Shown: piece after piece, positions 1 to 36,742 of the stretch
Layout of the letters: every line of letters begins with the position of its first letter
How positions within the stretch are numbered: position 1 is the first letter of the stretch
IMG/VR virus record: IMGVR_UViG_3300001487_000076
Span: 1 to 36,742 of that record
DNA length: 36,742 nucleotides
Direction: 5' to 3' (one strand)
Origin: a virus
Translations under genes and position numbers: made by a program
Notes under the pieces: generated by a model
What the model was told of the DNA's origin: nothing
Databases searched by the model: none
What the model saw: the letters and a program-made list of their open reading frames with translations, nothing else

Positions 1-168
1 GAAAATAGGCGGTACAGGATATTCCCTGAGTACGCTATCAATAAGAAGTGATGCTCTCTTTTTGTCCCACACATACCCTCTCTGAATAGCATTGTCAAAG
101 CGGATAGTTCCATTGTTCATACCCTTTACTATCTGATTAATGTTCCAAGAAATGTTTGCCTTTGTCAT
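1..168 (-). CDS. DUF262 / ParB-like nuclease-domain protein, N-terminal fragment (gene continues beyond the left edge)
   Basis: Reverse complement gives AGGAGG, a 9-nt spacer, ATG (166-168), then MTKANISWNINQIVKGMNNGTIRFDNAIQRGYVWDKKRASLLIDSVLREYPVPPIF. The QRxxVW...S.L..YP.P segment matches the DUF262 (GmrSD/BrxU N-terminal) signature as I recall it. It is open-ended, so it is absent from the ORF track. Confidence 0.6.
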   Translation of the reverse strand, partial: MTKANISWNINQIVKGMNNGTIRFDNAIQRGYVWDKKRASLLIDSVLREYPVPPIF

Positions 169-198
169 AATATTTTCCTCCTAAAAATTCAATATTTA

Positions 199-441
199 TT
201 ATAAGCTGATTGTCCAGCCTATACCTTTGTTTTTGATTGTGAACCCATTCTTTTCGTAGAAGTCTTTAAGCTCTTTATTGATAGTTTCCACAGGTTCATT
301 TTTAATTATATGATTGTATATTCTCGCCAATTCAAATGCGAGATAACTTGTAGGAAGATACTTTGTTAATCTTCCGTTGTCGAAAATGTCAATCAAAGCA
401 GATTTAACTTTGAGACAATTTTCTCTCTGCTTCTGAGTCAT
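199..441 (-). CDS. hypothetical early protein (80 aa)
   Basis: Track ORF 199..465. I prefer the internal ATG at 441 (MTQKQRENCLKV...) because GAGGAGGAAGTCA lies directly upstream. Confidence 0.6.
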   Translation of the reverse strand: MTQKQRENCLKVKSALIDIFDNGRLTKYLPTSYLAFELARIYNHIIKNEPVETINKELKDFYEKNGFTIKNKGIGWTISL

Positions 442-595
442 TGACTTCCTCCTCTTTTTTTCCAAGGAATATTATTGTTCCCAGAAACCACATTATAATT
501 GCTGCTCCGTCCGCTCCTACCTTATGACAGATGCAACCTAATGCTATCAGGAATATTCCCTGTTTAATATTTTCCTTTAAGCGATAGTGCTTCAT
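404..595 (-). CDS. small membrane protein (63 aa, hydrophobic core)
   Basis: Track ORF. A CAGGAGAC ribosome-binding site lies 7 nt upstream of the ATG. Hydrophobic stretches IFLIALGCIC and AAIIMWFLGTIIFL are present. It overlaps the next gene by 38 nt. Confidence 0.5.
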   Translation of the reverse strand: MKHYRLKENIKQGIFLIALGCICHKVGADGAAIIMWFLGTIIFLGKKEEEVNDSEAERKLSQS

Positions 596-621
596 TTGTT
601 GTCTCCTGTTTTTTTCTTTAT

Positions 622-879
622 TTATAAGTTTAGAGTATCAGCTTTTTGGAGTATATCATACATACGGAGTCTGTCATTTTCAAAGCGTTTTATATACTTG
701 TCTATTGAAATCTTTTCCAAGACCGAACAAATTCCATGATATACCCCCATAGAGTGATAATAGTTTTTGCATACAAGGTCATTATTAAGTCCCTTTTTAT
801 TTTTGAGAGCAGACTCCGCATCATTCAATGCGGAATCAAGCAGTTTATTAATTATATTTTCCATTTTTTTATTTTTCAT
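622..879 (-). CDS. hypothetical early protein (85 aa)
   Basis: Track ORF. A GGGAGAG ribosome-binding site lies upstream, abutting the stop of the preceding gene. Confidence 0.6.
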   Translation of the reverse strand: MKNKKMENIINKLLDSALNDAESALKNKKGLNNDLVCKNYYHSMGVYHGICSVLEKISIDKYIKRFENDRLRMYDILQKADTLNL

Positions 880-880
880 T

Positions 881-1777
881 TTACTCTCCCTTCAAATGCT
901 TTTCAGCACTTCCAACTTCATCTTCCAATCTTTCCAAAGTATAATTAATATCTCTCATGGAAGTAAAGTTGTTTGCTTTAAGTTGTTTATAAAAATGTTT
1001 TCCAAATCGCAGACAACGTATGGCATCTGAGATTTTCTCATAGTCAATATCCAAATAATTTCCTGCGAGAATAATCTGCAATGCCTCGTTGCAATGATTA
1101 ATACGCTCAGTGAACTCTCTAAGCTTTTCCGTATTGTCAAACTTTGCAGCCTCGGCAGCGGAGCGTTCTGCTTTAAGTTTCCGTACTCTGTTATCATAAT
1201 TATTGACGAGTGACGTATAGCCTGATTTATCAAAGTTATACTTTGATAATGAATCACATACATTGTCATAATACCAATCACCATTTTTGTGATACGGTAT
1301 CGCATAATAATTCCCATAGTCTATTTTTGTTCTGTATCTTACGGAATAATCCACAACTTTAAGCTCAGACTGTACAGCATATTTCCGTTCCTGTGCAATT
1401 ATCCAGTAGTGGCAATTCTTGTCTTTTCTTATTTTCTCAAAAGTTCCTTTACCTATTGCAGTATCGAACCAACGCCAGCCACTAACTGACTCATAGCCTT
1501 CAATTTCCCCTCTCTGACTCTCAAATTTTCCTCCCTTGATAAGGTGAACGAGATAATTATAGTTTGCATCCCAGCTCTTAGATGACTTGTACATTACAAA
1601 TATATTGACTTCATCAAGGTCAGGTTTTCCGAACACATTAAGAATAGAGTTGTATGTAAAGTTTCCAGTACACTCTATTATGGTAAATGGCTTCTGAAAG
1701 TCCATATCAGCAATAGCGTGAAGTCCCTGTAACGCTTTGCTATTTTCCTTTAACAGATTTGATAATGGTGTATTCAT
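881..1777 (-). CDS. hypothetical protein (298 aa), C-terminal helical region
   Basis: Track ORF. GGAGGAAATGTT lies upstream of the ATG, and a consensus promoter lies 50 nt upstream. Confidence 0.7.
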   Translation of the reverse strand: MNTPLSNLLKENSKALQGLHAIADMDFQKPFTIIECTGNFTYNSILNVFGKPDLDEVNIFVMYKSSKSWDANYNYLVHLIKGGKFESQRGEIEGYESVSGWRWFDTAIGKGTFEKIRKDKNCHYWIIAQERKYAVQSELKVVDYSVRYRTKIDYGNYYAIPYHKNGDWYYDNVCDSLSKYNFDKSGYTSLVNNYDNRVRKLKAERSAAEAAKFDNTEKLREFTERINHCNEALQIILAGNYLDIDYEKISDAIRCLRFGKHFYKQLKANNFTSMRDINYTLERLEDEVGSAEKHLKGE

Positions 1778-1823
1778 AACATTTCCTCCTCAATCACTTT
1801 ACGATTTGTTCTTCGGTAATTGT

Positions 1824-1852
1824 ATTATACTACACTATTTGTACTTTGTCAA
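1824..1852 (-). promoter_or_regulatory. consensus sigma-A promoter (leftward)
   Basis: The minus strand reads TTGACA (1852-1847), a 17-nt spacer aagtacaaatagtgtag, then TATAAT (1829-1824). It sits in the gap between genes 1908..2597 and 881..1777. Confidence 0.75.
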
Positions 1853-1907
1853 TAGGTTACATTGTACAAATAATGTAGTATTTATTTGTTACTTTTTTCC
1901 AATAGCT

Positions 1908-2597
1908 TTATATTCTATACTTCTTTACAGTCGTGTCATATGACCATATATTCATTTCATCGGCTGCATCCCTAACTTCTGAATACAGCTTTTCAACTTC
2001 CTCTATTTTCCCATTGAGGACAGCTATTTTTTCATAGGTATCAGCAATGTATTTGTCAATATCATTGACGATTTTTCCCTTTGCGTTATTGATTATGTCA
2101 GAGACTTTTTCCTCTGTCAGTTCTGAATATGTGTTACCCTCTCTGCTATCAATTATCCATACCCAATGGCGGTTATTCTTGTAGTTGAGGTATATTTCTA
2201 TTCCTCCGAAAGTTCCGTAGTTAATGCTTATGCTGAAAATATACATAACTTCTTTCGGAATAAGGGCGTGAATTTCATCATACAAATTTCCTCTACGCTT
2301 TTCCCCGATAGGCTTATTAGCGTACTTGTTTATAATTTCCCTTATCGTTTCCATATTCTCAACTATAAAAGCATTGAACATATTGTATTGGAGAATGTAC
2401 AGATATTCCTGTTTATGCTTTATTGTATTCTCCATATGAGCGTATTCATCAAGCTGCTTTTTCCAACCGTCTTTATCGGCAAGCCTGTCTTTGATGTCCG
2501 TCTTGAACATTTCCTTATTCATGGCATCGGCTTTTTCCTTACTCTCGTTGAGAGAAGTCATAAGCTCTGTATATTCCTTAATCATTTCATTTAACAT
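1908..2597 (-). CDS. hypothetical protein (229 aa), coiled-coil-like N-terminus
   Basis: Track ORF 1908..2687, trimmed to the ATG at 2597 (MLNEMIKEY...), which is preceded by AAGGAGGAAATTATT. Confidence 0.65.
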   Translation of the reverse strand: MLNEMIKEYTELMTSLNESKEKADAMNKEMFKTDIKDRLADKDGWKKQLDEYAHMENTIKHKQEYLYILQYNMFNAFIVENMETIREIINKYANKPIGEKRRGNLYDEIHALIPKEVMYIFSISINYGTFGGIEIYLNYKNNRHWVWIIDSREGNTYSELTEEKVSDIINNAKGKIVNDIDKYIADTYEKIAVLNGKIEEVEKLYSEVRDAADEMNIWSYDTTVKKYRI

Positions 2598-2683
2598 AAT
2601 AATTTCCTCCTTATTTTTCATATAACGATAAGTTCCAAGAATTTCCAAGCTCATAATAAAGTCCATACTTTGCAAAGAGCTTT

Positions 2684-3214
2684 TCAAACTTTTCCTTTTG
2701 TATTAACCAAAGGATTTCTGAGCGAATTTCCGTTCTGTCCAGCGATAACAAATGTCATTTCTCTGCATGGGTCAATAACACAATCGAAGTCCAAAATTTC
2801 CCATTTATTAGACGTAGTTTTTAGCTCACAATGTAGCCAAGCTCTTGTATTCTGCCATGTTGATATAGTAGAATCCGACTCTCCATCAATTTCATAATAG
2901 AAATAGTCATATGTATCAAGAGGCACATTTTCCAAAGCAATGTCAAGAGCTTCGGATTCTCCGAATGTATACTCATTCATATTTCTCACATTGTCCTCAT
3001 ACCTTTTCCAAACACCGACTGCATCAGCAATGTTTTCTTTTCCGTCAGCATTGTAATCGAGATATAAATTATTTTCCCCCCTTAGAAGGTCATTAATAAT
3101 ATTGTCTTTAATTTCCTCGCCGTACCATGATTCATAACCATTAGAAGGTCTTGCGGATGGCGGTGCTGGTAAAATTCCAGTGATTAAACTTGCAATTATA
3201 ATTCCTTTTAACAT
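2684..3214 (-). CDS. secreted or anchored protein with one dockerin/EF-hand-like Ca-binding loop (176 aa)
   Basis: The hydrophobic N-terminus MLKGIIIASLITGILPAPPSA looks like a signal peptide or anchor. DYNADGKENIAD fits D-x-N-x-D-G-x-x-x-x-x-D and is followed by AVGVWKRY, like one dockerin repeat. An AGGAGG ribosome-binding site is present. Confidence 0.65.
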   Translation of the reverse strand: MLKGIIIASLITGILPAPPSARPSNGYESWYGEEIKDNIINDLLRGENNLYLDYNADGKENIADAVGVWKRYEDNVRNMNEYTFGESEALDIALENVPLDTYDYFYYEIDGESDSTISTWQNTRAWLHCELKTTSNKWEILDFDCVIDPCREMTFVIAGQNGNSLRNPLVNTKGKV

Positions 3215-3228
3215 AATATTTTTCCTCC

Positions 3229-3393
3229 TTACTTGACTATATCAATATCATTTGTTGTGATAATGAATATTAAGTTTTCCACTTCTGATAATCTACTTTC
3301 AGTATCAGCTTTTCGTTTTTGTCCAATATACTTATTTTCCAGTTCCTTTGTGTAGATTTCTCTACGCTTTTTTAATATTTCCAATACCGTCAT
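3229..3393 (-). CDS. hypothetical small protein (54 aa)
   Basis: Below the track cutoff. AAGGAGGATTGAGCT precedes the ATG at 3393. The product is MTVLEILKKRREIYTKELENKYIGQKRKADTESRLSEVENLIFIITTNDIDIVK, and it fills an otherwise empty gap. Confidence 0.55.
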   Translation of the reverse strand: MTVLEILKKRREIYTKELENKYIGQKRKADTESRLSEVENLIFIITTNDIDIVK

Positions 3394-3396
3394 AGC

Positions 3397-3582
3397 TCAA
3401 TCCTCCTTGACAACCTTTATTACTCTTACTTTCCATTCCGTTCCGCAAATGTTTATGAAGTGACTTCTAAATTTTCCATAAGCCTTACAGAGTTTTGATA
3501 CATCCCTCCAAACTTTCCGAGTATCTTTAACATCAGAATATTCCTTAATAGCTCCATTGCTAAAATATACTGTTATTCTCAT
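3397..3582 (-). CDS. hypothetical small protein (61 aa)
   Basis: Track ORF. A GGGAGGTA ribosome-binding site is present, and the start overlaps the upstream stop as ATGA. Confidence 0.6.
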   Translation of the reverse strand: MRITVYFSNGAIKEYSDVKDTRKVWRDVSKLCKAYGKFRSHFINICGTEWKVRVIKVVKED

Positions 3583-3995
3583 ATTGCTGATACCTCCCTT
3601 ATTCCATTGTACGAAAGTCCCTCGCCATCAGTTCCAGCGTATACTACTTCACATTTTTCCGTGAGATATTTAGTCTGAATTTCTATCATTTTATCAAATT
3701 CTTTCTTATTTCCACCGACTTCAATATAGTCCGCTAAGTAATGGTCATAATGACTGCCCTCTCCACAATATTCCCAAGCTTTATGCTGGTCATAGAATGT
3801 AGATATTCCACCATACGCAAAGCAACTTTCAAGCATATTTAATGCACTCATTTCCTCATAAAGTTGTTTAGCAGAATCAGACCATTTTTTCCAATTGCCT
3901 ACATTTCCGTACTGACTGCATATTTCCTCGATAAGATTATCCCTCTGTCTTGATGTACAGCCATTAGGGAATATTTTACTTAATTTGTTTACCAT
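3579..3995 (-). CDS. hypothetical protein (138 aa)
   Basis: Track ORF 3579..4376, trimmed to the ATG at 3995 (MVNKLSKIF...), which is preceded by AAAGGAGGAAATTACT. The longer form would overlap gene 4069..4617. Confidence 0.6.
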   Translation of the reverse strand: MVNKLSKIFPNGCTSRQRDNLIEEICSQYGNVGNWKKWSDSAKQLYEEMSALNMLESCFAYGGISTFYDQHKAWEYCGEGSHYDHYLADYIEVGGNKKEFDKMIEIQTKYLTEKCEVVYAGTDGEGLSYNGIREVSAI

Positions 3996-4068
3996 AGTAA
4001 TTTCCTCCTTTAAAAATTTCCTTATCGTATATGGTAATGGGACTTGCAAGTGCCCATTATACTTTTTC

Positions 4069-4617
4069 CTATCGTGTTTTACAGCCGTAAACTTTCCTTG
4101 CAAAGTGTGGTATGTGGGTATAGCGTGAACTTTCCACAAGTTTTGTGTGAATTTCCTGTTCTGACCGTGAATCACTCCAATTCTCATTCCAACGTGAATA
4201 GTAGTTTCTGCCTTTTCCCGTAAGAATCTTGACTTCAAAGTGATTATTTCCGTCATGGTGACTTGCATTGATGTGCATATGACCGTCCTCGTCATAGATT
4301 TCCACATAGTCGCAGTCAGACCAGCACTTATGAAGTTCGTTATATGATATAACTTTTCCAGCAGAGTATGTGCCATTCCATCTGCCTACAGTTCCGATGA
4401 CAAGAATTTCCTTACCCTCAAAGAAGTTTTCCAGTTCGCTTGTAACACTTTCCCAGTCCATCTGTTCATTGAATGACATTTCATCCCACACTTCACTGTC
4501 TGGAATATCGTCAATAGTTTCCCAGCCGTTGTCCTCGCCTCTATCTTCCAGCAAGAACTCTCTTGTTGCTTTTTCCCTGTCACTGTCATAATAGTTTGAG
4601 AATATAATATTTTTCAT
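4069..4617 (-). CDS. hypothetical protein (182 aa), acidic N-terminal half
   Basis: Track ORF with a GGAGGAAAAGTAA ribosome-binding site. The N-terminus is rich in D and E. Confidence 0.65.
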   Translation of the reverse strand: MKNIIFSNYYDSDREKATREFLLEDRGEDNGWETIDDIPDSEVWDEMSFNEQMDWESVTSELENFFEGKEILVIGTVGRWNGTYSAGKVISYNELHKCWSDCDYVEIYDEDGHMHINASHHDGNNHFEVKILTGKGRNYYSRWNENWSDSRSEQEIHTKLVESSRYTHIPHFARKVYGCKTR

Positions 4618-4989
4618 TTACTTTTCCTCCTCGCAAAGTTCCTTATGTGCATCATAGCTTGATATACGTTTGAGTTCCACTGTAATATATTCTCCGTCAG
4701 AAGATATTTCCAGTCTGTACAAACGGATATATTCATAGTATCTATTTTCCGAAAGTCGTGACTTGACAAAAGTTTTTCCATCAACACCATTATCACGATA
4801 ACCGAGATAGAACACTTTATTTTCCGCACCCGTGATAGCACACTCTATCCGCTTTAAGTCTATGAATACATCGCTTGCATAGTATTCACATACAATTGCA
4901 GCGTGAATAAGTTCCGAAAAGATAGAGCTATAGTTCAGACAGCCTATCTGAGCTTTTTCCGTGATTGGTTTAGAGTTTATGTGTAACAT
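4618..4989 (-). CDS. hypothetical protein (123 aa)
   Basis: Track ORF with a GGAGGAAAATAAT ribosome-binding site. Confidence 0.65.
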   Translation of the reverse strand: MLHINSKPITEKAQIGCLNYSSIFSELIHAAIVCEYYASDVFIDLKRIECAITGAENKVFYLGYRDNGVDGKTFVKSRLSENRYYEYIRLYRLEISSDGEYITVELKRISSYDAHKELCEEEK

Positions 4990-4990
4990 A

Positions 4991-5200
4991 TTATTTTCCT
5001 CCTGTCATATCATATCGTATATTTTCCATTTCTTTTTTGATTTCATTAAGATATATTCTTATTTTATCATTTTCGGAGGAATTACTCATACGCTGTATAA
5101 TATCAGCCTGTACGGATACACGCATAGCCAAATCACAAAAACGCATATATCTATTCCAGTGAATTTTGTTCCATTTCATTTTCTTCTGACGTTTATTCAT
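4991..5200 (-). CDS. hypothetical small protein (69 aa)
   Basis: Track ORF with a GGGAGGAAAATAACT ribosome-binding site. Confidence 0.6.
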   Translation of the reverse strand: MNKRQKKMKWNKIHWNRYMRFCDLAMRVSVQADIIQRMSNSSENDKIRIYLNEIKKEMENIRYDMTGGK

Positions 5201-5202
5201 AG

Positions 5203-5454
5203 TTATTTTCCTCCCTTAAACCAAGGATTATCCGCACAATTACAGGTTGACATAGCAATTGCATATATACGGTCAGTCCACCTTCTGTTTGTTATAATTT
5301 TTCCATTATTATTACGGTAATGTGAATATATCCACGATACGCATTTTTTAAGGTCATAGTCCTCATAAACAATAGCCTGTTTTCCAAAACGCTTGCTATC
5401 AGCTTTGACCACAAAGGAATTTCCAGTGTTGAATATATGAAAATTTCTATACAT
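5203..5454 (-). CDS. hypothetical protein (83 aa)
   Basis: Track ORF 5203..5601, trimmed to the ATG at 5454 (MYRNFHIF...), which is preceded by GAGGAAAAAGCT. The longer form would overlap 5465..5698. Confidence 0.55.
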   Translation of the reverse strand: MYRNFHIFNTGNSFVVKADSKRFGKQAIVYEDYDLKKCVSWIYSHYRNNNGKIITNRRWTDRIYAIAMSTCNCADNPWFKGGK

Positions 5455-5464
5455 AGCTTTTTCC

Positions 5465-5698
5465 TCACATTCTGATACATTCATCGAGATAGACGGTATA
5501 TCCGTGGTATCTAAAATACGCACGTTCTCCGTAATGAACTTTAGCCTTATGGTATGTGGGTTTTCCGTTCCAAGCTCCAGCGACAAAGTACACATAATCA
5601 TCTATGCCGTACTCTATGTGCTTAATTTCCAGTCCGTTGCAGCCACTCCAATAAGCTATGGACTTATTATTTGTGCAAATTTCCTTTTTAGTTGGCAT
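5465..5698 (-). CDS. hypothetical protein (77 aa)
   Basis: Track ORF with an AAGGAGGGATAAACT ribosome-binding site. Confidence 0.6.
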   Translation of the reverse strand: MPTKKEICTNNKSIAYWSGCNGLEIKHIEYGIDDYVYFVAGAWNGKPTYHKAKVHYGERAYFRYHGYTVYLDECIRM

Positions 5699-5701
5699 AG
5701 T

Positions 5702-5833
5702 TTATCCCTCCTTGATGATTGAACAAATACAGCCATTGACGATACATAAGTCACCAATGACATAGTTTTTCCGTGTATGAATTTTGGCAGTCCAGCCATA
5801 GTCAACGCATTTGACAGTATAGATTTTTTCCAT
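5702..5833 (-). CDS. hypothetical Cys-rich small protein (43 aa)
   Basis: Below the track cutoff. GGGAGGACTGAACT precedes the ATG at 5833. The product is MEKIYTVKCVDYGWTAKIHTRKNYVIGDLCIVNGCICSIIKEG. Confidence 0.5.
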   Translation of the reverse strand: MEKIYTVKCVDYGWTAKIHTRKNYVIGDLCIVNGCICSIIKEG

Positions 5834-5847
5834 AGTTCAGTCCTCCC

Positions 5848-6042
5848 TCAGAATGTAAAGTCAGTGTATACCTCAGTTTTTCCGCTGAGATAACGTGTAT
5901 AGCTTATATCATCAAAACGACCGCACTCATATTTCTTTTCAGTGCGGTCATATTCTCCACGGATAAAGACTTGCTTTTCCGTTGGATTTTCTATAGGTTT
6001 AAGGGTAAAGTATTCCCCTATTTTTAGGTCTTTGATTAACAT
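5848..6042 (-). CDS. hypothetical small protein (64 aa)
   Basis: Track ORF 5848..6060, trimmed to the ATG at 6042 (MLIKDLKIGEYF...), which is preceded by GGGAGGAAAAACGTCC. Confidence 0.6.
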   Translation of the reverse strand: MLIKDLKIGEYFTLKPIENPTEKQVFIRGEYDRTEKKYECGRFDDISYTRYLSGKTEVYTDFTF

Positions 6043-6248
6043 GGACGTTTTTCCTCCCATATTCTCAGTTCATTTTCCACATATTCATAGTGGTCGAGTG
6101 CAGCCCAATCCAAGAAGATAGGTGCAAATTCAGCTTTTCCAAGCCATTTTAAGTTATTGTTATGGTCATAGTATGCTACTATCTGATTAGGCTTGATAGT
6201 ACCATTTTCCAAACCTTTATCGAGAAAATTTCCGATTGTTATTTTCAT
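6036..6248 (-). CDS. hypothetical small protein (70 aa)
   Basis: Track ORF with a CAGGAGGGCTGAACT ribosome-binding site. Confidence 0.6.
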   Translation of the reverse strand: MKITIGNFLDKGLENGTIKPNQIVAYYDHNNNLKWLGKAEFAPIFLDWAALDHYEYVENELRIWEEKRPC

Positions 6249-6251
6249 AGT

Positions 6252-6611
6252 TCAGCCCTCCTGTGAAATTTTAGTCATACGTTTTACAGCATTTCCAATA
6301 CGACAATACCATGGTGTTATCTGCTGCCAAAATCCGCACTTTTCCACTTTCACAAATACGGCATAGTTATCACCAAGAAATCTGTCATTGTACCATACGT
6401 CAGAATTTCCATTCTGAGAGCCTATCTTGTACTGTTTTCCAGTAGGTGTTGTAACTCCGCTAACTATTCCCAAAGGGATATTTTTAGAGTTGTAGAGTTT
6501 TCCAGTTTCAACATCAAGTCTAATTCCAGCAGCTCTAAGGCGTTCTTTTTCCTCAGAAATTTCCTCAGTTGTAAGACGTTTAAAGCCTCTTAAATATCCA
6601 GTTTTAGTCAT
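6252..6611 (-). CDS. hypothetical protein (119 aa)
   Basis: Track ORF with a GGGAGGCTAATACT ribosome-binding site. Confidence 0.65.
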   Translation of the reverse strand: MTKTGYLRGFKRLTTEEISEEKERLRAAGIRLDVETGKLYNSKNIPLGIVSGVTTPTGKQYKIGSQNGNSDVWYNDRFLGDNYAVFVKVEKCGFWQQITPWYCRIGNAVKRMTKISQEG

Positions 6612-6615
6612 AGTA

Positions 6616-6903
6616 TTAGCCTCCCAAAAAGATATTAAGCACCTGTCTACTTTGGATATGACAGAGTAGCTTTAAGGCTTGCAGAAAATTCCACAAGCCT
6701 CCATCAGCGTTATGCTTTTTTGAAAATGTAGGCGGTCTTGAATAGTATTGCACATTATTTGCAAAATTCCAACTTAAACAGCTTACATTTTCCTTGACGT
6801 TGTAATGGTATGGTGGTAAAAAGAGTGCAAAGAAAGGTAAATTTTCCCTTAGATTGAACCACGTTTCACCTATCCAATACCGCAAAGAGTATTTGTGTGT
6901 CAT
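6616..6903 (-). CDS. hypothetical protein (95 aa)
   Basis: Track ORF 6616..6918, trimmed to the ATG at 6903, which overlaps the upstream stop as ATGA. Confidence 0.5.
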   Translation of the reverse strand: MTHKYSLRYWIGETWFNLRENLPFFALFLPPYHYNVKENVSCLSWNFANNVQYYSRPPTFSKKHNADGGLWNFLQALKLLCHIQSRQVLNIFLGG

Positions 6904-7160
6904 AAAGTTTCCCACCACCTTTTACCGCCTCCGTTGATACCGAAAGTGTCACAAAATGAATTTATATGTCTCATAGTTGTGGCAGAATATCCATCCCACA
7001 ACTTTTCCAGTTTACCGTCAGAAGTAAGACGGAGAACGGGAGTTGTATAGCTGATTAGAGTTTTATCCCCATTTTCAGCCATAACAACACGGGCTTTACC
7101 GTAAAAACTTTTATGAGAATCTGTTGGACGCAGTTCAACAATATTGCCATTTACTAACAT
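6900..7160 (-). CDS. hypothetical protein (86 aa)
   Basis: Track ORF. Its leader TAATTTTAGGAGGCTAATATT-ATG is nearly identical to the leader of gene 7288..7596. Confidence 0.65.
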   Translation of the reverse strand: MLVNGNIVELRPTDSHKSFYGKARVVMAENGDKTLISYTTPVLRLTSDGKLEKLWDGYSATTMRHINSFCDTFGINGGGKRWWETL

Positions 7161-7287
7161 AATATTAGCCTCCTAAAATTAGATTTATACAGTTAGTCAC
7201 GGGCTTGTAACCGTCTGACTGGCTGCATTAAGGGCGTATAATACACCCCTACTCTGCATTATTAGCTATATGATTTGTACTTTGTGA

Positions 7288-7596
7288 TTATACAAAATTA
7301 AAGTCTGAATTGACCTTTTCAAGAGCGACTGATTCTTGATTAAATGCCTGTTTTAAGACTATAGCAAGCCTCTTGATTTTTTCGAGTTCACTTCCAGTTA
7401 TTTCAATACGGAGTGTAGGCTCATTAACGATAGTACCATCATCATGAGTATAGATACCCATAGCCTCAGTTATAGTGCCATAGCCTACAATATCAGTAAC
7501 CAGATTTGAGGCTATTTTGAACGCATTGAGAGTGCTTATCTCTTGTGCTTTGCTGTCTTTATCGAACAGTCCTAAAAAAAGTATAAATTTTGTCAT
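7288..7596 (-). CDS. hypothetical protein (102 aa), first gene of the leftward arm
   Basis: Track ORF with the leader TAATTTTAGGAGGTCATTATT-ATG. Confidence 0.7.
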   Translation of the reverse strand: MTKFILFLGLFDKDSKAQEISTLNAFKIASNLVTDIVGYGTITEAMGIYTHDDGTIVNEPTLRIEITGSELEKIKRLAIVLKQAFNQESVALEKVNSDFNFV

Positions 7597-7693
7597 AATA
7601 ATGACCTCCTAAAATTAGAATTATGGTTGCACTTTTCAGCGGATTTACGCTAAATTGTACATATAGCGGTATCAGAATCAGCTCTAATACCGC

Positions 7694-7722
7694 TTGACAA
7701 AATGCTATAATTTGAGTATAAT
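7694..7722 (+). promoter_or_regulatory. consensus sigma-A promoter (rightward) firing into noncoding DNA
   Basis: TTGACA (7694-7699), a 17-nt spacer aaatgctataatttgag, then TATAAT (7717-7722). There is no RBS-preceded plus-strand ORF downstream before the terminator at about 8260-8288; the longest is 25 codons. Confidence 0.65.
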
Positions 7723-7974
7723 TATAGCATAGAATTATTGTAATTAGTAGTCCGTACAAATTTTTTACCGCAATACGGCTCACGCCTTAACGCCTCTTTA
7801 CAGAGTCGGGACTACCTAAAAATTTTTCAAAAAGTCCCTTTATTCAGCTATTTTTCGGTATTAGCTATTTTATTTCACCGTCTATGTTTTAAGGTAATAC
7901 CGCACAAAATTAGTGTTATTGTACAGTAAGAACATAGTACCTATTGACAACATCAACTTTGTCACGCTGTACAG

Positions 7975-8003
7975 ATTATACAGAAGAGATATTGCACTGT
8001 TAC
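7975..8003 (-). promoter_or_regulatory. possible internal leftward promoter
   Basis: The minus strand reads GTAACA (8003-7998), a 17-nt spacer, then TATAAT (7980-7975). The -35 matches 4 of 6 positions. Confidence 0.3.
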
Positions 8004-8236
8004 GGCACTGTTTATTTTGCGTGGACTGCTCCACGGTATAAGCGTTGAAACTTTTTCAAGTCGCTTATAGCGGAAAATTGTTTATTTTCGGCTGCTATAC
8101 TTTGGCAATAGCTGCCTGCCATGTTATTAGGCACGTTGGCACACGCCCCGTACACTTGCATTATAACTAACGGTGTACGTCCCTATGATATACCGTAATA
8201 CCACAAAATTTGCGGCGTTAACTGAATTCTTTTAGC

Positions 8237-8288
8237 GTCCCGTATCAAGTCGGGACGTTGGAGCTTTTTGTTGCTCCGTGTTTTGTTT
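8237..8288 (+). terminator. tandem hairpins plus T-run (intrinsic terminator, plus strand)
   Basis: cgtcccg-tatcaagt-cgggacg, then ggagc-tttttgtt-gctcc, followed by gtgttttgttt. Confidence 0.5.
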
Positions 8289-8296
8289 ACAATGCT

Positions 8297-8325
8297 ATTA
8301 TACTACATGATTTTTACTTTGTCAA
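8297..8325 (-). promoter_or_regulatory. consensus sigma-A promoter (leftward), about 700 nt upstream of the first leftward gene
   Basis: The minus strand reads TTGACA (8325-8320), a 17-nt spacer aagtaaaaatcatgtag, then TATAAT (8302-8297). The spacer is homologous to those of the 1824 and 9652 promoters. Confidence 0.7.
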
Positions 8326-8640
8326 CGATTTTTGAAAAGTTTTTTAGTTTTGGATGGTTGCACAAAAAACTTTAGTGTGTTAAATTGAATAATTGTGCAA
8401 TAAGCAATAAGATTTTAGTGTATTAAAGTGTTTGTGTGAATACAGTTTGTAATATTATATTTGTTTTATACTGTTCGTCATAGTATGAGTAGTATACTAT
8501 TATAATATAAAAGAGACGTGTTGTGCATATTATACAATGAGAAGTAAATATTTTTGTGCAGTTTTTAATGAGTTTTCAACAATTGGCTGTCTGAGCTGAG
8601 AAAAACGGCTATTTTTTGACTTTTTTTGAAGTGCCATAAA

Positions 8641-8813
8641 TGGCTATATATAGGGAAAAAATAAACATTTTTTGAGCGTTTTTTTCAAGTCTGATTTTGA
8701 GCAGTTTTTTATGTTTTATTATTTAATTAATAGTGAATATTTTTGCATTTTTATGAATATTTGTTATGTGTATATTGATTTTTGGCTATTTATAGGGATT
8801 TATTGAGCGTTTT
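8641..8813. repeat. direct repeat modules TGGCTATWTATAGGGA ... TTGAGCGTTTT
   Basis: TGGCTATATATAGGGA (8641-8656) is followed by TTGAGCGTTTTT (8672-8683) and TTGAGCAGTTTT (8697-8708). TGGCTATTTATAGGGA (8783-8798) is followed by TTGAGCGTTTT (8803-8813). Confidence 0.7.
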
Positions 8814-8817
8814 GTAT

Positions 8818-8860
8818 ATGAATATTCATGTTTATTATTGTTATGTGTTGCAATTGCAAC
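8818..8860. repeat. two perfect palindromes
   Basis: ATGAATATTCAT (8818-8829) and GTTGCAATTGCAAC (8847-8860). Confidence 0.8.
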
Positions 8861-8864
8861 AAAA

Positions 8865-9085
8865 TAATTAAAGGGAGTTAATCTTTTAAGTATAAATTTA
8901 ATTAAAGCATTAGATAAATTAATCTTAATCGTTTAATTATATAATAACTTAATTAAGCTGCATTTAAGCTCTTAAATTAAGTGCTTAAATAATCAATGTT
9001 TAATTAATTTTTCACTTAAATGATTACCATCAAATAGAACAGTCGTTCTTTTTATTAAATATCTTAATTACTTAAAATGAACAAA
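8865..9085. repeat. extremely AT-rich tract with reiterated TTAATTAA / CTTAAAT-type motifs (candidate DNA-unwinding element)
   Basis: Many copies of taattaa, cttaatt, cttaaat and tttaatta lie within about 220 bp, with no ORF. Confidence 0.6.
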
Positions 9086-9200
9086 ACGGAAATTAAACGG
9101 CGGTAAATAGGCAAATACGGCACTTTGTAAAAATTATATACGGGGTATGTTTACATTTTAAATCAAATTTCGCTGCCGGAATACTGGGTAAGGTGTTCTA

Positions 9201-9290
9201 CTCCATTCACACCAGCTCACACCAATTCACACCAATTTACCCCAACTCATACCACACCACATCACTCCATTATCCCTACATCTCCCTATA
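9201..9290 (+). repeat. nine phased 10-bp units (ACCAAYTCAC-like, then TNTCCCTAYA x2), iteron-like
   Basis: Successive 10-mers read ctccattcac, accagctcac, accaattcac, accaatttac, cccaactcat, accacaccac, atcactccat, tatccctaca, tctccctata. The top strand has one G between 9201 and 9318. Confidence 0.8.
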
Positions 9291-9488
9291 TTAATTATCA
9301 TTCACTTCCCAATATATAGCCATAAACTAATTATTAAAATATCGCATAAATAATCATATCAGATTTTCAAATCCTTAATAAATCCCAATAATACGCTAAA
9401 AAATAGAAAAGCAATATACACTCTAATAACAGATATATAAGATAATTAAATTAGGAAAAGGGGTTTGGGGAAAGGGCAAAGGTCAACT

Positions 9489-9609
9489 GAGCGTAGCGAA
9501 GTTTACCGTCCCTGTCCCCAATATAGTAAATATTAAATATTAAATAGTAAATATTAAATTATAATTCTATAACTCTATAATATATCCCCCTATCTCACTC
9601 GCTACGCTC
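9489..9609. repeat. 11-bp perfect inverted repeat flanking an AT-rich tandem repeat
   Basis: GAGCGTAGCGA (9489-9499) pairs with TCGCTACGCTC (9599-9609). The interior contains agtaaatattaaat twice. Confidence 0.75.
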
Positions 9610-9614
9610 GTTCG

Positions 9615-9648
9615 TCCCCCAGAGGGGGATTTTATTTTTTTATTTTTT
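9615..9648 (+). terminator. intrinsic terminator
   Basis: tccccc-aga-ggggga is followed by ttttatttttttatttttt, immediately upstream of the 9652 promoter. Confidence 0.65.
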
Positions 9649-9651
9649 CTC

Positions 9652-9680
9652 TTGACAAAGTATAAATATTATGATATAAT
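9652..9680 (+). promoter_or_regulatory. consensus sigma-A promoter (rightward) for the Rep-like operon
   Basis: TTGACA (9652-9657), a 17-nt spacer aagtataaatattatga, then TATAAT (9675-9680). Confidence 0.75.
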
Positions 9681-9868
9681 AGGATTAGTACACAGGTGAG
9701 CTATTTTTATATTTGTTCATTGTATAAATCATATAGATTGAATAAATCATATAGTTCAAGTGTCTGTACCCTTGGCAAGCGTATGGGGTTTACTAAATCT
9801 AAAAGAACGGATTTTTCAAAAAACGCCAGTTTAGCCCGATTTTTCGGGAAAAACTGCAAATTGGGTGA

Positions 9869-9919
9869 GGTCGCAAAATGGCGAAAAACACCCCCAAAAA
9901 GGTCGCAAAATGGCGAAAA
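9869..9919 (+). repeat. 19-bp direct repeat GGTCGCAAAATGGCGAAAA x2, each containing an ATG
   Basis: The copies lie at 9869-9887 and 9901-9919, offset by 32 nt. The ATGs at 9878 and 9910 are therefore in different frames. Confidence 0.85.
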
Positions 9920-10863
9920 CCAAAATTGAAAGGAATGATGCAATGGAACGTGTCAAAGCGATTATTAATGACAAAGGCGAAGTTAAAAAACCTCCAGAGA
10001 ATAGCGTTGTTACTTGTTTTTCGGAAGAAGAATACAACAGCCGCAAGAACTATGGACGAAAACATTATGCCATTAAGCAACAGGACGAGAGTGATTATGA
10101 CAGTAGTATAAGTGAAGGAGGGAGTTATGTGTGGCATTACTTTATACCATCCGAGCGTTCGTTTGATAATCTGAACAACCCAACTATAAGCAGATTGGTT
10201 TATTTGGCAACCTACGTCAATAAGGACAATTACATAGCTTATGACAATGGACAACTTCTATCAAGGGGACAATTGCAATCGTTATTAAAACTTGGAGACA
10301 CTTCTTTTAAGTCATTCCTTAGAGAAGCCAAGAGATACAATTACCTTATAGAAGATGAACAAGGATTTCAAATTAACTCTAATATATTTGGCAAAGGTAA
10401 ATTACAGAAAGCCAAAGACCAAAGAGCAGCCAAGTTGTTTATATACTCAACTCGTTTCTTGTATGAACACGCCACGATTGATTCTCATAAAACGTTAGCT
10501 TATATGTATATGATACTCCCTTATGTTAATTTGACCTATAATGTGCTTTGCGAAAACCCTTGGGAAACTGATAAAGCAAAAATTACAAAGATGTCGGTTG
10601 ATACGCTATGTGCTAAACTTGGATTGAATATCTCTCACTCGAAGCGATTTGTCAATCAGTTATTAAAGATTCAGTACCCAGATAAGAACGGAGATAACCG
10701 AGGGGTGTTGGTCGCAGTCAGAGCAGCCAAGAACGATGTTATCAAAGAATACCTGTGTGTTAATCCTGCACTGTATAGTATATATGCTAATAAGGAAAAG
10801 ATAGCACAGGCAACCGGAATCGAAGATATATTTCTTATTAAGGAGGTGAACGATAATGACTAA
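9910..10863 (+). CDS. putative replication initiator / DNA-binding protein with two winged-helix-like segments (317 aa)
   Basis: Track ORF 9865..10863 has a GTG start, and I prefer the ATG at 9910 (MAKTKIERND...). Segments such as LSRGQLQSLLKLGDTSFKSFLREAKRYNYLIEDEQGFQIN and MSVDTLCAKLGLNISHSKRFVNQLLKI look like wHTH. The gene lies directly downstream of iteron-like repeats. The function is an inference. Confidence 0.4.
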   Translation: MAKTKIERNDAMERVKAIINDKGEVKKPPENSVVTCFSEEEYNSRKNYGRKHYAIKQQDESDYDSSISEGGSYVWHYFIPSERSFDNLNNPTISRLVYLATYVNKDNYIAYDNGQLLSRGQLQSLLKLGDTSFKSFLREAKRYNYLIEDEQGFQINSNIFGKGKLQKAKDQRAAKLFIYSTRFLYEHATIDSHKTLAYMYMILPYVNLTYNVLCENPWETDKAKITKMSVDTLCAKLGLNISHSKRFVNQLLKIQYPDKNGDNRGVLVAVRAAKNDVIKEYLCVNPALYSIYANKEKIAQATGIEDIFLIKEVNDND

Positions 10864-10987
10864 GGATTACATAAACTACATCCAGACTACAGATTATACA
10901 GATTCTACTGTCATAGACAATCAAGAAAGCTCAGACGAGTTCTATGGTCATCCGGACTACAAGCAGTATGTAGATGATTGGTGCTAA
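10856..10987 (+). CDS. hypothetical small acidic protein (43 aa)
   Basis: Below the track cutoff. AAGGAGGTGAACGATA precedes the ATG at 10856. The product is MTKDYINYIQTTDYTDSTVIDNQESSDEFYGHPDYKQYVDDWC. Confidence 0.5.
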   Translation: MTKDYINYIQTTDYTDSTVIDNQESSDEFYGHPDYKQYVDDWC

Positions 10988-11027
10988 TCTATCAATGTAT
11001 AAATCATATAGCTGAGGAGAGATAGAA

Positions 11028-11198
11028 ATGACAAATCTAAGCAGATGGGCTTCTACTTTCGACAATAAAACTCGATGTTTATATCAGCTCGAAAGCAGCA
11101 ACGATACAACGGGGGTTGTATATGACCAAGACAAGAATAGGCAATGGCGTACCTTGCTACAATTGGACTACACCTGTATATCACGTTTGGATAGATGA
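11028..11198 (+). CDS. hypothetical small protein (56 aa)
   Basis: Below the track cutoff. GAGGAGAGATAGAA precedes the ATG. The product is MTNLSRWASTFDNKTRCLYQLESSNDTTGVVYDQDKNRQWRTLLQLDYTCISRLDR. Confidence 0.5.
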   Translation: MTNLSRWASTFDNKTRCLYQLESSNDTTGVVYDQDKNRQWRTLLQLDYTCISRLDR

Positions 11199-11264
11199 CA
11201 AATGGGAATTGACGACACAGTGTATGCACGATGCCTATGCTTTCTATGAAAGGAGATTACATAA

Positions 11265-11411
11265 ATGACACGAGAACAGATATGTAGCCAGCAGATACAT
11301 TGTTTGAGCTGTCCCTTATCGGTTGTACGAACCGATAAGGACTGTAGGACATTAACTCTTGAAGAAATAAAAAAGGAAGTGAAGAAAAATGACAATACAC
11401 AAAATGCTTGA
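11265..11411 (+). CDS. hypothetical Cys-containing small protein (48 aa)
   Basis: AAAGGAGATTACATAA precedes the ATG. The product is MTREQICSQQIHCLSCPLSVVRTDKDCRTLTLEEIKKEVKKNDNTQNA. Confidence 0.5.
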   Translation: MTREQICSQQIHCLSCPLSVVRTDKDCRTLTLEEIKKEVKKNDNTQNA

Positions 11412-11568
11412 AATACTTGCAATGGGTACTCCTAATGGTTCTGCCTTAAAAGAACTTGCAGAATATTATGGTTGTGAGGATTATGACTTATCACCTATCA
11501 GCGATACTATGGCAGACAGATGGATTGAAAGAAAAGAAGTATTTAAGGATAGAGGAACAATGGTATAA
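11389..11568 (+). CDS. hypothetical small protein (59 aa)
   Basis: AAGGAAGTGAAGAAAA precedes the ATG, and the product starts MTIHKMLEILAMGTPNGSALKELAEYYGCEDYDLSPISDTMADRWIERKEVFKDRGTMV. It overlaps the previous ORF by 23 nt. Confidence 0.45.
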   Translation: MTIHKMLEILAMGTPNGSALKELAEYYGCEDYDLSPISDTMADRWIERKEVFKDRGTMV

Positions 11569-11625
11569 TGTGCATTTCACATTAACATTCACTATGATTT
11601 TGTGATATAGGAGGAATTAAATAAA

Positions 11626-12207
11626 TTGAATAGCAAACGTAAACACATATGTGGCGTATATTCAATCACAAATAATATTAACGAGAAGTGTTATATCGGA
11701 CAAAGTATAGATGTCTATTCTCGTTGGCTTAGTCATAAAAACCCTAAACAATGGCAGGCTGAAAAAAGTAAAGCATTATATCGAGCGTTTCGTAAATATG
11801 GTGTTGAAAACTTTACCTTTAGAATAATTGAGGAATGTCCAAGAGAACAACTTGATAGTCGTGAAAAATTCTGGATTTCTTATTACGATTCTTATAAGAA
11901 TGGATATAATATGAACGAAGGTGGACAGGGACAAAATCGAAATTATCATCGTAGGTGGTTACATAGACGTAAAAACGAATTTGCTCGAAGGCTTGATATG
12001 TTTATAGGTGATTCCGAAAAGGAGTTCCCAGACATACAAAGTGTATTTGCAGAAATGAGAATGGCTGTTTGCCCAGATGTTTATAACTTGGATGATATTG
12101 AGGATGATTGTATTCGTGAAGAAATTGACGGGTATGATACGATGATGCGTGTGCTTTGTGATGGTTATGATAGTTACGAACAATGGGCTGAATGTACTTT
12201 TATATAA
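11626..12207 (+). CDS. GIY-YIG homing endonuclease (free-standing, 193 aa)
   Basis: It has a TTG start 9 nt after AGGAGG. ICGVYSITNNINEKCYIGQSIDVYSRWLSHK carries the GIY...YIG...R..H motif. REKFWISYYDSYKNGYNMNEGG supplies the conserved Glu and Asn. Confidence 0.8.
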   Translation: MNSKRKHICGVYSITNNINEKCYIGQSIDVYSRWLSHKNPKQWQAEKSKALYRAFRKYGVENFTFRIIEECPREQLDSREKFWISYYDSYKNGYNMNEGGQGQNRNYHRRWLHRRKNEFARRLDMFIGDSEKEFPDIQSVFAEMRMAVCPDVYNLDDIEDDCIREEIDGYDTMMRVLCDGYDSYEQWAECTFI

Positions 12208-12226
12208 AAAAACAGAGGTGACAAAA

Positions 12227-15091
12227 ATGGACAAGAATAAATATAATAGCGTATATATACTTAGTGTCGAAGCAAAAGACCTTTATGCTGCAAAAAAATA
12301 TGTCAATCCAATACTCGATGAACAAACAAATAATATTATTGGATATGTTAATATGAACCTTAAACATTGGAAGAATACACTTGATTTTAGCCTTGACCTT
12401 GTTAAACTCCGTGAAGTAGCATATAAACATTATCGTAATAGAAAATCTTTTTTCTTTGATAAAGATTTGAATAAGGAATTTACTCAACGTGTAATAAACG
12501 TAGACTTTAATTTAGCGTACAAAGAATGGAATCGTCATGGTGACATTTATATTCGTAACGGCTATGGAATGGCTGACATAAAAAGTGTGGGTAAATTTGG
12601 AGATAGAACGTTTTACAAGGATGGTATTTGCATTGGTATTAAAGTAGGAAATATAACAGACGAAGATAATAATGTTGTATGGGAAAACATTCCAAAATAC
12701 TTTAAGTATGAAAAAGAAAACAAAGTAATTAAAGTTGATAAAACGATTCCTACGCTTATGAGCAGAAGCGAACTTAGGCACGACCTTTATGAAAACGGCT
12801 TTATATGTAATGGCATAAAGTATGTTAGATATAAGCGTTCTTCTGGAAGTAGTAGGGTGGGTAAATGTTTGTTTATTGACGAGGAACTTTATCCTGTTAT
12901 GCATGAATGGGAACTATGCGGTCTTAATATCAGAGAGGGAGATAAGATAGACCTTGCTGCATTTGAAGCGTACATTTCATTACCATCAAGTAGTTGCATT
13001 GATACTCTTGAAATAAAACCAGAGAACATTCTTGTTATAGACGATTTTGAGTCTGTGTTTGAAGATGATGTTGTAGCAGTCTATGGCGAAGGAGAAAACT
13101 TTGTGGCTAAAGAAGAACGTGCTACAATTAGGAACAGTATTTGGGATGGACAGAGCCTACTTGACATCAGTATGTATAGCGAGTATTATACAGACAAAAC
13201 TATGTTGCTTCTTAGAAACAGATTCTTTAAAAGTGCTTGCTTTAAGACTAAGATACAGGATTGGTTTAGAGACAATAATATTACTGACGTATCTCAGCTT
13301 AAAGGTTATACCAGAGCAACCTGCATAGAGGATATTAAACTTATTACTACTCCGTCCAGTATTAAGTATGTAAAGTTTGGCACAATTGAGCAATGGCTTG
13401 ACAATCTCTATCCGACTTTCGGGATAGTGAAGTACGAAAAGCCAACTAAGTATCTTGACGGTAGAATGGTTCAGTGTCACTATCAACTCTTAAATTCATT
13501 GCAGTTGACCAGAGAGGATATACAAGAATTGATACAACCCAATTTCGACTATCTTAATCTAATTCGTAAAGACCCAGCCGTCATGAGGTATCATTTGAAA
13601 TACCCATATTCATTAGCTGACAATGATGAACCTTGTTATACGAGAGATGAAGTTGTTATGAAAGTAATGGGAATGAATAGTAAGTTCGTAGACACGAAAC
13701 TTTATAATGAGTTTCGCAGAAAACTTACCGAATCTATTCTCAAAGAATATCGTAAGGGTCATATCTGGGTTAGTGGCAATTACGAGACTCTTATAGGCAA
13801 TGGAGTGGAAATGCTTCAATCAGCAATCGGAATATTTAACGGGGAAAGCGTTCTTGGTGTAGGTAATGTACATACTAAGAGATTTGATTATGGTACAACA
13901 ATTCTCGGAACTCGTTCACCACATATTAATTCAGGAGATGTTTTGCTTGCCAATAACGTAGAGAGTGATATAATAGACAGATACTTTGTGTCGAGCAGCG
14001 AGGTTGTTCATATTAATAGTATTGGCGAAAATATACTTCAACGCTTACAAGGAGCAGATTTTGATAGTGACTCTATTCTTCTTACCGACAATCAAATACT
14101 TATTAATGCCGCTCGAAAAAACTATCATACATTCAAAGTGCCTACGAGTTTCATAGAAGCTAAAAAGATTCAATGGACATATGATAGTAATTCAAAAGCC
14201 AAGCTGGACATTAACACAAGTGTAAACCTAATAGGTCAAATCGTTAATCTTTCACAGTATCTCAATTCGGTTATGTGGGAACGTATATACAATGATGTGA
14301 GTGATGGCGTAAGCAATGAAATTGCTATAAAAAATCAATCTGCGTTATATAATGACATTTGTATTTTGTCGAGTGCTTCGGGTGCGGAGATAGATAAAGC
14401 TAAAAAAACGTTTGATGTAAATACTTCAAAAATGCTCAATATGCTTAAAGAACGGTATGGTGTTTATACAAAAGTCAATGGCAAGGACAAGTTTACAAAA
14501 CCACTATTTTTCAAGAATATTACAATTAACAATGGATATTCTCTTAATCCCAATCATTACTTTAGAGCGTTTGAGACATCTATGGATTATTTACAAAAAG
14601 CGATTAATGGATTTAGAGCAGACAAAATTAAAGTCAAGAATTTACCGTTTTGTGAAATAATCAAGCCCATTGATATTGATTGGAATAAAGTTGGCACAAC
14701 TCAATATATAAAAGTAAATCAGGTAATAGATAGTATTAAAGAGTGTCGAAATCAAATTAGGCAATTGTACTCTGATTATAGTACCAAATCAAAAGATGAA
14801 AAAATAATAATTACAAATGAGGTCAACTTGGTTCGTAATAAATGCGTAGATATAATTTCAAGTAAAAGATATATTGACGTTGAATTATATTTGCTTCTTA
14901 AAGAAATAGATAAAAACAAAAATGCTGGATATTCAAGAACTATATTTGACATTTTGTTCTCTACAGGAAACGCAGACCTCTATAACATGATAAGAGATAC
15001 GTCCGATGGCATTTACAAAATTACAAAGAAAACAAATGATAATTGTGTAGTGCTTTTTGAGAATTTATATTTCAAACAAAAAATAGGCTAA
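12227..15091 (+). CDS. YonO / QDE-1-like single-subunit two-barrel RNA polymerase (954 aa)
   Basis: Track ORF 12149..15091, trimmed to the ATG at 12227, which follows AGAGGTGACAAAA. TRSPHINSGDVLLANNVE, about 27 aa, then LQGADFDSDSILLTDN (nt 13913-14092) mirrors the catalytic DPBB layout RSPxxxPxD...GGDxDGD of cellular-type RdRPs/YonO and NADFDGD of beta-prime. KYVRYKRSSGSSRVGKCLFIDEELY resembles the second conserved RdRP block. Confidence 0.65.
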   Translation: MDKNKYNSVYILSVEAKDLYAAKKYVNPILDEQTNNIIGYVNMNLKHWKNTLDFSLDLVKLREVAYKHYRNRKSFFFDKDLNKEFTQRVINVDFNLAYKEWNRHGDIYIRNGYGMADIKSVGKFGDRTFYKDGICIGIKVGNITDEDNNVVWENIPKYFKYEKENKVIKVDKTIPTLMSRSELRHDLYENGFICNGIKYVRYKRSSGSSRVGKCLFIDEELYPVMHEWELCGLNIREGDKIDLAAFEAYISLPSSSCIDTLEIKPENILVIDDFESVFEDDVVAVYGEGENFVAKEERATIRNSIWDGQSLLDISMYSEYYTDKTMLLLRNRFFKSACFKTKIQDWFRDNNITDVSQLKGYTRATCIEDIKLITTPSSIKYVKFGTIEQWLDNLYPTFGIVKYEKPTKYLDGRMVQCHYQLLNSLQLTREDIQELIQPNFDYLNLIRKDPAVMRYHLKYPYSLADNDEPCYTRDEVVMKVMGMNSKFVDTKLYNEFRRKLTESILKEYRKGHIWVSGNYETLIGNGVEMLQSAIGIFNGESVLGVGNVHTKRFDYGTTILGTRSPHINSGDVLLANNVESDIIDRYFVSSSEVVHINSIGENILQRLQGADFDSDSILLTDNQILINAARKNYHTFKVPTSFIEAKKIQWTYDSNSKAKLDINTSVNLIGQIVNLSQYLNSVMWERIYNDVSDGVSNEIAIKNQSALYNDICILSSASGAEIDKAKKTFDVNTSKMLNMLKERYGVYTKVNGKDKFTKPLFFKNITINNGYSLNPNHYFRAFETSMDYLQKAINGFRADKIKVKNLPFCEIIKPIDIDWNKVGTTQYIKVNQVIDSIKECRNQIRQLYSDYSTKSKDEKIIITNEVNLVRNKCVDIISSKRYIDVELYLLLKEIDKNKNAGYSRTIFDILFSTGNADLYNMIRDTSDGIYKITKKTNDNCVVLFENLYFKQKIG

Positions 15092-15120
15092 AATCGCCAA
15101 GTGTTAATATATATAACTTT

Positions 15121-15154
15121 AAAAAACCGCTATATATAGCGGTTTTCTTGTTTT
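15121..15154 (+). terminator. intrinsic terminator after the RNAP gene
   Basis: aaccgctata/tatagcggtt forms a perfect 10-bp palindromic stem (15125-15144), followed by ttcttgtttt. Confidence 0.8.
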
Positions 15155-15241
15155 AAGATAGTACCCAATATGGAGAGATATACTTCCCCTTTATATCATA
15201 TCACATAATTGCTGTAAAGTCAATAGATGTGGTAAATAATT

Positions 15242-15466
15242 TTGAAAGTAGTGAATAAAAAAATGATTAAAGTTACCAAAGCACAGGCTGAGTACATAAG
15301 AAAAAAACTTAATGATAACAGAGTAGAACTTCCTGTTGTTAGGACAATGGCTTGGAAATCTAAGAGGCATAATTATTATGCTTGTGAAGATACCAGTATA
15401 ATCGAACTTATAAACGAGTTTAATTCTAATTTAGTTGTAACAGAGACTTACGGCACAATTGGTTAA
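15242..15466 (+). CDS. hypothetical small protein (74 aa; the start may instead be the ATG at 15263)
   Basis: Track ORF with a TTG start. The ribosome-binding site is weak for both candidate starts. Confidence 0.45.
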   Translation: MKVVNKKMIKVTKAQAEYIRKKLNDNRVELPVVRTMAWKSKRHNYYACEDTSIIELINEFNSNLVVTETYGTIG

Positions 15467-15521
15467 TATCCTTTGTTTTCAAAGGGCGGTTGGATAACCG
15501 TATCAAATTATAAAGGTGGAA

Positions 15522-16259
15522 ATGGCTATGGCAAAGAAGAAGCCAGAAACAAAAATAGAAGAAACAAGTAACGAACTCGAAGCAGCCAATGGTGAGCCGA
15601 ATACTGGATATGGTATGCAAACCGTTATGAGTATAGGTCTTGCAGAACGGCTTCAAATTGAAGATATGCACGATAGAGTTCTTTATCTTGATGGCGAGGT
15701 TAATGATGATATTCTTCGTACAATTATTATGCAAATATGCAAGATAAATGGAGAAGATTACGGAAAACCAACTAACAAAAGGAAACCTATAACTCTTATT
15801 GTTAATTGTTGCGGTGGCAATACGATGATTGGAATGGCACTTGTCAATACTATTCAGAACTCTACTACTCCCGTTATTGGTGTATGTCTTGGGGTTTGTG
15901 CTTCAATGGCGTTTGGAATTTATGCAGTTTGTCATAAAAGAATGTCTGTTCCCGATGCTGTATTTATGGTTCATGATGGATATGAGTTTTGTCCGTGGAC
16001 AACTGCAACTAAGGCACAGGATTGGGCTAAATTCTCGCCTCGCCTTACTGAGAGATATAATAAAGCAATTGCATCCAGAACAAAGTTTACAGTAAAGGAA
16101 CTTACGGAGATAATGCCACATGACACTTGGTTCTTTGCAGATGACCTTGTTGAAATGAACATGGTTGATAGTATTATAGGCAAGGATATTGACCTTGAAA
16201 CTATTTTTTCATTTATTAGTGATGGTGAATGTAATTGTGGCTGTGAGGAACAAGTATGA
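15522..16259 (+). CDS. ClpP-family serine protease homolog (245 aa)
   Basis: Track ORF 15516..16259; I prefer the ATG at 15522. It aligns by eye along the ClpP core: VLYLDGEVNDD..., ITLIVNCCGGNTMIGMALVNTIQ, GVCASMAF (Ser), FMVHDG (His), PHDTWFFADDLVEMNMVDSII (Asp). Confidence 0.75.
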   Translation: MAMAKKKPETKIEETSNELEAANGEPNTGYGMQTVMSIGLAERLQIEDMHDRVLYLDGEVNDDILRTIIMQICKINGEDYGKPTNKRKPITLIVNCCGGNTMIGMALVNTIQNSTTPVIGVCLGVCASMAFGIYAVCHKRMSVPDAVFMVHDGYEFCPWTTATKAQDWAKFSPRLTERYNKAIASRTKFTVKELTEIMPHDTWFFADDLVEMNMVDSIIGKDIDLETIFSFISDGECNCGCEEQV

Positions 16260-17680
16260 CAAAGAAAAACGATAAAGTAAAAATTGAAATGGTTGGCAAA
16301 TCAGCAGATGGTGTAACTGGTTCAATGTATTATATTACTTTTAACGACAAACAAATCTTATTAGATGCTGGCTTGTATCAAACAAGTGGAGATGATATTC
16401 TCAAACAGTACAAGGTCAATCATAGAAATTACAAAGTTCCTTTTTCTAATCTTAATGCTGTGGTTATCAGTCATTTTCATACAGACCATTGTGGGCTTAT
16501 CCCCTACTTGTTTGCTCGTGGTTATCGTGGTAGTGTTTATGTTCCTAAAGGCAATAAACCACTTGCTCGTGTTATGTGGGAAGATAGCCTTAAAATATTT
16601 GAGAGCGATTGTATAAAACTTGAAAGGCGATATGGAATCAACACAGCTCCATTATACACACAGAAAGATATTGAAATTGCTCTTGAACATTTAGTTGAAT
16701 TACCATTTGGCAAGACCACTTTTTTATTTGATGACCTTGCTATAAAGTATTACCACGCAAGCCATATAATAAATGCAGCACAAGTGCATTTAACATTTAG
16801 GTTGGGAGAGACAATTAAAACACTTGGGTTTACAGGCGATATAGGTTCGGATATTAAAAAGGATTATCTTTTACCGTATGAACGACTCCCCTACTGTGAT
16901 GTATTACTGGCTGAGTGTACTTATGGTGGTAGTCACAAGACACATAAGCAGAAAGACAGAGACAAAGACCTTGAAAAAATAAAGTGTGTGGTCGACCAGT
17001 GCTGTCAACACGACACTCAAAAGGTTTTATTTGGCTCGTTCTCACTCAATAGATTACAGGATATTCTAACAACACTGTATAAGATATATGGCGATGATGA
17101 AACGTTTGCAACGCCCATAATAATTGACGCACCACTTGGTATGAAAATATCTGCCTTATGGGATGGGATTATAGAGAAAGATTATGACCTGTGGAAGAAA
17201 GTGTCGGCATGGAAGAACATCGTGTGGGTTAATACTTACGAAGAATCTCAGGAGTGGCAAAAGCTAAAAACTTCTCAGGTAATTATTAGTACATCAAATT
17301 TTTTAAAGAACGGACGAGTAGTTTCTTGGCTTAAATCTATATTGCCAAATGAGAACGCTCGTGTGATGCTGTGCGGTTACGCTGGTGATGAAGATAGCGT
17401 TGCCTATCAAATTCAGCATAGTAAGAAGTGGGTGACAATAGATGGTGAGCGTGTGAGAAGCAGAGCTAATATAATACAGCTTACATCATTTTCAAGTCAT
17501 GCTTGTAGAAGTGAATTATTACAGAGATATACCAATGCACAGTATAACAAAATTTACCTTGTTCATTCTGAGGGCAATGGCAAACAGGAATTTGCAAAAA
17601 TGCTCCGTGACAATTTAAGTAAGGCAGATAGGAGTGCAAAGGTTCACACGCCAGTAATGGGCGATAAGATAAGTTTTTAA
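16256..17680 (+). CDS. metallo-beta-lactamase fold, beta-CASP-type nuclease (RNase J / CPSF73 / SNM1-like, 474 aa)
   Basis: VISHFHTDHCG carries the HxHxDH motif. The C-terminal LTSFSSHACRSELL resembles beta-CASP motif B/C (SxHA). The start overlaps the ClpP stop as ATGA. Confidence 0.7.
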   Translation: MTKKNDKVKIEMVGKSADGVTGSMYYITFNDKQILLDAGLYQTSGDDILKQYKVNHRNYKVPFSNLNAVVISHFHTDHCGLIPYLFARGYRGSVYVPKGNKPLARVMWEDSLKIFESDCIKLERRYGINTAPLYTQKDIEIALEHLVELPFGKTTFLFDDLAIKYYHASHIINAAQVHLTFRLGETIKTLGFTGDIGSDIKKDYLLPYERLPYCDVLLAECTYGGSHKTHKQKDRDKDLEKIKCVVDQCCQHDTQKVLFGSFSLNRLQDILTTLYKIYGDDETFATPIIIDAPLGMKISALWDGIIEKDYDLWKKVSAWKNIVWVNTYEESQEWQKLKTSQVIISTSNFLKNGRVVSWLKSILPNENARVMLCGYAGDEDSVAYQIQHSKKWVTIDGERVRSRANIIQLTSFSSHACRSELLQRYTNAQYNKIYLVHSEGNGKQEFAKMLRDNLSKADRSAKVHTPVMGDKISF

Positions 17681-17716
17681 AAAAATGCGATTATGTGGAA
17701 AAGGAGAGAAATAAAT

Positions 17717-17896
17717 ATGGCGAAATCAAGTATCGTAGAAAAGAACGCAATAACCATAAAGGGTATACTTGGTATTAATGACAATATAATTGTTGTTGAA
17801 CTTGAAGATGGACAGGCAGTTGAACTTGCATCTATTCTCAGTCATTTTGATGGTGCTGATGTAACAATCAGTGTTTCAAATACTGTAGAGAGATAA
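17717..17896 (+). CDS. small protein (59 aa), possibly YonK-like
   Basis: Track ORF 17693..17896, trimmed to the ATG at 17717, which follows AAAGGAGAGAAATAAAT. The pattern ITIKGILG...VVELEDGQAVELASILSHFDGADVTISV resembles my recollection of SPbeta YonK. The family call is tentative. Confidence 0.55.
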   Translation: MAKSSIVEKNAITIKGILGINDNIIVVELEDGQAVELASILSHFDGADVTISVSNTVER

Positions 17897-18076
17897 TGGG
17901 GAGGAATTTTTATAAAAGACAAGTTTACTAAAGAGCAACTTCGAGCTATCTATGAAGTTTGTTCTAAAAAAGAATTTTATAAAGATTGGAACGAAGTAGC
18001 TGATATACTTAATAAGCGTTTCGGAACTGAATATTCTGAGAGCTGTTTTAGAAAGGCGTGGCAATATTTCGACAGA

Positions 18077-19108
18077 ATGTATTCTGCTTGTAAGGATATA
18101 TTCACATCAAGCAATGATGCTTGTAAGGAATTGGAAATTAAGAGTCGTGAGCTTCGCAAAGAACGAATGAAGTTACAGACTGCAAACTTAGAGCGAAATC
18201 GTCTTGACCGAAATGAAGCAAGACAGGAACTTTATTATGAGCAGATAGGTTCTTTGTGCCAGACTTTGCCTGTACCAGAGTTCGTTCCCTATTGTGGTGA
18301 CACAAAGAATGGTATAACCTATGTGGTTGCGATAAGCGACCAGCATTATGGAGCTACATTTGAAAGTGAACGAAATGCATATTCGCCAGATATTTTTAAG
18401 GAAAGACTTGAATATTTAACTGGTAAATTAATTTCATTTATCACAAACAAAAGGGTGAACAAGCTGGTTGTAACTTCTCTGGGGGACAGCCTACAGGGTA
18501 TTCTCAGAATGTCTGACCTTGCAATAAACGATACTGCTGTTGTTAAAGCGGTTGTTGATTATAGCAGATTAATTGCTCAGTTTCTAAATGAGCTTTCTCA
18601 ATATGCTGATATATCTTATTATCACGTTCCTACTGCTAATCATACTCAGATTAGACCTTTAAACAGCAAGGCGAGCGAAATAGCTACTGAGGATTTGGAA
18701 TATGTTATTGGTAACTATATTAAAGATATACTTACAAGCAATCCAAGAGTAACTGTTAATCTTGCTGACAACGGTAAACAGTATATAAAAATCGAAGATG
18801 TATTTGGGTTTGACGTTTATGCTTTGCACGGACATCAAATAAAGAACCCAGAGGGTGTAATTAGTAATTTGAATACCCTTATTAATTCAAATGTTGATGC
18901 TGTTCTCATGGGGCATTATCACGGTGGTAAAGAGACTACAGTTGGAGAAGGGGTTACACATGATTACGAGGTTTTAATAGCTCCATCGTTTATTGGTTCT
19001 GACCCATACTCGGATAGTTTATTTACTGGTTCAAAAGGAGCTGTAAAGATTTATGGCTTTGATGAACTTTATGGTCATACAGAGTCTTATAAAATAATAT
19101 TAAATTAG
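18077..19108 (+). CDS. calcineurin-like metallophosphoesterase (Mre11/SbcD-type fold); the true N-terminus probably lies about 60 codons upstream
   Basis: Motifs seen are VVAISDQHYG (DxH), SLGDSLQG (GD), TANHTQ (GNH-like), ALHGH and GHYHGG (GHxH). The frame is open and protein-like from 17897, but the first canonical start is 18077 (see findings). Confidence 0.7.
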   Translation: MYSACKDIFTSSNDACKELEIKSRELRKERMKLQTANLERNRLDRNEARQELYYEQIGSLCQTLPVPEFVPYCGDTKNGITYVVAISDQHYGATFESERNAYSPDIFKERLEYLTGKLISFITNKRVNKLVVTSLGDSLQGILRMSDLAINDTAVVKAVVDYSRLIAQFLNELSQYADISYYHVPTANHTQIRPLNSKASEIATEDLEYVIGNYIKDILTSNPRVTVNLADNGKQYIKIEDVFGFDVYALHGHQIKNPEGVISNLNTLINSNVDAVLMGHYHGGKETTVGEGVTHDYEVLIAPSFIGSDPYSDSLFTGSKGAVKIYGFDELYGHTESYKIILN

Positions 19109-19121
19109 GGTGGTGATTGAT

Positions 19122-19544
19122 ATGACCATATCAGAATCTATGTGCAAAGAGTACAATGAGTATAATGAACTTATATCTGAATTTGTACGTTCTGCAATGG
19201 AAAACGGTTCTGTTTTTCTTATAGTGAATTGGCAGGATGCACTTGGCGTGTGTCAGTTGCTTAATACTTTTACCATTAATGGCAAAAGTGTTGTTATGAA
19301 GCGTGAGTTTGCGGACGAAGCGTATGCTGAAATTGAAGAAGTCAAACAGTATGACGGCAATATGCTGATTACTTTGTTTGATGACGGAGAAATGATTTGC
19401 GAAAAGGCTTTAAGTGACGAGTCTGCGTATGTGGATGACGGTGTGTATTTTGTGGAATATAGTGCAAAGGATTTTGTTTTACCTTTACACGCAAAGGTTG
19501 TGCCGTTTAAAATTAAAACTCAGATTTTTGAGAATGTATTTTGA
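19122..19544 (+). CDS. hypothetical acidic protein (140 aa)
   Basis: Track ORF 19110..19544. I prefer the ATG at 19122, 8 nt after AGGGTGG. Confidence 0.6.
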   Translation: MTISESMCKEYNEYNELISEFVRSAMENGSVFLIVNWQDALGVCQLLNTFTINGKSVVMKREFADEAYAEIEEVKQYDGNMLITLFDDGEMICEKALSDESAYVDDGVYFVEYSAKDFVLPLHAKVVPFKIKTQIFENVF

Positions 19545-19569
19545 CTTTAAGTCGGCAATAGTCGACTAA

Positions 19570-19957
19570 AATAAAGTTCTTCCCAAAAGAGAGGGAAGTG
19601 AAATATATCTGTACACCCCGAAAGGGGTGATGAGTGATGAGCTTGGCAGTAAAGCGTTGTTACAGAGGATAGCAAAGTATTCAGTGCAAATCTGGAATCA
19701 CTCACCAACGTACCTACCACGCCTCTGTTGCAAGCGTACCACGGTAGGTCTTTTAAGACACAGCTCTTTACGAGCACTTTATGATGTTGAAAGGTTGTCA
19801 AGGCTTGCTTTGATAATCAATAATCAATGAGCCTTGCAAGCCTCTGTTATGCCTACAAGCTGACTACGCAAGGACTTTTATGGTTGCCACAACCTAATGT
19901 GGAAAGGCAAACCTGCACATTGGTAGGCTACGGACAAGTAGCAAACCAGTGCATTAC
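19570..19957 (+). ncRNA. candidate structured RNA domain immediately 5' of the tRNAs
   Basis: It is a chain of stable stems: cttccc/gggaag (19579-19598), cacccc-GAAA-ggggtg (19614-19629), long-range tgagtgat/atcactca (19631-38 with 19697-704), acctacc/ggtaggt (19712-49), aggcttgc/gcaagcct (19801-43), ggttgcc/ggcaaacc (19882-913) and gcac..tggt/acca..gtgc (19915-52). The two track ORFs here lack ribosome-binding sites. Confidence 0.35.
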
Positions 19958-20033
19958 CACGGAGTGGAGAAGTGGCTAACTCACCAGATTTTCATTCTGG
20001 CACTCGCAGGTTCAAATCCTGTCTCCGTGACCA
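19958..20033 (+). tRNA. tRNA-Glu (anticodon UUC), CCA encoded
   Basis: Manual cloverleaf. The acceptor stem is cacggag/ctccgtg. The D arm is gag(a)-agtggcta-(a)ctc. The anticodon stem ccaga/tctgg carries the loop ttTTCat. The variable loop is cactc. The T arm is gcagg-ttcaaat-cctgt, followed by discriminator a and cca. Confidence 0.8.
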
Positions 20034-20142
20034 ACGAGCATTATGCTCTACTCGCTGTGCGAGGCTCTATTTTAGAGTAAACGTTCCCGATAATACGTTG
20101 CTTAGCCACCTTTATGGTAAATCGGTGTAAAAAGAGCTATGT

Positions 20143-20216
20143 GGCAGTTTGGTGAAACGGTATCATATAAGGTTCATACCCTTATGTTCCAAGTTCAACT
20201 CTTGGGGCTGCAACCA
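20143..20216 (+). tRNA. tRNA-Met-type (anticodon CAU; could be Ile2 if lysidinylated), CCA encoded
   Basis: Manual cloverleaf. The acceptor stem ggcagtt/ggctgca has G1-A72 unpaired and two G-U pairs. The D arm is gtga-aacggta-tcat. The anticodon stem taagg/cctta carries the loop ttCATac. The variable loop is tgtt. The T arm is ccaag-ttcaact-cttgg, followed by a and cca. Confidence 0.7.
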
Positions 20217-20439
20217 AATAGAGGGTAGGATTTTAGGATTCTACGAGAGATGAAAACCGCCTCTCCGCTGTACTTGCAGTAGTAGGTATTCGGGACAAGT
20301 CCTGCAAAGCCACAAGTTATATTTACTGACATCATCATAATACTTATTTCCTCCTATGGGGAGTTCACCTCCCCTATTAGTAACCAATCATTGCAAAGAT
20401 ATGAAAGGTTGCAACCATAAAAATAAAAGGAGAGAAATA

Positions 20440-20631
20440 ATGCCTGAGTATAATTACATTTGTCCAAATTGTGACAATAAATTTTCTGTAGAGAAAAAGA
20501 TTAGCGAATATAATCCGCACGAACAATGCCCTATATGCAAAACGGATGCAAACAGGGACATGACAACAAATTATTGTAATGGTAATTACGTTGTTAAATG
20601 TACTGGGTTTTATGGAAAGCACTCTACATAA
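20440..20631 (+). CDS. FmdB-like zinc-ribbon small protein (63 aa)
   Basis: Track ORF 20356..20631, trimmed to the ATG at 20440, which follows AAAGGAGAGAAATA. MPEYNYICPNCDNKFSVEKKISEYNPHEQCPICK carries CxxC...CxxC. Confidence 0.65.
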   Translation: MPEYNYICPNCDNKFSVEKKISEYNPHEQCPICKTDANRDMTTNYCNGNYVVKCTGFYGKHST

Positions 20632-20643
20632 GGAGGAATAAAA

Positions 20644-21768
20644 ATGGCTGGTCGTGGTAGACCTAAAGGCTCAAAGTCAAAAAAAAATACGACAACTGTA
20701 AGAAAGACTTGTACTAATTGCAATAGAGAATTACCGTTGAGTAGCTTTTATGTTGCTTCAAATCCTTTTACTTCAAGTGATGGTAAAAGAGTTAATGTTT
20801 GTAAGGATTGTATTAAGATATGCTCTACAAACCCAGATGGAACAATAAATGCTGATTCGTTCAAGAATATGCTTATGCTGATTGACCGTCCTTTTGTTCC
20901 AAGGATATTAGATATAGCGATAAAAGAATCAGAAAAAACTTGTAGTGATAATGCTGTTAGAACAGATGTAGTTGGATTATATATGAAGAATATATCCAGT
21001 TTAATTCCCTATTCTAAAATGACATTTGCCGATGGCGAGAACTACAAGGAAGATAAACCAACTAATTCAAATTCAGTACGTTATTCTGTTGTAGAAAGAA
21101 CTAATAGAGGAAAAGAAGAAGCGGTCTTTATTAATGAAAATATTGATTTTGACTTAACCGAAGATATTGTTGATAGATTCGGTGAAGGATATACCAAAAG
21201 TCAATATGCTAAAATGCAAAAAAAGTATGACAAGCTAAAGCAGAACTATCAGTTAACAACAAATCTTCACGAAGAAGCTCTTGCAACATATGTTAGATTT
21301 AAAGTTAGAGAAGAAGAAGCGACAGCAAATGGAGATGTGGAGAGTGCAAACAAATGGAATAAAGCGGCACAGGATGCTGCTGAAAAAGCCAAGCTTACCC
21401 CAAAACAATTGACACAGGCTGACTTGCAAGGTGGTATAACTACTATTAGCGAAATATCTAAAGCAGTTGAAGAAGCTGCTGATATTATAGAGATATTACC
21501 AAGATTCAAATACGCTCCTAACGATGCACCAGATTTTATAATTTGGTGCTATATTAATTTCTGCCGTAAATTAAAAGGCTTACCAGAAGTTGATTATGAA
21601 GAAGTTTATAAATTCTACGACAGAAAGAAAGAGGAATATATTGCACAGTATGGCGACCCATATGGTATCTTTACAGATGATACTTCTGAAAAAAACCGAG
21701 AAGCTGTAAAAAAATTTATTCAATTGCCGAAAGACTACAATGTAGGAAGTGATACCGATGGCGAATGA
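20644..21768 (+). CDS. Zn-ribbon-containing protein in the terminase small-subunit position (374 aa)
   Basis: An AAGGAGGAATAAAA ribosome-binding site is present. The N-terminus has basic AT-hook-like GRGRPKGSK followed by CTNCN...CKDC. It lies immediately upstream of terL and overlaps it. The role is inferred from position only. Confidence 0.35.
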   Translation: MAGRGRPKGSKSKKNTTTVRKTCTNCNRELPLSSFYVASNPFTSSDGKRVNVCKDCIKICSTNPDGTINADSFKNMLMLIDRPFVPRILDIAIKESEKTCSDNAVRTDVVGLYMKNISSLIPYSKMTFADGENYKEDKPTNSNSVRYSVVERTNRGKEEAVFINENIDFDLTEDIVDRFGEGYTKSQYAKMQKKYDKLKQNYQLTTNLHEEALATYVRFKVREEEATANGDVESANKWNKAAQDAAEKAKLTPKQLTQADLQGGITTISEISKAVEEAADIIEILPRFKYAPNDAPDFIIWCYINFCRKLKGLPEVDYEEVYKFYDRKKEEYIAQYGDPYGIFTDDTSEKNREAVKKFIQLPKDYNVGSDTDGE

Positions 21769-23407
21769 TAGAATTAAAGCTCTTGTAGATGATACTCCTT
21801 TTGGCAAAAGAATTGAGAATTATTATGATTTAATAAGCTTCTTTCGTTTCTATCCTGATTTAATGTTGGATATGCTTAAACCTCCAAAGGGAGGCATCAA
21901 TCTTCATCTTGACCAAAGAATTTTTCTCAGGTGTGATTTGAGATTTTTTAGTATGTATGGAGATTTTTCAAGAGGCTATGCCAAAACATATGATGAGGTA
22001 TTGGACTGCGTTTGTGCTGCAATGTTATATCCCAATATAACTGTTGCTATTTCAGCACAAACAAAAGAAAATGCCGCTGACCTTTTGGCTGCTAAATGGA
22101 ACGAAATAACAAAACACTATCCGCTTTTGTTAAATGAGATAGAGGACAAGCCTAAATTTTCAAGAGGTATTGCTTATATTAAATTTAAAAATGGTTCTGA
22201 GATTGATGCAATTGCTAATGCACAAAGCACAAAGGGACAAAGACGTACTCGATTAAAAATAGAAGAATCTGCATTGCTTAATAATGCGTTGTTCGAGGAT
22301 GCACTTGCACCTGTTGTTGAAGTTCCTCGTTTGACAGTAGGAAAACTTGGTATACCTGACCCTTGCGAACTTAATCAACAAATTCATTTCTTTACAACTG
22401 CTGGATTCAAAGGTAGTGACGAATATCTTAGATTGGTAAGTATGGTTGATGAAATGGAACAACTCAAAGGAAAAATTGTTCTTGGTTCTAATTGGATGTT
22501 GCCTTGTTGGTATGGTCGTGGTTCAAGTAAGAGCCAGATACTTAATAAGAAAAAGAATATGTCATTGGTAGCTTTCGCACAGAACTATGAGCAAGAATGG
22601 GTTGGAGCTTCTGAGGGGGCATTGGTAAATATTAATAAATTGCTTAATTGTAGAGTTCTATTAAAACCAGTAAAGGTCGCAGATGATGACGAAATCTTTA
22701 TGGGTGTCGATGTTGCACGAAGCCAAAAGACTTCTAACAATCAATCTTCAATTGTAGTTGGCAAGGTAATAAGAAATTCTGATGCTTCAAGAATAATTGC
22801 AGTTGAGATAGTGGATATTGTTAATGTGCCAAATATATATAATTTTACCAAGCAAGCAATAAAAGTAAAACAAGTCCAGAAACAGTACAATGCAAAAATA
22901 GTTGTTTGCGATGGTAACGGTTTGGGTGCTGGATTAATTGATGCTTTACTAACTGAAACTATTGACCCAGTCACGGGCGAAAGTTTAGGGTGCTGGGACA
23001 CAATTAATGATAATAATGAACCTGAGATTCCAAATTCGCCTAAGATACTATATAACCTTAAAGCACAGTCATGTCAAAATGAAATAGTTACTACTTTTAT
23101 TGATTATGTTGAAAGTGGCAAATTAAAACTATTGGAAAGAAAAATAGATACAGAGTTTACTGAAAGCGAATGGGACGATTCTGAAAATTTAATTAGACCT
23201 TATATTGAAACGGATGCTTTCATTGAAGAAGCTGCAAATCTAAAAATGAAGCATCTGTCTAATGGTGGAATAACAATTGAAAGAGTTGCAAGAAAGGTTG
23301 ATAAGGATAGGGTGTCTGCTTTAATATATATGCTTTGGTATATTGACAAATTTGCTAAAGACTTATCAATTGATGAAGAATATGCAAGCTCTGTATTTGT
23401 AAACTAA
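21758..23407 (+). CDS. terL: terminase large subunit (549 aa)
   Basis: Track ORF 21749..23407; I prefer the ATG at 21758, after AGGAAGTGA. It has a deviant Walker A, SRGYAKTY. The RNaseH-like nuclease motifs FMGVDVARS and VVCDGNGLGAGLIDAL are present. It sits directly upstream of the portal gene. Confidence 0.8.
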   Translation: MANDRIKALVDDTPFGKRIENYYDLISFFRFYPDLMLDMLKPPKGGINLHLDQRIFLRCDLRFFSMYGDFSRGYAKTYDEVLDCVCAAMLYPNITVAISAQTKENAADLLAAKWNEITKHYPLLLNEIEDKPKFSRGIAYIKFKNGSEIDAIANAQSTKGQRRTRLKIEESALLNNALFEDALAPVVEVPRLTVGKLGIPDPCELNQQIHFFTTAGFKGSDEYLRLVSMVDEMEQLKGKIVLGSNWMLPCWYGRGSSKSQILNKKKNMSLVAFAQNYEQEWVGASEGALVNINKLLNCRVLLKPVKVADDDEIFMGVDVARSQKTSNNQSSIVVGKVIRNSDASRIIAVEIVDIVNVPNIYNFTKQAIKVKQVQKQYNAKIVVCDGNGLGAGLIDALLTETIDPVTGESLGCWDTINDNNEPEIPNSPKILYNLKAQSCQNEIVTTFIDYVESGKLKLLERKIDTEFTESEWDDSENLIRPYIETDAFIEEAANLKMKHLSNGGITIERVARKVDKDRVSALIYMLWYIDKFAKDLSIDEEYASSVFVN

Positions 23408-23424
23408 AAGAAAGGAGGGGGCAA

Positions 23425-25047
23425 ATGGCAAAAATACATAAACTAACCAAACATAAAGATATGTCAAATTACGAAGTGAATAGTTATTGGTTTAGAAGTG
23501 ATGTTACTACCAATAACTATATTAACATTTTGTGCGATTATCATATTGAACAGCTCATTAAAATGATTCAAGAACCAATGCTTGATTCAAATAATCAGCA
23601 GTTAAGAACAATTTCAAGAAGATTGTATTCAAGTGATGGTATTACAAGAAATACTCTCGATTACATATCAGCACTTCCTTCTTTAGATTATATAATTACA
23701 AGCTATGTAAATGACAACAAATCGAAGGTTAATAAAGAAATTGTACGTTATGTGATGCGAAAAATAAAACACAAACAATTTATACGAGATGCAATTCTCA
23801 AAGGTTGTATTGATGGTATTGCTATTTATTACCTTGATACAACTGAAACAAAGGTTGATAATCAAAAGTTTATTAGCAAATTCAAGGCACAATCTATAAG
23901 TGAGGTAAATGCACTAAAACCAAAACTGGCAAAGATTAACGCTGCTATAAAATCGCTGCCAATAGATTATTGTCGTATAACAGGAACAAGAAACAATTCT
24001 TATGTTGTAGCATTTGATTTAAGTTATTTTGAAAGCGGAACAGAATCGCCACAGGACAAGTTGAGAAAATATCCTGCTGAGTTCACGGTAGCTTACAATA
24101 AGTGGATAAATGACAAGAGCAATAATCAGATGTATGTTTTAGATAATACCAAAACTATTGTTCACAAGGTTTCTTCTAACTTGGACGAGCCTTGGGGTAG
24201 ACCCTTAGTTCTTGCCGCTATTCAAGATATTCTTTACTCTGATTATTTTAGAAACACAAAAAGGAATTTGCTTGATAATGTTAATAATAAAATCATATAT
24301 CAAACATTCCCAGAGGGAAAGACTGCTGGTACTTCTGCATTAAGCAAACAACAGCAAAAAGAACAACACGATGCTGTCAAAGGTGCGGTTCAGAATAAGC
24401 AAGGAGTTAATGGCACTACGTTCTTTTCTGTTGCAGCAGGAACAAAGATAGGTAGCATAGATGTTAAGACTGATTTGTTCGATAATGATTATGAATCAAA
24501 TCTTGACACTAAGGTTGGTACTGATTTAGGATTTGCCGCTTCGCTTCTTAATGCAAGTGGTACGACTTCATTTAGTTCTCAGCAAACGAACCTTGAACTT
24601 GTAACATCTCAAATATTTGAATGGATTGAAAGTATTGTAGCAGAGCTAAATAAGGTTATTAATTACAACATACTTGGTTTGTCATATATAGATGTAGAAG
24701 TTAATTATCTTCCTATAACGCACTTGAATAGAGATAAGTATTTTGAAACTGCAAAAGATTTGTTTACAATAGGCAGAGGTTCACTTGCTTATCTTGCAAA
24801 CTGTGCTGGTCTATCCAAAGAAGTTTATTTTGCTATGCTTGATGAACAACTTGAAGAAGGTGTTTTGGACAAGTACCCTGTTAATGCTACGTCATTTAAT
24901 ACATCTGGTAACAACAGCGATGTTGACAATCAGAACAAGGATAGTCAGAACAAGGGCGGTAGACCAACTAATAATAATCCCACAAATGAGAATACCATTA
25001 GAAGCAAAACTAACAACTCAAACAAACAGCCCAAACCTAATAGTTGA
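23425..25047 (+). CDS. portal protein (540 aa)
   Basis: The call rests on its size, its position after terL, an AAAGGAGGGGGCAA ribosome-binding site and a low-complexity N/Q/K-rich C-terminal tail. Confidence 0.6.
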   Translation: MAKIHKLTKHKDMSNYEVNSYWFRSDVTTNNYINILCDYHIEQLIKMIQEPMLDSNNQQLRTISRRLYSSDGITRNTLDYISALPSLDYIITSYVNDNKSKVNKEIVRYVMRKIKHKQFIRDAILKGCIDGIAIYYLDTTETKVDNQKFISKFKAQSISEVNALKPKLAKINAAIKSLPIDYCRITGTRNNSYVVAFDLSYFESGTESPQDKLRKYPAEFTVAYNKWINDKSNNQMYVLDNTKTIVHKVSSNLDEPWGRPLVLAAIQDILYSDYFRNTKRNLLDNVNNKIIYQTFPEGKTAGTSALSKQQQKEQHDAVKGAVQNKQGVNGTTFFSVAAGTKIGSIDVKTDLFDNDYESNLDTKVGTDLGFAASLLNASGTTSFSSQQTNLELVTSQIFEWIESIVAELNKVINYNILGLSYIDVEVNYLPITHLNRDKYFETAKDLFTIGRGSLAYLANCAGLSKEVYFAMLDEQLEEGVLDKYPVNATSFNTSGNNSDVDNQNKDSQNKGGRPTNNNPTNENTIRSKTNNSNKQPKPNS

Positions 25048-25050
25048 GAT

Positions 25051-25082
25051 AGACCACTCATATAGTGGTTCTTTTTATTTTT
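25051..25082 (+). terminator. intrinsic terminator/attenuator after portal
   Basis: accact-catat-agtggt is followed by tctttttattttt. Confidence 0.6.
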
Positions 25083-25102
25083 AGGGGAAAGGTGGTGAAT
25101 AA

Positions 25103-26287
25103 ATGAACACAGTGATTGAAATGGGTAGCAAAAGAACCAAGGGCGGTAGAAGATATATTAAGATGGCACTTCATTCTATTCATGAAAATGCAGAAGATGT
25201 TCAAGATAATGGACTTCATTGGGAAAAGAAATATGTTTTAAATAATATTTCTACCGCTGTTAATATGCCAATATGTGTAGAGTTTGCAGATGAAGATAAA
25301 ACAATTCCACTTGGACACGGCTATACAGATGAAATTGAAGATGAAAATGGAAATCCTATTCCTATCTTCCGAAATTCAGAAGTAGTTGGAACAATTGAAA
25401 AGGCACAGATTGAAACAGTAAATGTTGATGGTGTAGATAGTGAATGTCTTGTAGGAGAAGGGTATTTGTTTGACCAACGTTATCCTAATTTTGTTAAATG
25501 GCTCAAAGAAAGTATAAAAACCAATACAGTCAAATCATCTATTGAGCTTATGGGTACAGAAGAAAATAATAATCAGATTGTTTACGATGGTGAAGTCACA
25601 GAAGAACATCGAACGCCTATGGTTTATTCCTATTCGGGAACGGCTATTTTAAGTGTAAAAGAGGCTGACAAAAATGCAATTGTATTAGAAGCAGCTTCTT
25701 TAAATACAAGCAATAATAAAGAAAGTGAGGTTTATAAAATGGATAAAGAGACACTTGCTATGATTACTGATTCCGTAAAGGTTGCAGTATCAGAAACAAA
25801 TTCTAAAAATTCAGAATATGAAGCTAAGATTTCAGAACTTAACCAGACTATCGCAGATAAGGATGCAAAGATTGCAGAGCTTAATGCTTCTGTCGAGGAG
25901 GTTCAGTCAGCTCTTAATGCAGTTAGAGCTGAGATTGAGCAGAAGTCAAATGAACTCGATGCTGCTTGGGAGGAAAAGAGAGCATTAGAAGTTGCACTTG
26001 GCGAAGCAAAGGCAAAGGAGAGACTTGGCGAACTTAATTCTGCTATTGCAGGATTCACAGAGGAACAGAAGGGATATGCAAAGGACGAGATTGAAAAGTT
26101 TAATGCTGACCCCGTAAATGTTGAAATCAATACTGTAATTGATGCCATCTATCGTGGTATTGGTAAGCAGTCCATTGAAAAGAAGGACGAGCCTGTTGTA
26201 GAGATTAATTCTGCTACTGATATTTATGGCGAAGTATTTCAGCCTAAGTCTACAATTGGCAAAACAGAAGAAGGTTCTATTTATTAA
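25103..26287 (+). CDS. scaffolding-type protein with a globular N-domain and a long coiled-coil C-half (394 aa)
   Basis: It lies between the portal and capsid genes. Heptad-rich AKISELNQTIADKDAKIAELNASVEEVQSALNAVRAEIEQKSNELDAAWEEKRALEVALGEAKAKERLGELN is present. The N-domain could be an XkdF-like protease, but I could not verify this. Confidence 0.5.
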   Translation: MNTVIEMGSKRTKGGRRYIKMALHSIHENAEDVQDNGLHWEKKYVLNNISTAVNMPICVEFADEDKTIPLGHGYTDEIEDENGNPIPIFRNSEVVGTIEKAQIETVNVDGVDSECLVGEGYLFDQRYPNFVKWLKESIKTNTVKSSIELMGTEENNNQIVYDGEVTEEHRTPMVYSYSGTAILSVKEADKNAIVLEAASLNTSNNKESEVYKMDKETLAMITDSVKVAVSETNSKNSEYEAKISELNQTIADKDAKIAELNASVEEVQSALNAVRAEIEQKSNELDAAWEEKRALEVALGEAKAKERLGELNSAIAGFTEEQKGYAKDEIEKFNADPVNVEINTVIDAIYRGIGKQSIEKKDEPVVEINSATDIYGEVFQPKSTIGKTEEGSIY

Positions 26288-26310
26288 TTAAAAGAAAGGA
26301 AGGTTTTATT

Positions 26311-26760
26311 ATGGTAAAGGTACATACTATGAAGATGATTGAACATTTTGGTGATAGCTACCCTAATGTTACAGCACACGCAGATATGATTAATGGTGCT
26401 CTTGTTGGTCTTACATATACAGGTGCTTCAAAGGTAACTAAAGCTCCCGCAACTGGCGAGAAGCTTTATATTGTTATGAATACTCAGGAGGGCGATAATG
26501 TATACGCTCTCACATATCCCATCCCACAGGGAGAGTATGTAAATCTCTTTGACCTTGCTGATTGGGTAGGTATGGAACTTGACGTTTCCAAGGAGAATAT
26601 TACTGGTACATTTGCAAACATCGCTGTTGGCGATACTCTTACATTTGATGCTACAACCTTTAAGTTCAAGGAGGACACCGCAACTGCTGGTGATGTTTGC
26701 TTTAAGGTAACAGCACTTACAACAACTGGTGTAAGAGTTCTTGTACAGATTGCTGCGTAA
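26311..26760 (+). CDS. abundant head-associated protein (149 aa; decoration or accessory capsid protein?)
   Basis: It shares the AGAAAGGAAGGT ribosome-binding site with the capsid and tail tube genes and lies directly upstream of the major capsid gene. Confidence 0.4.
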   Translation: MVKVHTMKMIEHFGDSYPNVTAHADMINGALVGLTYTGASKVTKAPATGEKLYIVMNTQEGDNVYALTYPIPQGEYVNLFDLADWVGMELDVSKENITGTFANIAVGDTLTFDATTFKFKEDTATAGDVCFKVTALTTTGVRVLVQIAA

Positions 26761-26788
26761 TTTTAAATAGAAAGGAAGGTAAAATAAT

Positions 26789-27877
26789 ATGAGAACATAT
26801 GAGATTAATGAAATGAATGGTTGCCGTAAGGACACTATTCACAACGAACTTAATTCTAAGTCGCCTGTTGTGGCTACATATTCTGCTCTTGTGAAAGGAG
26901 AGTCAGTTGATGGTATCAAGGATAGCAAGGGTATTGCAGTTGGTGATGCTTGTGTAAATCATATCAAGGAGCTTAATGCTCGTGCCGAGTCTGGCGACCT
27001 TACAGCTATCTCCGAGCTTAATGCTATTAGAGCTTTTGTTGTAAACCCTGATGTTCTTGAAAGTATCAAGCTCTTTGGTTTCTTTGGAGGTTACGAGCAG
27101 CTTGGTCAGGATGAAACTGTTGAGCGTAAGATAATCAAGCAGAGTGTTAATACAAGAGGACAGGCTCTTAATGGCGATGTTCCTTTCAGCTTCAATTATG
27201 CTGATAAGTACACTGTGCCTACAACTTCTCTTGCCGCTGGTTATGAAGTAGATTATCGTAAGGCACAGTTTGGTGATATGTCTGCCGAGAATATTCTTAT
27301 TGAGAATATTAAGACAGATATGCTTAATAAGGCTGCTGCTTACGCATTTGACACAGTTATATCTGCTATCACTAATGCAGATATAAAGAACTTCGCTTCT
27401 GGCGTAACAAGAACAAATGTACAGGGTGTTCTTAATAAGTCTCGTCCTTTTGGTAAGGTAAGCCTCCTTGGTGATACATCTGCTGTTATTAAACTCAACG
27501 ACATTGCTACATATTCTGATGGTCAGGCTACTCCTTATCTTAATATTTCTCAGGAGGCTATGGAGGAAATTAGAAAGAACGCATATATTTCTTCTATTAT
27601 GGGTGCTTCTGTTGTAGGTCTTGATAACGCATATGACCTCAGTAAGCTTAATGCTGCTGGTACTTGGTTTGAGAAGCTTGTATCTGATAGATATATCTTT
27701 GCTGTTCCTACAGGTATTAATTCTCCTATTCAGCTCTGGACTCGTGGCGGTCTTACTTCTATGACTGGCACAGATGTAACAACTGGTAAGCTCCTTACAA
27801 GATATGACCTTGAAGTTGCCGCTGATGTTGCAAAGGGCGAGGAATACAAGATTGGCATTATTGATACAACAAACTAA
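26789..27877 (+). CDS. major capsid protein (362 aa)
   Basis: The call rests on position, size, a strong AGAAAGGAAGGT ribosome-binding site and the stable hairpin that follows. Confidence 0.6.
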   Translation: MRTYEINEMNGCRKDTIHNELNSKSPVVATYSALVKGESVDGIKDSKGIAVGDACVNHIKELNARAESGDLTAISELNAIRAFVVNPDVLESIKLFGFFGGYEQLGQDETVERKIIKQSVNTRGQALNGDVPFSFNYADKYTVPTTSLAAGYEVDYRKAQFGDMSAENILIENIKTDMLNKAAAYAFDTVISAITNADIKNFASGVTRTNVQGVLNKSRPFGKVSLLGDTSAVIKLNDIATYSDGQATPYLNISQEAMEEIRKNAYISSIMGASVVGLDNAYDLSKLNAAGTWFEKLVSDRYIFAVPTGINSPIQLWTRGGLTSMTGTDVTTGKLLTRYDLEVAADVAKGEEYKIGIIDTTN

Positions 27878-27895
27878 TATCTAAAAGTGTAATTT

Positions 27896-27919
27896 ATGGG
27901 GCGATTAATTTCGCCCCAT
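27896..27919 (+). terminator. stable hairpin after the capsid gene (attenuator/terminator-like)
   Basis: atggggcga-ttaatt-tcgccccat forms a 9-bp stem. The T-run is poor, so termination efficiency is uncertain. Confidence 0.45.
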
Positions 27920-27942
27920 TAATTTAAAGGAGGAACTAATAA

Positions 27943-28413
27943 ATGTCGCTTAATATGAGTGAAAACATTAAGATTAAAAATATTACCAGCTTTCCTGTTG
28001 GGTTTAGAAGGATTAATGGACAGGGAGAAATCAACCTCCCTCCGTCAACTACAATTCTTTGTGATAGAGCAGAAGTGATTTCTCAGGTTCAGTCTGGTAA
28101 CATTCAGTTCTGTGGAGAAAATTATAATGCTTCACATCCATATATCTACATAGATGATAAAGAAACAAGAATTTATGTTGGTCTTGAAACAGAAGAACAG
28201 CCTCAGTCTATTATTAGTGAAGATAAAATAAAGGCTGCGTTTGCTTGCAAAACAAACAAGGCATTTGAACAGGCAATTTCAGAGCTTGCTGTAACCTTTT
28301 CTGAAAAGAAACTTCTTGTTGAGTCTATTAAAAAGCTTGAAATCAACGATTATAAGAAAATTAAATTTGTTGAAAAGTATACTGGAATGGCAATTAACGA
28401 TAGCGAAGATTAA
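27943..28413 (+). CDS. hypothetical virion-module protein (156 aa)
   Basis: Track ORF with an AAAGGAGGAACTAATAA ribosome-binding site. Confidence 0.6.
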   Translation: MSLNMSENIKIKNITSFPVGFRRINGQGEINLPPSTTILCDRAEVISQVQSGNIQFCGENYNASHPYIYIDDKETRIYVGLETEEQPQSIISEDKIKAAFACKTNKAFEQAISELAVTFSEKKLLVESIKKLEINDYKKIKFVEKYTGMAINDSED

Positions 28414-28427
28414 GGTGGTGATTTGCG

Positions 28428-28826
28428 TTGGGTGACGTAACGACAAAAGCTGATGTTATCCAAAAATTTCGTTCTCTCCCAATGGCAAAACAGGTCTTGC
28501 CAGAGGGTTTAGAGGACGAATGGTTTGACTCTGCTTTGGGTCAATATGAACTTGACATTGATAAACTTGGCTATGATGTAGACAGTTCTAAGTTTGCTTC
28601 AAAGCTCGAACCCTTTGTTGTGTATACATTAGGACTTCTTATGTATCAAGAGTATCTTACGAGAGAGTTGTCAAAAGCAGAAAAGATAAATGGATTTCGA
28701 GGTAAGGATATTCAATTAACTGGTAGCGATGCTTCTAAAAATGTAACTTACAAGGATTTGGTATTACAGCAGCAACGAGTTCAAGAGTTCCTTCATAAGC
28801 AGAAAACTCATGCATTTAATAATTGA
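28428..28826 (+). CDS. putative head-tail connector/adaptor (132 aa)
   Basis: It has a TTG start after AAGGTGGTG. The role is inferred from position and size only. Confidence 0.4.
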   Translation: MGDVTTKADVIQKFRSLPMAKQVLPEGLEDEWFDSALGQYELDIDKLGYDVDSSKFASKLEPFVVYTLGLLMYQEYLTRELSKAEKINGFRGKDIQLTGSDASKNVTYKDLVLQQQRVQEFLHKQKTHAFNN

Positions 28827-28840
28827 TTGGGGTGATTAAT

Positions 28841-29878
28841 ATGGATTCTCAGAATTGGTATCTTATTAATCCACAACCAACAATTAATAATGGCTTAGAA
28901 AATGAAGAATGGGACAATTGGGTTAGTGATAGTTTTGACGAAGCCTTAACCGAAACTCGGCTTGGAGAAGAAGTTATATTTTGTAGGGGTCAGTTTAATG
29001 GTGAAACAGGATTGTTTGAAACAGAATTTGAAACACAAGCTGTTGTGCAGAACAAAACTTTTGACGCTTATACACAGGGTTGGAAAAGACAATTATTAAC
29101 ACGAATTAGTGATATGGTGGCTGACTATAAGTATATCAAAATTAAGGACACCAAAAATAATTGGCAAATATATGTCATTATGGCAATGCCTGATAATAAT
29201 GGCATATATACAAAAGTTGTAGCTCACGAATGTAATTATACATTAAAATGGCAAGATACTGAAACTGGAATAATATATTACTATCCATCTTATACTGCGG
29301 ATGCCACTCAGTATAATACTGGTGTTGAATCAGCAAGAGAAAGGATTCAGACTGGATATATTCAGCTAATGAGTTGGTTGTCACTTGATGATATAACCGT
29401 TGAATTACAACGTGACAAAAGAATGTTTATAGATTTCTCAAAGAAACATCCAGACGTATATATAATTACGTCAATGTCTAAAGTACCTTATTCGTACAAT
29501 GAAATGCGAATCATGCGTATTACATTTACAGAACATGAATTTAATCCTCAGACCGATAGAATTGATTTAATGCTATGTGATTATATTGAAAATATACCAC
29601 AGCCAACAAGTCCAATTGAAATATCATATGTTGGTAAACCCGAAATTAGAATAGGTAGAACTAAAACATTTACTGTTGATACAGAAGATAGTATAACATT
29701 TAGCTTATTGGTTTCAGAACAATGCCAAGATTATATTGAACTGATGGTAGTTGACAGTAAAACTTGCAAGATTAGTGTTAAGAGCAATGTTAATATCGTT
29801 GGCAGTAATTTTAAGCTTGTCGCCAACAATGGAAGTCAATCAAGTGAACTTCTAATAAGTGTGAAAGGTGGAATTTAA
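28841..29878 (+). CDS. virion protein with a C-terminal Ig-like (Big_2-type) domain (345 aa)
   Basis: Track ORF 28823..29878; I prefer the ATG at 28841, after GGGGTGA. The C-terminal ISYVGKPEIRIGRTKTFTVD...KISVKSNVNIVGSNFKLVANNGSQSSELLISVKG has an Ig-like strand pattern. Confidence 0.5.
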   Translation: MDSQNWYLINPQPTINNGLENEEWDNWVSDSFDEALTETRLGEEVIFCRGQFNGETGLFETEFETQAVVQNKTFDAYTQGWKRQLLTRISDMVADYKYIKIKDTKNNWQIYVIMAMPDNNGIYTKVVAHECNYTLKWQDTETGIIYYYPSYTADATQYNTGVESARERIQTGYIQLMSWLSLDDITVELQRDKRMFIDFSKKHPDVYIITSMSKVPYSYNEMRIMRITFTEHEFNPQTDRIDLMLCDYIENIPQPTSPIEISYVGKPEIRIGRTKTFTVDTEDSITFSLLVSEQCQDYIELMVVDSKTCKISVKSNVNIVGSNFKLVANNGSQSSELLISVKGGI

Positions 29879-29880
29879 TT

Positions 29881-30384
29881 ATGGCTAACGACTCAATTAT
29901 CACTACATTAAAAAATAAGTTAATAGAACAGATTCAAAACGACAAGCAGATTATAAACGCATTAGCGATTAATAAAGACGAAGATGAAGAAGATTTGTCT
30001 TATGTTAGACTATTCCCCTATTATTTTATTGAGCCTACCCAAGAAGAAGCTAAAACATATATATTTATTGAAGGTGCTATCAAAGCGGTGTGTGACAGAT
30101 TTAATGCATATAAGAATGAAGTTGTTTATGATGTATGCGAGATGTATATGTATGTAGTTTCACATCAATCAGTAATACGTATGGAAACTGCTGGACATTC
30201 TGCTGTTCGTACAGACCATATAACAGAGCTTCTTAGTCAAAAATTCAATGGTAAATATATAGCTGGAATTGGTACAATACAAAGAATAACAGATTTACCA
30301 GTGAATTTGAGTGATGTATACCGTTGTCGTGAAGTAAAGTTTGAGATTCTGGATTTCAATAAGGAGATGTGTGATAGTGATTGA
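29881..30384 (+). CDS. hypothetical head-tail joining module protein (167 aa)
   Basis: Track ORF with an AAAGGTGGA ribosome-binding site. Confidence 0.55.
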   Translation: MANDSIITTLKNKLIEQIQNDKQIINALAINKDEDEEDLSYVRLFPYYFIEPTQEEAKTYIFIEGAIKAVCDRFNAYKNEVVYDVCEMYMYVVSHQSVIRMETAGHSAVRTDHITELLSQKFNGKYIAGIGTIQRITDLPVNLSDVYRCREVKFEILDFNKEMCDSD

Positions 30385-31090
30385 AAACTTACATACATTA
30401 AGGGGAAGGGATTGTGAAATTGCCAAAGGTATTATTTTACGTCAGCCCAAACTTAGTGAAATCGAAGAATTAGGTGAAGAAAAATATTCTGGAATGTTAG
30501 CGATTTTAGTTAGTTCTCCTTTTGATATGATAGCTGAATTGGACAAGCTTAATATTGACTTTACTAAAATTACATCTTTTCAATTGTTTTGTGTCTTTTA
30601 TAAATTATTAGATGTTAAAGAAACGAAGCTATTATTTGGTGATTTAGATTTTTCAAAATTTAGGTTAATAGAGAATAATGGCAAGTTTGAGCTTAGATTT
30701 TATGATACTGTCATAAATGAGAAAATATACAAAGAAATAGTAGATGGCGTTCGTATAATAAATGCACTTTCTCCACCGCAGTATACACGAGTTGCTAATG
30801 AATATACGAAGCAAAAAATGATTGAACTTGCATATTCAGAAATGGAACTCGCCAAAAGAAGAAAGCCCAAGTCAATACTTAAAACTCTTGTTTCAAGGGC
30901 GACTAATCATCCTTATTTTAAATACAAATTAGATGAAGTATGGGATATGAGTGTCTATGCATTTTATGATGCTCTTAAAAGTATTAATATAATTGAAAAT
31001 TCAAACCATTTAAGTATTGGTGCGTACTCAGGAAATATTGATACGAGTAAAATAAATAAAAAAGAATTTAATTGGCTTAGAGAAGCCTAA
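30377..31090 (+). CDS. hypothetical tail-module protein (237 aa)
   Basis: Track ORF 30341..31090. I prefer the GTG at 30377, 9 nt after AAGGAGA. It overlaps the previous stop by 8 nt. Confidence 0.5.
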   Translation: MIENLHTLRGRDCEIAKGIILRQPKLSEIEELGEEKYSGMLAILVSSPFDMIAELDKLNIDFTKITSFQLFCVFYKLLDVKETKLLFGDLDFSKFRLIENNGKFELRFYDTVINEKIYKEIVDGVRIINALSPPQYTRVANEYTKQKMIELAYSEMELAKRRKPKSILKTLVSRATNHPYFKYKLDEVWDMSVYAFYDALKSINIIENSNHLSIGAYSGNIDTSKINKKEFNWLREA

Positions 31091-31108
31091 AGAAAGGAAG
31101 GTAATAAT

Positions 31109-31945
31109 ATGGCAATTACAACTTCTCAGCTTATTGTTGATAAGGTTATTAGAGTTACGGGTCGTGACATCGTAACCGCAGAACCGCTTTTTATTACAGG
31201 ACAGGTTAACGACCCTTCTCTCCAGTGCGATGCACAGGAAGTAATTAAGAATGATGCAGAGGGTACTCCTATTGCTAAATGGATGAACGCAAAGACAGCT
31301 TCGTTCAGTGGTGCAGAGACTTTCTGGAATCTTGACCTTTTCTCTCAGCAGCTTAACGGAGAGGAAAAGACAATTGGTACAACTGGAAATGGTGTAATCG
31401 TACCTCTTACCGAGGAAAAGAAGTATGTTGCTGGTGATACTTTTACCGAGTATACACTTAAACATTCTGCTGCCAATAAGGGTACAACTGCAAATCCTGA
31501 GTACAGAATTACTGTATGTACACTTGGTAAGGACGGTGCAAGAAATAAGACATTCAAACTTGGTGCAGAGGCAGCAGCAGGAGTATTTACATATACATCA
31601 GCTACTCATAAGATTACTTTTGCAGAGGGAGATATTGTAGAGGGAGACAAGCTTTTTGTACAGTATGATTATAACTCTGAGGATTGTGTGGCAATCTTCG
31701 ATTCTGCTGACAAGTTCCCTAAGAACATGGAAATGGTAGTTGAAATTCTTTGTCACCCTATTTGTGATACAAATATGGCTATTGCTGGTTACGCCATATT
31801 CCCCAAAGCACAGCTTTCCGCTTCTGTTACAGATAATTTTGGTAGAACTGATACATTCCCATTCTCATTCTCTGCACAGCAGGATTATTGCGATGGTAAT
31901 AAGCAGCTCTTTAGAATCGTATTTCCTACACTTCCTACTGTTTAA
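31109..31945 (+). CDS. major tail (tube) protein (278 aa)
   Basis: It has an AGAAAGGAAGGT ribosome-binding site and a Gly/Thr/Ala-rich beta-type composition, and it lies upstream of the tape measure region. Confidence 0.55.
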   Translation: MAITTSQLIVDKVIRVTGRDIVTAEPLFITGQVNDPSLQCDAQEVIKNDAEGTPIAKWMNAKTASFSGAETFWNLDLFSQQLNGEEKTIGTTGNGVIVPLTEEKKYVAGDTFTEYTLKHSAANKGTTANPEYRITVCTLGKDGARNKTFKLGAEAAAGVFTYTSATHKITFAEGDIVEGDKLFVQYDYNSEDCVAIFDSADKFPKNMEMVVEILCHPICDTNMAIAGYAIFPKAQLSASVTDNFGRTDTFPFSFSAQQDYCDGNKQLFRIVFPTLPTV

Positions 31946-31962
31946 TTGACGGGGTGGTTTGA

Positions 31963-32271
31963 TTGAAACGTAAATGTTGGATTTGTGGTAATGAATATGA
32001 TTTTTGTGTTCCTTGTCATGAACGTGGTAGTTGGAAGGCGGTGGCGTGTTCACATGGACATTACCAAATTCTTACTATTATAAGAGAGTATCGTGAGGGA
32101 ATCATTAACGCAAAAGAAGCAACAATGATGTTTGCAAATATAGGAATAACGGCAGATACAGAACTTGATTGTTTAAGTGAAGTCACATCAAGAATTAAAA
32201 GTATTATAGCCGAAGGAACACCTAAAAGAGTTGTAAAAAAGAAGTCAGAAGAAATTTCTGAGGAAGAATAA
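31963..32271 (+). CDS. small Cys/His-rich (zinc-binding-like) protein with an acidic tail (102 aa)
   Basis: It has a TTG start after GGGGTGG, and CWICGNEYDFCVPCHERGSWKAVACSHGH is present. Confidence 0.5.
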   Translation: MKRKCWICGNEYDFCVPCHERGSWKAVACSHGHYQILTIIREYREGIINAKEATMMFANIGITADTELDCLSEVTSRIKSIIAEGTPKRVVKKKSEEISEEE

Positions 32272-32277
32272 TATGAA

Positions 32278-32320
32278 AGAGGGGTAAGTTAATTACGATT
32301 GGCTTATCCCTCTTTTTTTT
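32278..32320 (+). terminator. intrinsic terminator inside the tail module
   Basis: agaggggtaag / cttatccctct forms an 11-bp stem with one G-U pair, followed by T8. Confidence 0.75.
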
Positions 32321-32337
32321 AAAGGAGGAGTGTGACA

Positions 32338-32832
32338 ATGATTATAATTTCGGTTGACCAAGCTACGATAAACACAGCCCTATCAGTTTGGGTTGATGGT
32401 AAACTCACAACCTATGAAAAAATAACTGCTGATAAAACAATTAAAGATTACAGGCGTTCTTTACAAATGGTTGACCTAATTATGGAAAGAGTTAATAAAT
32501 ACAAACCTGATATGGTTATTTTAGAGGACGCTTATTCAAGCGGAAATATTAAAACATTTGGTATGTTATCTTGCTTGCGTGGCATGACTATGGAAAGATT
32601 TACCGAAGAAGGTTTTCAGTTTGATATTGTAGCTCCTGTTACTTGGAAATCTTTTGCTAAGATAAAAGGTAAGCGACCAGAGCAAAAAAAGCAAAGCATA
32701 GCATTGGCTGAAAAAATATTTGGTATTGACTTAAAAATTAATGACAATAAAAAAGATGATGACATAGCTGACAGTATTAATATAGGCTGTTGGGCTGTGA
32801 ATAAATACGAAGGTATCAATCTTTATAAATAA
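32338..32832 (+). CDS. RuvC-like Holliday junction resolvase (164 aa)
   Basis: Track ORF 32332..32832; I prefer the ATG at 32338, 9 nt after AGGAGG. IISVDQAT (Asp), VILEDAY (Glu) and KKDDDIADSINIG (Asp pair) fit the phage/lactococcal RuvC-type motif order. Confidence 0.65.
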   Translation: MIIISVDQATINTALSVWVDGKLTTYEKITADKTIKDYRRSLQMVDLIMERVNKYKPDMVILEDAYSSGNIKTFGMLSCLRGMTMERFTEEGFQFDIVAPVTWKSFAKIKGKRPEQKKQSIALAEKIFGIDLKINDNKKDDDIADSINIGCWAVNKYEGINLYK

Positions 32833-32846
32833 AAAGGAGAATTATA

Positions 32847-33398
32847 ATGGCTAATATTTTTGATATTTTAAAGAGTTCACGAGATAAGGATGTCGAAACT
32901 ATAAAGATAAACAAAGTGAGTATCGAGGTACAGAATAGTCTTACAGTTGATGATTTCGCTTCTTGTGTATATTCAATTGCTGATAGTTGTTTTAACAAAA
33001 AAGGAGAATATAAGCCTGAGTATAGAGAAGTTGCAAAGCGTTGGGCGTATGTAAAGTTCTTTACCAACATTAGTCTTGATGGTATATCAATTGAAGAATT
33101 GTTCAAAGCATCTCAGGCAGAGTGGTGGAACGAACTTATGAAGCATATTGCATCAACACAGATTCATTATTATATTGAAAATGCGGTAGATGAAGTAATT
33201 CAGAGTAGACTTAGTTCTCGAAAAACTTCGTTTGATGTGTTATGTGATGAACTCGTAAATATGGCAAAGACAGATATGAGTGACCAGTTGAAGAACGCTT
33301 CGGATATTCTTAACAAACTTAACAGAGTTGACAAAAGAAAGTTTGTTAAAGCTGTAATTGACAACGCCAAGGGCGGTGAGCCTAATGGCAAGCATTAA
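32847..33398 (+). CDS. hypothetical protein in the tail assembly chaperone position (183 aa)
   Basis: Track ORF with an AAAAGGAGAATTATA ribosome-binding site. It is the second gene upstream of the tape measure gene. Confidence 0.5.
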   Translation: MANIFDILKSSRDKDVETIKINKVSIEVQNSLTVDDFASCVYSIADSCFNKKGEYKPEYREVAKRWAYVKFFTNISLDGISIEELFKASQAEWWNELMKHIASTQIHYYIENAVDEVIQSRLSSRKTSFDVLCDELVNMAKTDMSDQLKNASDILNKLNRVDKRKFVKAVIDNAKGGEPNGKH

Positions 33399-33945
33399 AG
33401 AACAACTTGCAAGAATAGCTCTCAAAAAAGTAAAGCTGTCCAATGGTGAAACATTAGATGAAACTATGGCACGTTTAGCCAAAAGTTTGTATAACCATAT
33501 ACAGTATTATATTGATAAATGGTATAACACTTACGACCCTATTGTGTATAAAAGAACATATCGTTATCAAGGTGCATTATATGCAGAGGACATAGCTGAC
33601 ATAAGAGTTGTTGGTGACACAATAAGAATTGCTGTTCGCTTTAATGATGAATTGTCTTGGCATACCAGTTTGTCCAAGTGGACATTTACTAATGACTTTA
33701 ATGAAACTACAAATTATACACCTTGGGCTACGCATGAATCTTATGTTCCTGTATTAATGGAATATGGTTGGACTGCGAGAAAATTAGAAGCACGTTTTTA
33801 CAAAAGAATAGAAAACTTCACTCACTTCGATGGCATACACGCAATTCAACGTGGTATATGGGATTTTTATAGAGAGCATCCCGATATGTATGGAAAGATT
33901 AAAATAAACGATAGATTGATTTTACATAGCTATCGGAAGGATTAA
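33385..33945 (+). CDS. hypothetical tail-module protein (186 aa)
   Basis: Track ORF 33358..33945. I prefer the ATG at 33385, 5 nt after GGTGAG. It lies immediately upstream of the tape measure gene. Confidence 0.5.
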   Translation: MASIKEQLARIALKKVKLSNGETLDETMARLAKSLYNHIQYYIDKWYNTYDPIVYKRTYRYQGALYAEDIADIRVVGDTIRIAVRFNDELSWHTSLSKWTFTNDFNETTNYTPWATHESYVPVLMEYGWTARKLEARFYKRIENFTHFDGIHAIQRGIWDFYREHPDMYGKIKINDRLILHSYRKD

Positions 33946-33961
33946 AGAAAGGGGTGATTGA

Positions 33962-36742
33962 ATGGCTGTCAATGATAATATAATAGAACTGATTGCAAAA
34001 CTCGATGAAGATAAATCAGTTAGGCAAATCGTAGATACAGATATACCTATAATTAGAGACAGAATTAATAATTCAAAGGCTTTGCAAATAAAATGTACTA
34101 TTGACAAAGATAGCATAAATGAGATTAAGAATCAGCTTAAAGATATTAAAATCAATGTTGGAAACATATCAAATTCTTCAAGTGCCGATGTTATTTCACA
34201 ATCTCAGGTTAAACAAATAAAAGAATATAATAAAGAAGTTAAAAACGCCACTGAAAATGCTATAGCTCTTAATAAAGCTCGAATGTCAAAAGGCTATTAC
34301 CCCAAGATTCCTTATACTGGCAATACCGATAAAACATTGGAAGTTGCTAAAAATACCGTTAATACATTTCTTGATGGAACTGGTGATGTTGCTTCAAGAG
34401 TTCGTAGAGCCAATGAAGATGCTACTCAGTCGTTACAATCATTTGTGGTTCAAGTAGAAAAAGAAAATGGTGCAATAGAGACTCTTACTTATAGTTTAAA
34501 CAAAGAAGCGAGAGTGTATGAGTATCTTGGCAAAACGATTCGTGAGGCTACCAACGCTACAACCTTTAGGCACGAAGGTGTTGACGTTCAAAAAGAGAAA
34601 CGTTTTTCAGATTTAGAAAAAATTATTAGTCAGTTAAAAACTGCTGAATTATATTCTACGACATTTGCTAACAGAATAAACGAACTAAAAACTGAATTGG
34701 CATCTGTAAATGATACCAATGGTATGAATAAATTTCTTGATAAGTTATCTGTTTTAAATTCTGATATATCTGCTATAAAAGCCGAAAATCAATATATGAA
34801 ATCAAAAATTCGTGATGAAGAACGAATAGTTGATTTAGCAAAGCAAGAAAAAGAGATACGAGAATCTGCACAACATAAATATTGGCAAGGACAATTTGAT
34901 GAAAGAATAAAAGCAATGACTGCTGAAAATCAAGTTCTTAAAGATATGAAGAAATACTATGAGGAACTTGATAGAATAACGAGAAATTTTAATTCTACAA
35001 AAACAAGTTTAAACGATAGAATTAGTACAAATATAAGTGGTCTTAGCTCTAAAACCACAAATATAACGTTCCGCAAAAATGCTAACAATATTGATGTACA
35101 GAACCAAATAGCTGAGATTCAGTCTTTAATTAGCGAGTATCAAAAGCTATCTTCCGAGTTGCAAACAGCAACTACGCCAGAAGCATTAGTTGCTATTCAA
35201 AACGAATTAGATAACTTGAAGCCAAAATTAAATACTGTTAACGATTCTACAAAACGGTTAATTGCATCCTTGAATGACAATGCAGCTCAAACAAAACTTG
35301 CTAACGGCATTAAGGGGCTGAGTGCATCCATGAACTCCTATGCACAACAGAATAAAAAAGTAATTAACTCTAATAAGCTAATGTCTGATGGTGTCACAAC
35401 ATTTGCTCAAAAATGGCAGGAACTTATTACAAGACTCAAATCGGAGAATTTGGATGAAAACGGACTTAAAGAGATTAATCAAGAGTTTGTTGTGCTAAAG
35501 AAAGAAGCTACTGCTGCTAATTTAACCATGAGTGCTTTCTTTAGAGATATGAGAACTCAGCTTAGTCAAGTCATTATGCAATGGATTTCTTTGCAAGGAG
35601 CTATTCGTACTATAAGGTCATTGATGAATGAAGTAGTTAATCTTGACAATGCAATGGTAGAATTGCGGAAAGTTACAGAGGCAAGTGATGAGGAATTTGA
35701 AGCATTTCAGAAGTCCGCTGCTTCAACCGCAAAAACATTAGGTGCAAGTGTTAGTGATGTCATTAATGCTACAAGTGTATTTAGTAGAGCTGGATTTAGC
35801 TTACCAGATGCCGAAGAACTTGGTAGGGTTGCAACGCTATACAAAAATGTTGGTGACGGGATAACTATAGATAGTGCTGCTGAATCTATTATCAGTATTA
35901 TGAAAGCGTTTAATTTAGAAGCTAAAGATTCAGAGCGTATTATAGACCGTATCAACAAGGTAAGTAATACGTTTGCTGTAGATTCTGGTGGACTTGGAGA
36001 GGCATTAAAACGAGTTTCATCAGCAATGGCAAGTGCTAATAATACACTTGACCAAACAATTGCGTTAACTACCGTTGCTAATGAAATTGTTCAAGACCCC
36101 GTTGCAGTTGCACAAGCATGGCGTACCGTTTCAATGAGAATTAGAGCTGCGAAAGCAGAACTCGAAGATGCTGGCGAAGATACCGAAGGAATGGTAGAAT
36201 CAACTGCAAAGCTCCAAGCAATGATAAAAAGCATGACTGGTGTAGACATCATGGTAGATAAAGATACATTCAAATCTACCTATGATATAATCAAAGAACT
36301 TGGTGCGGTATGGGGCAACCTTAAAGATATTGAGCAAGCACAGATTCTTGAAGCAATTGCAGGAAAGAGACAGGCTAACGTTGTAGCAAGTGCTTTGAGA
36401 AATTACGAAAAACTTGACGATGTATTACAGACATCTATCAAATCCGAAGGTTCTGCGATGCAAGAACAGGAGGAGTACTCAAAGTCAATTCAGTACTCAC
36501 TTGATACTCTGAAAGCTGCATATCAAGAATTTGCAAACACTGTTATTAACAATGAGTCTACAAAAAAAATGTTTGGAGTGGCTCAGAATTTCTTGGAAAT
36601 TATTACTAAGACAATTGATAAACTTGGTACATTCCCAACTTTAATGGCAGGATTGGGTGCAACTCTTAGTATAACAAAAGGTGTAGGTATATTCGGTGTT
36701 GAAGAAAATGCCAAAGAAGCAACAAGACAATTAACAATATTT
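33962..36742 (+). CDS. tail tape measure protein, TP901-family core (partial, runs off the right edge)
   Basis: It is not in the ORF track because it is open-ended. AAAGGGGTGATTGA precedes the ATG at 33962, and the frame stays open to 36742. It has a long coiled-coil N-part, followed by VELRKVTEASDEEFEAFQKSAASTAKTLGASVSDVINATSVFSRAGFSLPDAEELGRVATLYKNVGDG...QAQILEAIAGKRQANVVASAL, typical of the TMP core. Confidence 0.8.
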   Translation, partial: MAVNDNIIELIAKLDEDKSVRQIVDTDIPIIRDRINNSKALQIKCTIDKDSINEIKNQLKDIKINVGNISNSSSADVISQSQVKQIKEYNKEVKNATENAIALNKARMSKGYYPKIPYTGNTDKTLEVAKNTVNTFLDGTGDVASRVRRANEDATQSLQSFVVQVEKENGAIETLTYSLNKEARVYEYLGKTIREATNATTFRHEGVDVQKEKRFSDLEKIISQLKTAELYSTTFANRINELKTELASVNDTNGMNKFLDKLSVLNSDISAIKAENQYMKSKIRDEERIVDLAKQEKEIRESAQHKYWQGQFDERIKAMTAENQVLKDMKKYYEELDRITRNFNSTKTSLNDRISTNISGLSSKTTNITFRKNANNIDVQNQIAEIQSLISEYQKLSSELQTATTPEALVAIQNELDNLKPKLNTVNDSTKRLIASLNDNAAQTKLANGIKGLSASMNSYAQQNKKVINSNKLMSDGVTTFAQKWQELITRLKSENLDENGLKEINQEFVVLKKEATAANLTMSAFFRDMRTQLSQVIMQWISLQGAIRTIRSLMNEVVNLDNAMVELRKVTEASDEEFEAFQKSAASTAKTLGASVSDVINATSVFSRAGFSLPDAEELGRVATLYKNVGDGITIDSAAESIISIMKAFNLEAKDSERIIDRINKVSNTFAVDSGGLGEALKRVSSAMASANNTLDQTIALTTVANEIVQDPVAVAQAWRTVSMRIRAAKAELEDAGEDTEGMVESTAKLQAMIKSMTGVDIMVDKDTFKSTYDIIKELGAVWGNLKDIEQAQILEAIAGKRQANVVASALRNYEKLDDVLQTSIKSEGSAMQEQEEYSKSIQYSLDTLKAAYQEFANTVINNESTKKMFGVAQNFLEIITKTIDKLGTFPTLMAGLGATLSITKGVGIFGVEENAKEATRQLTIF

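What the first reader, a model, noticed from the sequence alone, without database searches (positions are those of the whole stretch)
7694..8325. Face-to-face consensus promoters about 570 bp apart, predicting fully overlapping antisense noncoding transcripts
A perfect rightward promoter (7694-7722) fires into DNA with no RBS-preceded ORF. It meets two hairpins plus a T-run at 8237-8288. A perfect leftward promoter (8325-8297) starts transcription almost exactly at that terminator. Its transcript must cross the same approximately 560 nt, antisense, before reaching the first leftward gene at 7596, giving a leader of about 700 nt. A third, weaker leftward promoter sits inside at 8003-7975. The interval is rich in local stems and short repeats, including gtaataccgcacaaaatt / gtaataccacaaaattt, gcactgtt x2 and gtcgggac x2. 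This geometry is what one expects for a transcriptional-interference or antisense-RNA switch that controls entry into the early leftward programme, or for a regulatory/decoy ncRNA. No repressor/Cro-type gene pair is visible in this interval.
Basis: partly seen in the sequence, partly recalled or inferred. Interest (0 to 1): 0.65.

Follow-up and report, generated by a model that had tools for sequence, protein, structure and literature searches.

The report
Facing promoters around a structured phage leader
Two perfect bacterial promoters face each other across about 570 bases of gene-free, strongly folded sequence at the head of an uncultured rumen phage's early genes; this looks like an antisense or collision control module of a known general kind, built around an RNA that matches no described family.

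Summary
The window holds four perfect TTGACA-N17-TATAAT sites where 0.02 are expected. Two of them (7694-7722 on +, 8325-8297 on -) face each other across an ORF-free interval that ends in a double hairpin plus U-run at 8234-8288.

The geometry is conserved. All 31 related SPbeta-like rumen phage loci keep a plus promoter (29 perfect, 2 at 11/12). Sixteen also keep a near-perfect facing promoter about 600-660 nt away. The sequence between the promoters is swapped among at least 7 unalignable cassette types, even next to an identical flanking gene.

Within the window's type, compensatory changes support a 234-nt closed multi-helix domain (7751-7984). Wobble patterns and folding energy favour the minus strand, the roughly 690-nt leader of the early leftward operon, whose first gene resembles a SAM lyase. 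Five rumen metatranscriptomes contain exactly this domain and none of the neighbouring genes; the RNA strand is unknown.

Most relatives carry a small RHH-like gene behind the leftward promoter and a palindrome in its spacer. The window has neither.

Best reading (about 0.45): a convergent-promoter, cis-antisense control module on a structured early leader, comparable to pCF10 prgQ/prgX or P22 Pant/sar. Rfam has no match. The transcripts and their effects are inferred, not shown.

The parts
7694..7722 (+). P(+): perfect sigma-70/sigmaA-type promoter (TTGACA-17-TATAAT). The predicted start is about 7729.
   Evidence: All 31 related loci have a plus promoter at the corresponding place (29 at 12/12, two at 11/12), whatever the cassette type.
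7702..7730 (.). Perfect 11-bp inverted repeat (ATGCTATAATT / AATTATAGCAT) spanning the spacer, -10 box and start of P(+). It could be an operator, or a hairpin of the leftward leader RNA (-9.8 kcal/mol, followed by UUUUG).
   Evidence: In type-C relatives the right arm lies 12-85 nt further away. That fits an RNA helix better than a fixed-spacing operator; this is an inference.
7729..8288 (+). Predicted rightward non-coding transcript, about 550-560 nt, antisense to about 80% of the leftward leader.
   Evidence: It is inferred from the promoter and the terminator. No ORF is present. No strand-specific RNA data are available.
8234..8288 (+). Double hairpin plus U-rich tail: an intrinsic terminator for the rightward transcript. 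On the minus strand the same hairpins form a 5'-terminal stem-loop pair at about +12 to +57 of the leader.
   Evidence: -24.8 kcal/mol, z = -5.3. L038 shows compensatory changes at 8261/8276 and 8263/8274.
8297..8325 (-). P(-): perfect leftward promoter with predicted start about 8290. It is the likely promoter of the early leftward operon.
   Evidence: A homologous promoter (TTGACA-17-TAT[ACT]AT) is present in 16 of 31 loci, and 10/12 versions in L038 and L045. No minus-strand terminator was called between it and 7596.
7597..8290 (-). ORF-free, highly structured leader of the leftward operon, about 694 nt.
   Evidence: Folding z = -5.6 for 7729-8290 and -6.6 for 7597-7745. There is no coding potential.
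7751..7984 (-). Closed multi-helix domain of 234 nt. The closing helix pairs 7984-7976 with 7759-7751. It contains the covarying helices 7936-7931/7888-7883 and 7928-7919/7907-7898. It coincides with the only RNA detected.
   Evidence: On the minus strand, 70 pairs are 99.5% paired and 6 pairs carry double changes (0 of 500 shuffles reach this). The minus consensus is -57.5 kcal/mol against -38.5 for plus. RNA contigs cover 7753-7994 in five runs.
7665..7694 (-). A 12-bp hairpin abutting the -35 box of P(+). It lies outside the plus transcript, so as RNA it can exist only in the leftward leader.
   Evidence: Energy is -18.2 kcal/mol on minus against -13.5 on plus. The differences between the window and L004/L028 are G.U on minus and A.C on plus.
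7975..8003 (-). Weaker internal leftward promoter-like site (GTAACA-17-TATAAT, 10/12).
   Evidence: The -10 box is invariant in the 6 variants, but it overlaps the closing helix of the domain, so its status is ambiguous.
7288..7596 (-). First gene of the leftward operon (102 aa), resembling a SAM lyase. Its Shine-Dalgarno sequence at 7605-7612 is predicted to lie in a small hairpin.
   Evidence: The AlphaFold model has pLDDT 94.5. The best PDB match is phage SAM lyase 6zm9, with TM 0.73 and E = 3e-7. There is a weak Pfam PF23780 hit.

Best explanation
The interval is the control region at the head of the phage's early leftward operon.

(1) Host RNA polymerase starts at the perfect leftward promoter (8325-8297, start about 8290). 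It must cross a leader of about 690 nt that has no ORF and is heavily folded, before reaching the first gene at 7596. That gene resembles a SAM lyase, so it is a probable anti-restriction function.

(2) A second perfect promoter (7694-7722) sits inside the far end of that leader and fires the opposite way. It would make an RNA of about 550 nt, complementary to about 80% of the leader. That RNA would stop at a double hairpin plus U-run a few bases short of the leftward promoter.

(3) Polymerases from the two promoters therefore meet head-on (transcriptional interference), and the two RNAs can pair (antisense-triggered cleavage or premature termination). The balance between the two promoters would set how much transcription and translation reaches the early genes.

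(4) In most relatives a small RHH-like gene lies just behind the leftward promoter, and that promoter's spacer holds a palindrome. The rightward promoter could read through into that gene, as PX does for prgX in pCF10. The window's lineage has lost both the gene and the palindrome, so only the RNA and collision part remains.

(5) A 234-nt closed domain of the leader (7751-7984) is the part that accumulates as RNA.

Shown: the promoters, the terminator, the absence of ORFs, conservation of the geometry, covariation, and the presence of RNA.
Inferred: both transcription starts, the overlap, the interference or antisense effect, the role of the RHH-like protein, and the strand of the RNA seen.
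For: Promoters and terminator.
- Both promoters are perfect; the window has 4 such sites against 0.02 expected.
- The terminator-like hairpins end the plus unit 9-20 nt before the -10 box of P(-). Compensatory changes support them.
- No ORF lies in the interval.

Conservation.
- All 31 related loci have a plus promoter 73-270 nt upstream of the 102-aa gene (408 nt in L002, where another small gene intervenes).
- Sixteen have a facing promoter of at least 11/12 about 610-660 nt further on (about 230 nt in type G, L046/L048). Two more have a 10/12 promoter at the homologous spot.
- In a type-B relative the plus unit also ends at an intrinsic terminator about 70 nt before P(-).

Structure.
- Structure is conserved in type A: 6 double-change pairs, 0 of 500 shuffles reach this.
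- Structure is conserved in type B: 15 shared pairs with compensatory changes.
- In type A the minus strand is favoured: consensus -57.5 against -38.5 kcal/mol, and every variant folds 9-18 kcal/mol better on minus. One-sided changes are G.U on minus and A.C on plus.
- The hairpins at 7665-7694 and 7702-7730 lie partly or wholly upstream of the plus start, yet behave as RNA helices. This implies leftward read-through across P(+).

RNA.
- Five metatranscriptome runs hold 7753-7994 (three identical, two about 90% variants).
- No run classified as RNA holds the neighbouring genes at 6252-7700.

Genomic context.
- RHH-bearing relatives have palindromes such as ACATCGTTGCAACGATGT in the P(-) spacer. 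The window does not.
- The RHH-like gene has no strong promoter of its own.
- The first leftward gene resembles a SAM lyase, which fits an early anti-defence operon.
Against: - There is no strand-specific RNA, no mapped 5' or 3' ends, and no functional test.
- The RNA contigs cover only 7753-7994. They do not cover the full predicted 550-nt or 690-nt transcripts, and their depth is low (2-7).
- Both promoters are equally perfect, so the outcome of the interference is not predictable from sequence.
- Cassette types C, D and F show no clear facing promoter, so the facing pair is not universal.
- In type B there is no strand preference. The leftward leader there carries its own intrinsic terminator. 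That could mean two independent convergent ncRNAs, or an attenuator, and not simple interference.
- That P(-) drives the operon rests only on the absence of a closer promoter or a called terminator.
- The RHH assignment rests on sequence pattern and a sub-threshold DUF6290 hit.
Confidence: 0.45

Rival explanations
1. The leader is mainly a cis-acting leader device. The folded minus-strand leader controls read-through or translation of the early operon by itself, through attenuation or antitermination, a 5' stabiliser, or sequestration of the Shine-Dalgarno sequence. The stable 234-nt domain is its processed core. P(+) would be a minor modulator or serve something else.
For: - Folding and wobble asymmetry favour the minus strand in type A.
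- The 3' part of the leader folds with z = -6.6 and pairs the Shine-Dalgarno sequence.
- A hairpin followed by UUUUG lies at 7730-7697.
- The type-B leader has an intrinsic terminator about 240 nt before the gene.
- RNA of the leader domain is found without RNA of the downstream genes.
Against: - P(+) is perfect or near-perfect in all 31 loci while its surroundings change. This argues for strong selection on the rightward promoter itself.
- No antitermination factor or known leader family was found in Rfam.
- The type-A minus-strand hairpin plus U-run is weak (-9.8 kcal/mol, 2 G-C pairs).
Confidence: 0.2
2. The product is a trans-acting stable phage ncRNA, from either strand. The roughly 234-nt domain would act on a host or rival-phage target, for example as a decoy or sponge for a defence or RNA-binding protein, or as an RNA-based immunity or exclusion determinant. 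Cassette swapping would then reflect diversifying selection.
For: - A discrete closed domain matches the only RNA detected in five runs.
- Turnover of the cassette is extreme next to a nearly identical gene: the 102-aa gene is 92-100% identical in nucleotides, while the cassettes are 86-88% identical or unalignable.
- It sits beside an anti-defence-type gene.
- Run X9 carries the cassette with a different left flank.
Against: - No target, partner protein or known family was found.
- Non-coding leaders between conserved promoters can also be swapped simply by recombination at the promoters.
- The covariance model of the core domain finds nothing in the other cassette types, so no single shared 'active' RNA is evident.
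Confidence: 0.15
3. The promoters are real but the sequence between them is largely unselected filler. It would be a recombination-prone spacer between early promoters, with local hairpins but no specific function.
For: The cassettes are mosaic and unalignable between types, with breakpoints exactly at the conserved promoters (7665, 7724, the P(-) region).
Against: - Compensatory changes occur in two independent cassette types.
- Folding z-scores range from -4 to -6.6.
- The length of about 600 nt is kept across types.
- RNA accumulates from the domain.
Confidence: 0.08
4. The rightward RNA acts as a replication primer or origin activator. It would prime or open the adjacent AT-rich region (8330-9100), as ColE1 RNA II or the T4/T7 origin transcripts do.
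For: - P(+) points toward a region of 20-25% G+C with strong skew, followed by CA-rich iterons (sequence).
- Beyond these lies a gene similar to a phiCD211 protein that sits near the start of that phage's genome record.
Against: - A covariation-supported terminator and an opposing perfect promoter lie between the RNA and the AT-rich region.
- The AT-rich region is conserved while the cassette is swapped.
- In relatives an RHH-like gene intervenes.
Confidence: 0.05
5. The region is a type I toxin-antitoxin pair, as in the SPbeta bsrG/SR4 or yonT/SR6 systems: convergent promoters, a small toxic peptide mRNA and an antisense RNA.
For: The promoters are convergent, and the phage is SPbeta-like (terminase 44% identical to SPbeta-group phages).
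Against: - No Shine-Dalgarno-preceded ORF of 12 or more codons exists on either strand.
- The only semi-hydrophobic ORF (8045-8170, TTG start, no Shine-Dalgarno sequence) is broken by two 1-nt indels in L038 and replaced in L036.
Confidence: 0.02

Closest known systems
pCF10 prgQ/prgX convergent-promoter switch of Enterococcus faecalis (from my own knowledge, not tested here)
   Same: - Two promoters face each other.
- The operon promoter is opposed by a promoter placed inside its own leader.
- The opposing transcript is antisense to the leader.
- In the relatives here, that transcript points through the operon promoter toward a small repressor gene lying behind it.
- A repressor operator lies at the operon promoter.
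- The proposed mechanism combines interference and antisense.
   Different: - The overlap is about 560 nt here against 223 nt there.
- The window itself has no repressor gene.
- There is no peptide-pheromone system.
- The element is a phage, not a conjugative plasmid.
- There is no sequence homology.
- Nothing has been shown experimentally here.
Phage P22 immI region: Pant, the convergent Psar promoter giving sar antisense RNA, and the RHH repressors Arc and Mnt (from my own knowledge)
   Same: - An antisense RNA arises from a promoter facing an early 'anti-' operon promoter.
- In relatives, small RHH-type repressors have operators inside the promoter.
   Different: - sar is about 69 nt and overlaps an intercistronic site. 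Here the overlap is a structured leader of about 560 nt.
- The RHH-like gene is absent from this window.
Coliphage 186 pR/pL face-to-face promoters; general transcriptional interference between convergent promoters (PMC5001618, found)
   Same: Strong convergent promoters whose polymerases must collide, arranged as a genetic switch at the head of phage operons.
   Different: - In 186 the promoters are 62 bp apart and overlap coding leaders.
- There is no long structured RNA and no cassette swapping in 186.
Plasmid sense/antisense control RNAs (ColE1 RNA I/RNA II, R1 CopA/CopT) (from my own knowledge)
   Same: - Complementary multi-hairpin RNAs.
- Compensatory evolution of stems.
- Sequence variants could define specificity groups.
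   Different: - Those systems control replication or translation of a rep gene.
- Their antisense RNAs are about 70-110 nt.
- No link to replication is shown here.
Large phage-associated structured RNAs ROOL and GOLLD (Rfam)
   Same: They are several hundred nucleotides long, ornate in fold, phage-borne, and ROOL was first found in rumen samples.
   Different: - No covariance-model match appears even at E up to 5.
- The genomic context differs: an early leader between facing promoters, not a location near tRNAs.

Membership tests
Convergent-promoter cis-antisense / transcriptional-interference module | Two functional promoters oriented toward each other on opposite strands | tested here: met
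   Both are 12/12 consensus, against 0.02 expected per window. They are conserved in relatives. Promoter activity itself was not measured.
Convergent-promoter cis-antisense / transcriptional-interference module | The transcripts from the two promoters overlap | not testable with these tools
   The geometry predicts an overlap of about 560 nt. RNA from 7753-7994 is present, but Logan contigs carry no strand information and no ends were mapped.
Convergent-promoter cis-antisense / transcriptional-interference module | One promoter feeds a downstream operon through the overlap region | tested here: inconclusive
   No closer leftward promoter and no called minus-strand terminator lie between 8290 and 7596. 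Helices at 7665-7730 behave as minus-strand RNA. A weak hairpin plus UUUUG lies at 7730-7697.
Convergent-promoter cis-antisense / transcriptional-interference module | Activity of one promoter lowers output of the other | not testable with these tools
   This needs reporter or in vitro transcription experiments.
prgQ/prgX-type or P22 immI-type switch (with a protein repressor) | A repressor gene and its operator at the regulated promoter | tested here: not met
   The window has no RHH-like ORF and no palindrome in the P(-) spacer. Relatives have both.
Intrinsic (Rho-independent) terminator | A G+C-containing hairpin followed directly by a U-run, with the stem conserved | tested here: met
   Hairpin 2 shows two compensatory pairs in L038. 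The U-run is not kept in L038, where an RHH-like gene follows.
Any Rfam family (including ROOL, GOLLD, riboswitches, T-box, ribozymes) | Covariance-model score at or near the family threshold | tested here: not met
   Nothing in 7597-8330 reaches gathering score. At E up to 5 there are only chance-level hits: RsaF 20 bits against 60, and a tmRNA fragment at 12 bits. The cassettes of relatives gave none either.
Type I toxin-antitoxin | A small conserved toxin ORF with a ribosome-binding site, overlapped by an antisense RNA | tested here: not met
   No Shine-Dalgarno-preceded ORF of 12 or more codons, and no ORF conserved among variants.
Conserved structured RNA (generic) | Base pairs maintained by compensatory substitutions beyond what controls give | tested here: met
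   Type A, minus strand: 70 pairs, 99.5% paired, 6 pairs with double changes (0 of 500 shuffles reach this), and slid controls give 0-2. There are only 6 sequences from about 4 lineages, two of them reconstructed from read tables, so the support is moderate. Type B: 15 shared compensatory pairs.

The most novel reading that the evidence does not exclude
The inter-promoter cassette is an exchangeable RNA specificity module. Each cassette would encode a matched pair of structured sense and antisense RNAs, including a stable domain of about 234 nt. That pair would gate the early anti-defence operon in cis. In trans, it would let a resident or co-infecting phage of the same cassette type shut down a rival's early genes. 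This would be RNA-based immunity or exclusion groups in a large family of SPbeta-like rumen phages, analogous to plasmid incompatibility groups. It would explain why at least 7 unalignable cassettes circulate next to an identical flanking gene.
Probability: 0.15. Interest if true: 0.75.

Novelty: new variant of a known kind. Interest (0 to 1): 0.5.

Why it matters
If the module works as proposed, it is a natural, compact genetic switch made only of two consensus promoters, a terminator and a folded RNA. It would control the first genes a large group of uncultured rumen phages express, including a likely anti-restriction enzyme.

The swapping of whole RNA cassettes between otherwise near-identical phages would point to selection on RNA sequence identity itself, which is a testable route to RNA-based phage-phage exclusion.

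The finding also adds an unclassified structured RNA with metatranscriptomic support to the short list of phage leader and antisense RNAs.

If it is only a spacer between early promoters, it is ordinary.

Tried and rejected
- Rfam. The window was searched at gathering score, 6900-10000 at E up to 5, and ten related loci were searched too. Nothing known lies in the interval.
- tRNA and tmRNA. None in the interval.
- GenBank phage collection. blastn of 7600-9860 gave no match.
- Pattern scans. A conserved 20-23-mer found only the near-identical IMG/VR contig in viral contigs, nothing in metagenome contigs, and a chance hit in a Saprospiraceae MAG. The promoter 29-mer found one JGI contig carrying another cassette type.
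- Coding hypotheses. There are no Shine-Dalgarno-preceded ORFs. The 41-aa ORF at 8045-8170 is not conserved in frame. The type I toxin-antitoxin reading was dropped.
- Covariance model. A model of the core sub-domain (R1) was searched over 24 loci. Only type-A members score. The best other hits are 15-19 bits with E above 0.5. The short motifs shared with types C, D and G (TATTTCACC, TTARTGTTATT) could not be raised to demonstrated homology.
- Strand test on the larger type-B set. It gave no preference.
- Transcriptomes for a type-B cassette.
- Literature searches. They returned only general convergent-promoter and arbitrium/aimX antisense papers, and nothing on this phage group.
- RHH-like proteins against Pfam. 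Only sub-threshold hits came back (DUF6290, 17 bits against a cutoff of 27).
Full report
WHAT IS IN THE SEQUENCE

TTGACA-17-TATAAT lies at 7694-7722 on the plus strand and at 8325-8297 on the minus strand. A search of the whole 36.7-kb window finds only four perfect sites: 1852-1824 (-), 7694 (+), 8325 (-) and 9652 (+). Shuffles give 0.02. All four share an extended TTGACAAA start, so they look like this phage's early promoters for the host polymerase.

Between the facing pair there is no Shine-Dalgarno-preceded ORF of 12 or more codons on either strand. The phage's real genes carry strong AGGAGG sites.

The plus unit runs into two adjacent hairpins (8234-8259 and 8260-8277) followed by GUGUUUUGUUU, at -24.8 kcal/mol and z = -5.3. 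This ends 9-20 nt before the -10 box of the minus promoter. The interval folds better than dinucleotide shuffles on both strands: z = -4.0 on plus and -5.6 on minus. Rfam and tRNA searches find nothing in it.

WHAT THE PHAGE IS

The window is identical to contigs from gut metagenomes. It is 97% identical to a 108.6-kb IMG/VR contig. Related sequences occur in sheep, cattle and goat gut metagenomes.

- The large terminase is 44% identical to that of SPbeta-group Bacillus phages.
- A 980-aa protein matches a protein annotated as an RNA-dependent RNA polymerase in Enterocloster phages. From my own knowledge, this may be a YonO-type phage RNA polymerase.
- The 332-aa protein at the head of the right arm resembles a protein of Clostridioides phage phiCD211.
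- The first leftward gene (7288-7596) gives a confident model (pLDDT 94.5). Its best PDB match is a phage SAM lyase (6zm9, TM 0.73, E = 3e-7). This fits an early anti-restriction operon.

THE GEOMETRY IS CONSERVED BUT THE SEQUENCE IS NOT

The 102-aa protein has over 200 homologues. I fetched the upstream DNA of about 40 of them.

All 31 loci examined have a plus promoter 73-270 nt upstream of the gene (408 nt in L002); 29 are perfect and two (L046, L048) are 11/12. Sixteen also have a facing promoter of 11-12/12, about 610-660 nt further on (about 230 nt in type G). L038 and L045 have a 10/12 version at the homologous place.

The DNA between the promoters falls into at least seven types that do not align with one another. 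The breakpoints lie at window 7665 or 7724, just after the -10 box of the plus promoter, and around the minus promoter.

Phages encoding the very same 102-aa protein carry type A (the window's), type B or type C. The adjacent gene is 92-100% identical in nucleotides. Same-type cassettes are only 86-88% identical.

Types C, D and F show no clear facing promoter, so the facing pair is common but not universal. In a type-B relative the plus unit also ends at an intrinsic terminator about 70 nt before the minus promoter. The leftward leader there has its own terminator about 240 nt before the gene.

THE MISSING REPRESSOR

Most relatives encode a protein of 65-76 aa (MSKFDSNKY... or MPFDKNLYHKEY...) on the plus strand just beyond the minus promoter.

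- Its pattern suggests a ribbon-helix-helix DNA binder. Pfam gives only a sub-threshold DUF6290 hit, so this is an inference.
- Where it is present, the spacer of the minus promoter holds a palindrome whose arms differ between phages but stay complementary. Examples are ACATCGTTGCAACGATGT, ACATATG..CATATGT and ACATCTG..CAGATGT.
- The window, L028 and L036 lack both the gene and the palindrome. L038 combines a type-A cassette with the gene.
- The gene has no strong promoter of its own. It may be read from the plus promoter through the minus promoter. That is the layout of prgX/prgQ in pCF10 (my own knowledge).

IS THE INTERVAL A STRUCTURED RNA, AND ON WHICH STRAND?

For type A I had four full variants (window, L028, L036, L038). 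I reconstructed three partial ones from read tables (X20 from RNA, X10 and X9 from DNA).

A consensus fold of 7745-8009 gives a closed multi-helix domain on the minus strand. Its closing helix pairs 7984-7976 with 7759-7751.

- With 70 pairs, 99.5% of cells are paired.
- Six pairs carry changes on both sides. No shuffle out of 500 reaches this, and slid controls give 0-2.
- Helix 7936-7931/7888-7883 changes G-C to A-U and U-A to C-G in the X20 variant. The intermediates in L038 and L036 are G.U on the minus strand and A.C on the plus strand.
- Helix 7928-7919/7907-7898 has three double changes and three wobble changes, all compatible with the minus strand only.
- The minus consensus is -57.5 kcal/mol against -38.5 for plus. 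Every variant folds 9-18 kcal/mol better on minus.
- The hairpin at 7665-7694 lies upstream of the plus start, so as RNA it can exist only in a leftward transcript. It shows the same asymmetry between the window and L028.
- The 3' part of the leader (7745-7597) folds with z = -6.6 and pairs the Shine-Dalgarno sequence.

The type-A evidence rests on about four independent lineages. In the larger type-B set (9 sequences) structure is again conserved, with 15 shared compensatory pairs. There is no strand preference there. I therefore treat 'minus strand' as favoured for this window, not proven.

RNA EVIDENCE

Five metatranscriptome runs contain contigs from the interval, and all of them lie within 7753-7994.

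- Three are identical to the window. Two of these runs come from the very samples whose DNA runs hold the window sequence at about 50-fold depth.
- Two are a variant about 90% identical, carrying a 20-nt hairpin duplication.
- No run classified as RNA holds the neighbouring leftward genes at 6252-7700.
- In the two matched samples nothing else from 1-11,900 is seen. Several middle and late genes at 12-19 kb are seen at similar low depth.
- The detected stretch coincides with the closed domain at 7751-7984.
- Logan contigs carry no strand information and their ends follow graph branching. So the strand and the true ends remain unknown.
- Random DNA carry-over is unlikely to hit the same 240 nt in five independent runs. 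This last point is my own reasoning and not a computed result.

HOW IT MOST LIKELY WORKS

I commit, at about 0.45, to the following model.

1. The minus promoter drives the early leftward operon through a structured leader of about 690 nt.
2. The plus promoter, embedded at the far end of that leader, makes an antisense RNA of about 550 nt that stops just before the minus promoter.
3. Head-on collisions plus sense-antisense pairing set how much expression reaches the SAM-lyase-like gene and the small genes behind it.
4. In relatives an RHH-like repressor adds protein control at the minus promoter. The window's lineage has lost that layer.

The rivals are listed here with their rough weights.
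- The leader acts mainly in cis by attenuation or translational masking (0.2).
- The stable domain is a trans-acting RNA, possibly an immunity or exclusion or decoy RNA, which would explain the cassette swapping (0.15).
- The region is unselected filler between promoters (0.08).
- The plus RNA is a primer or activator for the neighbouring AT-rich region (0.05).
- It is a type I toxin-antitoxin pair (0.02, since there is no ORF).

COMPARISON WITH KNOWN SYSTEMS

It works like convergent-promoter switches such as pCF10 prgQ/prgX, P22 Pant/Psar with Arc and Mnt, and coliphage 186 pR/pL. It also resembles plasmid sense/antisense RNA pairs. These comparisons rest on my own knowledge of those systems.

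It is not a member of any sequence family I could test. There is no Rfam match. The GenBank phage collection gives no match. My own covariance model finds only type-A cassettes.

The defining functional features of an interference switch, namely overlapping transcripts and reciprocal inhibition, cannot be tested with these tools. The repressor-plus-operator feature of the prgX or immI type is tested and not met in this window.

VERDICT

The feature is real and conserved. It is a new variant of a known kind of control module, built on an unclassified structured RNA with metatranscriptomic support. The mechanism is inferred. Interest is moderate (0.5). It would be higher if the cassette turns out to be an RNA specificity determinant.

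Noticed in passing
window 7199-7258 (-): A type-P5 twister ribozyme (45.8 bits against a gathering score of 37.6) sits between the first and second genes of the leftward operon. The same ribozyme follows the 102-aa gene in 8 related loci (40-55 bits). The early mRNA is therefore probably self-cleaved there.
   Followed up: partly
window 7288-7596 (-): The first leftward gene gives a confident model (pLDDT 94.5). Its best PDB match is a phage SAM lyase (6zm9, TM 0.73, 24% identity). It is a likely anti-restriction or anti-defence early protein.
   Followed up: yes
window 1824-1852 (-) and 9652-9680 (+): These are two more perfect promoters. They share TTGACAAAGTA-AAAT with the one at 8325. The site at 9652 heads the rightward operon, so it and the leftward promoter at 8325 diverge around 1.3 kb of non-coding DNA.
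   Followed up: partly
window 8330-9650: A stretch of 20-25% G+C with strong G-over-C skew (8300-8900) is followed by CA-rich TCACACCA-type repeats (9190-9290) and tandem AATATTAAATAGTAAATATT repeats (9527-9560). A replication origin is possible. The region is conserved among relatives even though the neighbouring cassette is swapped.
   Followed up: no
window 9449-9525: This 77-nt block (GGGGTTTGGGGAAAGGGCAAAGG...CCGTCCCTGTCCCC) is 97% identical in relatives whose flanks are only 72-79% identical. It is unexplained.
   Followed up: no
L026 1816-2034, L010 2620-2838, L038 1691-1921 and others (relatives only): A 65-76-aa RHH-like gene lies behind the leftward promoter in most relatives, and a covarying palindrome lies in that promoter's spacer. 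Both are absent from the window.
   Followed up: partly
window 8369-8386 and 8412-8430: Two copies of TTTAGTGTRTTAAA-like sequence lie upstream of the leftward promoter. Relatives have ACTTTATTnnnnTAAAGT palindromes at the same place. These are possible binding sites for another regulator.
   Followed up: no
window 11626-12207 (+) and 12149-15091 (+): A GIY-YIG homing-endonuclease-like ORF lies directly upstream of, and overlaps, a 980-aa protein. That protein resembles the 'RNA-dependent RNA polymerase' of Enterocloster phages and may be a YonO-type phage RNA polymerase.
   Followed up: partly
window 7871-7958 and 8090-8220: In other rumen samples single modules of the cassette are replaced by unrelated sequence of similar length: 84 nt for 86 in run X9, and 167 nt for 129 in run X6/L036. 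In X9 the cassette also sits beside a different left flank.
   Followed up: partly

Follow-up and report, generated by a model that had tools for sequence, protein, structure and literature searches.

A phage tRNA and small-RNA array with candidate anti-AbiF decoy antitoxins

The block at 19545-20439 of the window (the whole 36,742-nucleotide stretch of viral DNA analysed here) is a series of small RNA units on the + strand. Besides two tRNAs and a tRNA-like cloverleaf, it has two abiF-class hairpins and two additional conserved modules. Going by the sequence, we favour, with modest confidence, the reading that this array carries candidate anti-AbiF decoy antitoxins and is not one large RNA. 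The hairpins are of an antitoxin type and no toxin gene was found in the part of the genome searched, so the phage may bring along an antidote of its own against a host defence; the decoy function is inferred. The setting is an SPbeta-like phage of Clostridia. The host is judged indirectly, from prophage relatives (TerL identity 53-61%) that we found only in Lachnospiraceae and Lacrimispora. The hairpin is absent from these prophage relatives in Lachnospiraceae and Lacrimispora genomes, and among GenBank phages we found no DNA similarity for the block as a whole.

As originally noted, the block is richer in GC (0.43-0.47) than its flanks (0.33-0.37). Compared with shuffled sequences, 19545-19957 folds with z-scores of -3.7 on the + strand and -4.4 on the - strand, and the trailer after the second tRNA with z = -2.8. 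The stems at 19712-49, 19882-913 and 19915-52, described by eye in the original prediction, are all present in the minimum free energy (MFE) fold. Protein coding in 19545-20439 was considered and rejected; none of six block ORFs (47-84 aa) matched in a PHROG search, and in the sister phage L001 (98% identical) the ORFs, notably the two longest, are not preserved. The block therefore holds no conserved ORF, as predicted, although the accompanying statement that all its ORFs lack a ribosome-binding site is wrong for the ORF at 20195-20338. A promoter scan of the block returned only weak consensus promoters, and a candidate phage promoter motif, TTGCAANGATAT, was dropped for lack of enrichment.

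The original prediction took the roughly 740 nt around the tRNAs for one large ornate RNA, either ROOL/GOLLD-like or belonging to a new class. ROOL and GOLLD are conserved RNAs of roughly 500-800 nt. The block shares with them the Firmicutes phage or prophage setting and the tRNA neighbourhood, and its dense helices and significant folding z-score also speak for a large RNA. However, it has no sequence or structure match to either and is a mosaic of units of at most 130 nt. The proposed Rfam search was run against all families; at the gathering score, ROOL (RF03087), GOLLD (RF01998) and other large RNAs are absent from the whole window, and even at E ≤ 10 the region 19300-20600 gives no large-RNA family, only tRNAs, a sub-threshold abiF match and noise. 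In relatives, the pieces 19703-19758, 19825-19956, 20213-20316 and the tRNAs occur separately, alone or re-ordered and with varying neighbours. The cassettes of this mosaic are a three-hairpin leader, the tRNA-like cloverleaf, the two abiF-class hairpins, a 130-nt module and a 100-nt element that trails a tRNA. Among homologous loci, helices of the small modules covary, but no conserved architecture spans the whole block. The block is thus not one large RNA, because no family matches and its pieces are mosaic across relatives. Exchange of tRNAs leaves the spacers untouched, spacer 2 lacks both conservation and unusual stability, and there is no long-range helix beyond the acceptor stem of the cloverleaf, all of which makes a single large RNA very improbable.

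The array begins after the stop codon of a 144-aa gene with the leader (19545-19631), whose MFE fold contains three hairpins at 19550-19567, 19579-19598 and 19614-19629, the last being the GAAA-capped stem that had been picked out by eye. Both of the latter hairpins differ from those of L002/L004 by compensatory changes (CTTCCC/GGGAAG in the window vs CTTGCC/GGCAAG for the second, CACCCC/GGGGTG vs CGCCC/GGGCG for the third). The leader is followed by a non-canonical tRNA-like cloverleaf ending in A-CCA (19632-19707). ARAGORN makes no call there at default settings, but at a relaxed 80% threshold labels it tRNA-Leu(GAG), and Rfam tRNA (RF00005) gives no hit at E ≤ 10. In canonical tRNAs U8, A14, G18G19, U33 and T54-Psi55-C56 are near-universal, whereas we read G8, G14, U19, A33 and G55 in this element. 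As it escapes Rfam and default ARAGORN and has these tertiary nucleotides replaced, we do not class it as a tRNA. Nonetheless, the cloverleaf stems are real: relatives that share its D-arm have covarying acceptor and T stems, and across 5 sequences pairing is 100%, with compensatory changes in 8 of 16 pairs. A second copy is found in L381. We also looked for a wider family sharing this D-arm, an idea we rejected as the viral scan returned mostly chance matches in coding sequence and four true relatives. The 8-bp helix at 19631-38/19697-704, which had been described as long-range, is indeed in the MFE fold but is simply the acceptor stem of the cloverleaf; once the cloverleaf is recognised, no long-range helix remains.

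Two canonical tRNAs follow, both genuine as predicted and both with an encoded CCA: tRNA-Glu (UUC) at 19958-20033 (ARAGORN; 59.7 bits with Rfam tRNA) and tRNA-Met (CAU) at 20143-20216 (ARAGORN and Rfam). The sister phage L001 carries a tRNA-Asn in the cloverleaf slot, as a base-for-base replacement between identical flanks, and a second tRNA-Glu in the slot held by tRNA-Met in the window. The tRNA bodies have thus been swapped between the two genomes with the spacers left intact. The inter-tRNA spacer (20034-20142) contains short hairpins (z = -1.09) and is conserved between the window and L001 only; the L013 spacer differs. The four mini-hairpins reported there do not hold up, being no more stable than shuffled sequences (z = -1.1) and not kept in L013.

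The abiF RNA (RF03085), also known as RCd22 or AbiFr, acts as antitoxin to the type III AbiF/Abi_2 HEPN toxin, an abortive-infection nuclease that is widespread and has been proposed as the ancestor of Cas13. Hairpin 1 of the window (19712-19750) pairs ACCUACC with GGUAGGU in P1 and CGC with GCG in P2, separated by a bulged A; its loop starts with CUCU, its internal loop is UACCAC and its tail is UCUUUUAA. It covers all 37 positions of the Rfam abiF model with 29.0 bits (E 0.0086), short of the gathering score of 37, and reaches 55 bits with our own model R1, though it is itself among the R1 training sequences. Hairpin 2 (19831-19875) has CCUUGC/GCAAGG as P1, the bulged A, AGC/GCU as P2, a 17-nt loop starting with CUCU and the internal loop GACUAC. 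It lies outside the training set and scores 25.8 bits with R1 (E 1e-5), while the Rfam abiF model does not report it at E ≤ 10. Scanning the 36.7-kb window with R1 returned just these two copies, both in the block, both on the tRNA strand and each aligning to all 39 model positions. Module C, considered as a third abiF-like hairpin, was rejected as it has no R1 hit.

Both hairpins therefore have the layout of abiF RNA: an outer stem of 6-7 bp, a bulged A, a 3-bp NGC/GCN inner stem, a loop starting with CUCU, a 6-nt internal loop on the 3' side and, after each, a U-rich tail. They depart from known abiF RNAs in the sub-gathering score of hairpin 1 and in the longer loop and GACUAC internal loop of hairpin 2, as well as in their position, as they are embedded between tRNA or tRNA-like genes and are not directly upstream of an Abi_2 (PF07751) gene in the window. 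The presence of two abiF-class hairpins explains the repeated GCCTCTGTT, which the original prediction correctly placed at 19721 and 19840 without recognising its class. Its fallback readings were right in part: one unit is a tRNA-like cloverleaf of degenerate type, and conserved small RNA structures supported by covariation lie in the spacers. The stem that it drew at 19801-43 is a more mixed case. In a longer RNA, the 5' half of the outer stem of hairpin 2 has an alternative partner in 19799-19806, and the MFE fold prefers this, but the pairing is found in the window and L001 only and competes with the conserved hairpin 2. A mini-hairpin, GCUC-UUUAC-GAGC (19763-19775), travels with hairpin 1 and lies upstream or downstream of it depending on the relative: the BLAST piece shared with relatives (19754-19778) is upstream of the hairpin in L004/L010/L011, and in L371/L379 the mini-hairpin sits between two tandem hairpins.

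The same hairpin type is found in other viruses. Related phages carry a copy at the equivalent position, and that of L027 scores 38.0 bits, above the gathering score of 37. Scanning viral sequences with the core ACGCCTCT..GCGTACCAC returned at least 119 loci, and in 76 of these the unconstrained flanks form 7 consecutive pairs. Among 30 distinct sequences, pre-selected for at least 6 outer-stem pairs, 99.7% of cells are paired, vs only 14-39% in slid controls, and compensatory change is seen in 8 of 10 pairs and is extensive in the outer stem. In 8 distinct viral contexts the core is directly upstream of an AbiF homologue (identified with a local HMM), either 23-39 nt away or reaching into the beginning of its open frame. 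Three of these proteins were scanned with Pfam and matched Abi_2 (PF07751; E 1e-50 to 1e-55), and AbiF-linked copies reach 46.5 and 42.1 bits with Rfam abiF. One identical 39-mer occurs upstream of AbiF in L089 and L114 and also in L128, where AbiF is absent, a tRNA-Met lies 14 nt away and the copy scores 48.0 bits.

Toxin-less copies beside tRNAs recur in unrelated phages. A same-strand tRNA lies at most 60 nt away in 22 of 60 distinct contexts; as background, 1.95% of positions in those loci are at most 100 nt from a same-strand tRNA. A GACUAC subtype with a normal 11-nt loop ends the tRNA arrays of L243, L255, L288 and L355, and the Rfam abiF model reports none of the copies in L243, L255 and L355. 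A further toxin-less copy lies between the portal and scaffold genes of a lytic T7-like Aeromonas phage (41 kb). Across phages whose TerL is only ~70% identical, compensatory changes maintain the stems, and the conserved single-stranded bases (bulged A, CUCU, UACCAC and tail) are the same ones as in the AbiF-linked copies.

We searched for a toxin gene in several ways. Pfam found no Abi_2 in 30 window ORFs (every ORF of at least 150 aa and several smaller ones), and the local AbiF HMM found no AbiF in six-frame translations of the window and of loci L001-L086. Precomputed Pfam hits likewise include no Abi_2 over ~52 kb, about half of the ~110-kb genome, of a contig with exact matches to two window proteins. 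A metagenome scan for the exact hairpin-1 type gave 12 loci, all similar phage arrays; none has AbiF, and no cognate toxin with the hairpin-1 outer stem was found among them. Over about half of the genome, then, a type III antitoxin-like RNA occurs with no cognate toxin.

Little is known of how phages evade AbiF, and the one case that we found in the literature is a hairpin in the cos region of phage sk1 (Rince et al. 2000 and Zilberzwige-Tal et al. 2025, both as summarised in PMC13064643). This phage RNA or DNA hairpin inhibits AbiF and is reported not to resemble AbiF ncRNA. The sk1 hairpin is similar to our case in lying beside the packaging region, as the window block lies just upstream of terminase genes, and differs in that the window hairpins do resemble AbiF ncRNA. 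A parallel in principle is phage PhiTE, which escapes ToxIN by an antitoxin RNA mimic, pseudo-ToxI (PMC3594212). There too a phage RNA resembles a type III antitoxin with no accompanying toxin, as we propose for the window; however, the toxin is ToxN and the RNA a different one, and escape was shown experimentally, whereas the decoy here is read from sequence. AbiF is neutralised in trans when abiF RNA binds it directly, and in RCd22 stem-breaking mutations abolish antitoxin activity while compensatory mutations keep it (PMC12373285). For the PbAbiF ncRNA, AbiF binding and neutralisation are reported in a review (PMC12737573).

These observations suggest a possible mechanism. The array would be transcribed together with the neighbouring + strand genes, and RNase P and 3'-end tRNA processing enzymes would cut at the tRNA and tRNA-like units, freeing the spacer RNAs. 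The freed abiF-type hairpins could then bind the host AbiF dimer. The two hairpins may parallel RCd22, which has two abiF motifs, and the homodimeric AbiF (PMC12373285), although they are spaced by ~80 nt in the window vs 19 nt in RCd22. Bound AbiF would stay inactive once the host antitoxin supply fails during infection, so that abortive infection would be blocked.

Two other explanations of the hairpins have to be weighed against decoys. They could be unrelated to AbiF, as relics or as generic processing or stability elements of a tRNA operon, and the whole block could simply be a tRNA precursor region with structured spacers. Their position a few nucleotides from tRNA ends and their U-rich tails would fit this, as would the stable small RNAs of the T4 tRNA cluster. 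However, the unpaired bases conserved here are those of the AbiF-linked copies, an identical 39-mer is found in AbiF-linked and tRNA-linked settings, and stems are upheld by compensatory change across phages with diverged TerL; relic behaviour is therefore unlikely, though it deserves consideration. Alternatively, the hairpins could be the antitoxin of the phage's own AbiF system, with the toxin gene outside the window and a role in superinfection exclusion or genome maintenance instead of counter-defence. Prophages do carry AbiF systems (PMC12373285), the RNA precedes an AbiF homologue in the eight viral contexts above, integrases adjoin the array in some relatives, and the toxin search spans only about half of the genome. 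Yet in all AbiF-linked cases that we found the RNA abuts the gene, the sequences searched contain no Abi_2, and a toxin-less copy is present in the lytic Aeromonas phage, so we regard a self-antitoxin as decidedly unlikely.

The decoy reading can be extended, more tentatively, to phage tRNA arrays in general, from which RNA anti-defence decoys would be expressed and processed; taken jointly, we give the parts of this extended reading somewhat less than an even chance. Toxin-less abiF hairpins would be placed repeatedly beside tRNAs in unrelated phages, and tRNA processing would excise them to disarm the host AbiF nuclease. The base-for-base exchange of tRNA and tRNA-like cassettes between near-identical genomes would reflect an arms race, and the tRNA-like family and module C would be further decoy or processing RNAs. 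Phage tRNAs are themselves counter-measures to tRNA-cleaving defences, and the T4 tRNA cluster encodes stable small RNAs (species 1 and 2). As in T4, small non-tRNA RNAs are interleaved with tRNAs in the window, and the exact cassette swaps with L001 resemble the fast tRNA turnover of phage tRNA clusters; the T4 small RNAs are not known to belong to any class, whereas two of the non-tRNA units here can be assigned to a known antitoxin class. If the hairpins are functional decoys, there would be a common, purely RNA-based counter-defence to AbiF, and phage tRNA clusters would have a second role besides codon supply. For annotation, the lesson is to look for small antitoxin-like modules in hairpin-dense gaps near phage tRNAs first, and only then to consider a large ornate RNA.

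Two conserved modules complete the array. Module B (19825-19957) is a three-hairpin RNA of ~130 nt made up of hairpin 2 and the hairpins 19882-19913 and 19915-19952, and its 3' boundary is the 5' end of tRNA-Glu. Copies are 90-95% identical in L003, L006 and L026 and 77% in L013, and the alignment fold shows compensatory change in 10 of 34 pairs. Module C (20217-20316) is a conserved element of ~100 nt that always comes right after the CCA end of a tRNA; we found 11 variants after different tRNAs, with both boundaries sharp. It has four predicted local hairpins, with one-sided base changes only, and no Rfam match at E ≤ 10.

Part of the block could instead be conserved as DNA or protein, with module C a pac/cos site, an attachment site or a 47-aa ORF. 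Module C is very conserved, with its one-sided changes, and lies near the terminase genes (~330 nt upstream of a small terminase-like gene at 20644 and 124 nt upstream of a zinc-ribbon gene); integrases occur near the array in some relatives; and the minus-strand ORF at 20195-20338 has an AGGAGG 11 nt upstream and is open in 7 of 10 relatives. We reject coding by this ORF because it is frameshifted in the other three (L006, L221 and L321) and its substitutions are spread 6/7/3 over the codon positions. Moreover, module C in every case directly follows a tRNA 3' end and lies on the strand of that tRNA, irrespective of what comes next, and a DNA or protein function would cover module C alone, leaving the abiF-type hairpins unexplained. 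We consider this explanation improbable.

The rest of the block (20317-20439) leads up to the zinc-ribbon and terminase genes. It includes the ribosome-binding site of the gene at 20440-20631, which matches Zn_ribbon_8, and a conserved hairpin at 20358-20374 that reads GGGGAG/CTCCCC in the window vs GGGCGG/CCGCCC in L013.

The block between the 144-aa gene and the packaging genes (19545-20439, + strand) had been read in the original prediction as a large structured RNA resembling ROOL (RF03087) or GOLLD (RF01998), with two tRNAs embedded in it. Much of that description holds. No conserved ORF was found in 19545-20439, GC content is raised (0.43-0.47 vs 0.33-0.37 in the flanks), and ARAGORN and Rfam agree on both tRNAs: tRNA-Glu(UUC) at 19958-20033 and tRNA-Met(CAU) at 20143-20216, each on the + strand. 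Of the roughly 740 nt thought to be helix-rich throughout, 19545-19957 and the trailer do fold better than shuffled sequences (z = -3.7 and -2.8, respectively), but the inter-tRNA spacer is no more stable than its shuffles (z = -1.1). Only weak consensus promoters were seen (19484-19513 and 19795-19824); the block is presumably transcribed and processed.

The large-RNA reading itself is not supported. Rfam gave no match to ROOL, GOLLD or other large RNA families, either at gathering score in the whole window or at E<=10 in 19300-20600. Comparison was more informative: across 86 loci, gathered via their exonuclease and TerL proteins, the block splits into pieces with separate histories: 19703-19758 is also found in loci L002, L004, L007 and L011, 19825-19956 in L003, L006, L013 and L026, and 20213-20316 in L002, L003, L004, L006 and L011. 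The order of these pieces and their tRNA neighbours vary among relatives, which is the behaviour of cassettes rather than of one folded molecule. We find no support for a ROOL/GOLLD-type RNA and conclude that the block is a mosaic tRNA/small-RNA array, with two toxin-less abiF-class hairpins as its most informative content. That it is a cassette array, and that the first hairpin belongs to the abiF class, we consider highly probable.

The sister phage L001 (IMGVR_UViG_3300021399_000009; 98.4% identity to the window over 9.9 kb) has almost identical block spacers, with two units replaced exactly at their borders. A tRNA-like unit at 19632-19707 is exchanged for tRNA-Asn (L001 7556-7631), and tRNA-Met at 20143-20216 for a second tRNA-Glu (L001 8067-8141). 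An encoded CCA ends every swapped unit in both phages. Such exact swaps, seen in the alignment, point to phage tRNAs being turned over quickly as cassettes.

The sole non-tRNA Rfam lead in the block was abiF (RF03085) at 19713-19749, covering all 37 model positions with 29.0 bits (gathering score 37). This hairpin 1 (19712-19750) has an outer stem CCUACC/GGUAGG, a bulged A, an inner stem CGC/GCG, a loop starting with CUCU, a 3' internal loop UACCAC and a U-rich tail. The repeated GCCTCTGTT is the mark of two such hairpins, its second copy lying within hairpin 2 (19831-19875), which follows the same plan (CCUUGC/GCAAGG, bulged A, AGC/GCU, CUCU, GACUAC, U-rich tail). Our own covariance model of the class, trained with hairpin 1 but without hairpin 2, gave exactly two matches at E < 0.1 over the 36.7-kb window, 19712-19750 and 19831-19875, both on the tRNA strand; hairpin 2 scored 25.8 bits (E 1e-5). 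By Rfam, hairpin 1 falls below threshold and hairpin 2 is not reported. In the window and L001, 19799-19806 can also pair with the outer stem of hairpin 2, and the MFE fold favours that pairing. A third version (outer stem CUCAAC/GUUGAG), located 8-10 nt past tRNA-Asn in phages with ~70% TerL identity, reaches 38.0 bits and so exceeds the Rfam gathering score. Locus L027 (1569-3083) and the L034-L084 group share the order tRNA-Asn, abiF hairpin above the Rfam threshold, degenerate abiF-like hairpin (CCUCAC..GUGAGG, about 1781-1815 in L027) and tyrosine integrase; this tRNA and hairpin region may be an attachment-site neighbourhood too.

As a test of the class assignment, the core ACGCCTCT-N(6-14)-GCGTACCAC was searched for in IMG/VR with the outer stem unconstrained, which gave at least 119 loci. 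The free flanks form seven consecutive pairs in 76 of these, and the largest non-pairing group is one repeated flank sequence (26 matches). The matches comprise 43 distinct 39-mers, whose outer stems are highly varied. In 30 of them, 99.7% of cells are paired and 8/10 pairs show both-sided changes (slid controls 14-39%); because these 30 sequences were pre-selected for pairing, the seven-pair count gives the unbiased estimate. Of 60 distinct contexts, 8 have the core directly upstream of an AbiF homologue, 22 have it no more than 60 nt from a same-strand tRNA, 4 no more than 500 nt from one, and 26 have it elsewhere; by comparison, 1.95% of positions in the surveyed loci have a same-strand tRNA within 100 nt. 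Homologues were identified with an HMM trained locally on five of the downstream ORFs, three of which were Pfam-scanned and carry the AbiF toxin domain Abi_2 (PF07751; E 1e-50 to 1e-55). One 39-mer occurs in both settings: upstream of AbiF in L089 and L114, and beside tRNA-Met without AbiF in L128, where it scores 48.0 bits in Rfam abiF. The GACUAC subtype of hairpin 2, which Rfam does not report, recurs with a normal 11-nt loop ~10-25 nt past the last array tRNA in L243, L255, L288 and L355, and no AbiF is present in these arrays.

A toxin partner was not found for the window's hairpins either. Pfam detected no Abi_2 domain in 30 window ORFs (all of at least 150 aa and several smaller), and the local HMM no AbiF in the window or L001-L086 translated in all six frames. 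A 111-kb ENA contig (ERZ12302819 NODE_241) encodes two window proteins exactly; precomputed Pfam hits over ~52 kb of it (8.8 to 61.3 kb) include no Abi_2. Of the exact hairpin-1 type, 12 copies turned up in metagenomes, every one of them in a similar array that lacks AbiF. An unannotated abiF-type hairpin also lies between the portal and scaffold genes of the cultured, lytic, T7-like Aeromonas phage vB_AhaP_PT2 (OM716005.1 15322-15360); the 5-kb stretch examined there contains no AbiF gene. Partial hairpin matches were seen in related Aeromonas and Salicola phages.

The toxin AbiF is an HEPN RNase and a proposed Cas13 ancestor, and abiF RNA serves as its antitoxin in a type III toxin-antitoxin/abortive-infection system; in C. 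difficile, the antitoxin RCd22 carries two abiF motifs and binds AbiF directly to neutralise it in trans, an activity lost with stem-breaking mutations and retained with compensatory ones (PMC12373285; reviews PMC12737573, PMC13064643). Two of the 12 metagenomic arrays with the exact hairpin-1 type, L371 (~8975-9071) and L379 (~1412-1508), resemble this two-motif antitoxin, with two canonical UACCAC-type hairpins in tandem, ~35 nt apart, and a GCUC-UUUAC-GAGC mini-hairpin between them. AbiF is also inhibited by a hairpin from the cos region of phage sk1 (PMC13064643), and an antitoxin RNA mimic lets phage PhiTE escape ToxIN (PMC3594212). By analogy, the toxin-less hairpins would most likely serve counter-defence, acting as decoys against host AbiF. 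Towards the whole model, a tRNA/small-RNA array carrying anti-AbiF decoy hairpins, we lean only slightly. Cyanophage S-CREM1 has been noted to carry a standalone abiF sRNA, with no role proposed (PMC9964418). We found no paper describing abiF hairpins without a toxin in the tRNA arrays of phages; our literature coverage is incomplete and an earlier description is possible.

Neither ARAGORN at default settings nor the Rfam tRNA model calls the tRNA-like unit at 19632-19707; at an 80% threshold ARAGORN reads it as tRNA-Leu(GAG). It folds as a cloverleaf but, as read from the sequence, has G8, G14, U19, A33 and G55 in place of near-universal tRNA nucleotides. Relatives in L013, L133, L216 and L229 have the same D-arm and a YGCAMAU T-loop, with covariation in the acceptor and T stems, and a further copy in L381 changes an anticodon-stem G.U to A-U. 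Since all stem cells are paired, with compensatory change in 8/16 pairs (n=5 sequences), the unit is a tRNA-like RNA that has been maintained and is not decaying at random; it may be a processing signal or a decoy. Module B (19825-19957, including hairpin 2) is a conserved three-hairpin RNA that stops at a tRNA 5' end, with compensatory change in 10/34 predicted pairs. In the leader (19545-19631), two of three hairpins differ by compensatory changes between the window and L002/L004, as read from the alignment.

Module C (20217-20316) has sharp borders, always starts directly after a tRNA CCA end, shows one-sided base changes only and has no Rfam match. The ORFs of the block had all been thought to lack ribosome-binding sites; antisense to module C, a 47-aa ORF (20195-20338, - strand) has three ATG codons in a row with AGGAGG 11 nt ahead of them. 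Coding nevertheless seems unlikely, as the frame is broken in 3/10 variants (L006, L221, L321) and substitutions spread 6/7/3 over codon positions, with no third-position excess. Module C may work as an RNA, or as a DNA site close to the packaging genes.

The window comes from a tailed phage with a genome of ~110 kb. A beta-CASP nuclease-like gene, an exonuclease and the 144-aa gene lie upstream of the block, and a zinc-ribbon gene, a terminase-like pair, a portal gene and structural genes downstream, the phage's structural genes including the SPbeta-type Pfam families YonD, YonB, YomW and YomV. Prophages with TerL at 53-61% identity occur in Lachnospiraceae and Lacrimispora genomes, so the host is probably a member of the Clostridia. 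On the 111-kb contig, just outside the window on the side of its start (11610-12620 and 17667-18683), a GmrSD_N (DUF262) protein, an HTH regulator and a faint integrase-like protein hint at a temperate lifestyle and more defence-related cargo. Within the window, a GIY-YIG homing-endonuclease-like ORF (11626-12207; PF01541, E 7e-11) lies directly upstream of a 980-aa gene and overlaps its start. A Type-P5 twister ribozyme (RF02684; 7199-7258, - strand; 45.8 bits, gathering score 37.6) sits between genes in the early block on the minus strand. The ~2.2 kb at 7600-9860, AT-rich and nearly ORF-free, separates minus-strand from plus-strand gene blocks and probably acts as an origin of replication or in regulation; it contains short direct repeats (for example caccaattcacaccaatt... 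near 9200-9260 and aatattaaat near 9530-9560) and several GC-rich hairpins.
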